The notes under the pieces: model-generated
What the model saw: only the letters and a program-made list of their open reading frames with translations
What the model was told of the DNA's origin: nothing
The model's database searches: none
DNA from: an uncultured Alphaproteobacteria bacterium
GTDB taxonomy: Bacteria; Pseudomonadota; Alphaproteobacteria; Rhizobiales; Xanthobacteraceae
Assembly (NCBI GenBank): GCA_963795865.1
Contig: CAWCJX010000057.1
Coordinates: forward strand, 105,490-169,489
Direction of reading: 5' to 3'
Length of the DNA stretch: 64,000 bases
Part shown: in pieces, positions 1-64,000 of the stretch
Layout: each line of letters starts with the position of its first letter
Numbering within the stretch: position 1 is the first letter of the stretch
Made by a program: the position numbers and the translations under genes

Positions 1-1424
1 CTGGCGCGCTGCCGTCCAGCGCGCGTCGACCGGCGATACAACAGCGACACCGGCACCGTCTCGCCGTCGCGGGACGGTGCCAGCACGCGCCGCGTGACAT
101 AGGCGCCCGGGTCGTGCCCACTCGGGATTTCCTGACGCTTGCGCAGCAAGCGCGTGCGACTGGCGAGATCGTAGTCCCAGATCTCCGACGGGGTCGTCAT
201 CGACGAATAGCTGAAGCGCAGCACGTCGGTGTCGAATTCGTATCCGGGGTCGAAACCGAGCGAATAGGCCTCCTCGTGAAAGCCGATGACGTGCTCGTCG
301 CCGTCGGCGAGGCGACGTACCACGATGCGCGCCAGACCGTCCTCGCGCTCGAGCCGGATCAGCCAGCCGGCCAGCACCGTGAAGCTCAGGATGTAGACCC
401 CGGGGCGATGCGGAACGACGTCGCGCCAGAGCTCGCGGCCGGTCGCCGCGAGCGGCGTCCAGGCGATCTTGAAATCCTCGGCAGCGCCGGCATTGGTGAG
501 AATGAACAGGCCGGGTGCGCCGCCGGCCTCGGGGTGATGCTCGACCCCGTAGCGGATCGAGGTCTCGCGCGGCGCCACCAGGACGGGCCTCGCGCCGCTG
601 TCGGCGAGGTCGATCAGCCAGCTCTCCGAGGTCTCGTGGTCATGCAGCGAGACCTCGGCAAACCGGCCGGATTGCAGCCTGGAGAGCGACACGAACAAGC
701 CGCTGTCCTCGGCGGCGACGATCTCGACGTCGTCGGCCGGGTTGCTGCCGAGGCGGTGGCGATGCACGCTCACGGGACGGTGGTGGCGATCGACGCGGAC
801 ATAGTAGAAGGCGGCGCAATCCAGCGACCACGCGATGCCGCCGGTCGTCTCGGTGACGAGGTCGGGAAGGTCGAGCCCGCCGGCGATGTCGCGGACGCGG
901 ACGGAAAACAGCTCTGCCCCGCTGTCGTCCGCGCTCCAGGCGAGCAACCGGTGGTCGGGCGAATGGGCGGTGGCGCCGATGCGAAAGAACGGCTTGCCGG
1001 CGGCGAGCGCGTCGCCGTCGAGGATGGTCTCGGTGGCGCCGCCGCCCCGCGGTTCGCGGCAGATCAGGGGATGCTGGCCGCCTTCGCGATGGCGGCTGAA
1101 ATAGGCATAAGGTCCATCGGCGGCCGGCACGCTCGCATCGTCTTCCTTGATCCGGCCCTTCATCTCCGCGAACAGGGCGTCCTGCAAGGCGACGGTGCCG
1201 GAGAGAGCGGCATCCGCGTAGGCGTTCTCGGCTTCGAGGTAGGCGCGGATATCGGCATCGAGCAGGGCCGGATCGCGCATCACCGCCTGCCAATCGGGGT
1301 CCTTGAGCCAGGCGAATTCGTCGGTCAGCGTGATGCCGTGCCGCACCACGCTCGCCGGGCGCGGCACGGCACGCGGCGGCGCCGCGGCCGCCGGGGCCAA
1401 TCTGGGTAACGCGGTGGAACTCAT
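1..1424 (-). CDS. ptrB: Oligopeptidase B / S9A prolyl-oligopeptidase-family peptidase, N-terminal beta-propeller part (partial; 3' end lies beyond window start)
   Basis: Absent from the ORF track because no stop lies inside the window. Own translation of the minus strand from ATG (1424-1422) gives MSSTALPRLAP...VVRHGITLTDEFAWLKDPDWQAVMRDPALLDADIRAYLEAENAYADAAL...GKPFFRIGATAHSPDHRLLAWSADDSGAELF..., open down to nt 1. The 431-aa plus-strand ORF 114..1409 is its antisense shadow. Confidence 0.8.
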   Translation of the reverse strand, partial: MSSTALPRLAPAAAAPPRAVPRPASVVRHGITLTDEFAWLKDPDWQAVMRDPALLDADIRAYLEAENAYADAALSGTVALQDALFAEMKGRIKEDDASVPAADGPYAYFSRHREGGQHPLICREPRGGGATETILDGDALAAGKPFFRIGATAHSPDHRLLAWSADDSGAELFSVRVRDIAGGLDLPDLVTETTGGIAWSLDCAAFYYVRVDRHHRPVSVHRHRLGSNPADDVEIVAAEDSGLFVSLSRLQSGRFAEVSLHDHETSESWLIDLADSGARPVLVAPRETSIRYGVEHHPEAGGAPGLFILTNAGAAEDFKIAWTPLAATGRELWRDVVPHRPGVYILSFTVLAGWLIRLEREDGLARIVVRRLADGDEHVIGFHEEAYSLGFDPGYEFDTDVLRFSYSSMTTPSEIWDYDLASRTRLLRKRQEIPSGHDPGAYVTRRVLAPSRDGETVPVSLLYRRSTRAGRQRA

Positions 1425-1756
1425 GCCCAATTCTTAGTCGGGCCTGACCCGCCGCGCAAACGGCCGGTCCGCCCGGTGGCTGTCTTGGTTAAGCTTCTGA
1501 TCGCGACGTTCGCGGCGGCGCACAAGTCTCAGCGGCGACGCGATGCCGATGATCCGCCGCGATCCGCGCCAGAGCGTCGGTCCGCCGCTGGAGGCCAGTA
1601 TGGGGCATCGGACCCGGCCGCAGCCGTCAGAGGCGCAACGGCTAGCGCCGGAGTCGCGATGGCGTTCCACCCCTTTCAAGATCGCCGCGATCAGCCGGTT
1701 GGACGTTGGTGTTATTCGGAAAATGCAAAAAACTGTTTAGTGGCGTGTCCACACCG

Positions 1757-1778
1757 ATATGATTTATATAAATCATAT
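1757..1778. promoter_or_regulatory. Perfect 22-bp AT-rich palindrome ATATGATTTATATAAATCATAT in an AT-rich intergenic patch; candidate operator
   Basis: Read directly. The sequence equals its own reverse complement. It lies about 125 nt upstream of the small secreted-protein gene in an otherwise ~65% GC context. Confidence 0.3.
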
Positions 1779-1903
1779 GTATTAATGCTAGTAATCAAAA
1801 TCACCATGCCCGGGTGCCGCCGGATAGGTCTGGCCGGTTGATCATCAGATAATTATCGGCCATGTTGGCTGGCCCTCGATTGCAAGGGTTCTTACCAGGG
1901 AGA

Positions 1904-2161
1904 ATGGTGATGTTTCGCAAGCTGCCTATTCTCGCCGCTGCGGTTGTTGTCGTCGCGATGTCGGTTGCCCCGGCCTCCGCGCGTAAATTCCCGGTGGTGC
2001 ACAACGTCACGGTGGACAACGCCTATTACGGCTTTGTGACCGGCCCGCTGCTTTATCCGAACAGCAGCTACGTCGAGCTCATCGGGACGCCCTATGCGGT
2101 CCCCAAATCCGTCATCGCCTACTGGCCGACGCATGGCTGGTATCGTCGCGGTGGCTACTGA
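1904..2161 (+). CDS. Small secreted hypothetical protein (85 aa)
   Basis: ORF 1862..2161. Internal ATG at 1904 is preceded by GGGAGA. Signal-peptide-like MVMFRKLPILAAAVVVVAMSVAPASA. No family recognised. Confidence 0.5.
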   Translation: MVMFRKLPILAAAVVVVAMSVAPASARKFPVVHNVTVDNAYYGFVTGPLLYPNSSYVELIGTPYAVPKSVIAYWPTHGWYRRGGY

Positions 2162-2455
2162 TCGTCCAGCGAGCCTGTAATCAAGCGGGCGCGATACCGG
2201 ATCGTTGTCGCGCCTGAATTACGTTGAACGAGATGGAACACGGGTGAGAAGCACAGGCCGGTGCCGCACGCACCGGCGGTGCTGTCTGAACGCGGCGCGC
2301 GCCGGCGTCGGGTCAAGCACATTCACGTAAGCCGTTGATTGACGCTTGTAGCGGCATCAGAAACTCAAACGGACACGACCCTCTGTGCGGCCGCCCGCGA
2401 TGGACGGCCGCGCACAATCATTTTTGCGAGTTTTCTGCTGTCCGTTCCGTGAAGT

Positions 2456-2857
2456 TCATGGCTGTCCCGTGATGCAGTCGCGCAGTCCGGTCGGCCGCGG
2501 GCCGTCGGGAAAGACATGACCGAGATGGGCATCGCAGGCGGCGCAGCGCACCTCGGTCCGGCGCATGAAGAACGAGCCGTCGGCATGCTCGCTCACCGCG
2601 ACGCCGTCGACCGGGGCGAAAAGCTCGGCTAGGCGGTGCCGGAATCGAACTTGGCGTCGGGGCGAACGATGGGGCGCCGCAGTAGACGCAGCCATAGGTG
2701 CCGGCACGCTTCCGTCCGGAACGGGCCGGTGAAGGCGCGTTCGGTGCCGTGCTCGCGGGTAACGTGACGATTGCGCCGGCGTCAATCGGGCGCGCCATCC
2801 CGGTCGGACTGGGTTGCCTCTATCGGGGACGGGCGGGCAACCGGCGGCCCCGGTCAC
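2456..2857 (-). pseudogene. msrB: Peptide-methionine (R)-S-oxide reductase MsrB, decayed (at least 4 frame changes plus an in-frame TAG)
   Basis: Own three-frame translation of the minus strand finds all MsrB/SelR hallmark segments, but scattered over three frames. WRARLTPAQ is in frame b, [14 protein letters not shown] in frame c, and [11 protein letters not shown] in frame a. [16 protein letters not shown] is in frame c. [47 protein letters not shown] is in frame b. The Trp codon of the GWPSF motif reads TAG. Confidence 0.8.
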
Positions 2858-3155
2858 AAATCACGATTGCGGCCTGCTCTTTTTGAACGGAGCAGGAGCG
2901 ATCGGCTGGGATTTCGCGCCATCGGTTTCGATACCAGGGTACCGCGGCGTGTCGGTGGCCGACGCCGCGCCCACGAAATCTGGCTTTTGCTTTGCAAAAA
3001 CCTGTGTGGACACTGATTTGTGCTTTCATATTCTTGTCTACAATTGAAAAGGATAGTAAACACAGCCGGAGCGCATCTAGAGATGCTCTGGGTTCAGGAT
3101 GAGGCGGGACCGGGAACGGCAGGGAAATCATCGAGGAATTGCGTGGGGAAGCGCC

Positions 3156-3572
3156 ATGAATGACAAGTCGTCGAGCAATTACATCGAACTGACCGCGGAC
3201 ATCGTTTCGGCCTATGTCAGCAACAACACCGTGGCGACCGGAGAGATTTCTGCACTGATCAGCCAGGTTCATTCGGCCTTGCTGCGGGTCTCCAACGGGC
3301 AGACCGAGGTCGTGTCGGAGGCCCTCAAGCCCGCCATCGCGGTCAAGAAATCGATCACGCCGGACTATCTCATCTGCCTGGAAGACGGCAAGAAGTTCAA
3401 GTCGCTCAAGCGTCATTTGCGCACGCAATACAACATGACGCCCGAGCATTACCGCGAGAAATGGGGCCTCGCCGCCGATTACCCGATGGTGGCCCCGAAT
3501 TACGCCGAAGCGCGCTCCCAGCTCGCCAAGCAGATGGGCCTCGGCCAGCAGCGGCGGCGTCGCGCGCGTTGA
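3156..3572 (+). CDS. mucR: Ros/MucR family zinc-finger transcriptional regulator
   Basis: ORF 3099..3572. The C-terminal [64 protein letters not shown] is the Ros/MucR DNA-binding domain. Start taken at MNDKSS (3156). AT-rich upstream region. Confidence 0.85.
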
Positions 3573-3781
3573 TCCGGCGATGCGAACGGAAGTTGCGGCC
3601 TTCCAGGCAGGATCATGCGTAGCAGAGAGATGACTCGACGCGTCGAAACCGGCTGAATTGGAAACGCTGGGGGGAGCCCGTCGGCGTTTGGTGCCTGTCA
3701 ATCAGCGCTGATCATCGCTTCGCCCGCGCGAGTTCCGGACGCACTCGGCGTTTGGAGTCTCCCATTGCAACCGCACTCCGA

Positions 3782-4210
3782 TCACGCGCCCGCGGCGACG
3801 AGGGCGTTGCGGGCCTCGTCGCGGATGCGCCCGACCATCGATTTCAACCCGTTGGAGCGCTGCGGCGTGAGATGCTCGCGCAGCCCGAGCCGATCGAACC
3901 GGGCGAGCGCGTCGGTTGCCAGGATGTCGCGGGCGGGCTGTTGCGAATACATGGCGAACAGGATGGCGATGAGGCCGCGCACGATGTGGGCATCGCTGTC
4001 GCCGGCAAAGCTCAGCACCGGTCCGGACGCGCCGGGCGTGACCTTGGTGGTCAGCCAGACCTGGCTGGCGCAGCCCGGTACCTTGTTGGCATCGGTTCGC
4101 GCCGCCTCGGGCAACGGCGCCAGCATGCGCCCGAGCTCGATGAGGTAGCGATAGCGGTCGTCCCATTCATCCAGGATGGCAAAATTTTCGCTGATCTCGT
4201 CGATCGTCAT
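3782..4210 (-). CDS. sufE: Cysteine desulfuration (sulfur acceptor) protein SufE
   Basis: 142-aa ORF: MTIDEISENFAILDEWDDRYRYLIELGRMLAPLP...KVPGCASQVWL...IVRGLIAIL, with the conserved acceptor Cys in PGCASQVW. Confidence 0.85.
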   Translation of the reverse strand: MTIDEISENFAILDEWDDRYRYLIELGRMLAPLPEAARTDANKVPGCASQVWLTTKVTPGASGPVLSFAGDSDAHIVRGLIAILFAMYSQQPARDILATDALARFDRLGLREHLTPQRSNGLKSMVGRIRDEARNALVAAGA

Positions 4211-4363
4211 GATGTCTCGAACGCAAAGCGGCTCGCCGCGCGGCGCCCTTTACATAGGCGGCAGCGCGGCGAATGGCCATAGCCGAAGCGGAATCCCAGG
4301 AATCGCTCGGCCGGCGCCGTCCGCCCACTCGATGCGAGGGGCAAGGGATCAGATCGAGCAGGA

Positions 4364-4777
4364 TCAGATCGAGCCTCGGTCCTTGCGATTCGGGCCGTGC
4401 CATGCTGGCACAAGATCTGCCGACGTCAGCGTGTGCTGCGAGGGCTTCGCCTCTCCCGTCGGCACGCTGCCCGAGGCGTCCGCGGCGTCGGCCGCGGCGT
4501 CAGCCTTGCCGAGCTTTTGTCCGACGATTTCATAGAGCATCTTCGCCCCGGCCTGGGCGCGCTGGCCGAAGGCGGACGCAAACTGGGCGCCTGCCGCGCA
4601 GGCCTCGGGCTGACGGCTGCAGAACTGAATCATGTCGGCAAACGTCGCCGAAGCGGCGGTCACCGCTTCCGTGGCCCCGAATCCCGGCGCCGGCGACGTC
4701 GCCTGTTTCGCGCCGAAGGTCGGCAGCAGCGCGAGGACGACACCCATCCAGAACGCCGTGCGCAAGAGGAACATCAT
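4364..4777 (-). CDS. Small membrane-anchored protein (DUF5330-like)
   Basis: ORF 4364..4945. Likely start is MMFLLRTAFWMGVVLALLP at 4777, preceded by AAGGG. One N-terminal TM helix followed by an Ala-rich soluble part. Family name is from memory. Confidence 0.5.
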   Translation of the reverse strand: MMFLLRTAFWMGVVLALLPTFGAKQATSPAPGFGATEAVTAASATFADMIQFCSRQPEACAAGAQFASAFGQRAQAGAKMLYEIVGQKLGKADAAADAADASGSVPTGEAKPSQHTLTSADLVPAWHGPNRKDRGSI

Positions 4778-5124
4778 GGTCCTGCCCTTATGCTTTTCCC
4801 CCATCCCGTATCCCCATGTCGGGTATAGCGGAGCCGGCTGAAAATCGCGTTCGACGACTGCGCTAAATTCTCGTAAACACTGCCGCAATATTTCCGACAA
4901 TTTTATCGATCGGGATCGGGCGGCGGTACCTGTCAATATCGGCAATCGGTTACCCTGCGTTCACCATGCGGTCACTGCCGCAACGGGCCGTTCACCATGC
5001 AGGCGGATTCACCCGACGGCGGGGGCCGATTCCGGCCGGCGCCGTCGCTCCGGAGCACGCCACGGCCGCGTCCTTAGCATTCGCTTAATGGCCCTTTGCC
5101 ACGATCCCGGGACGAGAGCGGGGC

Positions 5125-7131
5125 ATGCGTCCCGGTGGTGCGGCCCGAACAGATGGTTCGCTTCCGTCTGGACGGGTCGCCCCACTGCTTCAACGAGTCA
5201 GTGGGCTGACTTGTCCCGACATGGGCACCGGTGTTGGGCACCAGTGTCGGGGCGCAGACCACCAGCGGTGGCGTGGGTCGAGGCAAGTGAGATCGTCGCA
5301 GCCCATCGGGGATTACCTGGACGCGCTGGTGCATCCGTCGGCACGCCCGGACGAGGTGATCGCGGCGCGCCACCGGGCCTTCATCGCCGCACGGCTGGTT
5401 GTAAGCCTGTTCGGGCTCGCCGCCCTGCCGGTGTTCCTCGCGGTGCGCGGTGTTCCGAGTGTTCTCGAATTCATCATTCTGGTTTGGACCATCGCTCCCA
5501 TCGCGGCGGCCTGTTACCTGTCGTGCACCGGCCGCTATGAAAGCGCCCATCTCGTTTCCGCACTGGTGCTGGCGAGCGTCGCGATCGCCGTCGCGATGCA
5601 TTGCGGCGGCATCAATTCGATCGCCGCCATCTGGCTGGTGCTGATCCCGCTGGAAGCGGCGGTGTCGGCGTCGCGGCGCGTGGCGGCGGCCGCGGCCACG
5701 CTGGCGCTCGGCGGCGCGGCGCTGTCGATGCTGGCCAATCCAGCCGCCGAGATGCCCACAAGCGCGCAACAGGCCGGCGTCCTCGCCGCGCTCGGCATCC
5801 TGTCGGCCTTGCTTTATGCGACCGCCATCGCATGCGGCGCCGAGCGGATCGCACGTGCTGCTTCTCGGCGGTTCGTCGCCGAACAGGAGCGCTGCCGCCT
5901 GCTCGCGGGCAATATGTCCGACGTGGTGACGCGCCACGGCGCCGACGGCCGGGTGCTGTTCGTCTCGGCCAATGCGCAGGCCGTTCTCGGCATCGCCGCG
6001 GGAGAACTCCACGGGCTCGGGCTGTTCGACCGCATCCATGTCGGCGACCGGCCGGCGTTCCTGACCGCGCTCTCCGATGCGGCGGCGAACGGATCGACCG
6101 GCAACGTCGAATTCCGCATCCGCCGCGCCAGGCTCGGCGACGATGAGGGCGGCTTCGTCCGGGTCGAGATGCAATGCCGGCCGCTCGATCCGCAGGAGCG
6201 GCCGCAGGCCGGCTCTGCCGGCCGCGAGGTCGTCGCGGTGATGCGCGACGTGTCGAAGCAGAAGGCCCAGCACCAGGCCCTGATCGATGCGCGCGCCGAG
6301 GCCGAGCGCGGCAATGCCGCCAAGAGCCGGTTTCTCGCCGTCATGAGCCACGAGTTGCGCACGCCGCTCAATGCCATCATCGGCTTCTCGGACATGCTGC
6401 TCGACGCGGAGCGGTTTCGCATCGACGCCGCGCGCCGCCAGGAATACGTGCGGATGATCAACGATTCCGGCGCACACCTGCTAGCGGTGGTGAACGGCAT
6501 TCTCGACGTATCGCAGCTGGAGACCGGCAATTTCGAAATCGCGCCGGAACGGTTCAATCCGGCGGCGGTGATCGAGGGCTGCCGCGAACTGCTCGCGCTC
6601 AAGGCCAAGGACGTCGGCGTGGCGCTCCAATGCAATGCGCCATCGGACCTGCCGGACATCGTCGCCGACCCATGCGCGCTGAAGCAGATCGTGATCAACC
6701 TCGTCGCCAATGCGCTGAAGTTCACCAACCGCGGCGGCACGGTGACGATCGACGCCGCGGTCGACCGCCAGCATCTCGTGGTATCGGTCGAGGATACCGG
6801 CATCGGCATCGCGCCCGAGCACTTCGGCCGGCTCGGCGATGCTTTCTTCCAGGTGCGCGGATCCTACGCCCGCACCCATGACGGCACCGGCCTCGGCCTT
6901 TCCATCGTCAAGGGGCTCGTGCAGTTGCATGGCGGCGAGGTCAGCATGCTCAGCCGGGTCGGGCGGGGGACGCGGGTGACCGTGCGGCTTCCGCTCGACT
7001 GCGAACGCCGGTGCGCCGTCGAGCCGGTCCGCAAGATCGCGCGTCCCGGGGAGATCGAATATCCGGCCGCGCCGCCGTTTACCGCAAGGGCTCCGGGCCG
7101 CTTCAAGGCAGCCGCAAAGAAAAGTGCGTGA
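5125..7131 (+). CDS. Membrane-bound PAS-domain sensor histidine kinase (HisKA/HATPase_c)
   Basis: 668-aa ORF with several N-terminal TM helices and a PAS-like middle region. H-box MSHELRTPLNAIIGFSDML; N and G boxes NLVANALKFT, DTGIGI, GTGLGLSIV. Start uncertain: in-frame GTG at 5287 after GAGG is an alternative. Confidence 0.85.
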   Translation: MRPGGAARTDGSLPSGRVAPLLQRVSGLTCPDMGTGVGHQCRGADHQRWRGSRQVRSSQPIGDYLDALVHPSARPDEVIAARHRAFIAARLVVSLFGLAALPVFLAVRGVPSVLEFIILVWTIAPIAAACYLSCTGRYESAHLVSALVLASVAIAVAMHCGGINSIAAIWLVLIPLEAAVSASRRVAAAAATLALGGAALSMLANPAAEMPTSAQQAGVLAALGILSALLYATAIACGAERIARAASRRFVAEQERCRLLAGNMSDVVTRHGADGRVLFVSANAQAVLGIAAGELHGLGLFDRIHVGDRPAFLTALSDAAANGSTGNVEFRIRRARLGDDEGGFVRVEMQCRPLDPQERPQAGSAGREVVAVMRDVSKQKAQHQALIDARAEAERGNAAKSRFLAVMSHELRTPLNAIIGFSDMLLDAERFRIDAARRQEYVRMINDSGAHLLAVVNGILDVSQLETGNFEIAPERFNPAAVIEGCRELLALKAKDVGVALQCNAPSDLPDIVADPCALKQIVINLVANALKFTNRGGTVTIDAAVDRQHLVVSVEDTGIGIAPEHFGRLGDAFFQVRGSYARTHDGTGLGLSIVKGLVQLHGGEVSMLSRVGRGTRVTVRLPLDCERRCAVEPVRKIARPGEIEYPAAPPFTARAPGRFKAAAKKSA

Positions 7132-7699
7132 CATGAATTCCATGGGCGGAATAGCCGACTTCTTCAGGCGCAGCCTCGCACCGCTGGTGGCGGCGCGACT
7201 GCCCTCCGTGCTGCGCTTTTTGGTGAGCCATCGCCGCGACGTCATCGGCGCGGTAGTCGCGGCCGGTGCGGTCACGTTGATTCTGGTCAACGGGCTGTTC
7301 ATGCAATCGGGCCCGCATCCGGCGCCGATCTTTGCGATCAAGCCGCTCCCGGTGGTCTCCAACGAACCGACTGGAGCCGTGCTGCCGCGGCCGCGCCCGC
7401 CCGCGGCCGAGAGCGCGAGGTTCGATCCGGTGCCGACGCCGCGTCCGCGGGTGCAGCCGGCCGCTTCCCGCAACGATCCGATCGCCGACCTCATCAACCC
7501 GCCCCGGCCGCTGAGCGCGGTGCAGCGCGCGCTCAACGAATACGGCTATGGCCCGGTCAAGGCGAGCGGCGTCGCCGACGAGGCCACCCGCGCGGCGATC
7601 TCGCGGTTCGAGAAGGACCACAATCTGCCGGTCACCGGACAGGTCACGCCGCGATTGCGGCGCGAGTTGAGCGCGGCCATCGGCCGCCCGCTGGATTGA
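7124..7699 (+). CDS. Peptidoglycan-binding domain protein (membrane anchored, Pro-rich linker)
   Basis: 191-aa ORF with an N-terminal TM helix. C-terminal LSAVQRALNEYGYGPVKASGVADEATRAAISRFEKDHNLPVTGQVTPRLRREL resembles PG_binding_1. Overlaps the kinase stop by a few nt. Confidence 0.7.
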   Translation: MRDMNSMGGIADFFRRSLAPLVAARLPSVLRFLVSHRRDVIGAVVAAGAVTLILVNGLFMQSGPHPAPIFAIKPLPVVSNEPTGAVLPRPRPPAAESARFDPVPTPRPRVQPAASRNDPIADLINPPRPLSAVQRALNEYGYGPVKASGVADEATRAAISRFEKDHNLPVTGQVTPRLRRELSAAIGRPLD

Positions 7700-7736
7700 T
7701 TTGCCAGCGCGCCCGCGGGCGCTTATGCAAACGGCC

Positions 7737-8084
7737 ATGCGTCTGAAATCGGGATTTTGGGTCGCGGCCTATATCAGGCGCTGCAATGTCGAGGGCCTGT
7801 TCGCCGCGGTGCGCCGGCATGGTGCCGAAGAAGCGGGCGCGATCTTCATCAAGGTCAATCGCCTCGACGGGACGGCCGACCTGTACGGGCCCGCGCCGCA
7901 ATCCGCATTCGGGGCGCAAAGTCCGTCCGACCGGGCGTTCAGCGCCGCCCTCAAGGCGATGCCCGCCGCCGAAGAGCAGGTGGAAGCCTACCTTGCAAGC
8001 CAGGTCCGTTTCGATCCGGACCTCTGGATCATCGAGAGCGAAGATCGCGCCGGCCGGCACTTTCTCGATCAGATCGTGAAGTGA
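7737..8084 (+). CDS. DUF1491 family protein
   Basis: ORF 7701..8084. Start taken at MRLKSGFWVAAYIRRCNVEGLFAAVRRHGAEEAGAIFIKVNRLDG, the typical alphaproteobacterial DUF1491 N-terminus (from memory). Confidence 0.7.
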   Translation: MRLKSGFWVAAYIRRCNVEGLFAAVRRHGAEEAGAIFIKVNRLDGTADLYGPAPQSAFGAQSPSDRAFSAALKAMPAAEEQVEAYLASQVRFDPDLWIIESEDRAGRHFLDQIVK

Positions 8085-9003
8085 CGCTGCCCTCCTGGAT
8101 GCGCTCCGACAGCGCGCCGAATCGCGCCCGTAGACCCGCCATCGGCCACTCGCGCGGAACTGCGAGATCGGAGGTGGCTTCCGGCGGCGATGCTGCTTCG
8201 GTGCGCCGCGCCGCGTCGCGCCACAGCGCCAGCAGCCGGATCGCGGCGCTGCGATCGAGTTCATAAGAGAGATTGGTCAGATCGAACACCCGCTCGACGG
8301 AGTGGCCGACGGCAGGATTGACCAGCAGAAGCACGCGCTGCAGCACCGCAATGGGGATGTGCATGGCGATGGCGGCGACCACGATCGGCTCGCCGGAGGC
8401 GTCGTTGAGGATCCGCTCGGACAGGCTGCGGGGCAGTTCGAGGAGGCGCTCGAACTCGCGGATGAATTCGCCGATCCGGCCTTGCAAGGCGGCGGCGTCG
8501 AGCCGCTCGTAGTCCGGCCGTGCCATGTCCTGCATGGCCGGCAGGCTCCCGCCTTCGCATCGCTTCGCGATCAGTGCCAGCAGATTGCGCCGCTCGGCGG
8601 CGGAAGCGGCGAAAAACGCCTCGCCCCATTCGGCCGGTTCGAGCGCCTGTTGTGAGGCGACGGTCGGGCCGGGATTCGACGCCGCGCCGGCCGTCGGATC
8701 GGGCGCACTCGCCGGCGTCGGCGGCGTTGCGGTCGCGGCGTTGTTTGCGAGCCGCTCGGAAATTTCGCCCGGAGCGGCGGAGTGGTTGCGCAGGATGCCG
8801 GCCACGATCGCGCGGGTCGTCTCGTCGACGACGTCGATGAGGCGCTGTGCCAGCTCGGCATATTGCCGCTTTTCCTCGTCGGTATGGGTGGCTCGCTCGA
8901 CATAGAGCGCGGTCAATGCAAGGAGCAAGCGGGCCTTGACGTCGTTGCCGGGCCGATCGGCCAACCCGATCAGGTCCTTCCTGTTGATTGCAGCGGCGGT
9001 CAC
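8029..9003 (-). CDS. DUF2336-like conserved hypothetical protein
   Basis: 324-aa ORF with balanced composition. Convergent with the DUF1491 gene and overlapping it by 56 nt, so its 3' end could be artificially extended. Family assignment from memory only. Confidence 0.5.
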   Translation of the reverse strand: MTAAAINRKDLIGLADRPGNDVKARLLLALTALYVERATHTDEEKRQYAELAQRLIDVVDETTRAIVAGILRNHSAAPGEISERLANNAATATPPTPASAPDPTAGAASNPGPTVASQQALEPAEWGEAFFAASAAERRNLLALIAKRCEGGSLPAMQDMARPDYERLDAAALQGRIGEFIREFERLLELPRSLSERILNDASGEPIVVAAIAMHIPIAVLQRVLLLVNPAVGHSVERVFDLTNLSYELDRSAAIRLLALWRDAARRTEAASPPEATSDLAVPREWPMAGLRARFGALSERIQEGSVTSRSDRESAGRRDLRSR

Positions 9004-9166
9004 GCGGTTCCCCCAGGTGCCGGGATTGGAATCAGCGTCCGTTATAAGCGGCGGCGCGTTAGCGACGCGTTAACCTCAACGACACCCTAAGCCGTCGGAA
9101 TCGGGGCCTGTGATCCGGCTGTTCCAAAGTCACGCCCCCGGGCACGCCCGTGCGCGGCGTTGCGGC

Positions 9167-9664
9167 TCAGGCCTCGTCCGCGTGGTCGGGCAGGACCAGA
9201 TAGATCAGCACCATCAGGATGGTCGCGAAGAAGCGGAAGGCGTCGGGCACGCCATTCCACTTCGGCGACATCCACATCCCGAACCACTCGCCGCCGATCG
9301 ACATGAAACCGACCTGCCAGACGAGGAAGCCGAGCGTCAGGCCGGCGATGCCGAACCCCTTGGCCCGATTGAATGCGGCTGCGTCGCCATGGGCCAGCAG
9401 CAGCCGGGCGGCGCCGATCCAGCACAGGATCGCCGTCAGCGTCTCTGCCGCGATGATCAGCATGTAGCCGGCATTTTGCAGCGTCGGATTGTCGATGGCG
9501 CGATATCTTATGGTCGCGGTTGGGTACACCGTGTCCATCGAGAGGACATGCTGCACGAAGGCCCAATTCGTTCCGTAGTCGGTGATGTTGCCGAAAGCGA
9601 CCAGGCTCGCAAACAGGGCAATCGCCGCAACCGTCGCGGCTTTCGACAGGCGAATGATCCGCAT
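9167..9664 (-). CDS. DUF2165 family small integral membrane protein
   Basis: ORF 9167..9718. Start at MRIIRLSKAATVAAIALFASLVAFGNITDYGTNWAFVQHVLSMDT...GGEWFGMWMSPKWNG. Four predicted TM helices. Confidence 0.65.
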   Translation of the reverse strand: MRIIRLSKAATVAAIALFASLVAFGNITDYGTNWAFVQHVLSMDTVYPTATIRYRAIDNPTLQNAGYMLIIAAETLTAILCWIGAARLLLAHGDAAAFNRAKGFGIAGLTLGFLVWQVGFMSIGGEWFGMWMSPKWNGVPDAFRFFATILMVLIYLVLPDHADEA

Positions 9665-9772
9665 CTCGTCCTTCCTGATCAGGCGTCGATCCACCCGAAC
9701 ATATCGATCGCGGCGCAAAGCAAAAGGCCCCGGCGAACCGGGGCCTCGTTGCAGCGCCGTCGGTCCGGACGG

Positions 9773-10567
9773 TCACCAATAGTTCGGGGCGAAACGCCAG
9801 TTCAGGCCCGCCTTGAACTCGTTGATGTGCTGCGCGTTCTGCACGCCGAGCGAAACCGGTATGCCGCCGCCAAGGGTGGGAAGCACCGAGCCGTTGATGG
9901 CCACGGTCTTGTTGCCGAAGTCCAGATAGTCGTATTCGGCTTTGACCGACCAGTTGTTCCAGAATGCCCATTCGACGCCGGTTCCCACGGTCCAACCGGT
10001 CTGAGTCGCTCCGCCAGTGCCCGAGAAGAGCGCCGGGCCTGCGGTGGCGGCCCAATTGTCGGTGTAGTCGGTGTGCGCCCAGGCGACGCCGGCCTTGCCG
10101 TACAGCAGCCAGTTGTTGTGCGCGATGCCGACGCGGCTGGTCGCCGTCGCGGTCCAGTTGGTGTCCGCGGTGATCGCGCGGCTCAACACGCCCGGCGGAA
10201 GCAGCGGAGCACCAAATCCCGAGATGCTCGTCCCGTTGATGCCGCCCCAGGTGATATCCCCTTCCCAGCCTACCACCAGGTTGCCGAACTGATAGTTCGA
10301 GCCGCCCTCGACACCGCCGATGAAGCCGCTGCTGTTGGTGGTCTGGATTGCCGGTACTCCGACGGCCGTCCCGAGGACTCCGAGACCGGGATCGGAAATG
10401 TCGTTGGTGGCCCACGCCCCGCCGAGCACTCCGCCGATATACATGCCGCTCCAATCGTAAGTGGAAACCGGCGCAACGGCTTTGAGCGGCATGTCTGCGG
10501 CCATTGCGGAACCCGCCGCCACCATGATGGCGGCGATGCCAATACCAGCCCCGAATTTGTGTTTCAC
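9773..10567 (-). CDS. Outer-membrane beta-barrel protein (Omp25/RopB porin-like family)
   Basis: ORF 9773..10696. GTG at 10567 is preceded by GGGAGGG. Signal peptide VKHKFGAGIGIAAIMVAAGSAMA. Gly/aromatic-rich alternating pattern. C-terminus ends GLNWRFAPNYW. Confidence 0.75.
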   Translation of the reverse strand: MKHKFGAGIGIAAIMVAAGSAMAADMPLKAVAPVSTYDWSGMYIGGVLGGAWATNDISDPGLGVLGTAVGVPAIQTTNSSGFIGGVEGGSNYQFGNLVVGWEGDITWGGINGTSISGFGAPLLPPGVLSRAITADTNWTATATSRVGIAHNNWLLYGKAGVAWAHTDYTDNWAATAGPALFSGTGGATQTGWTVGTGVEWAFWNNWSVKAEYDYLDFGNKTVAINGSVLPTLGGGIPVSLGVQNAQHINEFKAGLNWRFAPNYW

Positions 10568-10969
10568 GATACCCTCCCGTGTTGCCCTGATGAAAAAAAC
10601 TGTAGCGCGAATATGATCGAGAAGAAATTTCGAATCAAATTCTTCGTAAATGATCGGTAATGATTTTCCGATCCGGTAATACCTATCCGACTTCACTTCG
10701 ATGTTTCGCTATTCCAATTTTAACAGCGAATAGGTTTCATCGACCTCGACAATGCCCATCAACTTGCGAAACTCGGGATAGTGAGGCCTGCGCGCACGCG
10801 ATGGCACATATACAAGCGTTTCGATACGAGCCGAAGCCCATCATGCGTGAATTTGAGCGATGCCTTAAAGCGAGTCTAAAATTATTAGTGATATTTCAAT
10901 GGGTTGGCCGAAAGTTATGCACTTTTGGCAGCCAGCTAGGCCCTCGGCCGCCGCTCGAGTCAGCGGTGG

Positions 10970-11240
10970 CGCCGCGCGAAAAGCGCTTCTGATCCGCGGC
11001 ATCGGTGTATCGTTCGATCTTACGCAGGGACTTATGACCGGAGATGGAGGCGATCCGCTGGGCGGATGCACCGCCCTCTGCCAGCCGACGCATCTGCACC
11101 TTACGAAGTCCGTGCGGCAGGCACTGGGATGAAAATCCCGCGTCGGCGGCGGCCGGCTTCAGTATTAGGAACGTGAGCGCCGGCATCCCAACGAAGCCGA
11201 GCCGAGCTGACAGCAGCCGGTGGAGAAGGCACTGACATGA
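10970..11240 (-). pseudogene. Tyrosine recombinase / phage integrase, C-terminal remnant only
   Basis: Within ORF 10896..11510: LPHGLRKVQMRRLAEGGASAQRIASISGHKSLRKIERYTDAADQKR, which carries the H-x-x-R, GH and catalytic Tyr box. A second frame (ORF 11101..11319) carries ...ARLRWDAG...RRRRGIFIPV. No N-terminal domain. The remnant is frame-broken and internally deleted. Confidence 0.6.
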
Positions 11241-11570
11241 TGCGCGAGATTGGTGCGACTTCATTTTGACCGAGCAGCGTTTTTGAGAGCACGCGCTCAT
11301 TGGGAGCGCGACAGCGCAATCAAGAGCGCGACGATCACCCGTTTCCGAGATCGGTCGGCCCCGGCCCCATGGCGGGCGAAAACGGACCATGAGGGGCGGG
11401 TAAGGCGCTAATGGATTCAAATGGCGCGGCTCGACGCATGTGTGCACCAGAAATCGAGTTCGCGAGGCGCAGTACCCCGAGATGGCCTGACGATCGGCGG
11501 CCTGCGGCATCCAGTAGACGACGAATGTGCAAAGGAGTAATTTGTTCGGGCTGGGGGCTGGAGGTGAGCC

Positions 11571-12770
11571 GTGACGAACCCACTCCTGGCAAGAATTGCA
11601 GTCGCCGTTTTGCTTCTAGCCGCTGCCGCTCCTGGAGTCGCAGGACCCTTCGAGGATGGAGTGAACGCCGTAAGGGTCGGCAACTCCGAAATCGCGGTGC
11701 GGCTTTGGCGTCCGCTTGCCGACAATGGCCTCGCCGTGGCTCAATTTAACCTGGGGCTGATGTACGACAACGGCCAGGGCATCCCGCGGGACGACGCAGC
11801 TGCGGTGAGTTGGTATCAAAAGGCGGCCGATCAGGGCCACGTCAAGGCGCAATCGAATCTCGGGTTCATGTACCTCAATGGCCGTGGTACCGCGCAGAGC
11901 CACGCGGAGGCTTTCAAGTGGTTCCGGAAGGCCGCGGACCAAGGCTACGCGGCGGCTCAATACAAGCTCGGTGTCATGTATGACAACGGGCAAGGCGTCT
12001 CGCAGGATGACGTGGCTGCGATGAGCTGGTATCGAAAGGCGGCAGATCAAGGCAACGCCGATGCTCAATCAAATCTCGGCCTCATGTACTTCAACGGCCG
12101 CGGGGTTGGGCAGGATTACGCGGAAGCCGTAAAATGGTTCCGCAAGGCCGCCGACAGCGGCAACAGCTCTGCTCAATTCAATCTCGCGCTCATGTACTAC
12201 AATGGCCAAGGGGTGCAGCGTAACTATGCGGCCGCGGTGAGTTGGTTGCGAAAGGCGGGCGAGCAAGGAAACGGCGACGCTCAATTCAGCCTCGGATTGA
12301 TGTACGCCGACGGCAAGGGCGTGCGGCGTGACCTCATGGCTGCGATGAGTTGGTACCGCAAAGCGGCCGATCAGGGACACGTCAACGCTCAATTCAATCT
12401 CGCGCTCATATACGACGGGGGCGAGGGTGTCCCGCACGACTACGCTGCGGCGGCAAGGTGGTTTCGAAAGGCGGCCGATCAAGGAAACACCGATGCTCAG
12501 TTCAACCTCGGCTTCATGTACGCCATCGGCCAGGGTGTACCGCAGGACGGCGCGACTGCCGATAGTTGGTATCAGAAGGCTGCCAACCATGGCGACGCCA
12601 ATGTTCAATCGAAGCTCGGGGTCATGTACGCGAACGGTTTGGGAGCACAACGGGACGATGCCGGTGCGCGCATGTGGCTGAACCTATCCGCCGTTAGAGG
12701 CGACAAGGCTGCGGCAAGAAATCGGGACTGGCCGTTGCAAACTTCACTGAAGCGCAGATTTCGACGGTGA
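11571..12770 (+). CDS. Secreted Sel1-like (SLR/TPR) repeat protein, about 10 tandem 36-aa repeats
   Basis: 399-aa ORF with GTG start. Signal peptide MTNPLLARIAVAVLLLAAAAPGVAG. Ten iterations of AQxNLGxMYxNGxGVxxDxxxAxxW(Y/F)RKAADQG. The last ~15 codons may be frame-shifted: the alternative frame reads RD-LAVANFTEAQIS. Confidence 0.85.
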   Translation: MTNPLLARIAVAVLLLAAAAPGVAGPFEDGVNAVRVGNSEIAVRLWRPLADNGLAVAQFNLGLMYDNGQGIPRDDAAAVSWYQKAADQGHVKAQSNLGFMYLNGRGTAQSHAEAFKWFRKAADQGYAAAQYKLGVMYDNGQGVSQDDVAAMSWYRKAADQGNADAQSNLGLMYFNGRGVGQDYAEAVKWFRKAADSGNSSAQFNLALMYYNGQGVQRNYAAAVSWLRKAGEQGNGDAQFSLGLMYADGKGVRRDLMAAMSWYRKAADQGHVNAQFNLALIYDGGEGVPHDYAAAARWFRKAADQGNTDAQFNLGFMYAIGQGVPQDGATADSWYQKAANHGDANVQSKLGVMYANGLGAQRDDAGARMWLNLSAVRGDKAAARNRDWPLQTSLKRRFRR

Positions 12771-12930
12771 ACCACGGTCCAGATCGATTTGGACGAGGCG
12801 CCGCTCGATGAAGTGCGTGCCAAACGTGCCTTGCTCAAAGCGGGTTCCCGCGAAGAAGACATCGCAGATACCCTGGCGCGCGTTTGGCGTCTCCGGCTTT
12901 TCGTCTGGGTAACTGTACAGGCGACCACCC

Positions 12931-13830
12931 ATGCTTGATGCGCCTAAGCTGCAATCGGCAACGTTCGAGATTCGACCAAGCGATACCATGGTCGGGGCGG
13001 AAGTCTTGCGCCTTGACCTGTCAAAGCCGCTCGACGAGGCGGCTTACGAGAAGGTCGCAGCCGCTCTCGACAGCTTTTCGGTCGTTTGCTTTCGTGATCA
13101 GGATCTGACCCCCGAGCAGCACATCGGGTTCTCGCGTCGTTTTGGTCCGCTGCAAGTCAATGTCCGCAGCGAGTTCAACAAGCCCGGCTATCCAGAAATC
13201 TATATCGTTTCGAATGTGCTGGTCGACGGCAAGCCGATCGGCTCACAAGACGCCGGCCGGTATTGGCATTCCGATCTCTGTTATTTGCAGCAGCCGTCCC
13301 GCGCCTCTCTCCTTTACGCCTTGGAAGTGCCGCGGCGCGACGGCGTCTCGCTCGGCGACACATTGTTCGCAAGTGCCGGGGCGGCCTATGAAGACCTGCC
13401 AGCCGAGGTGAAGCGTCGGGTCGAGGGCCTGCGCGCGGTCAACAGCTACAATGCCATGTACGACCGCAAGGCCTCCGAGTTCGGCGTCCGACCGGGCCTC
13501 ACCGACGACGAGAAAAAGAACAAATATCCGAAGGATGCAGTGCATCCGGTGGTTCGGACCCACCCGATCAACGGCCGAAAATGCATCTATGTTTGCGAGG
13601 GCTATACGACACAGATTCTCGACGTTTCGGAAGGAGAGAGCCGCGAACTGCTGGACCTCCTGTTTGCGCAGGTGACCAAGCCGCAATTCGTGTACCGGCA
13701 CAAATGGTGCGTTGGCGACCTCCTGATGTGGGACAATTGTGCTGTCCAGCACTTGGCCTCATTTGATTATGCGCTGCCGCTGCGTCGTCTCATGGAACGG
13801 ACAACCGTCGAAGGCTCGGTTCCCTACTGA
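12931..13830 (+). CDS. TauD/TfdA family Fe(II)/2-oxoglutarate-dependent dioxygenase
   Basis: 299-aa ORF containing GRYWHSDLCY (H-x-D iron site), HPVVRTHPINGRKCIY and MWDNCAVQH...R, the typical TauD layout. Confidence 0.85.
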   Translation: MLDAPKLQSATFEIRPSDTMVGAEVLRLDLSKPLDEAAYEKVAAALDSFSVVCFRDQDLTPEQHIGFSRRFGPLQVNVRSEFNKPGYPEIYIVSNVLVDGKPIGSQDAGRYWHSDLCYLQQPSRASLLYALEVPRRDGVSLGDTLFASAGAAYEDLPAEVKRRVEGLRAVNSYNAMYDRKASEFGVRPGLTDDEKKNKYPKDAVHPVVRTHPINGRKCIYVCEGYTTQILDVSEGESRELLDLLFAQVTKPQFVYRHKWCVGDLLMWDNCAVQHLASFDYALPLRRLMERTTVEGSVPY

Positions 13831-13903
13831 GCCGGATATGCTTCAGGATCCGCGCGACCGAAAGGTCGTCGGGCTTGCCCAGTGCATCATCAAAGCCGCC
13901 CCG

Positions 13904-14209
13904 ATGAGTAACGTTACTACCAAGCCACGCATCAAGGTCCGATCGAAAACGGAACGACCGCGCCTTCACAAGGTCATCCTGGTCAACGATGACTACACGC
14001 CGCGGGAATTTGTCGTCACCGTGCTCAAAGCGGAATTCCGCATGAGCCAGGAGCAGGCCTATCGAGTGATGATGACCGCGCATCGGCGAGGTACCTGCGT
14101 CGTTGCCGTCTACGCCAGAGACGTTGCAGAGACCAAGGCTACGCGCGCCACGGAAGCCGGCCGCAGCAAGGGGTATCCTCTCACCTTTACGACCGAGCCG
14201 GAGGAATAG
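13904..14209 (+). CDS. clpS: ATP-dependent Clp protease adaptor ClpS (paralogue-type)
   Basis: ORF 13739..14209. RPRLHKVILVNDDYTPREFVVTVLKAEFRMSQEQAYRVMMTAHRRGTCVVAVYARDVAETKATRATEAGRSKGYPLTFTTEPEE is the ClpS core. Start is at 13904 (MSNVTTKP) or 13838. Confidence 0.8.
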   Translation: MSNVTTKPRIKVRSKTERPRLHKVILVNDDYTPREFVVTVLKAEFRMSQEQAYRVMMTAHRRGTCVVAVYARDVAETKATRATEAGRSKGYPLTFTTEPEE

Positions 14210-14406
14210 CGCAAGCGGGCGCCAACAGCGTAGACGCCGGACCCGCACGACCTACGGGTGCCGAGCGGGGGAATCTCGTACGCCAAGGCAGGCGCCGTTA
14301 CCTCTGCCCTATCGCCCGCTGCGACCTGCGGACACCGCCTTGCAGGTGATATAGATTGTTGCCAGGCCGCCCTCGCAAGCGGCGCTCAACGCAATGGGAG
14401 GCATTC

Positions 14407-16122
14407 ATGGCAAGACGCATCGGTTCGATTCGCATCGCACTGTTGGCCGGCAGCATGCTGGCCGCCACGCCCATGCTGGCGGCCGACGTGACGCCGGAAC
14501 GGCTCCTCAATCCGGATAAGGAGCCGCAGAACTGGCTGATGAACCACCGCACCTATGACGGCCAGCGCTTTTCGCCGCTTGGGCGGATCAACCGCGACAA
14601 CGTCAAGAACTTGAAGCTCGCCTATGCGGTGCCACTCGGCGGCGGCGCGGGCAACGAGTTCGCCAACGCAACGCCGCTCGCCGAAGACGGTTTCCTCTAC
14701 GTCACGGATTCCTGGAGCGTCCTTTATAAGATCGACGTCCGCTCCGGCGACCTCGGCCGCATCGTGTGGCGCATGGACCCCAAGCAGGATCGCCAGACGC
14801 GCTCCCGCGGCGCGGCGCTGTGGGGCAACCTCGTCATCACCGGTGCCGGCGGTTTCGGCAACTCGCCGCGCATCATCGCGACCGACAAGGACACCGGCAA
14901 GGTGATTTGGGAAACCTCGTTCTCCGACACGCCGGACGTGACCTTCACCGCAGCGCCGCTTGCGATCAAGGACAAGATCATCGTCGGTGCGGCCAATGGC
15001 GACCAGGGCGTCCGCGACTGGATCGCTGGTCTCGATGCTGCGACCGGCAAGCGCCTGTGGCTCAAATATACAATTCCGGCCCCTGGCGAACCTGGCAGCG
15101 AAACCTGGAAAGGCAACACCAATGCTTGGCGCACCGGAGGCGGCGCGGTGTGGGTAACGGGCACTTACGATCCCGTCACCAACCAGACCCTCTGGGGAAC
15201 CGGCAACCCGGTCCCGATGTTCGATCCGTTCTATCGGCCGGGCGACAACCTCTACACCAACAGTGTGATCTCTTGGAATCCCGACACCGGCAGCATGAAC
15301 TGGTATTTTCAATTCACGCCGGGCGACATGTGGGACTACGACGAGGTTGGCACCCATATCCTGATCGACGGACAGGTCGGCGGGCAATCGCGCAAGCTGA
15401 TTACGCATTCGGCGCGTAACGGCTTTCTCTACACCATGGAGCGCGCCAATGGCGCGATGGTGCTTGCCAAGCCCTATACGGAGGTCAACTGGACCAAAGG
15501 CATCGACCAGAAGACCGGCAAGCCGCTCGAGTACGATCCCACCAAGGACATTCAGACCTACGCGGGCGTCGGCAACCTCAATCCGAACGAGCCGCCCAAG
15601 AAGGTCTGTCCGTCACTGCTGGGCGGCAACAACTACTGGCCGAGTTCCTACAGCTCGAAAACCAGGCTCGTATACATCCCGGCTTTGTCGAACTGCTCGA
15701 CGATTACGATCGACCGGGAAAAGCACAACAAGGAGAGGGGCTGGAATGGCGGCCTTGCTTCCACCGTCGAACGGTGGGAAAGCGACCTGAAGGCTGTCGA
15801 CCCGCTGACCGGAGAGATCAAGAAGAGCGTGCACCTGAGCTACCCGAATTTCAGCGGTACGCTCGCGACCGGCGGCGGGCTCGTATTTCTCGCGCTGCTG
15901 GATGGCACGGTTGCGGCGTTCGATGACACCACGCTCGACGAGTTGTGGAAAATCAATGTCGGTTCGGGCTTTTCCGCGCCGCCGATGACGTTCGAAGTCA
16001 ATGGCAAGCAATATATCGCGATCGTGTCGGGACCGAGCCCGGCAGCCAGAACGAGGCTCGTCAATACGCCGGAACTCCGAGAGCAGCGCAATGCAGTCGT
16101 GTTGCACGTGTTCGCGTTGTGA
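14407..16122 (+). CDS. PQQ-dependent dehydrogenase, methanol/ethanol family, divergent clade (copy 1)
   Basis: ORF 14356..16122. Start MARRIGS at 14407 follows GGGAGG. Signal peptide ends MLAADV. Eight-bladed quinoprotein hallmarks: GTGNPVPMF, RPGDNLYTNS, PGDMWDYDEVG, CPSLLGGNNYW, LWKINVGSGFSAPPMTF. There is no vicinal Cys-Cys anywhere; only 2 Cys in the mature protein. Confidence 0.9.
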   Translation: MARRIGSIRIALLAGSMLAATPMLAADVTPERLLNPDKEPQNWLMNHRTYDGQRFSPLGRINRDNVKNLKLAYAVPLGGGAGNEFANATPLAEDGFLYVTDSWSVLYKIDVRSGDLGRIVWRMDPKQDRQTRSRGAALWGNLVITGAGGFGNSPRIIATDKDTGKVIWETSFSDTPDVTFTAAPLAIKDKIIVGAANGDQGVRDWIAGLDAATGKRLWLKYTIPAPGEPGSETWKGNTNAWRTGGGAVWVTGTYDPVTNQTLWGTGNPVPMFDPFYRPGDNLYTNSVISWNPDTGSMNWYFQFTPGDMWDYDEVGTHILIDGQVGGQSRKLITHSARNGFLYTMERANGAMVLAKPYTEVNWTKGIDQKTGKPLEYDPTKDIQTYAGVGNLNPNEPPKKVCPSLLGGNNYWPSSYSSKTRLVYIPALSNCSTITIDREKHNKERGWNGGLASTVERWESDLKAVDPLTGEIKKSVHLSYPNFSGTLATGGGLVFLALLDGTVAAFDDTTLDELWKINVGSGFSAPPMTFEVNGKQYIAIVSGPSPAARTRLVNTPELREQRNAVVLHVFAL

Positions 16123-16561
16123 GTGAGCGATCGTAAATGGCGTGATCGGCGACTGAGGTTAGGGCGGGGCCGAGGATCACTCTTCGCCCCGGAACACGGT
16201 TTCGCCGCTGCTGCGCTGCAAAGTCGGTGCCGCACATGGGTCTTGTGTCAAGAGTAACGCCGGTCGACACGGCGTCGCGTAACTGTACGAGAGATGAAGG
16301 AGGGCCCTTCGACAGATTTACGGCCTGTTGGCAGTCCGTCCCGACGATGATGTACTCAGCCCCAATGTTATGAACTTAGGTGCTGACGCCGAACGGGGGC
16401 GTGTCGTCCACCAGCGTCCAGGCGGCTCTTTTGGTCCCACATCAAGCGCCCAATTGCGTTGAGTTCGATGTACAATGCTATCGTCCCGCCGGCATCAAGA
16501 CGGTGCAAAACGGTCTTGCCCTGGCGGGTGATACAAAGCCACAAGAAAGAGGGGAACGATA

Positions 16562-17401
16562 ATGTCCTCGTTCACGTTGAGAGAACTTGCACTCGCAAGC
16601 AGCATCGTGGCTGGCCTCGCAGCATCGTGGGCCATCCCGGCGGCGGCGCAAGAAAAGACAAGTCCGCCCATTTTCTCCCCTGACCTCAGCGTTGGGTGGA
16701 TCGGGGTAGGTGAGTTCCAACCAGTTCCGGGCGAGGTGCCGCCGCTCAAGCAGGATTCAAAATATCCCTTCGTTCCCAACGGCACGGGCCGTCAACCGAC
16801 GTATCGGATTGCCGATCTGACCAATCCGAACCTGAAGCCCTGGGTGAAGGAGATCATGAAAAAGGACAACGACGAAGTGCTCGCGGGCAAGATCGCCTAT
16901 TCGCCAAGCCAGAGTTGCATGCCGGCCGGTGTTCCCGGTTTCCTGGCCTTGGGCGGAAATAACAACCCGTACTGGTTCCTGCAGACCCCCAAAGAAGTCT
17001 GGATCATGCGCGCGGCCGATTCGCAGGTCCGCCGCGTCTACCTCGATGTGCCCCATTCGGCTAATCCCAAGCCGTCCTGGTACGGCGAGTCGGTTGGCCA
17101 CTATGAGGGCGACACGCTGGTGATCGATACGATCGGGCTCAACGCCAAGACCTACGTGGACAATTACCGCACACCGCATACCGAGAAGCTGCACGTCATC
17201 GAGCGCTGGCGAATAGCCGACGACGGCAAGGCAATGGAAGCAACCGTCACGGTCGACGACCCGGACACCTACTACCAGCCCTGGTCCGGGACGCGACGGT
17301 ATCGGCGCGTCAATCAGCGGTACGTGGAGGACATCTGCGCCGAGAACAACCAGCAACTGTTCGACTACAAGATTCCGATCGCAAGCAAGGCGGATTTCTG
17401 A
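16562..17401 (+). CDS. Secreted protein of an unrecognised family (paralogue 1)
   Basis: 279-aa ORF. Signal peptide MSSFTLRELALASSIVAGLAASWAIPAAAQ. Conserved blocks are shared with 17544..18470 and 52879..53738: SQSCMPAGVP, RRVYLD, PSWYGESVGHYEGDTLVIDT, VEDICAENN. Confidence 0.7.
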   Translation: MSSFTLRELALASSIVAGLAASWAIPAAAQEKTSPPIFSPDLSVGWIGVGEFQPVPGEVPPLKQDSKYPFVPNGTGRQPTYRIADLTNPNLKPWVKEIMKKDNDEVLAGKIAYSPSQSCMPAGVPGFLALGGNNNPYWFLQTPKEVWIMRAADSQVRRVYLDVPHSANPKPSWYGESVGHYEGDTLVIDTIGLNAKTYVDNYRTPHTEKLHVIERWRIADDGKAMEATVTVDDPDTYYQPWSGTRRYRRVNQRYVEDICAENNQQLFDYKIPIASKADF

Positions 17402-17543
17402 TCGGGATCGGCTACATGCGAGGCGCCACGTACTTGGCCGCCTTCGCATGGCATATCTCAATTGCCAGCTTCGCCGACATCATTTTCTATCTTAGACTGA
17501 CCGATAGTGTCGAAAATCAAGCCCCGTGAAAAGGGAGGAGAGC

Positions 17544-18470
17544 ATGACTTTACAGCGGTGGGATTTCCTTTTGGCAGTGACACTGGCGGCAGCGGCTGCG
17601 ACGCCCGCCTTTGGGCAGGCGGTGCCCACGGTTGCACCAGCCAATAGCAGCAAGGAAAGCGTTGCATCGATCCCGGATTTCTCCGGCATATGGCGTCACG
17701 GGTCGCTTCCCTGGTTCGAGCCGCCGGAATCGGGCCCCGCTCCGGTGACTAACAGGTCGCGCAAGAACGGAGTGAGCAACTATGACCAGCTGGTCGGTGA
17801 TTACACCAATCCGATCCTGAAGCCGTGGGCGGCGGAGGTCGTAAAGAAGTACGGCGAAATCTCGCTGGCCGGAGTGACCTTTCCGAGCCCCTCAAACCAG
17901 TGCTGGCCCGAACCCGTGCCGTACATTTTCAAGCATGGCGCAATGCAGATGCTGCAGCAGCCGGACAAGATCACGATCCTTTACAACGAGGATCACGAAG
18001 TCCGCTGGGTCCGCATGAACCAGCCTCATCCGGCGCAGGTGACGCCGTCGTGGCATGGCGATTCCGTCGGCCGTTACGAGGGCGACACGTTGGTGATCGA
18101 CACGGTGGGGGTCAAGACCGACCGGCCGTTTGCCATGATCGACCTGTTCGGCACGCCGTACACCAAGGCTTTGCACGTGGTGGAACGCTACTCTCTGCTC
18201 GATTACGAAGCCGCGAAAGGCGCGTTGGAACGCGGCGACAAGGAGCTCATGCGCAACCAGGGCCCCCTCAATCTCAATTACACCGGCAACTACCTGCAGA
18301 TCCATCTCACTGTTGAGGATGAGGGCGCCTTCACGACGCCGTGGACTGCGACCATAACTTATGCGCTCGATCCCGCGGAATGGCGGGAAGTTGTCTGCGC
18401 CGAAAACATGCATGAATACTATTCCAACAAGGACTCGGAGGTCCCGACCGCTGCCAAGCCGGATTTCTGA
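17544..18470 (+). CDS. Secreted protein of the same unrecognised family (paralogue 2)
   Basis: ORF 17526..18470. ATG at 17544 is directly preceded by GGGAGGAG. Signal peptide MTLQRWDFLLAVTLAAAAATPAFGQ. Blocks SNQCWPEPVP, VRWVRM, PSWHGDSVGRYEGDTLVIDT, REVVCAENM. Confidence 0.7.
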   Translation: MTLQRWDFLLAVTLAAAAATPAFGQAVPTVAPANSSKESVASIPDFSGIWRHGSLPWFEPPESGPAPVTNRSRKNGVSNYDQLVGDYTNPILKPWAAEVVKKYGEISLAGVTFPSPSNQCWPEPVPYIFKHGAMQMLQQPDKITILYNEDHEVRWVRMNQPHPAQVTPSWHGDSVGRYEGDTLVIDTVGVKTDRPFAMIDLFGTPYTKALHVVERYSLLDYEAAKGALERGDKELMRNQGPLNLNYTGNYLQIHLTVEDEGAFTTPWTATITYALDPAEWREVVCAENMHEYYSNKDSEVPTAAKPDF

Positions 18471-18487
18471 GCCGGCGGGCCAACCCA

Positions 18488-18899
18488 TCATTCCGCAGCT
18501 TCACTCCCGGCAGGCCCGTCAAGTAGCGGCAGCTCAAGTCCGTCGATTTCGAGCAGGCTGCGGCCAGCGCCTTGCGGCCTGCATGTCGCTGAACCGTTCG
18601 ACGACGGCCCCGACGCGATGCCTGAACCGCCGGTTGGTCAGGTACTGCTGCACCAGTTCCGTCTTGGTCTGCTGGCCTTCGCCAGCGAGCCGCGCGGCCG
18701 CCGCCCGATCAATGACTCGCCCAAGGCGATGCACGGCGTCGGCGCACCGCGGTTCCGTCACCCAGACTCCGTCGATCGGATCAAAGGTCTGCAAGCCCTT
18801 CGGCAGCGCGTGCGACACGATCAGCGCCATGTCGGCCTTGGCCGCCCGTTGATCTTCCCGGACCGATGGGCGATCCAATCGGTGAAAGGCAAACGCCAT
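18488..18899 (-). pseudogene. DUF2130-family protein, C-terminal remnant with internal deletion/frame change
   Basis: ORF 18534..18899 reads ...DQRAAKADMALIVSHALPKGLQTFDPIDGVWVTEPRCADAVHRLGRVIDRAAAARLAGEGQQTKTELVQQYLTNRRFRHRVGAVVERFSDMQ. A different frame then gives ...SLLEIDGLELPLLDGPAGSEAAE-stop. The N-terminal two thirds of the family are missing. Family assigned from memory. Confidence 0.5.
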
Positions 18900-19036
18900 T
18901 CCAGAAATGGTTTCCCCTCCTTTCGCGATGTGTTCTGCATCGCTCGGCCGGGCATGACAAAGCGGAAGAATGGCGATAGGTTGGTCGATGAGGCGGCCAG
19001 GCTGACGAAACGCGGCGCCACAAGGAGGAGGAATTC

Positions 19037-20146
19037 ATGAAACTTATTCGGACAGTTGCACTCGCCGGCGCTGCCGCGTTCGCGCTCATGGGGACGGTTG
19101 CGGTCGCGCAGCAGGCGCCGAAATTCGAGATCGATGCGAGCTGGCCCAAGCCGCTGCCGAACAATTGGATCTTCGGGCAGATCGGCGGCATCTTTGTGGA
19201 CAAGGACGACAATGTCTGGATCAGCCAGCGCCCGCGCACGGTGAATGATCGGGACAAGCGCGCCGAGCGTGGCGACAAGTCGATCTGCTGCTACACCGCC
19301 CCCTCAGTCGTCGAGTTCAATCAGGCGGGCGACGTGGTCAAGTCATGGGGCGGACCAAAAACCGCCCAGGGCTATGACTGGCCACAAAACGAGCACGGCA
19401 TGTTTATCGACTACAAAGGCAATGTCTGGCTCGGCGGCAACGGCGAGAACGACGGCATGGTCCTGAAGTTCACCAACGACGGCAAATTCCTCATGTCGAT
19501 CGGCAAGTCTGCCAAGCAGACCAACAGTCTGGATCAAGCGCGCGTCGGCCGCGCCGCCGACATGGTGGTCGATCAGGCGACCAACGAACTCTATGTGGCC
19601 GATGGTTACTTCAATCACCGCGTCGTCGTGTTCGACGCCGACACCGGCGCGTTCAAGCGCACCTGGGGTGCCTATGGCAAGCCGCCGACAGACGAGAAGA
19701 TCGCCTATGATCCGAAGGTTCTGCCGCAGCAGTTCAACAATCCGGTGCACGGCATCAGGATCACCGCCGACGGGCAGGTGGTGGTTTCCGACCGCGGCAA
19801 CAACCGCATCCAGGTGTTCCAGAAGGACGGTACCTTTGTGCGCGAAATCCCGGTCTTGCGCGACTCAACAGGGCCGGGCGTGACCGGCTCGACCGTGTTC
19901 TGGCCGGATAAGGGACAGACCTATTGGTTCACCTCGGACGATCCCAATGGCCAGATCCATGTGATCCGCCGCAGCGACGGGCAGGTGGTCGGCAGCTTCG
20001 GGCGCGTGGGGCGTGGTCCGGGTGAGTTCGAAAACCTCCACAATATCGCCATCGACAGCAAGGGCAACATCTACACCGCCGAGGTGCAGGGCCAGCGCGT
20101 GCAGCGCTTCCTCTACAAGGGCGGTCTGCCTGCGGTCGGCCAATAA
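19037..20146 (+). CDS. Secreted NHL-repeat six-bladed beta-propeller protein
   Basis: 369-aa ORF. Signal peptide MKLIRTVALAGAAAFALMGTVAVAQQ. NHL-like blades NELYVADGYFNHRVVVFD, VVVSDRGNNRIQVFQKDG, GNIYTAEVQGQRVQRF. Confidence 0.75.
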   Translation: MKLIRTVALAGAAAFALMGTVAVAQQAPKFEIDASWPKPLPNNWIFGQIGGIFVDKDDNVWISQRPRTVNDRDKRAERGDKSICCYTAPSVVEFNQAGDVVKSWGGPKTAQGYDWPQNEHGMFIDYKGNVWLGGNGENDGMVLKFTNDGKFLMSIGKSAKQTNSLDQARVGRAADMVVDQATNELYVADGYFNHRVVVFDADTGAFKRTWGAYGKPPTDEKIAYDPKVLPQQFNNPVHGIRITADGQVVVSDRGNNRIQVFQKDGTFVREIPVLRDSTGPGVTGSTVFWPDKGQTYWFTSDDPNGQIHVIRRSDGQVVGSFGRVGRGPGEFENLHNIAIDSKGNIYTAEVQGQRVQRFLYKGGLPAVGQ

Positions 20147-20165
20147 GTAATGCTTTGCCCATGAA

Positions 20166-20200
20166 GAAGGGGCGTCGGTCACCTCGGCGCCCCTTTTGTT
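20166..20200 (+). terminator. Rho-independent terminator candidate after the NHL gene
   Basis: GGGGCG (20169-20174) pairs with CGCCCC (20188-20193), with partial further pairing, followed by TTTTGTT. Sits 20 nt after the stop codon. Confidence 0.5.
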
Positions 20201-20541
20201 GGTGCGCCAAGCATGGCGCCGGAGCGCCGAGAGTGGCGCGAGTTGGTTGGCACGGTGGACTTGGTGATGGGGACCGCCAGCCGAACAGCAGGGGCGTCGT
20301 CGCGAGGCGGGGTTTGAAGGCAGCTGTTGGCAAAGTGCCGGCTGACGTACAGACAGCGCATGAGGCGTCCGCATCCGGGCGACCGGGCTGAGAATACTGC
20401 CCCCCTGGTTCATCGGGTTGATCGAAGAGTTCGGTTTGCTGGGTGATTACCTCGATACGCAGGCCTTTCTGCCTGCCCTTGGTGATGTGACAAGCTTCCG
20501 GCTCGCCGCGCTTTGCGCGGTGCCAACTGAATAAGCCAGAC

Positions 20542-20570
20542 TGCTAAGGTATTGAATGTGGCTCCGCCGA
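20542..20570 (+). promoter_or_regulatory. Candidate RpoH (sigma32)-type heat-shock promoter for hsp20-lon
   Basis: TTGAA (20542-20546), a 16-nt spacer, then CCCAAATT (20563-20570). Compare the CTTGAA-N16/17-CCCCATNT consensus. Lies ~30 nt upstream of the hsp20 ATG. Confidence 0.3.
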
Positions 20571-20600
20571 TGCCCAAATTTTTGTGCATTGAAAGGTGAG

Positions 20601-21023
20601 ATGATGGAGTCGAATTTGCCCGCTCATTGGATGTGGTCGGAGGCGTGCGAGATGCTGGCCCGTGCGGAGCGGCTGCATCGCGAGTTCTTTCGGCCGGCAA
20701 GCTCGGCCGCACGGTTGCCGGCATGGGAGCCGCCGGTAGACGTTCTGGAGACCGAACGTGCGGTGCTGGTGCTTGTGGCTCTGCCTGGGGTCAACCCCGA
20801 GCGCGTCGAAGCATCCATCGATGGAACCGACCTGGTTGTCTCGGGCAATCGCGTCTTTCCGGCGGAAATGCGGACAGCCATCATTCATCGCCTGGAGCTC
20901 CCGCAAGGCCGGTTCGAGCGCCGTGTGCGTTTGCCCGCCGGATGCTACAGCGCGGTTCAACGCTCCGCTTCCGACGGCTGCCTCGTGATCACATTGCAAA
21001 AATCGGGAGGCTTCCGTGGTTGA
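20601..21023 (+). CDS. Hsp20/alpha-crystallin family small heat-shock protein
   Basis: ORF 20556..21023, start at MMESNLP (20601). WEPPVDVLETERAVLVLVALPGVNPERVEASIDGTDLVVSGNR...GRFERRVRLP...DGCLVITLQK is an alpha-crystallin domain. Its stop overlaps the lon GTG (GTGGTTGA). Confidence 0.85.
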   Translation: MMESNLPAHWMWSEACEMLARAERLHREFFRPASSAARLPAWEPPVDVLETERAVLVLVALPGVNPERVEASIDGTDLVVSGNRVFPAEMRTAIIHRLELPQGRFERRVRLPAGCYSAVQRSASDGCLVITLQKSGGFRG

Positions 21024-23458
21024 AAATCAGCTCCGGGGCTCATCCGCGGAGAGCACCGGCAGCGCTTCGCCGACCATACCGCCGTTACCGGCGGATGCGC
21101 TCATCATCGTTCCGGTGCGCAACACCGTGTTGTTCCCAGGCGTCGTGCTGCCGATCGCAATCGGTCGCCCGCGCTCGGTAGCAGCCGCACAGCAGGCGGT
21201 GCGGGACGAGCGGCCAGTCGGTATTCTGATGCAGCGCAATGCCGAAGCGACCGATCCACTTCCGATCGATATGCATCGCATGGGTACGGTTGCCAATATC
21301 GCGCGCTATATCACGGCGCCGGATGGCACGCACCATCTCGTCTGCCAGGGCGAACAGCGGTTCCAGATCATCGAATTTCTAAACGGGTGGCCGTTCTTTG
21401 TCGCGCGGGTGCTGCGGATTTCCGAGCCAGCAGCGGTGTCGGACGAAATCGAGGCGCGTTTCGTCTACCTCAAGGGGCAGGCCGTGGAGGCCGTCCAACT
21501 CCTGCCGCAGGCGCCGCCCGAACTGCTGGCGGCAATTCAGGCCGTCGATATGCCGGCCGCCCTTGCCGACATGGTGGCGACCTACATGGACGCGACCCCC
21601 GAGGAGAAACAGGATATTCTGGAGACCATCGACATCAAGGCCCGCATGGAGCGGGTCTCCCGTATCCTCGCCCACCGGATCGAGGTGCTGCGGCTGTCCC
21701 AGGAGATCGGCCGCGAAACCAAGGCGGCGCTCGACGCGCGCAATCGCGAAGTACTGCTGCGCGAGCAGATGGCCGCGATCCAGCGCCAGTTGGGCGAAGG
21801 CGACGAAGGCAAGTCTGCCGAGATCGCCGAACTCGGTGAGGCCATCACCAAGGCGAAGATGCCCAAGGAGGTCGAGGACCAGGCCCGCAAGGAATTGCGT
21901 CGCTTGCAGCGGATGCCGGAAGCGGCCGGCGAATACGGCATGGTGCGCACCTATCTTGATTGGTTGGTCGAGCTGCCGTGGAGCCTGCCCGAAGAGACCC
22001 CAATCGATATCGTGGCGGCGCGGCGCATCCTCGACGAGGATCATTTCGGGCTGGAGAAAATCAAGCGGCGGATCATCGAATACCTCGCCGTCCGCAAGCT
22101 CGCCCCAAACGGCAAGGCGCCGATCCTGTGTTTCGTCGGGCCGCCCGGTGTCGGCAAGACATCGCTCGGCCAGTCGATCGCCCGTGCCATGAACCGCAAA
22201 TTCGTGCGGGTAAGCCTCGGCGGTGTCCATGACGAGGCGGAAATTCGCGGCCATCGGCGCACTTATATCGGCGCGCTGCCCGGCAACATCATTCAGACGA
22301 TCCGCAAGGCGGGCACGCGCAATTGCGTCATGATGCTCGACGAGATCGACAAGCTCGGCACCGGCATTCATGGCGATCCCGGTGCGGCGCTGCTGGAGGT
22401 GCTCGATCCCGAGCAGAACAGCACCTTCCGCGATAATTATCTGGCCGTTCCTTTCGACCTCAGCCGGGTCGTGTTCATCACGACCGCGAACATGCTCGAT
22501 ACGATTCCCGGCCCGCTTCGCGACCGCATGGAAATCATCAGCCTGGCCGGCTACACCGCCGACGAAAAGCTCGAGATCGCGCGGCGCTATCTGGTTTGCG
22601 CGGCAGATGGAGGCGAATGGTCTGCGACCGGGGCAGGTCGAGATCGCAGACGAGGCACTGCGCGAGATCATTCAGCACTATACCCGCGAGGCCGGCGTGC
22701 GAAACCTCGAGCGCGAGATCGGAAAGGTCCTGCGCCACGCCGCTGTCCGCATTGCTGAAGGGCAGAGCGGGCCGATCCGCATCGCCGCCGGCGGTCTTGC
22801 GGCTATCCTCGGCGCGCCGCTGTTCGAAAACGAGGTGGCGATGCGCACCAGCGTGCCGGGCGTCGCAACCGGCCTCGCCTGGACTCCGGTCGGAGGCGAC
22901 ATCCTCTTCATCGAGGCGACCGCCAATCCGGGGCACGGCAAACTGATCCTCACCGGCCAACTCGGCGAGGTGATGCGGGAAAGCGCCCAGGCGGCGTTGA
23001 GCATCGTCAAGAACCGGGCGGCCTCGCTCGGGATCGAAACCGGCCGATTCGAGAAGACCGATATTCACATCCATGTGCCGGCGGGCGCGACACCGAAAGA
23101 CGGACCGAGCGCCGGCGTCGCGATGTTCATGGCTCTGGTCTCGCTATTGACCGATCGTACCGTGCGCAGTGACACGGCCATGACCGGCGAGATCAGCCTG
23201 CGCGGACTCGTGCTCCCGGTTGGCGGTATCAAGGAGAAGGTCGTGGCCGCGCAGCGGGCCGGCATCAAGCGCGTGATGCTACCGGCGCGGAACCGGAAGG
23301 ACTTCGAGGACATTCCCGAGCAGGCTCGCCAGCAGTTGGAATTCGTCTGGATCGAGCGCGTCGAAGAAGCGGTATCGTCGGCGCTCGGGCCGGCAACAGC
23401 GTCGAGCGATCAGTCTCCTGAGAAGGTCGTTCGCCGTGTCGCCGGGGCTGAGGCGTGA
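21016..23458 (+). pseudogene. lon: Lon protease (LonA type: N-domain, AAA+, S16 protease), frame broken once
   Basis: ORF 21016..22758 gives the N-domain and AAA+ module (GPPGVGKTS Walker A) up to ...EKLEIARRYLV. ORF 22370..23458 continues in the +1 frame with ARQMEANGL...REAGVRNLEREI...PKDGPSAGVAM...TGEISLRG. There is a one-base excess in the TTT run at 22595-22597. GTG start is preceded by GGGAGG. Could be a sequencing artefact. Confidence 0.85.
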
Positions 23459-23754
23459 GATAGGCGTCCCGGATAGGCTGCGCTGGCCGAGGGCGCCTCG
23501 CGATTTTCGAGCGCCTCCTGATGACCGACCGGCCGATCAAAGCTTGTTGTTTCCGCTGGGTTCTCGGGGTTGCGGTACTTCGGAGCCGCAGGCCCATCCG
23601 ACGCTCCGCTGCCGCCGAAGCCGGCCAGCTTTGACAGCTCTGATTCGAGCGACCGTCCTTATCTTCGTATGAGATGCCCGCCGGCGCACGCTTTCGACCG
23701 CTCCAGCCTTGTGGCAGAATGGGGTCGCGCTATTCACGCGGATGGGACTTCGAG

Positions 23755-24844
23755 ATGCGCCTCATTGCAGTGTTGGCTTGCGCGGTGACATTGGCTTGCA
23801 GCGGGGCTGTGTGCAGCCACGCCGACCCGCGCGTGGCGCTCATTATCGGCAATTCCGCCTATCGTAACGTCAGCCCGCTCGATAATCCGACGACGGACGC
23901 CAGGCTGATGGCCGAGACCTTGCGTGGTCTCGGTTTCACGGTGGTCGGCGGCGGGGCCCAGCTCGATCTCGACAAGGCCGGTATCGACCGCGCGGTGCAA
24001 GCCTTCGGAGCGCGCCTGCAGGGCGCCGAAGTCGGCCTATTTTACTACGCCGGCCATGGTCTGCAGGTGCACGGTGCCAACTATCTGGTGCCGGTCGATG
24101 CCAATCCGACGCGGGAGGCTGACGTCGATTTCCAGATGCTGGATTCCAACTTGGTGCTGCGCCAGATGGAGGCGGCCGGCACAAAACTCAATCTGGTGAT
24201 CCTCGACGCCTGCCGCAATAACCCGTTCGGCGGCCGAGGGTTGCGCGACACGTCGAGTGGCCTCGCCCAGATGCGGGCGCCCGAAGGCACGCTTATTTCG
24301 TTTGCGACCCAGCCCGGCAACGTCGCGCTGGACGGCGTCGACGGCCACAGCCCATTCACGAAGGGCGCTCGCCAATATCATCCGGCAGCCGGGGCTTGGC
24401 CTGTTCGATACCTTCAACCAGGTCGGCCTCGCGGTGCGCCAATCGACCGGCGGCGCCCAGCAGCCCTGGGTATCGAGCTCGCCGATCGCCGGCTCGTTTT
24501 ATTTCGCCGGGCCGGCCGTGGCGCCATCGCCGGCGCCGGTCCCCGTCACCCGGCCGCCGCCGGTTTATATGGCGCCGCCGACCCAAGCCGCCAGAGATTT
24601 CATATTTCCGGACTCCAGCCAGCGCATCATCACCGGGCCAGAGCTCGACCGTTTGTCGCGCGCCGAACTCGATATTGCCCGCAACGAGATTTTTGCGCGG
24701 CGTGGCCGCTATTTCCAACGCGACGACCTCAAGCGGCATTTCAGCGCGTTCTCTTGGTATCGCCCGAACTCTTGGGACCCGCCCTTGAACCCAATCGAGC
24801 GGGCGAATGTGGAAGCGATGCGCCAGGCCGGGGCGCGCCGATGA
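23755..24844 (+). pseudogene. Secreted caspase-family (peptidase C14) protein with C-terminal YARHG domain, frame broken once
   Basis: The first part of ORF 23674..25623 starts at MRLIAVLACAVTLACSGAVCSHA. It continues VALIIGNSAYRN..., YYAGHGLQV (catalytic His) and LVILDACRNNPF (catalytic Cys), up to ...HSPFTK. It then continues in ORF 24257..24844: ALANIIRQPGLGLFDTFNQV...FIFPDSSQRIITGPELDRLSRAELDIARNEIFARRGRYFQRDDLKRHFSAFSWYRP (YARHG). Extra G in the GGG run at 24363-24365. Confidence 0.8.
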
Positions 24845-25623
24845 GGGCTGCGCGAAGCGTGCCGGTTTTCGCGCTAATCGCAGCGATCGCCGCTTCGATT
24901 GCCTCGACGGCGCGCGCCGGCGATCCGCTCGACGTGCTCGTTGCGAGCTATCCCGACGCGCTGGTTCGTCACGATGATCGGGCCCTGCGCTGGCGCGACG
25001 GGACCGCGATGCCCGTCTCCGACGGTGTTGCGAACAAGCCGTTCGAGACGCTGCTGCGTTACGCCTCGATCCTCGATCAGTTTTCTGTGCCGTATCGGCG
25101 CGGCCCGCTGTCGAAGCCTCCGGGCCCCAACGAGGATCCCGGACGATTCCGCAACACCGCCTTTTTCCGAAAGATGTATGGCGACTGCGACAAGGGCGAA
25201 GTGTCCTCCCGCCTCGTTTCGATCCCGTGGCTTGCAAAAACGTGGGGCAAGCCGGTGCGCATCACTTCGGTCAATCATGTGGACGAGCGCTTGCGCGCAG
25301 TGTCGGTGGAGATCGACGTCCTTCCCGACAACATCAAACGCGCCGCCTACCCGATTGCCGGCACGTATAATTGTCGCGTGGTCGCCGATACCAAGCAACC
25401 GAGCCCGCATGCCTTCGGCATCGCCATCGATCTCAACCTCGGCTTCTCGGATTATTGGTACTGGGGCCGCACCCGCGACGGGTCGTTGCCCTACCGCAAC
25501 CGCATGCCTCAGGAAATCGTCTCGATCTTCGAGAGGCAAGGCTTCATCTGGGGCGGCAAATGGAATCATTTCGACACCATGCATTTCGAATATCGACCGG
25601 AACTGCTGGCCGACGGGCCGTGA
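24841..25623 (+). CDS. Secreted M15-family metallopeptidase (D-Ala-D-Ala carboxypeptidase / hedgehog-fold)
   Basis: In-frame tail of ORF 23674..25623, starting at ATG 24841, which overlaps the upstream stop (ATGA). Signal peptide MRAARSVPVFALIAAIAASIASTARA. SPHAFGIAIDLN and GFIWGGKWNHFDTMHFEY are the H-x-x-x-x-x-x-D ... H zinc site typical of M15. Confidence 0.75.
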   Translation: MRAARSVPVFALIAAIAASIASTARAGDPLDVLVASYPDALVRHDDRALRWRDGTAMPVSDGVANKPFETLLRYASILDQFSVPYRRGPLSKPPGPNEDPGRFRNTAFFRKMYGDCDKGEVSSRLVSIPWLAKTWGKPVRITSVNHVDERLRAVSVEIDVLPDNIKRAAYPIAGTYNCRVVADTKQPSPHAFGIAIDLNLGFSDYWYWGRTRDGSLPYRNRMPQEIVSIFERQGFIWGGKWNHFDTMHFEYRPELLADGP

Positions 25624-25908
25624 AGGTGCGCCAGCCGCCGCCGGCAGGGCGATAAGCCCTTGATGCAATGCACGCTGCTTCATGCTCGGAGGGGCTGGGC
25701 ACAATCATCAATTCGTTCTGACGAGCGTGCGGGCATTGTGCCCGACGCGGTCCTCGCGTCGTGATGCATTTGACGCAGGGTCGGGAGATGACGAACCTCT
25801 GTCAGTGCGCTCGGTCAGTCCCCATATGCAGGAAATCGCTGTTGACTGAATTCGAGGCCCCCGCGCGGCTTCGTGTGCACGCGCTTGAAGTGATGAAGGG
25901 GAAGCACC

Positions 25909-26683
25909 ATGGATACGACCTACGTATTCGCCATTCTTGGGCTCGCGCTGGCGCTCTATCTGATGGGCTCGCTTCGCGTGCTGCGGCAGTACGAGCGCGG
26001 CGTCGTCTTTCTGCTTGGAAAATTCAGAGGCGTGCGGGGGGCGGGCCTCACGCTCATCTTCGTTCCCATCCAGCAGATGGTTCGCGTGTCCTTGCGCACC
26101 GTAACGATGCAAATTCCCTCGCAGAAAATCATCACCAAGGACAACGTCTCGATCGATATCGCGGCGGTCGCCTACTACCACATTTCCGATCCGGAAAAGG
26201 CGGTGATCGTGATTGAGAACGTCTACAACGCAATCAATCAGATCAGCCAGACCACCGTGCGCAACGTGGTCGGACGATTCAGCCTCGATCAGCTCTTGTC
26301 CGACACCGCGAGCATCAACTTGCAGATCAAGAACGTCATCGATGGGCACACCGAGCCCTGGGGTACCCAGGTGACGGCGGTCGAGATCAAGGACATCATG
26401 CTTCCCGAAAACATGCAGCGGGCGATGGCAAAGGAAGCGGAGGCCGAGCGTGAGCGTCGCGCCAAGATCGTCGCCGCCGAAGGTGAATACCAGGCAGCGG
26501 TGAAGCTCGGCCAAGCGGCCGACATCATCACCGATCATCCCGGTGGCCCTTCAACTCCGCACCCTGCAAACCATGGCGGAAATCTCGATCGAAAAGAACT
26601 CCACTATCATTTTCCCCGCCCAATTCGTGACTACGGTCCAGGACGCGGTCGCGTTGATGAAAAAGGATTCGGCATCAAGATAG
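25909..26683 (+). pseudogene. SPFH/band-7 (stomatin-like, slipin) protein, frame broken once near 3' end
   Basis: ORF 25909..26766 reads [39 protein letters not shown]...[40 protein letters not shown]...AADIITDHP. The -1 frame then gives the expected [29 protein letters not shown]...KKDSASR-stop (TAG 26681-26683). Extra G at 26542-26543. Confidence 0.8.
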
Positions 26684-26856
26684 ATTCAGGCAACGATCGG
26701 GACTGTCCAGACGTCGACCAGCGACCGGAGTTCAGGCGCGGCGCTACGCAAAATGCGAGCGGCTGATCAAGGAGCTCAATATCAAAGCCTAACTTGATGC
26801 AGAGAGACGATTTGATGCAGCACGTAAGCGGATGTACCTCACTCGACAGGCCCCCC

Positions 26857-28053
26857 ATGCCAGCCGTTGTCGCCGATAGCGTTGACCCTGCACGACCATT
26901 GCTGTTCCAGCCCATTAAAATCCGTGGCCTGACCCTCAAGAACCGCCTGGTCGTACCGCCGATGGTCCACTACCGTGCCGGACCCGGCAACACGTGCGGC
27001 ACCTTTCACACCGTGCATCTCGGCCGTTACGCCCTGGGTGGCTTCGGGCTCGTCTTCGTCGAGGCCACCGCCGTCGAAGAGGTCGGCCTGATCAATGAGC
27101 ACGACCTCGGCATCTGGAATAATGCACAGGCGCAGAGCTTCAAGCCCCTCATCGCCTTCATGAAGGGTGAGAAGACTGCGATCGGCATTCAGCTCGCACA
27201 CGGTGGACGCAAGTCGTCCTCGCAGCGGGCGATGGACGGCATGGGCCCGCTTACCCAGCAAGAAATCACGGCGGGTGCCAGGATGTGGCAACCTGTGGGG
27301 CCCACGAGCGAGCCCGTTGCGAAGGGATGGCTTACACCGCACCAGCTCACCACCGACGAGTGCGGGGCGATGGTACGAACCTGGGGAGCTGCGGCCCGGC
27401 GCGCGGTCGATGCGGGGTTCGACGTGATCGAGATTCACACAGCTCACGGCTATCTGCTCGCCTCATTTCTTTCTCCCGTTTCCAACACGCGCAATGATCG
27501 GTACGGCGGCGATCGCGAGGGGCGCATGCGCCTGCCGCTCGAGATTGTCGAAGCCGTGCGGCACGAAATGCCGGAAACAATGCCGTTGTTTGTACGCGTC
27601 TCCGCCATCGACGGAGCTCAGAACGGTTGGAATCTGGATGACACGGTAGCCTTCGCTCGGGAATTGAAGGCCCGCGGTGTCGACGTGATCGACTGCTCCT
27701 CCGGCGGCATTTCAGGCTCCGCGACGGCTGCTCAAATCCCGCGCGGCCTCGGTTTCCAGGTGCCCTACGCCGAACGGGTCCGCAAGGACGTGGGCATCGC
27801 ATCGATGGCTGTCGGCATCGTTCTCGAGGCACAGCAGGCTGAAGCAATCCTGGAGAATGCGCGGGCCGACCTCATCGCAGTCGGCCGGCAGTCTCTGTTC
27901 AATCCCAATATCGCACAGCACTGGGCCCACGATCTCGGCATCAACCGGAGGTTCGAGGATTGGACCCCCGAATATGGATGGTGGCTCGAGAAGCGGATTC
28001 GGACCATCGAAGCGTTCGCCACACCGACAGGGGTCGTCAAGCGACATGAATAA
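26857..28053 (+). CDS. NADH:flavin oxidoreductase (Old Yellow Enzyme family)
   Basis: ORF 26794..28053 with LFQPIKIRGLTLKNRLVVPPM, GFGLVFVEATAV, IQLAHGGRK, FDVIEIHTAHGYLLASFLSPVSNTRNDRYGG. Start taken at MPAVVADS (26857). Confidence 0.85.
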   Translation: MPAVVADSVDPARPLLFQPIKIRGLTLKNRLVVPPMVHYRAGPGNTCGTFHTVHLGRYALGGFGLVFVEATAVEEVGLINEHDLGIWNNAQAQSFKPLIAFMKGEKTAIGIQLAHGGRKSSSQRAMDGMGPLTQQEITAGARMWQPVGPTSEPVAKGWLTPHQLTTDECGAMVRTWGAAARRAVDAGFDVIEIHTAHGYLLASFLSPVSNTRNDRYGGDREGRMRLPLEIVEAVRHEMPETMPLFVRVSAIDGAQNGWNLDDTVAFARELKARGVDVIDCSSGGISGSATAAQIPRGLGFQVPYAERVRKDVGIASMAVGIVLEAQQAEAILENARADLIAVGRQSLFNPNIAQHWAHDLGINRRFEDWTPEYGWWLEKRIRTIEAFATPTGVVKRHE

Positions 28054-28191
28054 GACGTCAACTCGGGACGGATGAATTCGCGTTGTCCGAAAAGCCTCCC
28101 GCGCTGCAAACGAAAAGGTAGAGGAGAGCTTCGCCGCGAGCACGGAGGGCGGCGAAGACTCAGGATGCGATTCGAGAGAGTCAAATTATGA

Positions 28192-29028
28192 TTGGTGCGA
28201 TCGAATGGATTGGACACTCAGTTGAGCGCCACATACTCAGGAAACTACCCGATCGAGAATCGCGTCGGTGAGATCGAGCGCCTGCACGTCCAGTCTGAAG
28301 CTATGGCTCCGGACACGGTCGCAATGCTGGATCGGTTCGGACCGATGCAGGGCTGGACCTGTCTCGATATCGGCTGCGGACCAGGGGGGATTACTGATCT
28401 CCTCAGCGTTCGCGTGGGACCCGCCGGTCGAGTCATCGGCCTCGATATGAACGCGGAGTTCCTAGAAAGTGCGCGAAAGGGCGCGCCGGAGAACGTCGAA
28501 TTTCAGCTCGGCGACGCCTACGGTTCGGACTTGCCCGCCGGAACCTTTGACCTCGTGCACATGCGCTTTGTCGCCAGCACCGCGGGAAGTCCTGAGCGCC
28601 TTCTGAAGGAAGCGACGCGCTTGGTGCGGCGGGGCGGAATCGTAGCCCTGCAGGAACCGGACGGATCAACCCTGAACTGTCATCCGCCGCATCCGGCGTG
28701 GGAGCAGCTTAAATCTGCACTTATGGAGGCATTCAAAGGAGTTGGCGCCGATCTCGAGCTTGCAAGAAAGCTATACCTTTTGGTCTTGAACGCTGGGATT
28801 CTCAATGTGCAATACCGAACCGCCTTGCTTGCAGTCCGCTCCATGGATCCGATGGTAGACTATCTGCCGTCAACTGTTGAATCGCTCCGCGGAGTCATTC
28901 TCAAGCTCGGTCTTCTCAGCGAAAACGCCCTTGCGGTCGCCCTGGCCGATTGTCGTCGCCATCTCGCCACGCCTGGAACCGCCTTCACGATGTACACGGT
29001 CGCACAGGTCTGGGGTCGAACGGCATAG
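28192..29028 (+). CDS. Class I SAM-dependent methyltransferase
   Basis: 278-aa ORF. Motif I is CLDIGCGPGGITDLL, then VIGLDMN and FDLVHMRFV. TTG/GTG start is uncertain. Confidence 0.8.
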   Translation: MVRSNGLDTQLSATYSGNYPIENRVGEIERLHVQSEAMAPDTVAMLDRFGPMQGWTCLDIGCGPGGITDLLSVRVGPAGRVIGLDMNAEFLESARKGAPENVEFQLGDAYGSDLPAGTFDLVHMRFVASTAGSPERLLKEATRLVRRGGIVALQEPDGSTLNCHPPHPAWEQLKSALMEAFKGVGADLELARKLYLLVLNAGILNVQYRTALLAVRSMDPMVDYLPSTVESLRGVILKLGLLSENALAVALADCRRHLATPGTAFTMYTVAQVWGRTA

Positions 29029-29289
29029 AACTTGTACGCGGTGTTATCCGACGCCCGACATGCCATTGTTGAGGCGCTGTCAGAGGCGCCCAAACCCTCT
29101 GAACCGATATTCACACGCAGACGGAACTGCGGTATCGAAGCAGGTCCTTGGGGCTTGGCTGGCCGAGCGCGAGGCCGAGCTGGTGCCGTACTTTCATGCG
29201 CTGTACACATTGCCTTCTAGCCATCGTCCATTGCCGAAAAGTCCCGGAGAAGCGCTGTGGCATGTTACACACCGAAGATTTCGGTCATT

Positions 29290-30234
29290 TCAGGCGCTGG
29301 CTTCATTCAGCCGTCGGATCGCGTCTGCATCGAGCTTAAGGCGCGCGGCGCCGATGATTTCGTCGAGTTGCACAAGTGAGGTCGCGCTGACGATCGGGGC
29401 GGTGATGCTCGGTCGCGCGATCAGCCAGGCGAGCGCAACTTGCGCCGGCGTTGTCCCGACTTTGTTTGCGACCATATCGAGTGCCGCGAGAACTCGCAGC
29501 CCCCTCGCGTCGAGGTATCTTTTCATGCCGGCGCCGCGCGGACTTTTTCCGAAATCTTTCTCGCTGCGGTACTTACCGGTGAGAAATCCCGACGCGAGAG
29601 CGGAATACGGAATCACGCCGAGACCGTGCTTGCGACAGAGAGGCTCGAGTTCTTGCTCGTAAGGCGCGCGGGTGTAGAGGTTATATTGGGGCTGCAAGCT
29701 CTCATAGCGCGGCAGGTCAAGACGCACGCTTGATTCCAGTGCGCTGCCGAGCTGCGCGGTCGTGTAGTTCGACGCCCCTATGGCGCGCACCTTGCCGGCG
29801 GCAATCAGCTCGGCATAGGCGGCGAGGGTTTCCTCGATCGGCGTGTCGGGATCGGCCTTATGCGACTGGTAGAGATCGATGTAATCGGTCTGGAGGCGCT
29901 GCAGCGAACCCTCGATGGACGCGAGAATATGAGCCTTCGAAAGGCCCTTCTGACCGCGCATCTCCATGCCTGCCTTGGTCGCAATGACGACGCTCGCGCG
30001 ATTTCCGCGGCTTTTCATCCAGTTTCCGATTATGGCTTCGGATTCGCCACCCTGGTGCCCTGGGACCCATGTTGAATATACGTCGGCAGTGTCGATGAAA
30101 TTGAAACCGGCCCCGACAAAGGCGTCGAGCAGCTCGAACGACCGCTTCTCGTCGATCGTCCAGCCGAAGACGTTCCCGCCAAAGCAAAGTGGGGAGACTT
30201 TCAGGCCAGAGCGGCCGAGCATACGCAATTCCAT
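29290..30234 (-). CDS. Aldo/keto reductase
   Basis: ORF 29290..30510. ATG at 30234 is preceded by AAGGAG. MELRMLGRSGLKVSPLCFGGNVFGW...FNFIDTADVYS...GESEAIIG...DYIDLYQSHKAD...RAIGASNY. Lies 98 nt downstream of the PQQ dehydrogenase stop on the same strand. Confidence 0.9.
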   Translation of the reverse strand: MELRMLGRSGLKVSPLCFGGNVFGWTIDEKRSFELLDAFVGAGFNFIDTADVYSTWVPGHQGGESEAIIGNWMKSRGNRASVVIATKAGMEMRGQKGLSKAHILASIEGSLQRLQTDYIDLYQSHKADPDTPIEETLAAYAELIAAGKVRAIGASNYTTAQLGSALESSVRLDLPRYESLQPQYNLYTRAPYEQELEPLCRKHGLGVIPYSALASGFLTGKYRSEKDFGKSPRGAGMKRYLDARGLRVLAALDMVANKVGTTPAQVALAWLIARPSITAPIVSATSLVQLDEIIGAARLKLDADAIRRLNEASA

Positions 30235-30332
30235 CCCGGCGCTCCTTATCTGCGGTTGCTTCGGAAGCCTGAGTCGGCCGGTTTGGCATCCGACCTGCTT
30301 AGGCCCCGGCGATGGCTGGATCAAAGCGCGCG

Positions 30333-32054
30333 TTACAACCCGAATACGAACAGCATGGTTTGGTTTCGCATCTCGCGCAACTCGGGCGACAGGACGAGCC
30401 TGCCCTTGGAAATCTGACTCAGTCCCGACATGATGGCGATATATTGCCTGCCGTCCGCCTCGAAGGCAATTGGCGGGGCATTGAAGCCGCTTCCGACATT
30501 GATCTTCCACAGCTGCTCGAGGCTTACGTCATCATAGGCGGCAAACGATCCATCGCCAAAGCCCGTGAACAAAAGGCCGCCGGCTGTCGTGAGGGCGGCG
30601 CTGTAGTTTGGATAGGGAACGCGCACCCGGTTCTTGACCTCGCCGGTGAACGGATCGGCGACGACGATGTCGGATTCCGTCCGCGCGAGAAACTTGACCC
30701 CGCCACCCAACATCGACCCGGTGATGGGGTTCCTGAGCTGGTCTGGGGTCATCGTGACTTCGTTACAGGTCGGTCGCGACGGAATGTAGAGCAGCTTGGT
30801 CCTGGGGCTGTACGACGCCGACCAGTAATTGTTGCCGCCCTCATGCGACGGGCACAGCTTCTTGGTGCGGTCCGTCAATGTCTGATTTTGCAGGCCTGAA
30901 TAGACCTGGATGTCCTTGGTGGGATCGTAATCGATCGGCAGGCCGGTCTTCTGATCGATGCCCTTGGTCCAGTTGATTTCGTCGATATAAGGTTTGGCCA
31001 GCAGGGTCTGCCCGTTGGTGCGTTCGAGGGCGTACAGGAAGCCATTGCGCGCCGAATGCGTCACCAGCTTGTGCGGTTGGCCGGAAACCAAGCCGTCGAT
31101 CAGAATGTGCGTGCCGGCCGCATCGTAATCCCACATGTCGCCCGGGACGTACTGGTGATACCAGTTCATCTTGCCCGTGTCGGGATCCCAGGAAATCAGA
31201 CTGTTGGTGTAGAGATTGTCGCCCGGGCGGTAGTAGGGATTGTACATCGGCACCGGATTGCCGGTGCCCCACAGGACCTGGTTGGTGGCGACATCATAGG
31301 AGCCCGTGACCCACATGGCGCCGCCGCCGGTCTGCCACGCGTTGTTCTTGTCCTTCCATGTCTCGGAGCCGGGTTCGCCGGGGGCCGGGACTGTGTATTT
31401 TCGCCATAGCACCCTGCCGGTCGCACCGTCGAGCGCCGCGATGAAATCCCGAACGCCGCGGTCGCCGCCGGCAGCGCCGATCACGATCTTGTCCTTCACA
31501 GCGAGCGGCGCAGCGGTGAGCTGTAGGTCGGCTTGCCCGTCGGAGAGATTGGATTCCCAGGCAACCTTGCCAGTCTGCTTGTCGGCGGCGATGACGCGCG
31601 CCGGGTAATTGGCGACGCTGATCACGAGATTGCCCCACAACGCCGCGCCGCGGTTGGCGAGAGGCAGCTTCTCCTGGCCCGGGTCCATGCGCCACAGGAT
31701 GCGGCCGACATCGCCGGAGCGCCCGTCGATCTTGTAGACCACGCCCCATTGGTCAACCACATACAGGAACCCGTCCTCGGCAAGCGGCGTCGCCTCCAGA
31801 TTTTCGTTCACCGAGCTGCCACCGATCGCGACCGCATAGGCGAGCTTCAGGTTCCTGACCGTCGCCTTGTTGATCGTGTCGAGAGGTGAGTACCGCTGGG
31901 CATCATAGGTGCGGTGGTTCATCAGCCAGTTGCCCGGCTCCGGGTTGGCGAGCCGCTCGGGCGTGACATCGGCTGCGACGGCCGGTGCCGCCGCAAGCAT
32001 GACGGCGCTTGCGAGCAGCGGGCTGCACAAGGAACGATGATGACGCCATTGCAT
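30333..32054 (-). CDS. PQQ-dependent dehydrogenase, methanol/ethanol family, divergent clade (copy 2)
   Basis: ORF 30333..32159. ATG at 32054 is preceded by GGGAGG. Signal peptide MQWRHHRSLCSPLLASAVMLAAAPAVAADV. Roughly two thirds of positions are identical to copy 1 by eye. PGDMWDYDAAG, GAAGGDRGVRD, CPSHEGGNNYW. No Cys-Cys. Confidence 0.9.
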   Translation of the reverse strand: MQWRHHRSLCSPLLASAVMLAAAPAVAADVTPERLANPEPGNWLMNHRTYDAQRYSPLDTINKATVRNLKLAYAVAIGGSSVNENLEATPLAEDGFLYVVDQWGVVYKIDGRSGDVGRILWRMDPGQEKLPLANRGAALWGNLVISVANYPARVIAADKQTGKVAWESNLSDGQADLQLTAAPLAVKDKIVIGAAGGDRGVRDFIAALDGATGRVLWRKYTVPAPGEPGSETWKDKNNAWQTGGGAMWVTGSYDVATNQVLWGTGNPVPMYNPYYRPGDNLYTNSLISWDPDTGKMNWYHQYVPGDMWDYDAAGTHILIDGLVSGQPHKLVTHSARNGFLYALERTNGQTLLAKPYIDEINWTKGIDQKTGLPIDYDPTKDIQVYSGLQNQTLTDRTKKLCPSHEGGNNYWSASYSPRTKLLYIPSRPTCNEVTMTPDQLRNPITGSMLGGGVKFLARTESDIVVADPFTGEVKNRVRVPYPNYSAALTTAGGLLFTGFGDGSFAAYDDVSLEQLWKINVGSGFNAPPIAFEADGRQYIAIMSGLSQISKGRLVLSPELREMRNQTMLFVFGL

Positions 32055-32529
32055 GGGTGACCTCCCTCGGATTCCATTTGGTGATCCTATGCCGCGGAAC
32101 GTCGGAATTGAATGACCATCACCGCCAACTCGCCAGCAGCTTGTGACGCTGATTGCCATCCGCCGAGCGCCTCTTGGAGGCCACTATATTCGTACCCAAG
32201 ACAGGTGTGATGCTGCACTGCGGCAAGTAAATCATGGGCCACAGATCGGGAAAGGGGGGAACCTCGCGGCTCCCCGCGCCCGCACCACCGGGAGCCCACC
32301 ACATTTCCACCCTTACGGAAGCCTCTTGCGACCGCCGTATACCGACCCGTACGTACGGAGAACGCCGATATGGCCATGGTCCGGCTCGAGGACTTCCGAG
32401 GCGGGTCTGCAGTCGGGCGTCGGTCGGACTGCGTGTCGGTCAGACTGCGTTGGCAGGTCAGGTAGCAGGATGCTAAAGTGCATCAGCACATCCGCAGCGA
32501 AGCGGATGCTAACCAAGGGGGAATCGTTC

Positions 32530-33528
32530 ATGAAACGACTTGCACTTGCACTTCTCGCGCTTCCGCTCGCTCAGAGCGGTGCTTGGGCGCAAGCCGCGGG
32601 CAGTCCCGCGGCGGGAAAAGCATACTGGGAGCGGGTCGCACCCAGAAACACGGATTGCAGGAATTGCCACGGCGGCACGGGGGAAGGCGCCTTCGGTCCG
32701 GATCTTGCCGGGCGCGGATTGAGCGCCGCGCAAGTATTGCGAGCGGTGCGCCAGCCCTGGGGGGTCATGCCCGCCTTCGATGCCAGCCAGGTCAGCGAGC
32801 AGGAAGCCGCCGATTTGGCCGCGTATTTTGCCTCGCTGCCGAAGCTCACGGAGCCTGGCAAGTGGAGATTTGAGGTTCCGGCCAATGCTCCGCCCGGACA
32901 GGCGACGATGATCAATATGGGCTGCGGCCAGTGTCACACCCCGGCCTTCCAGGGGCCCCGCAACAATATGGGCGGGTACGGCATGAATTTCGATTATTTC
33001 GCGAACCTGGTCTACAACCACACGACCGCGATGCCGGCGTATCGAGCCGAGGTCGGAAATACTGCCACGAACCTGGATATGGGCAATTTCTCGCGGGCGC
33101 GCCTCTCCATAGAGCAATTGCGCCAAATCTACTTCTGGGCCCGCGACGAAATCGGTTTCCGCCCCCAGATGACGGCCGCGGTCGGCAAAGGAGAGACCGG
33201 ACCCACTGGCGTGACGTACCCCGTGACGATTGTGAATATCGGCGTCCAGGGCAAGGGCCTTATCGCAGAGGGCTTGACGGTCAGCCTCAACATCCCGGCG
33301 GGCAATATCGTGGTGGCCGCGACCGGACAAGGCTACCAGGGCGTGACCAATAACGTCGCCACTTGGAAGCTGGCGCGCAGCGCTCCGAAGGATCAGGAGA
33401 AGCTGACCGTAACGTTGTCCCAGCCGCTAACTCAAACGGCCAACGTCCGCGGCTCCCTCACATGGGCAAAGCCCGCGCCCAAGACGGGCACCGACGTGCC
33501 GGTCGCCATCGCGGGCGCGCCGCTGTAA
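32530..33528 (+). CDS. Periplasmic di-haem c-type cytochrome with C-terminal beta-rich extension
   Basis: In-frame part of ORF 32143..33528, starting at ATG 32530. Signal peptide MKRLALALLALPLAQSGAWAQ. Two CxxCH motifs (DCRNCHGG, GCGQCHTP). The last ~130 aa have an alternating beta pattern (VTYPVTIVNIGVQGKGLIAEGLTVSLNIPAGNIVVAATG...). Confidence 0.8.
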   Translation: MKRLALALLALPLAQSGAWAQAAGSPAAGKAYWERVAPRNTDCRNCHGGTGEGAFGPDLAGRGLSAAQVLRAVRQPWGVMPAFDASQVSEQEAADLAAYFASLPKLTEPGKWRFEVPANAPPGQATMINMGCGQCHTPAFQGPRNNMGGYGMNFDYFANLVYNHTTAMPAYRAEVGNTATNLDMGNFSRARLSIEQLRQIYFWARDEIGFRPQMTAAVGKGETGPTGVTYPVTIVNIGVQGKGLIAEGLTVSLNIPAGNIVVAATGQGYQGVTNNVATWKLARSAPKDQEKLTVTLSQPLTQTANVRGSLTWAKPAPKTGTDVPVAIAGAPL

Positions 33529-33909
33529 CCCGATTACCGAGCTTGGCGGGCGCGCTGGCCGCGCGCCCATATCAAAATCACGGCACCTGGGCGGGTCGCC
33601 CGGGCGCCGATCAGGCCTCGAGCTGAAAGCGGACCCCCATTGGTGAAACGCTGATGGCGCGAGCGATCTGCGAGGCGCCAGATGGTTCCGGCCACCTGCG
33701 CCCTGAGCCCGCGGCTCTGGGCGCTCGCAGCCCTCTCGACGTCGCTGGTATCGAGCGGCGCGTTCCTTCCGCGAGTTCCGGCACGGACAAGGCGTTGGCA
33801 TTTGGGCGATGGTCTCCTGGACAGCCGCCGGGGCTCCGCTTATCGATGACGGGACGGCGCGATGCTGCCCCGCCGGACGACTAACGCTGGCGCCCAGGGA
33901 GGAAGACCG

Positions 33910-34659
33910 ATGTCATTCTACCGAGGCATGACCTGCGAGAACGTGACCCTCGAGGGCGATAAGGGAACCCCGATTACCGCTTATGTGGCCAAGCCGTCTG
34001 GTCCGGGCCCCTTCCCGGGCGTGGTGCTTGTCCACCATCTCCCGGGCTGGAGCGAGTTCTATATCGAGACGACGCGTCGGTTCGCGCATCACGGCTACCT
34101 CGCGATCTGCGCTAACCTCTATGAACGTGCGGGAGAGGGCAATCCGGACGACGTCGCCGCCAAAGTGCGCGCCGACGGCGGCATTCCCGACGCCCAGATG
34201 GTCGGCGATACCGAGGCGGCAGTGAAGTGGATGCGCGCGCAGTCCAATCACAACGGCAAGGTCGGCCTTTTCGGCTCCTGTTCTGGTGGCCGACACGCCT
34301 TCATCTATGCCTGCCAGAGGAAGGACGTCGACGCCTGCGCCGACCTCTGGGGCGGCCGCGTGGTGATGGGCAAGGAGGAGCTCAATGCCAAGACGCCCGT
34401 CGCGCCGGTCGAGATGACGAAGGACCTCTGCTGCCCGCTGCTTGGCATATTCGGCAACGACGACCGCGCGCCGAGCCCCGAGCAGGTGAACGCGCACGAG
34501 GCCGAGCTCAAGAAGCACGGCAAGATGCACGAGTTCTACCGCTACGACGGCGCCGGCCACGGCATCTTCTATTGGCACCGGCCACTCTACCGGCCTGAGC
34601 AGGCCATGGATGGCTGGAGCAAGGTGTTCGCCTTCTTCGGCAAGCATCTGGCGAAGTAG
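33910..34659 (+). CDS. Dienelactone hydrolase family protein
   Basis: ORF 33862..34659, start at MSFYRG (33910). PGVVLVHHLPGW, GLFGSCSGGRHA (nucleophile elbow with Cys), YDGAGHGIF. Confidence 0.8.
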   Translation: MSFYRGMTCENVTLEGDKGTPITAYVAKPSGPGPFPGVVLVHHLPGWSEFYIETTRRFAHHGYLAICANLYERAGEGNPDDVAAKVRADGGIPDAQMVGDTEAAVKWMRAQSNHNGKVGLFGSCSGGRHAFIYACQRKDVDACADLWGGRVVMGKEELNAKTPVAPVEMTKDLCCPLLGIFGNDDRAPSPEQVNAHEAELKKHGKMHEFYRYDGAGHGIFYWHRPLYRPEQAMDGWSKVFAFFGKHLAK

Positions 34660-34670
34660 GGGGCCCGGAC

Positions 34671-35048
34671 ATGTGCACGTCCATTATCGAGATCGCGCGG
34701 GCAGAGGGCATGGCAAAGCGCGGGGACGAATGGTTCCCGCTCTCGCAGGCGGTGGTTGCCTATGACCATGCGCGTCATGCGCCGCTGGGCGACGTAATCA
34801 CGCTCGACTTCATCAACATTGCCCTCGAACCCGGGGCGCGGGCTGGGATTGAGCTGACGCTGGAGACGGCCAGGGAGCTGCGCGCCGCTCTCGACCGGGC
34901 GATTGCTGCCGCCGAGTTCGAGGAGGCGGAAGTGAGGGGCAAGGGCGCCGTCCCCAGTCTTATTCCTTCCGGACGGTCGCTTTCGACCGGTCCCCATCGA
35001 ACAGATACTGACGTGCTATACGCAGGTACGAGTGCATCAATGTCGTGA
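34671..35048 (+). CDS. Hypothetical protein, probably co-transcribed with the dienelactone hydrolase gene
   Basis: 125-aa ORF beginning 11 nt after the upstream stop, G-rich SD-like stretch, balanced composition (MCTSIIEIARAEGMAKRGDEWFPLSQAVVAYDHARHAPLGDVITLDFINIALEPG...). No family recognised. Confidence 0.4.
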   Translation: MCTSIIEIARAEGMAKRGDEWFPLSQAVVAYDHARHAPLGDVITLDFINIALEPGARAGIELTLETARELRAALDRAIAAAEFEEAEVRGKGAVPSLIPSGRSLSTGPHRTDTDVLYAGTSASMS

Positions 35049-35182
35049 CGCTGCGGTCGGCCGCCGTGACCAAACAGGCGATCGAGCTCACCAGCGGTCA
35101 CCGCATGGGCACTTCGCCGCGATGAACGCCGCCGGCGTTCGCGGGCGTCGTGCCGGTGTGCCCATGCAGTGCCCGCCGAGGA

Positions 35183-36664
35183 CTATTGCGGGATGACCGG
35201 GGGCAGGTAGGTCAGCGTTCCCGCCAAGCAGCCACAGCAGGAACAGCACGATGGGCAGATGCGCCAGCAGCTGCAGGAACGTGAAGCCGACGATGTCGCG
35301 CGCCTTCAGTCCGAGCACGCCGAGCAGGGGCAGCATCCAGAACGGGTTGATGAGGTTCGGCAGCGCTTCGGCGGTGTTGTAGATCTGCACCGCCCAGCCG
35401 AGATGGACCTTCAGATCGTTGGCGGCCTGCATCACATAAGGGCGCTTCGATGAGCCACTTGCCGCCGCCCGACGGGATGAAGAAGCCGAGCACCGCCGAG
35501 TAGATGCCCATGGCCACGGGAAACGTGCCATGGGTCGTCAGGCTGACGAAGGCTTGCGCCACCAGGTCGGCGACGGTGTGCCCGCCGGCGCCCTTTGCGG
35601 TGGTCATCATGGTGGCGATGCCGCCATAGAGCGGGAACTGGATGAGGACGCCCGTCGTCGCCGGCACCGCCTTGGCGACCGCATCGAGGAAATGGCGCGG
35701 TCGCCAGTGCAGCAGCGCGCCGAGCATCAGGAACAGGAGGTTATAGGTATTGAGATTCGAGATCGCGATGACCGGGTCTTTCGGTACGAATTCCAGCACC
35801 AGCCAGCCGCCGCCCAGCGCGACCACGATCAGCGTGATGAGCGGGCTGTATTCGAGCCACTCGCCGGGACGCTCGGGCTTGCGGAACGGCGCCGGCGCCG
35901 CGTCGACGCTCATCGCCATCATCTGCGCCGTCACCGCTTTCTGCGCCGGAAGGCGCCGACAGCAGCGCCAGCACGCATCGAAACGACGATCAGCACCAGC
36001 GCGACCACCATGGATTGCCACAGAAAGATCGTCTGGGAAAACGGGATGACGCCGGTGATCTGCAGCAGCGGCTTCGGCAGGCTCGCCGGGTTCGCCTGCA
36101 ACTGTGCGGCCGACGAGCTGAGTCCCAGTGCCCAGGTCGCCCCGAGTTCCGAGATAGGCGGCGGCGCCGGCCGCGCGATAGTCGATGTGGAGGTCGGTGC
36201 GCCGGGCCAGCGCGCGCACCAGCAGGCCGCTGAAACACCAGGCTCATGCCCCAGTTGAGCAGCGAGGTCAGCATGCTGACGGCGGCCAGGAACGGCACGG
36301 CGCCGCGTCCGCTGCGCGGCAATCCGGCCAGCGCGTCGATGAGCCTGGCGGCGGGAGGCGAACTCGCCACCACATAGCCGCTGACCACCACCATCACCAT
36401 CTGCATGGTGAAGGTGATGAGGCTCCAGAAGCCGTCGCCGAACGATGTCGCGACAGCCGCCGGGGACGCGCCGTTGACGAGGGCCGCAGCGGCGACCACG
36501 GCAACGCCGAGAGCGACGAAGACGTAGGCATCCGGGAACCAGCGTTCGGCCCAGTTGGTGAAGCGCAGCCCGAGACGGACAAGAGTGCCGTCGCCGCGAT
36601 CGTCGGTCGGCATCCGGCCGGAACGGCCCGGGCCGGCGGGCGCAACCTCGCTGACCGTTGTCAT
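35183..36664 (-). pseudogene. atoE: Short-chain fatty acid transporter AtoE family, reading frame broken about 6 times
   Basis: Family sequence is recoverable only by hopping between ORFs 35990..36664, 35931..37388, 35741..35974, 35212..36219 and 35088..35531. The pieces read: ...RFTNWAERWFPDAYVFVALG...LLNWGMSLVF / SGLLVRALARRTDLHIDYRAAGAAAYLG / ATWALGLSSSAAQLQANPASLPKPLLQITGVIPFSQTIFLWQSMVVALVLIVVS / VLALLSAPSGA / KAVTAQMMAMSVD...IQFPLYGGIATMM...FIPSGGGKWLIEAP / YVMQAANDLKVHLGWAVQIYNTAEALPNLINPFWMLPLLG...LLWLLGG / TLTYLPPVIPQ-stop (35183-35185). Confidence 0.75.
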
Positions 36665-36694
36665 GACCGTCGCTCCGCGTTCGGATCGGAGGCG

Positions 36695-37249
36695 TTATCT
36701 GCTGATGCGGGTGATTTTCGAACCCTCGAGGGTCAGGTTGTACATGAGCCCGGTCGGGTCGAGAATGAAGCCGATCACCGGGCTGGTGATCTTGTCGGTG
36801 TCGATCGAGCCGCCGGCGCCGATCACGATGATCGCGACCGAGCCGTCGACGCCGATCTTCCACCCGTCGACGCGGCGGAATCCGGCCAGCGCCTCCGGCG
36901 TCATGAACATGATGATGACCGATCGCGCCTGCGCGCCGAGCTGAAAGCCGACCGATGCCGCGATCGTGTTGTAGTACCCGACCGTCCTGCCGCCGATGCG
37001 CATGGCGCCCTCGCCATATTCGCCGCCAAACCCGAACCCCGCCTTGATGACGGTCGGGAACACCAGCACCCCGGTGGCCCTGGCGCCGAGTTCGCGGGCG
37101 CCGGGAATCTGGCGGTAGAAGCGGTCGAGGGTGGCGTTGACCGCGGCGTTGATCTCCCCCGCGCTGCCCGCTCGCCCGGGCCCGCTCCAGGCCAGCAGCG
37201 CGAGCGCGGCAATCAGAGCAATGCAGACTGTTCTCCGGTGCCCGGTCAT
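36695..37249 (-). CDS. Secreted SYLF (YSC84-like, DUF500) lipid-binding domain protein
   Basis: ORF 36695..37270, start at MTGHRRTVCIALIAALALLAWSGPGRAGSA. GFGFGGEYGEGAMRIGGRTVGYYNTIAASVGFQLGAQARSVIIMF...GLMYNLTLEGSKI is the typical SYLF pattern (from memory). Confidence 0.65.
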   Translation of the reverse strand: MTGHRRTVCIALIAALALLAWSGPGRAGSAGEINAAVNATLDRFYRQIPGARELGARATGVLVFPTVIKAGFGFGGEYGEGAMRIGGRTVGYYNTIAASVGFQLGAQARSVIIMFMTPEALAGFRRVDGWKIGVDGSVAIIVIGAGGSIDTDKITSPVIGFILDPTGLMYNLTLEGSKITRISR

Positions 37250-37396
37250 CCCGAATTCCCCTCGAAGCACGTCGTCGTCGCGGTGAGGCTACACCGGCGG
37301 CGCCTGTGGAGCAATTCGGCGTGCGCCGGCGCGTGGACGGCGGCAGATGAGATGCATCCTTGCCGCACTGGCGCGGGCCCCCTCTCAAACCGCTTG

Positions 37397-39685
37397 CTAC
37401 CCCGCGGCCGCGTGCTCGTAGATGTCCTCTTCCTGCGCATTGTGCAGGCGCACCAGCGATTCGATCGCCTCGATCACGCGCTGGGCGTCGCGGACCAGGT
37501 AGCGGTCGGCGTCGGCGGGCGTCAGGTCGCTGGCGAGACGGTCCATGAGCCGCGCCAGGTGCAGGATCTCGCGGTGGGCGCGGCTCATGGCGCCGAGGCC
37601 GTGATGGTCGGGCAGGAAGCGGGCGAGGCTCGGATAGACGCTGGTCTCGTCGGCACGCTCATGGGCGACGATTTGCCGGGCGATGATGTCGTTGGCCTCC
37701 GCGATCAGCATCACCGCGCCGGCGGGCTGGGCGTCGTCGAGGCCGTCGGCGATTTCGCGGAGGCGGTCGAGGGCGGCGTCGAGGTGTTCGTGCTCCTGGC
37801 GCAGCGCCGTGGCGGTCGCCGACGGCATCGGCCGGTGCCCGAACGCGCGGGCCGGGGCGAGGGCGCGCAGCGCATTGAGGATCACGGCGACGTCGATCGC
37901 CTCCTGGGCGAGCGCGCCGGCCACCGGGGTCAGCCAGCCGAAAGCGGCGAGCCCCATGGCGACGCCCGACAAAGCGAGGCCGGCGGCAATGCTCTGCAGC
38001 GCGATGGCGCGGGTCCGCTTGGCGATGACGACGGCGTCGGCCACCCGGTCGAGGCGGTCCACCAGGATCACCACATCGGCGGCTTGCGAGGAGGCGCTGG
38101 CGCCGCGCGCGCCCATGGCGATGCCGACATCGGCGGCGGCCAGCGCGGGCGCATCATTGATGCCGTCTCCGACCATCAGCGTCGGGCTCAGGCGCTGCTC
38201 GGTCGCCACCGCGTCGACCTTGTCGGCCGGCGCCCGGTTGGCGAGCACCGCATCGAGATCGAGCGCGGCGCCGATGGTCTCGGCGGCGTCGGCGCGATCC
38301 CCGGTGACCATGACGATCCGCGACACGCCGGCCTGGCGAAGCGTCTCGACCGCGCGCGGCGTTTCCCGCCGCAATTCGTCGCCGAGCAGCAGCGCCCCCA
38401 CGAGGCGTCCGTCGACCGCCACGAACACGCTCAGTGCCGAGCGCCACGACGCCCGCCGCAGCACGTGCACCGCCCATTGTTCCGGCCGGCGCGCACCGTT
38501 GACCAGGTCGTGGGACCCGACGCGGACCTTGCGGTCCCCGACCCGGCCCTCCAGGCCCGACCCCATGGTTTCCCTCACGTCATGGGGCATCTTTATGGCG
38601 AGCCCTCGCGCGAGCGCGGCCTCGACGATGGCCGCGGCGACGACGTGGTGGGACGCCTGTTCCAGCGAGCCGGCGAGCCGCAGCACCTCGTCGGCGCTTT
38701 CCCCCGGCGCGGTCTCGACGGCGATGAGCCGGGCGCCGCCGACCGTGAGGGTGCCGGTCTTGTCGAACATCACGGTATGGGTGCGCGCCAGCGCTTCGAG
38801 GGCGCCGCCGCCCTTGATGAGGATGCCGCTGCGCGCCGCCTGCGAGACGCCGGCGATGAAGGCGACCGGCGCGGCCAGGATCAGCGGGCACGGCGTCGCC
38901 GCGACCAGCACCGCGAGCCCGCGGACGGCGTCGCCCGATAAGAGCCACGCCGCGCCGGCGACGGCGAGGGTCGCGGGCAGCAGCAGGAGCGCATAGCGGT
39001 CCGCGAGCCGGATGAACGGCGCCTTGGCGGTCTGCGCCGCCGTCACCATCCGCACGATGCCCGCATAGGTGCTCGCCCCGGCCGTCCTGGTGGCGCGGAT
39101 CTCGAACGTCTCGCCGGCATTGAGGGTGCCGCTCAGGGCAGGTTCGCCGCTCCGGCGCGACACCGGGATCGGCTCCCCGGTCAGCGCCGCCTCATCGATC
39201 ACGGCGGTCGCGCTGGTGATGACGCCATCGATGGGAATGATCTCGCCGGCGCGCACCAGGATGGCGTCGCCGACCGCCACCTCATCGACGGCGATATCCT
39301 CGATGCCGCGGTCGGTGCGCCGGTGTGCCACCCGCGGGGCACGATCGACCAGGGACTTGAGATCGCGCTCGGCCCGCGCCACCGCGAAATCCTCGAGCAC
39401 ATTGCCGCCGGCATACATGACCGCGACCACGACGCCCGCCAGGGTCTCTCCGAGCAGGAGCGCGGCCGACATCGAGACCAGCGCAATGGCGTCGACGCCG
39501 AGCCGGCCGGCCAAGAAATCGCGCGTCATCGAGACCAGGAGCCCGGCCGCGACCGGGATGGTGCCCAACGCCCAGATCCGGCCCGCTGCGGCCGCATGGC
39601 CGAGGCCCCATACGGCGAGGCCGATGGCGAGCGCGGCCAGGGCGACGACGATCAGGCCGCGGCGGAGGAGACGTTCGATGTTCAT
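37397..39685 (-). CDS. P1B-5-type heavy-metal P-type ATPase with C-terminal hemerythrin-like domain (Nia-like)
   Basis: ORF 37397..39709, start at MNIERLL (39685). TGEP, DKTGTLT, MVGDGINDAPAL, TM4 ATPCPLIL (TPCP) and TM6 AQEAIDVAVILNALR (QExxD). No N-terminal CxxC metal-binding domain. The ~150-aa C-terminal tail has repeated His/Glu helices (QEHEHLD, AHERADE, AHREILH, LHNAQEEDIYEH). Confidence 0.85.
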   Translation of the reverse strand: MNIERLLRRGLIVVALAALAIGLAVWGLGHAAAAGRIWALGTIPVAAGLLVSMTRDFLAGRLGVDAIALVSMSAALLLGETLAGVVVAVMYAGGNVLEDFAVARAERDLKSLVDRAPRVAHRRTDRGIEDIAVDEVAVGDAILVRAGEIIPIDGVITSATAVIDEAALTGEPIPVSRRSGEPALSGTLNAGETFEIRATRTAGASTYAGIVRMVTAAQTAKAPFIRLADRYALLLLPATLAVAGAAWLLSGDAVRGLAVLVAATPCPLILAAPVAFIAGVSQAARSGILIKGGGALEALARTHTVMFDKTGTLTVGGARLIAVETAPGESADEVLRLAGSLEQASHHVVAAAIVEAALARGLAIKMPHDVRETMGSGLEGRVGDRKVRVGSHDLVNGARRPEQWAVHVLRRASWRSALSVFVAVDGRLVGALLLGDELRRETPRAVETLRQAGVSRIVMVTGDRADAAETIGAALDLDAVLANRAPADKVDAVATEQRLSPTLMVGDGINDAPALAAADVGIAMGARGASASSQAADVVILVDRLDRVADAVVIAKRTRAIALQSIAAGLALSGVAMGLAAFGWLTPVAGALAQEAIDVAVILNALRALAPARAFGHRPMPSATATALRQEHEHLDAALDRLREIADGLDDAQPAGAVMLIAEANDIIARQIVAHERADETSVYPSLARFLPDHHGLGAMSRAHREILHLARLMDRLASDLTPADADRYLVRDAQRVIEAIESLVRLHNAQEEDIYEHAAAG

Positions 39686-39904
39686 CGCGAGGCAATAATG
39701 CTGGAGCAAAGTCGCGGCACAGTGGTGCCGTCGCGTTTCAATGATGCTTCGGCGTATCCATGGCCGCAGTGACGTAGAACAACTTTTCGCCCCGTGCTAT
39801 GGAAGCCGCCGGGCGATGATAGCCCCGTTTCGATGTATCATCCCCCGCAAACATCCCTGGCGCCGTCTCGTCGACCGCGAATTTCCCTGCTGCAGGAGGA
39901 CACC

Positions 39905-40645
39905 ATGTGCCACCGATGTGCCGACCCCACCGCCATCCATTCGATGTCGGTTCCGCGGCGTGGCTTCCTGGCGTTGGGCGGGGCGGCGATGGCCAGCCTT
40001 GCGCTCGCCCGCGACGGCTTCGCCGCGCCACCCAAGGCGCCGCCCAAGAAGGAAAACATCCTGTCTCCCGATGCGGCGCTCAAGCGCCTGATGATGGGCA
40101 ATGAGCGCTATGTCGAGGGGGTATCCAAGCGGCACGATTTCAAGCATGAGCGCGAAGCCCTGAGCAAGGGACAGAATCCGTTCGCGGGCATTCTCAGCTG
40201 CGCCGATTCGCGCGTGGCGCCGGAATATGCCTTCGATACCGCCCGCGGCGACCTGTTCGTGTGCCGGGTGGCCGGCAACTTCCTCAACACCGACGTCGTC
40301 GCGAGCTTCGAATATGCGGTGTCGGTGCTTCATACGCCCCTCCTGATGGTGCTCGGCCACGAATCCTGCGGCGCGGTCGACGCCGCGATCAAATCGATCC
40401 GGGACGGCACCACGCTGCCGGGCCATCTTCCCTCCCTGGTCGAGGCGATCGGCCCTGCGGTCAAGGATACCCAGGGCAAGCCCGGCGATGCGCTCGCCAA
40501 CGCGATCAAGCAGAATGTCCTTCTCAACGTCGAAAAGCTGAAGACCGCGACGCCGATCGTCGAGATGTTCGTCGCTGAGAAAAAAGTCCGGGTCGTCGGC
40601 GCGATCTACAATCTCGAGGATGGAAGCATCGAGCTGTTGGGCTGA
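39905..40645 (+). CDS. Beta-class carbonic anhydrase with Tat-type signal peptide
   Basis: ORF 39794..40645. ATG at 39905 follows AGGAGG. SVPRRGFLALGGAAMASLALA is a twin-Arg signal. CADSRVAPE and GHESCGAV are the beta-CA zinc ligand motifs. Confidence 0.85.
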   Translation: MCHRCADPTAIHSMSVPRRGFLALGGAAMASLALARDGFAAPPKAPPKKENILSPDAALKRLMMGNERYVEGVSKRHDFKHEREALSKGQNPFAGILSCADSRVAPEYAFDTARGDLFVCRVAGNFLNTDVVASFEYAVSVLHTPLLMVLGHESCGAVDAAIKSIRDGTTLPGHLPSLVEAIGPAVKDTQGKPGDALANAIKQNVLLNVEKLKTATPIVEMFVAEKKVRVVGAIYNLEDGSIELLG

Positions 40646-40732
40646 ACAGGGTTGGGCGCGCGGGTCGGGAAACCAACCTCTCTGCCGTGGGGCGCGCGAA
40701 GCGAGCGCTTCCGATACGACGGGTCCACCGGG

Positions 40733-41146
40733 ATGCCCTGGACATTGCATCCGCAGCTCGAAGGCGACACCAGCCCCGTCGGCGATCTGCCGCTGTCGCG
40801 GCTGCTGCTCGCCAACGACGCCAATTATCCCTGGCTGCTGCTGGTGCCGCGGTGCGCCGGCGTGAGCGAGATCATCGATCTCGCCGATGCCGAGCAGGTC
40901 GCGCTCGCCGCCGAAATTGCGCGCGTCTGCCGCGCCCTGAAGGCGGTGGCGCCGTGCGACAAGCTCAACGTCGCCGCCCTCGGCAATGTGGTGCCGCAGC
41001 TTCACGTCCATGTCATCGCCCGACGTCGCGACGATCCGGCCTGGCCCAAACCGGCGTGGGGCGTGGCGCCCGCGCGCGATTATGATCCGGCCGCGCGCCA
41101 GCGCCTGGTGGCCGGCTTGCGGAGGGAACTCTGGCCGGAGAAATGA
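40733..41146 (+). CDS. HIT (histidine triad) family protein
   Basis: ORF 40652..41146, start at MPWTLHPQ (40733). YPWLLLVPR...NVAALGNVVPQLHVHVIARRRDDPAWP carries the HxHxH-type triad. Confidence 0.8.
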   Translation: MPWTLHPQLEGDTSPVGDLPLSRLLLANDANYPWLLLVPRCAGVSEIIDLADAEQVALAAEIARVCRALKAVAPCDKLNVAALGNVVPQLHVHVIARRRDDPAWPKPAWGVAPARDYDPAARQRLVAGLRRELWPEK

Positions 41147-41163
41147 AAATCAGTTCGGAGCAG

Positions 41164-41243
41164 TAGCCTGCATGAGCGAAGCGAGATGCGGGATCACACG
41201 CGGTGAGATGCCCCGGATATCGCGCTTCGCTCATCCGGGCTAC
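41164..41243. repeat. REP-like inverted repeat (21-nt arms, 19/21 complementary, 38-nt spacer)
   Basis: GTAGCCTGCATGAGCGAAGCG (41164-41184) against CGCTTCGCTCATCCGGGCTAC (41223-41243). Lies between convergent genes. The ..GCTCATCCGGGCTAC motif is a common Bradyrhizobiaceae intergenic repeat (from memory). Confidence 0.6.
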
Positions 41244-41269
41244 GCCGCTACAAGATCGCCCCGCGCGGA

Positions 41270-42238
41270 TCAATTGATCTTCACGCCGGCGGCCTGGGCG
41301 ACCTTCGCCCATTTCTCGATTTCGGCCTTGATGAAGGTGCCGAATTCGTCGGAAGTCATCGACATCGGGGCGACGCCCTGCTTCGCCCAGCCGTCCTTGA
41401 TCTCCTGCGAATTGAGGATCTTGTTGATCTCGGTGTTCAGGAGGTCGACGATCGGTTTGGGCGTTGCGGCCGGCGCGACGATCCCGACCCATCCCGACGC
41501 GACGAAGCCGGGCACGCCGGCCTCCGAAATGGTCGGGATGTCGTGGAGAATCGGCGAGCGTGTTTCGCCGGAGGTGCCGAGCGCCCGCACCAGCCCGGCC
41601 TCGACCGTCGGATTCATGGTGGGGATGGTGTCGAACATCATCTGCACCTGGCCGCCGAGGATGTCGTTGCGCGCGCCGGTGCTGCCCTTGTAGGGCACAT
41701 GGACGATGTCGGTGCCGGTCATGGTCTTGAACAGCTCGCCGGCCAGATGATACTGCGAGCCGGTGCCGGACGAGGCATAATTGAGCGTGCCGGGCTTGGC
41801 TTTGGCGAGCGCAATGAACTCCTTGAGGGTCTTCACCGGCACCGACTTGTGCACTACCAGCATGAGGTCGCCCGAATAGATCGGCGCCACCGGCACGAAA
41901 TCGCGCAGCAGCTGGAACGGCTTGTTGGCGACGAGGGTCTCGTTGGTGGCGTGGGTCTGCGAGATGATCAGCAGCGTGTAACCGTCGGGCGGCGCCTTGG
42001 CCACGGCATCGGTTCCGATCATGGTGCTGGCGCCGGGTCGGTTCTCCACCACGAAGGATTGCTTGAGCGCTTCCGACAGCTTTTGTGCGACGATGCGGGA
42101 GAAGACGTCGGAAGGGCCGCCGGGGCCATAGGGCGCGATGACGTGGACGAGCCGCGTCGGGTAGCCCTGGGCCGAGGCGCCGGACCACGGTACAATTGCG
42201 AACAGGGCCAACGCGGCCGCACGCAGCATGGCGCTCAT
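41270..42238 (-). CDS. Bug-family (TctC-like) tripartite tricarboxylate transporter substrate-binding protein
   Basis: 322-aa ORF. Signal peptide MSAMLRAAALALFAIVPWSGASAQ. YPTRLVHVIAPYGPGGPSDVFSRIVAQKLSE...VENRPGAS...NYASSGTGSQYHLAGELF...VHVPYKG. Confidence 0.85.
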   Translation of the reverse strand: MSAMLRAAALALFAIVPWSGASAQGYPTRLVHVIAPYGPGGPSDVFSRIVAQKLSEALKQSFVVENRPGASTMIGTDAVAKAPPDGYTLLIISQTHATNETLVANKPFQLLRDFVPVAPIYSGDLMLVVHKSVPVKTLKEFIALAKAKPGTLNYASSGTGSQYHLAGELFKTMTGTDIVHVPYKGSTGARNDILGGQVQMMFDTIPTMNPTVEAGLVRALGTSGETRSPILHDIPTISEAGVPGFVASGWVGIVAPAATPKPIVDLLNTEINKILNSQEIKDGWAKQGVAPMSMTSDEFGTFIKAEIEKWAKVAQAAGVKIN

Positions 42239-42531
42239 GAACCGTTCCTCCCATTTTTTGCGCGCGATCCCGAAATGTTGCGGGCGTCCCGGACGAGATC
42301 GCGCTCTAAAACCAAAGACAAAAGCTCATGGTGCACCGGCCATGGCGCACATCGCGCACAGCCGTGTTGTCAGAATCATCATACCATGCTTGGCTTTTCG
42401 TGCGCCTCTTGCCTGCGCCGCGTGGGCCGCTCGAAACGGGCAGGGTCGGGGAACCGCGGCCGGTCCGGGCGGGGCGTCCATGCGCCTGCGCCCATGACCA
42501 TAGATCGTCCGGCCCTGCCGCGGAGACCTTG

Positions 42532-43233
42532 GTGGAGACCTCGCTTTATCCGCCCGTCAAGCGCTACCTCGAAAAACTCGGGTTCGCGGTCAAGGGCGAG
42601 ATCTGCGGCTGCGATGTCGTGGGCCTGCGCGGCGACGGCATCGTCGTGATCTGCGAGTTGAAGCTCAGCTTCAACCTCGAACTCGTCCTCCAGGGCGTCG
42701 ATCGCAGCGCCGCGTGCGAGGAGGTCTGGCTGGCGGTGCGAACCACGTTGCGACGCGCGAGCCGGGAACGGGATCCGCGGGTGCGCAAGCTCTGCCGCCT
42801 GCTCGGTTTCGGCCTGCTCGGGGTCTCCGCCTCCGGCCATGTGGAGCCGGTGGTGGAACCCGTCCCCTGGCGCCCGCGCCGCAACCTGAAGCAGCGCAGC
42901 AAGCTGGTCAGCGAGCACCAGCGCCGCCACGGTGATCCCGTTGCCGGCGGCAGCACGAAAGCGCCGATCATGACGGCGTATCGCCAGCAGGCGCTCGCCT
43001 GTGCCGCCATGCTCGGGGATGGTCCGCGACCGACCAGGGACTTCAAGCCCGCCATTCCCGATGCGCCCAAGATCTTGCTGCACAACGTCTATGGCTGGTT
43101 CCTGCGGACCCGGCGCGGCGTCTATGACCTGACCGATGCGGGACGGGCGGCGCTGGCGCGATGGCCGCAGCCGGCGGCGACGCAAGGTCACGCCGCGGCG
43201 CAATCCGGTCCGGCGCCGGGCACCGGCGCGTGA
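42532..43233 (+). CDS. DUF2161 family putative PD-(D/E)xK nuclease-fold protein
   Basis: ORF 42328..43233. GTG at 42532 is preceded by GGAGA. VETSLYPPVKRYLEKLGFAVKGEICGCDVVGLRGDGIVVICELKLSFNLELVLQGVDR. Family from memory. Confidence 0.65.
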   Translation: METSLYPPVKRYLEKLGFAVKGEICGCDVVGLRGDGIVVICELKLSFNLELVLQGVDRSAACEEVWLAVRTTLRRASRERDPRVRKLCRLLGFGLLGVSASGHVEPVVEPVPWRPRRNLKQRSKLVSEHQRRHGDPVAGGSTKAPIMTAYRQQALACAAMLGDGPRPTRDFKPAIPDAPKILLHNVYGWFLRTRRGVYDLTDAGRAALARWPQPAATQGHAAAQSGPAPGTGA

Positions 43234-43548
43234 TCGCCGGGGCGTCGGTCGTGGCGACGATGTGCGAGCCTGCTGGTGCGATCCGTAACGCCAAAAAGGG
43301 CCGGATGCGATGTCCGGGTACAGGCGGTTGATGTATGGTGGACACAAAATGGCCGACGAAAAAGCGCTGCACGCCGGCCCTCGGTGGTCGGCGCATGCCG
43401 ACTTGATTGCGTGGCGTTCTCGATCTGAAAATCGACGTTCGCTCGTATCTCCGGTGCTATCGGCACCAGCTCCTTTTGCACTGGGCCCCTGTGGTAACGC
43501 GCCGGGGCTTCAATGGTCACAAAGCAGGTCCACGGGGAGGAAATCAAG

Positions 43549-44883
43549 ATGGGCTACGTCTCCGCGGACGGCATCGCGCCCGTTGCATCATCCATAAGGA
43601 CCCGCACGCCGCTCAACCGGCAGCAGATCATCGGTTTCTGGGCTGCTTGGTTTGGCTGGATGCTGGACGGCATGGATTCCGTCATCTACGCACTCGTCCT
43701 TGGGCCCGCGCTGACAGAGCTGCTGCCGCGTTCGGGCATGGAGGCTACCCCCGCAAACATCGGCTACGTCGGCTCCCTCATGTTCGGCCTATTCCTGGTG
43801 GGGTGGGGCCTCTCGTTCATCTGGGGGCCGATCTCAGACAGGTTCGGTCGCACCAAATCACTTGCTGCAACGATACTGGTCTACGCGCTATTCACGGGCG
43901 CTGCCGCCTTCTCGACCAATGTCTGGATGTTGGCGGTCTTCCGCTTCCTCGCGGGCATTGGCGTGGGCGGAGAGTGGGCCATGGCCGGCACCTACGTCGC
44001 CGAGGCCTGGCCCGAGGATCGACGCAAGATGGGGGCAGGCTATCTGCAGACCGGCTACTACTTCGGTTTCTTCGTTGCAGCAGTCCTGAACTACACGGTC
44101 GGCGCCTCGTTCGGCTGGCGCGCCATGTTCCTTTGCGGGTTATTTCCCGTCGTGGTGTCCGTTGTAACCCTGCTGGGGGTCAAAGAACCGGAGCGCTGGG
44201 AGCAGAAGCACCGGGAGGCGCAGGCTGCGCCTGCGAAGAAGCGCAATCCATTTGCGGTGATCTTCAGCACGCGCTACCTCGGGCGCACGATCACGATGTC
44301 GGCACTTCTGACGATCGCGATCGTCGGCCTGTGGGCGGGTGCGGTCTATGAGCCGACCGCGATCGTCTTCCTCTCCCGCCAAGCCGGTATGGAACTGGCG
44401 GACGCGGCGAAGATGGCGTCCTATGGCACCGCTCTGCTCTCAATCGGAACTATACTGGGCTGCATCGCCGCCCCCTGGCTCGCCGAGCGGCTCGGCCGGC
44501 GCCCGACACTCGCGCTCTACTTTTTGGGCATGATGGTTACGATCGCCTTGGCCTTCGGCTGGGCATTCTATCTGCCGACTGGCACGGCATTGCCGGTATT
44601 CATGGCGATACTGTTCTTCCTCGGGATGTTCGGCGGCAATTTCGCGATATTCAGCCTGTGGCTGCCGGAGTTGTTCGGCACCGAGGCGCGCGCGACTGCG
44701 TTCGCATTCTGCACGTCAATAGGCCGCTTCATCGGCGCCGGGGTGAATTTCGGCCTAGCTGGCGCTGTGGCCGCCATGGGCACTCTCGGCACGCCAATCG
44801 CCCTCACCGCGATCGCATTCGCCGTCGGCCTGCTGATCATCCCGTTCGCGACTGAGACCGGTGGAAAATCCTTGCCCGAGTGA
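43549..44883 (+). CDS. MFS transporter
   Basis: ORF 43513..44883. ATG at 43549 follows GGGGAGGAA. 12-TM pattern. GPISDRFGRTKSL (motif A-like), FRFLAGIGVGGEW. Confidence 0.85.
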   Translation: MGYVSADGIAPVASSIRTRTPLNRQQIIGFWAAWFGWMLDGMDSVIYALVLGPALTELLPRSGMEATPANIGYVGSLMFGLFLVGWGLSFIWGPISDRFGRTKSLAATILVYALFTGAAAFSTNVWMLAVFRFLAGIGVGGEWAMAGTYVAEAWPEDRRKMGAGYLQTGYYFGFFVAAVLNYTVGASFGWRAMFLCGLFPVVVSVVTLLGVKEPERWEQKHREAQAAPAKKRNPFAVIFSTRYLGRTITMSALLTIAIVGLWAGAVYEPTAIVFLSRQAGMELADAAKMASYGTALLSIGTILGCIAAPWLAERLGRRPTLALYFLGMMVTIALAFGWAFYLPTGTALPVFMAILFFLGMFGGNFAIFSLWLPELFGTEARATAFAFCTSIGRFIGAGVNFGLAGAVAAMGTLGTPIALTAIAFAVGLLIIPFATETGGKSLPE

Positions 44884-45193
44884 GCCGAAGCCCGGCATGG
44901 CAGGTTCCGGTCCAATTCCCGTGGCCGCGCTTCGCGGCCGGCGGCGGCAGGTGCTCCCCCAGAAACGGGCCGCCGTGGCGAGCGGGCGATGGCTTCGGTC
45001 TCGGGCCAATTGCCGGCGCCAGGGCGGCCTTTCAAGTTGTTTTGAAACGCCGCCCTGATCTCCTGTCCATGGCCCGACCGGTGTTCGGGTTCTTCACCCA
45101 CTTCCGTAAGCTTTGCGCGGCGGCGATCCGGTTCTGATGATCGATTTGCGGCAGCGCTACGGAAGCCTCCGGAGGAGAACCTTTCCGCCGAGA

Positions 45194-47444
<2,251 letters not shown>

Positions 47445-47488
47445 TCAGGTAAAGTTGACTTTAGTGATCGCTGCGTTAAGTTTTTCTG

Positions 47489-48428
47489 ATGACCCATGTC
47501 ACCCTCCGGCAGCTTCGCTATTTCAACGCGCTGGCACGTCACGGCCACTTCGGGCGCGCGGCAGAAGCATGTGCGATCTCGCAGCCGGCCATGTCGATGC
47601 AGATCAAGGAACTGGAGGAAGCCCTGGGCGGCGTGCTCCTCGAGAGAAGCGCCCGGCAAGTCGCGCTGACCAACGTCGGAGAGGAGGCGGCCCAACGCGT
47701 CCGCGACATCCTGCGCCCGGTCGATGAGCTGGGAGACCTCGCGCGGGCGTCGCGCGACCGCCTCGTGGGCCGGCTGCGCATCGGCATGATCCCGACGATT
47801 GCGCCCTATCTGCTGCCCGAAGATCATCGGAAACCTCACTCGAATGCATCCCGAGCTCGACATTCACGTACGCGAGACGCTGACGCCGAAGCTGATACTG
47901 GAGCTCGCGGACGGACGGCTCGACACGGCAATTGTCGCTCTGCCGGTGTCCGAACCTTCGCTCGCCGAGGTCGCGCTGTTTTCCGAATATTTCCTGCTGG
48001 TCCGGCCGGGCGAGGATGAGGGAACGCCGGTGCCCAGCAGCAAAGCGCTGCGCGCAATGCGGCTGCTCCTGTTGGAGGAGGGGCACTGTTTTCGCGATCA
48101 GGCCCTGTCGTTCTGCAAGATGCAATCGTCGCCGCCACGCGAGGTGCTTGACGCGAGCTCGCTGTCGACGCTCGTGCAGATGGTCGGCGCCGGCATCGGC
48201 GTCACTTTGATCCCGGAAATGGCCGTGGCGGTGGAGACGCGCTCGGCGTCGGTCTCCGTCGCCCGCTTCAAGAATCCGCAACCGTCGCGAACCATCGGCA
48301 TGATCTGGCGCAAGACCAGTCCGCTGGCGAGGCAGCTCCTGCAATTCTCCGAAGTGGTTTGCCTCTCGGCCGACGCGTTGCGCAAGCAGCACGATTCGGG
48401 ATCGTCATCCGGCAGTCCCCGGACTTGA
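47489..48428 (+). pseudogene. oxyR: LysR-family hydrogen-peroxide regulator OxyR, frame broken once
   Basis: ORF 47489..48019 reads MTHVTLRQLRYFNALARHGHFGRAAEACAISQPAMSMQIKELEEALG...IGMIPTIAPYLLP. ORF 47799..48428 then continues KIIGNLTRMHPELDIHVRE...LLLLEEGHCFRDQALSFC... with the redox Cys pair context. Extra base in CCCG at 47816-47819. Divergent from katG. Confidence 0.85.
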
Positions 48429-48811
48429 ACGCGCTCCGGCGGAGGATATTCGTGGACGAGCCGCGCGCCGCGACAGCAGGAAGCTTCGAAACGGCCTCGG
48501 CATTGAATCCCCGAGGGCAGCCATGGGTCGATTTTCCCTCGCCATGCTTCGCGGCGGCTCCGAGAGTTTGCCTTAGTTTCGCCTTCCAAGCGTCAGTTGA
48601 TCGTCAGGTAAAGCGCCTATCAAACCCCTGGGGTCGATGGGAAAGGGTGAGGCGAGCGGCTTTATCGTCGTCACGCGGCGGTACCTTGCATTGTTCCCAA
48701 GGCTTTTGCTGACCTTTCCCGAATTCCGGAGAGGTTGCCTGTCGGTGCGGCGGCGTCGGCGGCTGGCGTTGACGGTGCACCTTCACTGAGGCTCCTTGCT
48801 AGGAAACCAAA

Positions 48812-49654
48812 TTGCATCAACGCTCCAGGCGCCTCGCCTCGCCCCAGGTAAGACTGCCGCTTTTAACCTTGCTCGTGTGGGTCACGGTTTACACTGCAAA
48901 AGCGGCCGATGTGAACCTGCCACCGGCATCCTCGGGTGACGGCGATTGGATCGTCACCGTTGGTGCCGATTTTCGCGCGGTTACTGAATATATGGGATCG
49001 GATGATTTCGCGATCGTACCGGTGCCGTACTTCGACATGCGTCGTCCGGGCTCACCGGAGGGTTTCCACTCCCCCCGTGACGGGTTCGGGGTCGCCGCGT
49101 TTGACAATGGGGTATTCGCGGTCGGACCGGTTGGGGCACTGAGCTGGCCGCGCAAGCAGGGGTACAGCTCGTCACTCAATGTCGGATTCGTTTATCAAGT
49201 TGGCGCTTTCGTCGATTATTGGGCGTTGCCCTGGCTCCGAACGCGCGCCGAAGGTTTGCAGGGCTTCGGCGCCGCAAACGGCGTAACGGCAAACTTCGCC
49301 GTGGACGCCGTGGTTCCGCTTTCTCCCGCCCTGACATGGTCAGGGGGCCCGCGCGCCCGCGTGGTTACAAGCGCAGCGGAAATCCCCTACTTTAGCATCA
49401 CCCCAGCACAATCAATCGCGTCCGGGCTGCCGGTGTTCACCGCAGGAGGTGGCTGGCAGACGCTTGGCGCGGGTACGCAGCTCAAGTATCGTGTGAATCC
49501 AGCTTGGGCGTCCTACGGCTTCGTCGAATATGACAAGCTGGTCGGTGCGACCGCATCATCACCGATCGTGACGGTGGCAGGCGGCAGCGTAAATCAATGG
49601 ACCTTGGGGGTTGGCCTCACATATTCGTTCGCCATGAGCGGCCTGCCGTTCTGA
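48812..49654 (+). CDS. mipA: MipA/OmpV family outer-membrane protein
   Basis: 280-aa ORF with TTG start. Signal-like N-terminus ...LLTLLVWVTVYTAKA. GDWIVTVGADFRAVTEYMGSDDF...VPYFDMRR...YGFVEYDKLVG...WTLGVGLTYSF. Confidence 0.75.
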   Translation: MHQRSRRLASPQVRLPLLTLLVWVTVYTAKAADVNLPPASSGDGDWIVTVGADFRAVTEYMGSDDFAIVPVPYFDMRRPGSPEGFHSPRDGFGVAAFDNGVFAVGPVGALSWPRKQGYSSSLNVGFVYQVGAFVDYWALPWLRTRAEGLQGFGAANGVTANFAVDAVVPLSPALTWSGGPRARVVTSAAEIPYFSITPAQSIASGLPVFTAGGGWQTLGAGTQLKYRVNPAWASYGFVEYDKLVGATASSPIVTVAGGSVNQWTLGVGLTYSFAMSGLPF

Positions 49655-49679
49655 CTCGCACATCGACGCAACTTCCAAA

Positions 49680-49794
49680 GCTGCGCCTGTTGGAGGAGGG
49701 GCACTGGTTTCGCGATCAGGCCCTGTCGTTCTGCAAGATGCAATCGTCGCCGCCACGCGAGGTGCTGGACGCGAGCTCGCTGTCGACGCTCGTG
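49680..49794 (+). repeat. 115-nt near-identical (112/115) direct copy of an internal oxyR segment (48062..48176); oxyR gene fragment
   Basis: Base-by-base comparison shows 3 mismatches: gctgcTcc/gctgcGcc, cactgTtt/cactgGtt, gtgctTga/gtgctGga. Encodes LLEEGH(C/W)FRDQALSFCKMQSSPPREVLDASSLSTLV. Starts 26 nt after the mipA stop. Confidence 0.85.
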
Positions 49795-50034
49795 GTGGCG
49801 GCACTGCTCCCCAGAAACCGGCCGCCGTGGGCGGCGGGCAGGCCACCGAGTGGGGGCCGCAGGTGCCCGCAACCCGGCCTCTTTGTGGGATGCTGAAGTC
49901 GCCTTGCCTTTGATCGCGCGAGGGGAGGGCCATGAATGTCCGTGATCTTCCGCATCGCCACGGCGTAGACCGATCCGCCACGACCGGCTAAATCGATTGC
50001 GGGAGTCCCCGTTCAGGCATGCCGAGGGCTGCAG

Positions 50035-51345
50035 ATGGCAGTGGTACACGAAGTTGCGCAGCCGGTGGCTTTGTCCGATCGCGGTGCGGTCACGGCGATC
50101 GTCGCTTCGACCATCGGCTGGTCGCTCGACTTCTTCGACCTGCTGATCCTGCTCTATGTCGCGCCGGCGGTCGGCAAGGCGTTTTTCCCCTCGGACTCGC
50201 CCACATTATCGGTCGCGGCGATTTACGCCTCGTTTGCGGCGACGCTGTTCATGCGGCCGGTCGGGTCGGCCCTGTTCGGGAATTATGCGGACAAGCACGG
50301 CCGCAGGGGCGCCATGATCGTTGCGGTCATCGGGGTCGGGCTGGCCACGGCGGCATTCGGCCTGCTGCCGACGATCGCCCAGATCGGCGTCGCCGCGCCG
50401 GTCCTGTTTCTGATTCTGCGCCTGCTCCAGGGCGTATTCGTCGGCGGCGTGGTGGCCTCCACCCATACGATCGGAACCGAATCGGTTCCGCCCCATTGGC
50501 GCGGACTGACATCCGGCTTCATCAATGGTGGCGGCGTCGGCATGGGCGCGCTTTTCGCCTCGATCGCCTTCTTCGTCACCTCGTCGATCTTCACCGGGGA
50601 CAGTTTCGATGCCTGGGGCTGGCGCTTCATGTTTTTCGCCGGAATCCTGAACTCGGTGTTCGGCGTGTTGATCTTCGGGGCGCTCGAGGAATCGCCGATC
50701 TGGAAAGCGATGGATCGTGCGAAAGAAAAGCCGCAGGCTCCGCTCAGGGCCTTGTTCTCGGCGCGGCATGCGGGCGCGCTCGCGAGCAATGTCCTGATCA
50801 TCGCCGGCAGCGGCGTCGGCTATTATCTCACCTCCGGTTACATGCCGACCTTCCTCAAGCTGGTCAAAGAGGTCCCGAACGCGACCGCTTCGGTCGTGCT
50901 CATGGCCGCGAGCCTCGTCACCATCGTCGCACAGATGTCGGCCGGACACTTGAGCGAGGTGATCGGCCGCAGGCGCACCTTCATTGTCATCGGCGTCGTC
51001 AACGTGGTTGGGCTGCCGGCGTGCTATCTGCTGCTCGGCCGGACCAACGACATCGGCATGATCGCGCTTTATTCGCTGGCGCTCACCTTCCTCGCCAATG
51101 CTGCCATAGGGCCGGCCATGATCTTCCTCAACGAACGCTTCCCCACGGCGGTGCGCGCCAGCGGGACCAGCCTGTCGTGGAACCTCGGCTTTGCGCTGGG
51201 CGGATTGGCGCCGGTTTTCGTGTCGCTCGCCAGCGGATCGGTCGCGGGACTTCCGACGACGCTCGCGGTGTTCTGCGCCATCGGCTCCCTGATCTATCTC
51301 ATCGGCGCACTGGTCGTGCCGGAGACGAAGGGGCAATTCACCTGA
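50035..51345 (+). CDS. MFS transporter (metabolite:H+ symporter-like)
   Basis: 436-aa ORF. GWSLDFFDLLILLYVAP..., GNYADKHGRRGAM, 12-TM pattern. Confidence 0.85.
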   Translation: MAVVHEVAQPVALSDRGAVTAIVASTIGWSLDFFDLLILLYVAPAVGKAFFPSDSPTLSVAAIYASFAATLFMRPVGSALFGNYADKHGRRGAMIVAVIGVGLATAAFGLLPTIAQIGVAAPVLFLILRLLQGVFVGGVVASTHTIGTESVPPHWRGLTSGFINGGGVGMGALFASIAFFVTSSIFTGDSFDAWGWRFMFFAGILNSVFGVLIFGALEESPIWKAMDRAKEKPQAPLRALFSARHAGALASNVLIIAGSGVGYYLTSGYMPTFLKLVKEVPNATASVVLMAASLVTIVAQMSAGHLSEVIGRRRTFIVIGVVNVVGLPACYLLLGRTNDIGMIALYSLALTFLANAAIGPAMIFLNERFPTAVRASGTSLSWNLGFALGGLAPVFVSLASGSVAGLPTTLAVFCAIGSLIYLIGALVVPETKGQFT

Positions 51346-51364
51346 ACCCCTGTGTCTCGCCCAT

Positions 51365-52739
51365 TCATCCCCTCACTCGCAGGCGGAAGCGCGCGGGGCG
51401 GTCGGGCTGCGTCGTGATCACGGTGACCGGCAGCACGGGCGTTTCGTCGGCGAGCGCAAATTCGAATCGCTGCACCAGCATCGCCAGCACCAGGCCGGCC
51501 TCGGCCAGGGCAAATTGGGCGCCGACGCAGATGCGCGGACCGGCGCCGAACGGCAGATAGGCGAAGCGGTGCGCCGGCGGCTTGTCGCCGACAAAGCGGG
51601 AGGGATCGAAGGCGTCGGGATCGTTCCACAGGCGCACGTGCCGGTGCAGCACCCACGGGGATATCATGACCAGCGATCCGCCGGGGATGGCGGCGCCGTC
51701 CACCCGGTCATCCGCGATGGCGACGCGCGCGATCGCGGCCGCGGGCGGATAGAGGCGCAGCGCCTCGTTCACCACCGCGCGCGTATAAGGCAGCTTCGGC
51801 AGCGCCGCGCCGGCCGCTTCGATCGAAAGATCGATCGCGGCCACCTCTTCCGCCACCCGGTTCTGCTCGGCCGGCGCCGATGCCAGGAGATAAAGCGACC
51901 AGAACAGCGTGAGCGCGGTCGTCTCGTGGCCGGCGACGATCATGGTCGCCACCTGGTCGCGCAACTGGGCCGGCGAAAACGCCGCCCCGGTTTCGGGGTC
52001 GCGCGCCGCGAGCAGGACGTCGAACAGGTCCCGCGGCTGGTCGCTCGGCGGTTCGCGCAGCCGTGCCGCGACGATCTCGTCCATCAGGCCGATCCAGCGG
52101 GTGCGAAACCGCGCCCGGGCGAGGTCGCGCCACGACGGAATTCCGACCGGCAGCATCAGGTCGAGAAAGTAAGGCCGCCCGAGGCTGGCCGCGAAGTCCG
52201 GAGATCATCCGCCGCAGCGCCGGACCATAGCGGTGCATCTCGAGGGAGAACATCGAGCGCGCCGCGACCTCGAGGGCGAGGAACTGCATCGCGGCGAGGA
52301 GGTCCACGGGTTGCGAGGCGTCGGCGGCGAGGCGCGCGATCGCCTCCTGCGCGGCGCCGGCCACGTGCCGGGCGAGCATGGGAAGGACGCGCGGCGCGAG
52401 CGTCGGGGCGATGGTCCGGCGCTGGTGCCGCCACTCCTCGCCTTCGCTCAGGATCAGGCCTTCGCCGACGATCGGACGCAGGATCCGTACCGTGGCCGAG
52501 GTCCGCCGGTAGTTCGCGGTGTTGTCGACCAGCACATGGTGGATCGCATCGGGAGCATTGAGCAGGAAGCGTTTGCGACCGAGGAAGCTTTGGGCCAGCA
52601 CGTCGCTGGAGTAGGCCTCGCGCGGCCAGATCTGCAGCGCATTGGTGCGGAGCGCGACCAGCAGGCGATACCAGCCCAGACTGTGCTCCGGCGGCGCCGG
52701 GCGCGGGGGAACGAAATGCTGGCGCGTGTGCGCGTTCAT
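51365..52739 (-). pseudogene. Cytochrome P450, frame broken once
   Basis: ORF 51708..52739 gives the N-terminal half, MNAHTRQHFVPPRP...EGEEWRHQRRTIAP...RYGPALRRMIS. ORF 51365..52156 gives the C-terminal half: (DFAASLGRPYFLD)LMLPVGIPSW...VAGHETTA...EALRLYPP...FLPFGAGPRICVGAQFA (haem Cys loop). One-base excess at 52198-52201. Confidence 0.85.
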
Positions 52740-52878
52740 GGCGGGATTTCACCCCCGGCTCGTGGCGATCTGATGACCGCCGGACCCGTGCCGGGACCAC
52801 AACGGACGGCCTTCCGATCTGGCGGCCGCACGTCGTACCTTCCGCCCGCGGCTCTGCGCCGTCGCGACGATCCGGCCG

Positions 52879-53738
52879 CTACTTCCGCACCTCTTTGAAA
52901 TACCTCAGATCGGGCGGCGGCTGGTCCTTCCTGGTGGGCATCAGCCTGCCTTCGCTGCTCTTGAAATAGGTTTCATTGCCGATCTTGATGAGCACGTTGT
53001 CGCCGATGCAGTCGTATTCCAGCCAGTTCGGATAGGCATCGGGATTGCGGCTATAGGTCTTGAGCACCTTCCAGGGGCGCGTGAACGCATGGTCGATCAA
53101 CGTGATCTCGTCGGTCAGGAGAGTAGGCTTGCTCCTGTCGAACGAGATGCGCTCCTTGACGATGGATTGATTGTCGGCATGGGTCGGCATGCCCGACGGG
53201 TCCAGGGTGCGCGGACCCTTGAAGTGGCGGGTTTCGACCTCGAGCACGTTGAAGTGGCCGTCACCGTTCTCGTCGATCCATTTGCCGATGGAATAGCCGA
53301 GGAAACTCGGCTCGACCTCCTTCGGCCAGTCGCGTCCGTCGGTATAAATCCGTCGGTGGGAATCGTGGACATGATCGATCAGGACATAGGTGATTTCCGG
53401 CAGCACGACGATTTCCATGGCCTGGAACAGGCTCATCATTCCCGGCATGCCGGGCGGAAGGCAAATGGCGCCGGTGTGCCAGTTGCCCTGTCCGCCGGCG
53501 GCCTGATCGGCCAGGCTCGCCTCGAGAACCTTCTGATACTCCGGGGTCAAAGGGGCCTGTTGTCCGAGACCCCAGGGCTTGTACGGATCGAAGCCTGGCT
53601 GTCCCCGACTCCGGGGATGCGGACGGCGAGCCATTGCCCGGCCAGGTCGGGATATTTGGAATCGTCGAAGGCCCGGGCGTCCGTGGCCACCAGCGCTGCC
53701 GCAAGGACAACGGCCGAGACTGCGCTCCTCCACAGCAT
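52879..53738 (-). pseudogene. Secreted protein of the unrecognised family (paralogue 3), frame broken once
   Basis: ATG at 53738 follows AGGAGG. MLWRSAVSAVVLAAALVATDARAFDDSKYPDLAGQWLAVRIPGVG lies in the frame of ORF 53547..54419. ORF 52879..53877 then continues: GQPGFDPYKPWGLG...GAICLPPGMPGMM...HRRIYTDG...PSFLGYSIGKW...LEYDCIGDN. One base is missing in the CCCC/GGGG run at 53603-53606. Confidence 0.65.
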
Positions 53739-54083
53739 CTTTTCCTCCTTGAAATCCGCCCCTGTCGCCGCGCCGCAAATCCGGCGAGGCGCTGGAATGG
53801 GTTGTCTCGTCGCGCCAAAATTTCGGCGGAGGCGCCGCCTGCCGATGATCCCGCTGGGAGTTCGGCACCTCCCGCACCGGGCAGCCGTCGCGGACGATAC
53901 AGCAGACGGCCCGTGCGCGGAAGGGCAGGTGAGGGCGGGCGAAGCTCGGTGCGGCGCATGATCTCGGGTGTGATCGAAGCCGGTTGAGCCTGCCCGCGAC
54001 CGCTCGCCGGCCGAGCGGCCGCCGCCGGCGGGCGTTCGGGGAGATCGATTGGAAAATCCAGGCCGTGGCATTATGATGCCGTC

Positions 54084-54813
54084 ATGCCGCCAGGTCGTGA
54101 AAATCACCCCCAGCACCGCAGCGCCGATAAGCGTGCCATCCTGCGGGATCATTACCTTTTCAGGAAGCTCACGCCGCAACAGATCGATCGTCTCGGCGCC
54201 TGCATCGTCGGGAAAACGGTGAAGCGCGGCACCCATATATTCGCCAAGGGCGATGCCGGGTCCAGCCTGTTCGCGATCGGCACGGGAACGGTGAAGAATC
54301 AGCGTTCCGTCGGTGGAAGGCAAGGATGCCGTGCTCAACGTGGTCAGCAAGGGCGACATCTTCGGCGAGATTGCGCTGCTGGACGGCCAGCCCCGCACCG
54401 CCGATGCCACCGCGGTCACCGACTGCGAGCTCTACGTCATCGAGAGGCGGGATTTTCTGCCGGTGGTGCGCGAGGAACCGGAAATCGCACTCAAGCTCAT
54501 CGAAATATTGTGCTCGCGCGTGCGCCGGACCAGCGAACAGGCGGAAGAGGTGATGTTCCTCGACCTGCCGAGCCGTCTCGCCAAGGCCCTCATGCGTCTC
54601 CTCGATGCCGATACCGCCGGCATGCGCGAGCGCAAGATTTCGATCACCCAGAAGGATCTCGGCAACCTCATCGGAATGTCGCGCGAAAGCGTCAACAAGC
54701 AGTTGCGCATCTGGGAAGACAAGAAATGGGTGCGCCTCGAGCGCAACGCCGTGGTGATATTGGCGCTCGATCCGATCGCCGCGATCGCCGAGGAAGGTGG
54801 CCACGGGGCCTGA
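54084..54813 (+). pseudogene. Crp/Fnr family transcriptional regulator, frame broken once
   Basis: ORF 54084..55148 starts ...KRAILRDHYLFRKLTPQQIDRLGACIVGKTVKRGTHIFAKGDAGSSLFAIGTGTVK. ORF 54313..54813 then continues (ISVPSV)EGKDAVLNVVSKGDIFGEIALLDGQPRTADA...ITQKDLGNLIGMSRESVNKQLRIWEDKKWV (HTH). Extra A at 54297-54298. Confidence 0.8.
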
Positions 54814-54939
54814 GCGGAAACGGCTTGCCCAAACAGACGGGAGCCCTCTCTTCCGGTCTCACACCCGAGATGGGCGGCGCGCCATGTCCGCCGCATGTGC
54901 GGAGGGCTGGAGGCGCCGGCCTCGCAGGAGAGGACGGAA

Positions 54940-55497
54940 ATGACCACGCGCAACGTCGCCGTCATCGTCGGCAGCATCCGCACGGGTTCCCTCAACCGCA
55001 TGACGGCGCATGCGCTCGTGGGCTTCGCGCCGGCCTCGCTCGCAATGGAGATCGTCGAGATCGGCCGTCTGCCGCTCTACAATCAGGACCTCGAAGCCGA
55101 TCCGCCGGCGGAATGGACCGCATTCCGGCAGCGCATCAAGGCCGCTGATGCGGTGCTGTTCGTCACGCCGGAGCACAACCGCTCGGTTCCCGCCGCGCTG
55201 AAGAACGCCATCGACATCGCCTCGCGCCCCTATGGCAGCAATTGCTGGGACGGCAAGCCGGCCGGCATCGTCAGCGTCTCGCCGGGCGCGATCGGCGGCT
55301 TCGGCGCCAATCATCATCTGCGCCAGTCGCTGGTGTTCCTCAACATGCCGGCGCTGCAGCAGCCCGAGGCCTATATCGGCGGCGCCGCAGCGCTGTTCGA
55401 CGGCGACGGCAAGCTCATCAATGCCGGCACCGCGGAGTTCCTGAAGAAATTCATGCAGGCCTTCGCCGGCTGGATCGAAACCGTGGCGCGTGCTTGA
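54940..55497 (+). CDS. NAD(P)H-dependent FMN reductase family oxidoreductase
   Basis: ORF 54895..55497. ATG at 54940 follows GGAGAGGA. MTTRNVAVIVGSIRTGSLNR...ADAVLFVTPEHNRSVPAALKNAIDIASRP. Confidence 0.85.
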   Translation: MTTRNVAVIVGSIRTGSLNRMTAHALVGFAPASLAMEIVEIGRLPLYNQDLEADPPAEWTAFRQRIKAADAVLFVTPEHNRSVPAALKNAIDIASRPYGSNCWDGKPAGIVSVSPGAIGGFGANHHLRQSLVFLNMPALQQPEAYIGGAAALFDGDGKLINAGTAEFLKKFMQAFAGWIETVARA

Positions 55498-55536
55498 AAC
55501 CCGCGCCCGGCGCGCCGCTATGAACGGGAGTGCCGC

Positions 55537-56390
55537 ATGAGACACCGCCGGTTCGGGACCGCGGCGCGCGACGTGGCGGTGATCGGCCAGGGCACCTGGT
55601 ACATCGAGCATGCCGACCGCCGCGCCGCGATTGCAGCGCTGCGGCGCGGCCTCGATCTCGGCATGAACCACATCGACACCGCCGAGATGTACGGCGACGG
55701 CGCCGCCGAGCGCCTGGTCGGCGAAGCCATCGCCGGGCGGCGCGAGGAGGCGTTCCTGGTCTCCAAGGTGCTGCCGCACAACGCCTCGCGCGCCGGCACC
55801 GTCGCCGCCTGCGAGCGCTCGCTCGCGCGCCTCGCCACCGACCGGCTCGACTGCTACCTGCTGCACTGGCGCGGCGCCCATCCCCTCGCCGAGACCATCG
55901 CGGCGTTCGAGGAGCTGCAGCGGAGCGGCAAGATCATGTCCTGGGGCGTGAGCAATTTCGACGCCGGCGAACTCGAGGAGGCGAGACCGAGGCGACCATC
56001 GCCGGCCCCGGGCGCATCGCCTGCGACCAGGTGCTCTATCATCCCGGCCAGCGCGACATCGAGCATGCCGTGATCCCGTGGTGCGAGGCCCACGGCGCCG
56101 CCGTCGTGGCCTACAGCCCGTTCGGCCACGACAGCTTCCCCGGCCCGCGCAGCCCCGGCGGCCGCGTGCTCGCCGAGATCGCGCGCGCCCATGGCGCCAC
56201 GCCGCGCCAGGTGGCGCTCGCCTTCCTGGTGCGCCGGCCGAATGTGTTCGCGATCCCCAAGGCCGCGAGCCTCGCTCATGTCGAGGAGAACGCCGGGGCA
56301 GGGGAGTGCAACTCGCGCCGGACGAGATCGCGCGGATCGATAGAGGCGTTTCCGCTCGGGCGGCCGTTGCGCTCGCTGCCGATGCTGTGA
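55537..56390 (+). pseudogene. Aldo/keto reductase, frame broken about 3 times (last two compensating)
   Basis: ORF 55537..56073 reads MRHRRFG...GTWYIEH...[23 protein letters not shown]...[10 protein letters not shown]...[17 protein letters not shown] 55530..56390 then gives ...[43 protein letters not shown]...ATPRQVALAFLVRRPNVFAIPKAASLAHVEENAGAG. ORF 56078..56452 gives QLAPDEIARID. The frame then returns for EAFPLGRPLRSLPML-stop. Frame changes lie near 55980, 56303 and 56341. Confidence 0.8.
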
Positions 56391-56673
56391 GCCGAGGTGC
56401 CCACTTCCGGGAGAGGAGCCGCATTTTCGAAATTCAACCCCATGCAAAGTAGAATCCCGCCGCCGTACGGTATAATTGCACCGTTCGATTGCGGGATTGG
56501 GCTGCGCCGCTCCGACCCGGGCCGGATGAATTTCGCATCTTGCGAAACAGATCGCGGCGCTTCGCGCTCCATCGTGGCTTGAATGGTGATGGGCGTTTCG
56601 CTCCCGACCCAGCGGCTACCGGATTCACACATCGGGAGACGGATGGAATTTGTGCAACCGGGACGTCGCACAC

Positions 56674-56699
56674 ACCTCTCCCCGCGTGCGGGGAGAGGT
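56674..56699. repeat. REP-type hairpin ACCTCTCCCC-GCGTGC-GGGGAGAGGT
   Basis: Perfect 10-bp stem read directly. A degenerate second copy (CTCTCCCCGCACGCGGGG) lies at about 56806-56823. Confidence 0.6.
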
Positions 56700-56991
56700 C
56701 GGCGCGCTCTTGCGCCCGGTGAGGGCATCTCCGCAGCGTCGAGCGATCAACTTGAATGCTCGAACTCGCGTCGAGGCCCCGTCACGCGATCGCAGCGCAT
56801 CCGACCTCTCCCCGCACGCGGGGCATGTGTACCATGTCCCGTTGCGCAGTGCTCACGCAGGTGGCGCTGCGAGGCACGTCAATCCCGCCGACGGCGGTGC
56901 GGCGGAATTTCGGCTATGCTTGAGTAGCGCGCAGGCCACTGCGTCATCCGCCGGAATTGCGGGAACCGCAGGAACTGGAAAGGCCGCGACC

Positions 56992-57632
56992 ATGGCAGGC
57001 AAGATCGCGATCGGCCCGTCCGATGTCCTCATCGTGGTGGACGTGCAGAACGACTTCTGCCCCGGCGGCCGCCTCGCGGTGCCGCGTGGCGACGAGGTCG
57101 TCGTGCCGATCAACCGCCTTGCCGCCAAATTCGCCCATGTGGTGCTGACCCAGGACTGGCATCCGCCCGGCCACCTGTCGTTTGCCTCCTCGCATCCGGG
57201 GCGCCGGCCGTTCGAGAGCATCGCCATGCCCTACGGCGCGCAGGTGCTGTGGCCGGACCATTGCGTGCAAGGCACGCCGGGCGCGGCGTTCCACCCCGCG
57301 CTCGACATTCCCCATGCCGCGCTGGTGATCCGCAAGGGCTTTCGCCAGGCCGATCGATTCCTATTCGGCGTTCTACGAGAACGACCGCACCACCCCGACC
57401 GGCCTCGGCGGCTACCTGCACGAGCGCGGCCTGCGGCGCGCCTTCCTCGCCGGCCTCGCCTTCGACTTCTGCGTGCGCTATTCCGCCGAGGACGCCGCGT
57501 CGCCGCGGCCTCGAAGCCGTCGTCATCGAGGACGCCTGCCGCGGCATCGACCTCGCCGGCTCGATGGCGGCGACGCGGGCGAGCCTGGCGGAGCGGGGGG
57601 TGGTGTGCGTGGGGGCGGGGGAGGTGGCGTAA
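56992..57632 (+). pseudogene. pncA: Nicotinamidase/pyrazinamidase PncA (isochorismatase fold), frame broken twice
   Basis: Inside ORF 56650..57960: MAGKIAIGPSDVLIVVDVQNDFCPGGRLAV...VLTQDWHPPGHLSFASSH...LWPDHCVQGTPGAAFHP...IRKGFRQA. A second frame then gives IDSYSAFYENDRTTPTGLGGYLHERGLRRAFLAGLAFDFCVRYSAEDAA. ORF 57249..57632 gives RRGLEAVVIEDACRGID...ERGVVCVGAGEVA-stop. Frame changes lie near 57350 and 57500. Confidence 0.8.
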
Positions 57633-57669
57633 GCTTAAAGACTTTTTTATCGAATTCGAATATCCCGCT

Positions 57670-58448
57670 ATGGATGAAATTAGGATTTCGAAGAAGCTCA
57701 AACACCCTACGTCAGCGCGTCCCAAAGTGCCCGGGCCTGGACCGAACACTGGGTTCGACGGGAGGCTTACTGCCCGAGTTGTGGCCATTCGAATGTCAGT
57801 AAGTTCGAAAATAACCGACCGGTTGCGGACTTCTTTTGTACTTCATGCAATGAAGAATACGAGCTCAAAAGTCAGAAGACCAAGTTTGGTGCGAAAGTGC
57901 TCGACGGTGCATTTCGAGCCATGTGCAGTCGTCTCGCGGAAAGCAACAACCCAAATCTGATGCTGTTGAAATACGATCGGAAGCAATTTGAGGTCACAGA
58001 CCTTTTCGTGGTGCCGAAGCATTTCTTTGTTCGCGAAATCATCGAAGAAAGAAAACCCCTGGCTCCAACGGCTCGCCGCGCAGGATGGATCGGTTGTAAT
58101 ATCCTGCTGGATCAAATCCCCGAATCCGGAAAAATTTTTCTGGTTCGAAATCGGGCTCCTCAGCCGAAGGAGTCGGTCTCAGCCAATGGCAAAGGACCCT
58201 GTTCCTCCGTCAAGAAGGAGTTGAGGCGAGGGGCTGGCTGGTCGAAGTCATGAAATGCGTTGAGGATATCGGAAAATATGAATTCCAGCTCGACGACGTC
58301 TACGCATTCGAAGCCGCCTTAAGCAGACTTTATCCTGAAAACAGACACATCAAGCAAAAGATTCGGCAGCAGCTTCAGGTGCTCCGCGATCGCGGATATC
58401 TCGACTTCGTTTCTCGGCGGATATTACCGGCTGCGGTCACAACGATAG
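57670..58448 (+). pseudogene. DpnI-like (Dam-replacing family) methyl-directed type IIM restriction endonuclease, frame broken about 3 times
   Basis: Own translation starts MDEIR at ATG 57670. The next frame gives DFEEAQTPYVSASQSARAWTEHWVRREAYCPSCGHSNVSKFENNRPVADFFCTSCNEEYELKSQKTKFGAKVLDGAFRAMCSRLAESNNPNLMLLKYDRKQFEVTDLFVVPKHFFVREIIEERKPLAPTARRAGWIGCNILLDQIPESGKIFLVRNRAPQPKES. The next gives LSQWQRTLFLRQEGVEARGWLVEVMKCVEDIGKYEFQLDDVYAFEAALSRLYPENRHIKQKIRQQLQVLRDRGYLDFVSR. The last gives GYYRLRSQR-stop (58446-58448). It is collinear with my recollection of S. pneumoniae DpnI: catalytic domain plus C-terminal winged helix. The segment is visibly GC-poor (roughly 50%). Confidence 0.7.
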
Positions 58449-58799
58449 ACGTGCGTCCGACCGAAACCAATCGCGCGGTCCGGCTCGTCGCGCCAGACAT
58501 TTTGCCAGTCATGTATGGACGGCCCCCTCTCGGCAAGGGCTCTTTTGGTGCTTCGGCAAGCGGATCAGGTGCGGTCATGTATCCGGCCTTTGTGTGCGGT
58601 ACATTGACCGCTGGCCCTGAGGGAGTACGAGGTCGGGTTCCAATCATTCCGGCGCGCTTGAAGCGCGATGACCTATCGGAGTGTCCCGATCCCGGTCTCT
58701 GACCGATTTGCCGTCACACCATGTTTGCCCTTCCGATTCTGGGACCAACGACGCGGTCCACAAACTCAACCTCTGTTGTCGATCACGGCGCTCTCAACA

Positions 58800-59965
58800 C
58801 GCTCCTCATCGGTAGCCCATCTTGCCCTCCTCCTCGACGGCGCATGTCGTGGGCTCAGGCTGCAGCCTGCACTGAGCCGCTGTGGCGTCGATTGGGAGCG
58901 CGATAGTGCTCTCCGGTGACCAGCATGGCCCAGATGATACGGGCCATCTTGGCGGCGTATGCTACCGCCGCAACCTTGAACGGGCGCCGCCCCAACAGGG
59001 CCTGCAACCACGGATCCTTGGTGTCTCGTGTGCGCTCATAGCGTAAGTGCGCGGTGGCGCCCACGGTCAGCAGCATGCGCAGCGTGCGATCGCCCTGCTT
59101 GGAGATGCCACCCAAGCGCTGCTTGCCCCCGGTGCCGAACTGGCGTGGCGTGAGCCCCAGCCAGGCGGCGAAGTCGCGCGCGGTTTTGAATACCCGGGCG
59201 TCCGGCACTGCGGCCAGGATGGCGGTCGCCCCGATCGGCCCCAATCCCGGTATCGCCATCAGCCGCCGGGCGACTTCGATCGCTCTTGGCGGCACGCAAC
59301 GATCTCCGCTTCCAATTTGCAGATATCGGTATTGAGCGCTTCCCATTGCCGAGCCAGCACCCGCAGTGGCATGCGCGCCTTGTCCGGGATCGTGCTCGCC
59401 GGGTCCTCGAGCACCTGCATCAGCGAGCGCAGCCCTTTCAGGCCCTGCGCCGCAACGATGCCAAACTCCGTCAGTGCCGAGCGAAACGCATTTGCCGACA
59501 TGGTGCGCTGACGAACCAGCAGCCGACGGGTGCGATGCAGGACCGCAACCGCCTGGCTCTCCAGGGTCTTCACCGGCACGAACCGCATCGTCGGTCGTGT
59601 CATCGCCTCGCAAATGCCTTCGGCATCGCGCCCATCGTTCTTGTTGCGCTTCACGTAAGGCTTAACATAGGCGGGCGGCATCATCCGAACCTCGTGCCCA
59701 AACTTGGTCAGCACGCGCGCCCAATGATGCGCACCCCCACACGCCTCCATCCCCACCACACAGCGTGGCAGCTCGGCAAAAAACTTCTCCATCGGCCCAC
59801 GTCGAAGTTGACGCCGAACCACCACTTTTCCCGACGCTTCAATTCCGTGAACCTGGAACACGTTCTTCGCCAAATCCAAACCAATCATGCTAACCTTCGT
59901 CATGGACGGTCTCCTTTGCTGGCGCGAATCAACACCACCAGTCTGGCACTGATGATGCCGTCGGG
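58800..59965 (-). mobile_element. IS110-family insertion sequence (ends not determined)
   Basis: Contains the transposase gene 58855..59903. IS110 elements lack clear terminal inverted repeats, so the borders given are approximate. Flanked on the start-codon side by a REP palindrome (59981..60082), with a REP-like hairpin at ~58643-58672 on the other side. Confidence 0.7.
58855..59903 (-). pseudogene. IS110-family transposase (DEDD N-domain plus C-terminal transposase_20 domain), frame broken once
   Basis: ORF 59259..59993 has its ATG at 59903 after AGGAGA. It reads MTKVSMIGLDLAKNVFQVHGIEASGKVVVRRQL...VVGMEACGGAHHWAR...KNDGRDAEGICEA...LEAEIVA. ORF 58855..59613 then continues ...IEVARRLMAIPGLGPIGATAILAAVPDARVFKTARDFAAWLGLTPRQFGTGGKQRLGGISKQGDRTLRMLL. 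One base is missing near 59280. Confidence 0.85.
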
Positions 59966-59980
59966 GGCCGTCCACCCCAT

Positions 59981-60082
59981 CATTCCGGGGCACGCGCGCA
60001 GCGGTGAACCCGGAATCCAGACGGCCTCGTCGTTTGCGCAGCCTGGATTCCGGGTTCGCGCGAAGGCGCGCGCCCCGGAATG
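59981..60082. repeat. REP palindrome, two 40-nt arms (CATTCCGGGG...GAACCCGGAATCCAG / CTGGATTCCGGGTTC...CCCCGGAATG)
   Basis: Arms 59981-60020 and 60043-60082. The outer ~10 and inner ~15 nt are perfectly complementary and the middle part is partly so. This is a typical Bradyrhizobium/Rhodopseudomonas-type repeat (from memory). Confidence 0.7.
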
Positions 60083-60175
60083 ACGCGCATTAAGTGTCGC
60101 CGTTAGCTTTCGACCGAATTTGTCCGACCGCGCAGCAACTCGGACATGGCGACGCAAGTCGAGGCAAGTTTCGAT

Positions 60176-60490
60176 CTAACCCGGCATATTTTCTGTATCT
60201 GCCGGCTCGTACCAAATCGCGCAAGGTTGTCCCCGCTCGTCCAAATCCGGCAAGTCGCACCCGTCGTAGTCGCAGATACGGATGGGGAAGGGATTGCCGA
60301 GGACCCACTGCACGAGACCACCGTGGACGCCGACTGTGATGTTCGGGTGTGGCTGGCCCTGGGCGATCTTCACCGCAAGATTCTCGACTTCAGCGCTGTT
60401 CGCTGGATTGGCGTTGAGCATCGAACGCAGGGCGTCGAGAACGATCGAATGCTCGCGTGGGGTAAGTTGAAGCCAGCTGTCGTCGGTCAT
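60176..60490 (-). CDS. Hypothetical protein (104 aa)
   Basis: ORF with protein-like composition (MTDDSWLQLTPREHSIVLDALRSMLNANPANSAEVENLAVKIAQGQPHPNITVGVHGGLVQWVLGNPFPIRICDYDGCDLPDLDERGQPCAIWYEPADTENMPG). Weak SD. No family recognised. Confidence 0.4.
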   Translation of the reverse strand: MTDDSWLQLTPREHSIVLDALRSMLNANPANSAEVENLAVKIAQGQPHPNITVGVHGGLVQWVLGNPFPIRICDYDGCDLPDLDERGQPCAIWYEPADTENMPG

Positions 60491-60588
60491 CGATGGCCAG
60501 TCCTAAGTTCTTCATTTGATAGAGCCTTATAGTGAGTTCTTGATATGTTCTCAAGCGCTTTCATGCATGCGAAGTTCAACTCCCGGCC

Positions 60589-60840
60589 TCATCCACCGAA
60601 GCGCTCGCGATAACGGCGCGCTGCTGCTTTCAGTTTCTCGTTTGGCTCTGGCGGGTTGTTCGGGGCATTGTGGAGGACATCCCCATCCTCGGCCGAAAGC
60701 GCGATCTTTTCGCGCTCGGTCGTGACCCATTCAGCCGCCGGGTCCACGGGAGCAAGGTCGGGCATAGCGTTGTCCGTTGCCGCTCGCTTCAGCGGGCCTC
60801 GGACTCGTCCGTGAATTATCGCTTCAATCGGAGTGAATGA
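60589..60840 (-). CDS. Hypothetical small protein; C-terminal part weakly resembles DUF1778/TacA-type antitoxins
   Basis: 3' part of ORF 60589..61110; the 5' part of that ORF is REP-encoded and not credible. ...AAEWVTTEREKIALSAEDGDVLHNAPNNPPEPNEKLKAAARRYRERFGG resembles the A-x-E-x-V...(L/F)-x-L-x-x-x-D...P-x-P-N-x-x-L-K tail of DUF1778 proteins. Start codon unclear. Confidence 0.25.
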   Translation of the reverse strand, partial: SFTPIEAIIHGRVRGPLKRAATDNAMPDLAPVDPAAEWVTTEREKIALSAEDGDVLHNAPNNPPEPNEKLKAAARRYRERFGG

Positions 60841-60853
60841 ACGGCTTTTCTGC

Positions 60854-60959
60854 TCCCTCTCCCGCTTGCGGGGGAGGGTTGGGGAGGGGGCTCTCGCAGC
60901 GAAGTCTCTGCACTGGAATTGCCCCCTCCCTGACCCTCCCCCGCAAGCGGGAGAGGGGA
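60854..60959. repeat. Composite REP palindrome: two inverted ~38-nt units, each with its own CTCCCGCTTGCGGGGAG-type hairpin
   Basis: TCCCTCTCCCGCTTGCGGGGGAGGGTTGGGGAGGGGGC (60854-60891) against GCCCCCTCCCTGACCCTCCCCCGCAAGCGGGAGAGGGGA (60921-60959). Further single units lie at 61426..61463 and 63270..63306. Confidence 0.75.
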
Positions 60960-61112
60960 CGAAAACTGAAATCGATTGTTGGCGACTTCGCGGCAGCATT
61001 GTTTTGGTGCACCCAAGGCAGAAGCGAAAAGTTACACGTTTTGCGACTTGACCTCCGCCCCGATCCATCCTATTTATGTCGCTACGCAACATTCTACCCA
61101 GCGGACGCATCC

Positions 61113-61163
61113 ATGCGCAATTTTGTTATCGTACTTAGAGGGCGCATCGCCGGGGGCGGGTAA
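61113..61163 (+). CDS. Candidate ilvIH leader peptide MRNFVIVLRGRIAGGG (16 codons, Val-Ile-Val-Leu run)
   Basis: ATG 61113, TAA 61161-61163; this is the tail of track ORF 60837..61163. Four consecutive branched-chain codons lie at 61125-61136. They are followed by a perfect 10-bp stem (61142-61151 with 61178-61187) and a GC hairpin plus T6, all upstream of ilvI. Confidence 0.45.
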   Translation: MRNFVIVLRGRIAGGG

Positions 61164-61191
61164 CCGTCCGCGAATGAGGCGATGCGCGACC

Positions 61192-61214
61192 AGGGGCCTT
61201 CGGGGCCCTTTTTT
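61192..61214 (+). terminator. Intrinsic terminator-like hairpin (attenuator terminator candidate) upstream of ilvI
   Basis: GGGCC (61194-61198) pairs with GGCCC (61204-61208) around a TTCGG loop, followed directly by TTTTTT (61209-61214). There is no plus-strand gene upstream for it to terminate. Confidence 0.5.
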
Positions 61215-61425
61215 AATGCCCGGACGACAACCCGACCGCAGCAGCGACACCAGCGCGAAAACCAACGGAGCCTGTCATGGCCACGCAAACCACAAGAACC
61301 GCTCCCAAGCCGAAGCAGGATGCCAAGGCGGCGAGCCCCACCACCGGGACCGAGTCCGCGGCGGCGGCAGGCGCCAAGCCTGGACGTAACCAGACGGTCT
61401 CGGTCAGCGCGTCCGCGAGGCAGCC

Positions 61426-61463
61426 GCCCCCTCCCCAGCCCTCCCCCGCAAGCGGGGGAGGGA
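61426..61463. repeat. Single REP unit (same family as 60854..60959) lying inside the 5' extension of the ilvI ORF
   Basis: GCCCCCTCCCCAGCCCTCCCCCGCAAGCGGGGGAGGGA. It is translated in ORF 61277..61807 as ...[14 protein letters not shown]... Confidence 0.7.
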
Positions 61464-61492
61464 GTGCGCTCGCGCCCTCCGCCGGCGAGCAG

Positions 61493-63256
61493 ATGACCGG
61501 CGCCGAGATGGTGATCCGGGCGCTCGCCGACCAGGGCGTCGCGCACATGTTCGGCTATCCGGGCGGCGCGGTGCTGCCGATCTATGACGCGCTGTTCCAC
61601 CAGGACAAGGTGCGCCACATCCTGGTGCGCCACGAGCAGGGCGCGGTCCATGCGGCGGAGGGCTATGCCCGCTCGACCGGCAAGGTCGGCTGCGTGCTGG
61701 TCACCTCGGGGCCGGGCGCGACCAATGCCGTCACCGGGCTCACCGATGCGCTGATGCGACTCGATCCCGCTGGTCGTGCATCACCGGCCAGGTGCCGACC
61801 CACCTGATCGGCACCGACGCGTTCCAGGAATGCGACACCGTCGGCATCACCCGGCCCTGCACCAAGTACAATTACCTGGTGAAGGACGTCGCCGACCTGC
61901 CGCGCGTGCTGCACGAGGCGTTCTACGTCGCGGCGAGCGGCCGGCCCGGCCCGGTGGTGGTCGACATCCCCAAGGACATCCAGTTCGCCATCGGCACCTA
62001 TGCCAGGCCGACCGAGTTCCAGCACAAGGGCTACCGTCCGCAGGCTCGAGGGCGACCCCGCCAGGATCAAGGCGGCGGTCGAGCTGATGGCGGGGGCGAA
62101 GCGCGCCGCTGTTCTACACCGGCGGCGGCGTCATCAATTCCGGGCCGCGCGCGACCGCGCTGCTGCGCGAGCTGGTCCGGCTCACCGGCTTTCCCGGTCA
62201 CCTCGACCCTGATGGGGCTCGGCGCCTATGCCGGCCGCCGATCCGCAATGGCTCGGCATGCTCGGCATGCACGGCACCTACGAGGCCAACCTCGCCATGC
62301 ACGACTGCGACGTGATGATCTGCGTCGGCGCGCGGTTCGACGACCGCATCACCGGCCGGCTCGACGCGTTCTCGCCGGGCTCGAAGAAGATCCACATCGA
62401 CATCGACCCGTCCTCGATCAACAAGAACGTCAAGGTCGACATCCCCATCATCGGCGACTGCGCCCATGTGCTGGAGGACATGGTCGCGGCTGTGGCGCGC
62501 CGCGGCGCCGCGCGGCCGGATCAAGCGACGGCGCTGCAAGGCCTGGTGGGAGCAGATCGAGCGCTGGCGCGGCGCGCAAGAGCCTCGCCTACCGGCCCTC
62601 CGACGACGGTGATCAAGCCGCAATACGCGATCCAGCGGCTCTACGAGCTGACCCGGGACCGCGACGTCTACATCACCACCGAGGTCGGCCAGCACCAGAT
62701 GTGGGCGGCGCAGTTCTTCGGCTTCGAGGAGCCGAACCGCTGGATGACCTCGGGCGGCCTCGGCACCATGGGCTATGGCCTGCCGGCCGCGGTCGGCGTG
62801 CAGCTCGCGCATCCGAAGTCGCTCGTCATCGACATCGCCGGCGAGGCCTCGGTGCTGATGACCATGCAGGAGATGTCGACCGCGGTGCAGTACCGGCTGC
62901 CGATCAAGATCTTCATCATCAACAACCAGTACATGGGCATGGTGCGGCAGTGGCAGGAGCTGCTGCACGGCGGGCGCTATTCGGAGAGCTACACCGAGGC
63001 GCTGCCGGACTTCGTCAAGCTCGCCGAGGCCTATCACGCGGTCGGCATCCGCTGCGACGAAGCCGGGCGACCTCGACGGCGCGATCCGCGAGATGATCGA
63101 CGTCGACCGGCCGGTGATCTTCGACTGCGTGGTCGACCAGACCGAGAACTGCTTCCCGATGATCCCGTCCGGCCGCGCCCACAACGAGATGCTCCTGGGC
63201 GACGCCGCCGAAAGCTCGAGGACGCCATCACCGAGGAAGGCAAGATGATGGTGTGA
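61493..63256 (+). pseudogene. ilvI: Acetolactate synthase (AHAS) large subunit IlvI, reading frame broken about 12 times
   Basis: Recoverable only by frame hopping across ORFs 61277..61807, 61792..63096, 62000..62212, 62228..63256 and others. The pieces read: [35 protein letters not shown]...[19 protein letters not shown] / DSIPLV / [34 protein letters not shown]...DIPKDIQFA...GYRPQ / [20 protein letters not shown] / [29 protein letters not shown] / [12 protein letters not shown] / [42 protein letters not shown]...CAHVLEDMV / RLWRAAAPR / PDQA / [13 protein letters not shown] / [10 protein letters not shown] / [12 protein letters not shown]...[15 protein letters not shown]...[14 protein letters not shown]...IRCDE / [43 protein letters not shown] / LEDAITEEGKMMV-stop. 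An alternative upstream start is ATG 61277 (after GGAG). Confidence 0.85.
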
Positions 63257-63269
63257 GGCCTGCTTCACG

Positions 63270-63306
63270 TCCCTCGCCCGCTTGCGAGGGAGGGTCGGGA
63301 TGGGGC
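63270..63306. repeat. Single, diverged REP unit (same family, inverted orientation) between ilvI and ilvH
   Basis: TCCCTCGCCCGCTTGCGAGGGAGGGTCGGGATGGGGC; compare with 60854-60891. Confidence 0.6.
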
Positions 63307-63403
63307 GATTCAGGCACAACGCTCGAGAGCCCCTCCGCAGCCTCCCCTCAGCGGGACGGACTCAGCGCCGTCGTGAGACACGCGCCGCACCGGCAACGAG
63401 TCC

Positions 63404-63908
63404 ATGCAGACATCGAGACGCCACACCCTCGCGGTGCTCGTCGACAACGAGCCGGGCGTGCTGGCGCGGGTGATCGGGCTGTTCTCCGGGCGCGGCTACA
63501 ACATCGAGAGCCTCACCGTCTCGGAGACCGAGCACCAGAAGCATCTGTCGCGCATCACCATCGTCACCCGCGGCACGCCGATGGTGATCGAGCAGATCAA
63601 GAACCAGCTCGACCGGCTGGTGCCGGTCCACCGCGTCGTCGACATGACGCTCGCCGGCCCGGCGATCGAGCGCGAGCTCGCCATGGTCAAGGTGCGCGGC
63701 AAGGGCGACAACCGCGTCGAGGCGCTGCGGCTGGCCGACGCCTTCCGCGCCCGCGTGATCGACGCCACCACCGAGAGCTTCGTGTTCGAGATCACCGGCG
63801 GCACCGGCAAGATCGACCAGTTCGTCGCGCTGATGCTGCCGCTCGGCCTGGTCGAGGTCTCGCGCACCGGCATCGTCGCCATCAGCCGCGGCGCCGGAGG
63901 GGATGTAG
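63404..63908 (+). pseudogene. ilvH: Acetolactate synthase small (regulatory) subunit IlvH; stop codon bypassed by a 1-nt excess near the 3' end
   Basis: Not in the ORF track because, as written, it reads through to the window end. Own translation from ATG 63404: MQTSRRHTLAVLVDNEPGVLARVIGLFSGRGYNIESLTVSETEHQKHLSRITIVTRGTPMVIEQIKNQLDRLVPVHRV...FVFEITGGTGKIDQFVALMLPLGLVEVSRTGIVAISRGA. GCC-GGA-GGG-GAT-GTA-GGT would read GCC-GAG-GGG-ATG-TAG (..AEGM-stop, 63906-63908) if one G at 63896-63897 is removed. Confidence 0.85.
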
Positions 63909-64000
63909 GTGCCGAGGTCAGTCGCAGCTGCGCAGGATGGCTAGTGCTCTGCGAAACCATCGGACCGGCACGACGACGGGTCTCAGAAGCTCACCCATCC

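Follow-up and report, generated by a model that had tools for sequence, protein, structure and literature searches.

A family of predicted secreted beta-barrel proteins, encoded by a tandem gene pair near a D-x-D-type PQQ dehydrogenase gene, recurs beside periplasmic catabolic genes in Alphaproteobacteria

The window, by which we mean the whole 64,000-nucleotide stretch analysed here, carries three genes of one protein family. Two of these stand in tandem downstream of a gene of the PQQ-dehydrogenase family (PQQ1) and the third lies elsewhere, between a cytochrome P450 gene and a regulator gene:

14407..16122, + strand: PQQ1, PQQ-dehydrogenase-family gene, 439 bp upstream of copy 1
16562..17401, + strand: copy 1, intact, 279 aa, signal-peptide-like N-terminus, conserved Cys119 and Cys259
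17544..18470, + strand: copy 2, intact, 308 aa, conserved Cys120 and Cys285
19037..20146, + strand: secreted NHL-repeat beta-propeller downstream of the pair (Pfam NHL, E 9.9e-16)
51365..52739, - strand: cytochrome P450, in the orientation of copy 3 and directly downstream of it, frameshift at about 52196, intact at 457 aa in contig L169
52879..53738, - strand: copy 3, divergent subfamily, frame broken in the window, intact form 286-293 aa
54084..54813, + strand: Crp/Fnr-type regulator, divergent from copy 3, frameshift at about 54294, intact at 242 aa in contig L169

The initial annotation, made from the sequence, had described copies 1 and 2 as tandem paralogues, and indeed both open reading frames were confirmed and their products are 35% identical (E 6e-42). 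Copies 1 and 3 share 23% identity (E 1e-4) and copy 3 is also retrieved by an HMM made solely from copy 1/2 relatives (E 1e-9); the homology among the three is far beyond chance. All the sequence blocks on which the family had been founded were recovered in copies 1, 2 and 3, respectively, namely the first Cys block (SQSCMPAGVP, SNQCWPEPVP and GAICLPPGMP), the Arg block (VRRVY, VRWVR and HRRIY) and the C-terminal Cys block (EDICAENN, EVVCAENM and EYDCIGDN), together with the GDTLVIDT motif that is identical in copies 1 and 2. Copy 1 is preceded by the Shine-Dalgarno sequence agaggggaacgataATG and the ATG of copy 2 at 17544 by a strong one, gggaggagagcATG; an alternative GTG start of copy 2 at 17526, upstream of this ATG, is less likely. 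Copy 1 had been placed directly downstream of the PQQ gene, from which a gap of 439 bp (16123-16561) separates it. The longest open reading frame of PQQ1 starts at 14356, and the start called in the near-identical metagenome contig L080, where the copy 1 gene is identical, corresponds to 14407. Over 16000-19100, scans for promoters and terminators and a search of Rfam returned nothing above background.

Copy 3 proved to be a member of the family at 52879..53738, as had been claimed, but not an intact open reading frame, its 860 nt not being divisible by three. The signal peptide, in the frame starting at 53738, is out of frame with the remainder of the protein (52879-53616), and the lesion is one G absent from a G5 run (leaving G4) at about 53603 relative to contig L169, which is 98.7% identical and encodes an intact copy 3 protein of 293 aa. 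Single-base indels of a similar kind occur in the Lon, Crp and P450 genes of the window, all three of which are intact in contigs that are 98.7-99.2% identical. As these indels are absent from the near-identical contigs, we rejected the reading of copy 3 as a pseudogene and favour an assembly error. A Crp gene also precedes a copy-1 relative in another contig (L084).

In all three copies a hydrophobic stretch near the N-terminus precedes an Ala-rich motif of cleavage type, with the signal region ending in ...AIPAAAQEK (copy 1), ...TPAFGQAV (copy 2) and ...TDARAFDD (copy 3), and a hydrophobic N-terminal stretch occurs in 88 of 101 diverse representatives of the family. By inspection and hydropathy the three proteins are therefore predicted to be Sec-exported and periplasmic, in keeping with the signal peptide originally assigned to each. 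Every copy has exactly two cysteines (positions 119/259, 120/285 and 93/244). This pair, too, had been called conserved, which holds well beyond the window: among the 101 representatives its two positions are kept in 97% and 93%, and 84 of them have exactly two cysteines in the mature part, both at these positions. The pair probably forms a disulfide. The suggestion of a redox partner found no support: the family has neither haem nor a CxxC motif, the two cysteines lie about 140-165 residues apart, and no thioredoxin-family match was found in Pfam or NCBIfam. A large set of polar residues is strongly kept across about 100 members (Q141, R157, H165, S177, E182, D184, D189, T190, D200, H211, E214, R215, D233 and E256); R157, T190, D200, D233, E256 and D278 are invariant over all three subfamilies, whereas His165 and His211 are lost in the subfamily of copy 3.

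The family had been presented as unrecognised and this description stands. Neither Pfam nor NCBIfam gave any match to the three copies at E<=1, and searches of PDB sequences by phmmer and hmmsearch with copy 1, copy 2 and a 52-sequence profile gave none at E<=10, so that no confident match to a characterised family emerged from these three databases. Copy 1 has at least 8000 homologues, every one named 'hypothetical protein', as are those of copies 2 and 3. We estimate that the family falls into about 15,268 clusters when grouped at 50% identity. One metagenome-assembled genome has at least 19 family genes, counted among its top loci alone, and tandem arrays reach up to 8 genes. Ten longer relatives (390-530 aa) consist of the repeated family domain and nothing else; with zero Pfam domains in these ten, no fusion partner was seen. 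A literature search on DUF6152 (a neighbour of the family, see below), on PQQ with lanthanide and lipocalin, and on periplasmic FABP-like proteins with TonB-dependent systems found no papers.

Structure prediction with AlphaFold2 gave models of copy 1 (pLDDT 73.7, pTM 0.73) and copy 2 (pLDDT 77.3, pTM 0.75) which, although independent, have the same topology, with barrel strands mostly at pLDDT >85 and low pLDDT around the second cysteine. They predict for the core an antiparallel beta-barrel or 'clam' of the calycin / intracellular lipid-binding protein (iLBP) type, as in FABP and CRABP. In the models a first strand with G-x-W is followed by an insertion of about 80 residues with two helices and then by at least eight up-and-down strands; copy 2 would differ from copy 1 by one more helix, which interrupts the barrel at residues 221-234. 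In the first strand the invariant Trp46 belongs to a calycin-like (S/A)-G-x-W motif (consensus DLSGxW, VGW in copy 1), and at least 90% of sequences keep an Arg in the last strand, where copy 2 has Leu. When both models were compared with the PDB by Foldseek, the top matches were exclusively FABP, CRABP and CRBP chains (probability 0.97-1.0). The comparison thus retrieved a FABP/CRABP-type barrel, but the matches are weak, with E of 1.6e-3 to 2e-3, target TM of 0.45-0.53 and zero matches at E<=1e-3. Alignment of the family profile by hhalign with an approximate alignment of five iLBP members gave a probability of 0.5%. As neither iLBPs nor PDB chains show profile or HMM similarity to the family, the fold assignment is one of predicted structure only.

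We then considered the genomic setting of the family, starting with its PQQ neighbour. PQQ1 has a strong Pfam PQQ match (E 5.8e-54), scores 464.7 bits against TIGR03075, under the cut-off of 480, and has a DYD motif while the vicinal Cys-Cys is absent. Among 79 family-centred genome loci, which came from a scan with a copy 1/2 alignment and are biased to copy 1/2-like members, a PQQ dehydrogenase lies at most 10 kb away in 12, and about 85% have no PQQ gene inside this distance. Conversely, of 80 metagenome loci that carry a PQQ1 orthologue (68-95% identity), 12 have a family gene, and in 10 it is adjacent (<1.5 kb); with at least 1.5 kb of sequence on either side, the count is 6 of 26. The family is the commonest non-PQQ neighbour of this clade, and of the 16 PQQ proteins encoded close to family genes, 15 contain the D-x-D motif and lack the vicinal Cys-Cys. 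In one locus (L009) a VOC gene, a family gene, a dihaem cytochrome c gene and a PQQ gene form a tight operon with gaps of 59, 26 and -4 bp, and the order PQQ, family, NHL is found again in two others (L007 and L012). The association is hence measurable, but the nearest PQQ1 orthologues whose downstream flanks are long (L089, 95%; L121, 92%; L090, 90%; L095, 86%) have no family gene, a copy-1 relative of 80% identity (L084) has no PQQ neighbour, and the second PQQ dehydrogenase of the window (30333-32159) has no family gene nearby. PQQ1 orthologues, moreover, lie in contexts wholly unlike that of the window, and a conserved order of ClpS, PQQ, the pair, NHL, HSP20 and Lon was rejected because no PQQ1-orthologue locus has ClpS, HSP20 or Lon, the near-identical L080 excepted. 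The link between the family and PQQ dehydrogenases is real but partial, an enrichment seen more often than expected and without conserved synteny, and the family is not a dedicated PQQ-dehydrogenase accessory.

What else surrounds the family is diverse. The 150 direct neighbours analysed represent 160 Pfam families, none of them dominant, and the recurrent ones are secreted enzymes or envelope transporters. The class of the NHL-repeat protein at 19037..20146 recurs as an NHL-like cluster in 10 family loci; MBL-fold hydrolases and Vgb-lyase/SGL-like proteins occur in 9 each, TonB-dependent receptors in 6 and TctC in 15 of 84. Tannase genes are embedded in the two largest family arrays, and the neighbouring enzymes include Amidohydro_2, VOC/glyoxalase, aldehyde dehydrogenase and dienelactone hydrolase members as well as tannase. 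The sole neighbour that is always directly adjacent is DUF6152 (7 of 7 genes in 6 loci), found by tblastn in 8 of 79 family loci; its mature N-terminus is His-His and on a Croceibacterium plasmid two DUF6152 genes in succession are followed by a family gene and a TonB receptor gene. The MBL neighbours come closest to the 'quinoprotein relay system' models TIGR04558 and TIGR04559, far under the cut-off. PQQ1 orthologues have the same neighbour set as the family, namely TctC, NHL, SGL, ModA-like SBP and TonB receptors. The initial proposal of a periplasmic accessory function is consequently retained in so far as the proteins are predicted to be secreted and are PQQ-linked, but their role is not dedicated to PQQ, given the arrays beside tannases, MBL hydrolases and TonB receptors. 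A sulfur-scavenging role, to which a TauD gene lying upstream and ssu/tau genes close to a Sphingobium homologue had pointed, was rejected since TauD relatives occur in just 1 of 79 family loci.

We tentatively propose that copies 1, 2 and 3 are periplasmic small-molecule carriers serving periplasmic catabolic enzymes, a reading that we hold to be possible, though short of an even chance, and that draws on the FABP/CRABP-like models, secretion, paralogue expansion, arrays, diverse catabolic neighbours and PQQ adjacency. In the periplasm the exported barrels would bind small organic molecules, probably of poor solubility, a disulfide between both conserved cysteines would link the C-terminal tail with the helical part, and the ligands may be handed to, or received from, envelope transporters and periplasmic enzymes of catabolism. 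Among the enzymes, the candidates are the divergent D-x-D PQQ dehydrogenases, tannase/feruloyl esterases, MBL-fold hydrolases and NHL/SGL lactonase-like propellers, and among the transporters they are TonB-dependent receptors and TctC/TTT systems; the numerous paralogues per genome might then cover different ligands. Cellular retinol-binding proteins present retinol to dehydrogenases, which serves here as an analogy only. It seems rather unlikely to us that the FABP/CRBP-like barrels act as substrate chaperones, including for the D-x-D, Cys-Cys-less lanthanide-type PQQ dehydrogenase clade, and that soil Alphaproteobacteria carry tens of such paralogues per genome, each specific for its ligand. 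Besides the weak Foldseek matches and the lack of profile similarity, the set of conserved polar residues counts against carriers, since catalytic or metal sites show such a pattern more typically than ligand pockets that diversify. Indeed, R157, H165, E182, D184, D189, D200, H211, E214, R215, D233 and E256 are 88-98% conserved among about 100 representatives that are only 23-58% identical to copy 1, and together with the residues invariant over three subfamilies and the mostly catabolic-pathway neighbours they would suit a periplasmic enzyme (a hydrolase, lyase, isomerase or cyclase) on a calycin-like barrel, degrading plant-derived esters, lactones or aromatics beside the neighbouring enzymes, with paralogues differing in substrate. 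We nevertheless regard this as doubtful: the proteins resemble no enzyme family in Pfam, NCBIfam or the PDB, their best structural matches are non-catalytic carriers, the copy-3 subfamily has not retained His165 and His211, and arrays of 6-8 genes of one family are commoner for binding proteins.

Two further explanations differ in how much they make of the PQQ gene. The proteins might be dedicated partners of the adjacent D-x-D, lanthanide-type dehydrogenase, in metal or cofactor handling or as a thiol/disulfide redox partner, and the adjacency in 10 of 80 PQQ1-orthologue loci, reached by different subfamilies in different orientations, is consistent with this, as are the near-uniform D-x-D type of the nearby PQQ proteins, the abundance of acidic side chains among the invariant residues, the co-occurrence with TonB receptors and His-His DUF6152, and the likeness, far under cut-off, of the MBL neighbours to metallohydrolases of the relay system. 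Such a partnership is nonetheless very unlikely, for the large majority of family loci have no PQQ gene, most PQQ1 orthologues, the closest included, and the window's second dehydrogenase have no nearby family gene, paralogue numbers and arrays beside tannases fit poorly with a single-enzyme chaperone, and the family has no known metal-binding motif, nor CxxC or haem. Alternatively, the PQQ link might be mere co-residence in flexible 'periplasmic catabolism' islands, with the family having an unrelated envelope role, for example as a TonB-receptor-associated factor with DUF6152. The invariable adjacency of DUF6152, the Croceibacterium gene order, the neighbour set common to PQQ1 orthologues and the family, and the foreign contexts of those orthologues all point this way, but the tight L009 operon argues for co-expression with the PQQ enzyme in at least some lineages, DUF6152 and TonB receptors occur in just about 10% of loci, and the copies in the window adjoin neither; we think co-residence unlikely.

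The closest known systems bear on the carrier proposal in different ways. The iLBPs (FABP, CRABP and CRBP) are the sole class of top PDB structural matches to the two models and have the first strand, helices and up-and-down sheet in the order predicted for the family, in which strand one bears a G-x-W motif with invariant Trp and the last strand a mostly conserved Arg, and a carrier-to-dehydrogenase role would mirror, by analogy, that of CRBP with retinol dehydrogenase. In contrast to iLBPs, the family proteins are bacterial, secreted, about twice the size owing to the insertion of about 80 residues, and equipped with a conserved Cys pair, and sequence and profile similarity is lacking (hhalign 0.5%; Foldseek E about 2e-3, TM about 0.5). 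The TctC/Bug receptors (PF03401) are likewise periplasmic, with large paralogue expansions and 'orphan' genes beside diverse catabolic genes, and recur near the family, but they have a Venus-flytrap alpha/beta fold instead of the predicted beta-barrel and the family does not match their Pfam model. Accessory proteins of PQQ clusters (MxaJ/XoxJ-type; NCBIfam 'PQQ-dependent catabolism-associated' and 'quinoprotein relay system') are similarly secreted, recur beside PQQ dehydrogenases and have no exactly known role, and the family's MBL neighbours weakly resemble TIGR04558/TIGR04559; the family itself, however, has no NCBIfam homology and a much looser association, in about 12-23% of loci. Finally, a Lipocalin_5 protein (PF13924) is a direct family neighbour in one locus (L001), and hhalign of the family profile with it gave 29% over the signal peptide and the first-strand G-x-W region. 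Remote homology to Lipocalin_5 was rejected, as this value, confined to the N-terminus, is under any meaningful threshold, and the family itself has no Pfam match.

Although it comprises about 15,000 clusters (50% identity) and a genome may hold up to tens of copies, this family has so far had no name, domain model or structure. A domain model is merited, the Cys pair and the G-x-W, GDTLV(I/V)(D/E)T and ER motifs defining the family easily. If its members are carriers or enzymes for plant-derived compounds, they would represent a missing part of the extracytoplasmic processing of organic matter by oligotrophic soil bacteria, and their role may help to explain how substrate is supplied to divergent PQQ dehydrogenases; were they substrate chaperones, they would constitute a bacterial counterpart of the hand-over from retinol-binding protein to dehydrogenase. 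The hosts are abundant Alphaproteobacteria of soil and peat (Xanthobacteraceae, Micropepsaceae and sphingomonads), and two family matches sit on Novosphingobium megaplasmids.

The initial annotation described two adjacent genes for secreted proteins of one kind behind a PQQ dehydrogenase, with a third copy further along the window. The ORFs of copies 1 and 2 were indeed found where it placed them, and all the motifs it quoted are present.

14407-16122 (+), PQQ1, a PQQ-dehydrogenase-family gene 439 bp upstream of copy 1
16562-17401 (+), copy 1, 279 aa, ribosome-binding site agaggggaacgataATG before the start
17544 (ATG), copy 2, 308 aa, strong ribosome-binding site gggaggagagcATG ahead of the start
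18534-18899 (-), 121-aa ORF
19037-20146 (+), NHL gene, a secreted NHL-repeat beta-propeller
52879-53738, copy 3, 860 nt

Copies 1 and 2 share 35% identity (E 6e-42). Copy 3 is distant from copy 1 (23% identity, E 1e-4) and matches an HMM made solely from copy 1/2 relatives (E 1e-9), so that it stands as a third family member, although its frame is broken in the window. In all three proteins an Ala-rich cleavage-type site follows a hydrophobic N-terminal stretch, and each contains exactly two cysteines.

In copy 3 the signal peptide and the protein body lie in different frames. P0241, a protein 99% identical to copy 3 encoded on comparison contig L169, reads ...RIPGVGGQPGFDP... through the break point, and DNA comparison with L169 (98.7% identical) revealed that one G is absent from a G5 run at ~53603. 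A pseudogene was considered and rejected, since Crp (54294), P450 (52196) and Lon (22595) are likewise disrupted by single-base indels in the window, and none of the four genes is broken in the comparison contigs (L169 and L080, the latter 99.2% identical). Further single-base indels occur at 20544 and 52876. The window therefore probably carries assembly indel errors, the copy 3 frameshift among them, and its other split ORFs should be read cautiously. The 121-aa ORF that separates copy 2 from the NHL gene also exists in L080. Its match to the DUF2130 profile (255 positions) is confined to positions 109-212; apparently it is what remains of a truncated gene, hinting at an earlier rearrangement here.

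The claim that these proteins belong to no named family held: Pfam and NCBIfam profiles gave no match at E<=1, and PDB chain sequences none at E<=10 with either single-sequence queries or the family profile. Searches of 5.8 billion proteins with each copy returned at least 8000 scored candidates per query, and all those listed were unnamed or 'hypothetical protein', none with a Pfam domain. When 1.84 billion cluster representatives were searched with the family profile, 15,268 proteins passed E<=1e-3, of which 8,086 also passed E<=1e-10; some relatives of 450-530 aa carry two family domains and no further Pfam domain. As a family to be described it is therefore new; it is large, definable and uncharacterised, and its connection to divergent PQQ dehydrogenases can be tested.

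Among 101 diverse representatives, which share 23-58% identity with copy 1, conservation is strongest at C119, P125, Q141, R157, H165, G175, S177, E182-G183-D184, L186, D189, T190, D200, P205, H211, E214, R215, D233, W241, E256 and C259. Invariant in all three subfamilies are P36, W46, P61, G109, C119, P125, R157, G175, L186, T190, D200, P205, D233, P240, W241, E256, C259 and D278. The mature part has exactly two cysteines in 84 of the 101, which in a secreted protein points to a structural disulfide.

AlphaFold2 models of copy 1 (mean pLDDT 73.7, pTM 0.73) and copy 2 (77.3 and 0.75) agree in architecture, with a first strand at ~45-54, a long segment of lower confidence, a 15-residue helix (93-107), a short helix (126-130) and eight up-and-down strands mostly above pLDDT 85; copy 2 has an additional helix between two strands. 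For both models the top PDB matches in Foldseek were exclusively FABP, CRABP and CRBP chains, that is, intracellular lipid-binding proteins (iLBPs; prob 0.97-1.0, target TM 0.45-0.53), but at E ~2e-3, with none as good as 1e-3. A first-strand G-x-W-type motif and a last-strand Arg are the signature of the calycin superfamily, which includes the iLBPs. The family has (S/A)-G-x-W in its first strand, with Trp invariant, and a last-strand Arg at least 90% conserved (Leu in copy 2). The modelled proteins thus look like a calycin/iLBP barrel, yet there is no detectable sequence relationship and membership is not established: hhalign gave a probability of 0.5% against a five-member iLBP profile, and 29%, over the N-terminus alone, against a neighbouring Lipocalin_5 protein. 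In structure and function the family is most likely of a known kind, that of the secreted beta-barrel binding proteins.

More than 531 relatives turned up when genomes were scanned, one per species. The best 79 loci represent only 33 assemblies, mostly Alphaproteobacteria MAGs (Xanthobacteraceae, Micropepsaceae, Hyphomicrobiales) and MAGs labelled Bordetella. Counting these loci only, a single MAG carries 19 family genes and eight MAGs have at least 10; the 192 genes often stand in tandem on the same strand, with as many as eight to an array (L034, L057, L069). Several copies also lie on sphingomonad megaplasmids.

Recurrent neighbours of family genes
TctC, 15 loci
PQQ dehydrogenases, within 10 kb, 12 of 79 loci
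NHL-type propellers, 10 loci
Vgb-lyase/SGL-type propellers, 9 loci
MBL-fold hydrolases, 9 loci (best NCBIfam match 'quinoprotein relay system zinc metallohydrolase', sub-threshold)
ModA-like binding proteins, 7 loci
TonB-dependent receptors, 6 loci
DUF6152, 6 loci, directly adjacent every time

Genes for VOC/glyoxalase, Amidohydro_2 and dihaem cytochrome c proteins are likewise recurrent, and direct neighbours are highly heterogeneous, 150 proteins falling into 160 Pfam families. The two largest arrays (L034:22-10828 and L057:61-10795, eight family genes each) contain embedded genes for secreted tannase/feruloyl esterases (553-613 aa). Relatives of copy 3 adjoin P450, ModA-like, TctC-like or serine beta-lactamase-family genes; two contigs of separate metagenomic origin (L170:3499-4958 and L172:3227-4792) agree in having an unknown protein of 219 aa, then a ModA-like protein (PF13531), then a copy-3-like gene. 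ModA-like proteins also recur by copy 1/2-like genes (7 loci) and PQQ1 orthologues (4 loci).

Of 80 metagenome loci with PQQ1 orthologues (68-95% identity), a family gene is present in 12, and in 10 of these it lies within 1.5 kb; where at least 1.5 kb is available on both sides, the count is 6 of 26. The family is the commonest non-PQQ neighbour of this clade, followed by TctC (6 loci) and a ~129-aa protein (5 of 80 loci, including L105:6073-6462 (-)) with no Pfam or NCBIfam match. The family genes concerned come from different subfamilies and differ in orientation. The order seen in the window, PQQ, family, NHL, recurs in L007 and L012, and in L009 four genes on the same strand, separated by 59, 26 and -4 bp, likely form an operon, judging from their spacing.

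5874-6464, VOC/glyoxalase
6524-7354, family gene
7381-8163, dihaem cytochrome c
8160-9761, PQQ dehydrogenase

Three loci from other MAGs (L014, L012, L079) have a related arrangement plus Amidohydro_2 and a second PQQ gene. Motifs were checked in PQQ proteins of the window (14407-16122, 30333-32159) and of L007, L009, L012, L014, L024, L038, L049, L068 and L079. In 15 of 16 near family genes, D-x-D (DYD, DWD, DVD or DLD) occupies the lanthanide-type position and the vicinal Cys-Cys typical of classical methanol/ethanol dehydrogenases is absent. By sequence they look like divergent quinoprotein clades; PQQ1 itself scores 464.7 against TIGR03075, slightly under the cut-off of 480.

Given tens of copies per genome, chance adjacency would be a few percent by our own estimate rather than by measurement. 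The association therefore looks real but partial. The accessory function proposed in the initial annotation is thus partly supported by the PQQ neighbourhood, but in about 85% of family loci the surrounding 10 kb contain no PQQ gene. Long downstream flanks of the closest PQQ1 orthologues lack a family gene (L089, 95%; L121, 92%; L090, 90%; L095, 86%), a copy-1 relative of 80% identity is preceded by a Crp gene and has no PQQ gene in its vicinity, and no family gene lies near the second PQQ dehydrogenase of the window (30333-32159). A strict PQQ-specific redox or metal partner is therefore quite improbable. The best-supported reading, which we advance tentatively, is a periplasmic calycin/iLBP-like barrel, held by a putative disulfide, whose ligands would be small organic molecules of poor solubility. 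It would serve periplasmic enzymes encoded nearby, to which it may hand these molecules over, and envelope transporters; the ligand would differ between paralogues.

The many conserved polar residues argue for an enzyme built on the same scaffold, which we consider doubtful beside the binding-protein reading. A further reading takes the PQQ link as no more than shared residence in flexible catabolic islands, the family having some other role in the envelope that involves DUF6152 and TonB receptors; the order DUF6152, DUF6152, family, TonB receptor on a Croceibacterium plasmid would fit it. We regard this reading as unlikely.

DUF6152 proteins (L040:2409-2846, L088:7946-8350, L088:8369-8749), for which a literature search found no papers, extend ~100 aa beyond the signal peptide. 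Past the predicted cleavage site they begin His-His-Ser-(Tyr/Phe)-Ala-Met-Phe-Asp, a start that could serve as an N-terminal metal site. Elsewhere in the window, a 649-aa protein (23674-25623 (+)) has a caspase-like Peptidase_C14 domain at its N-terminus and a Peptidase_M15_4 domain (D-Ala-D-Ala carboxypeptidase-like) at its C-terminus, an unusual pairing.
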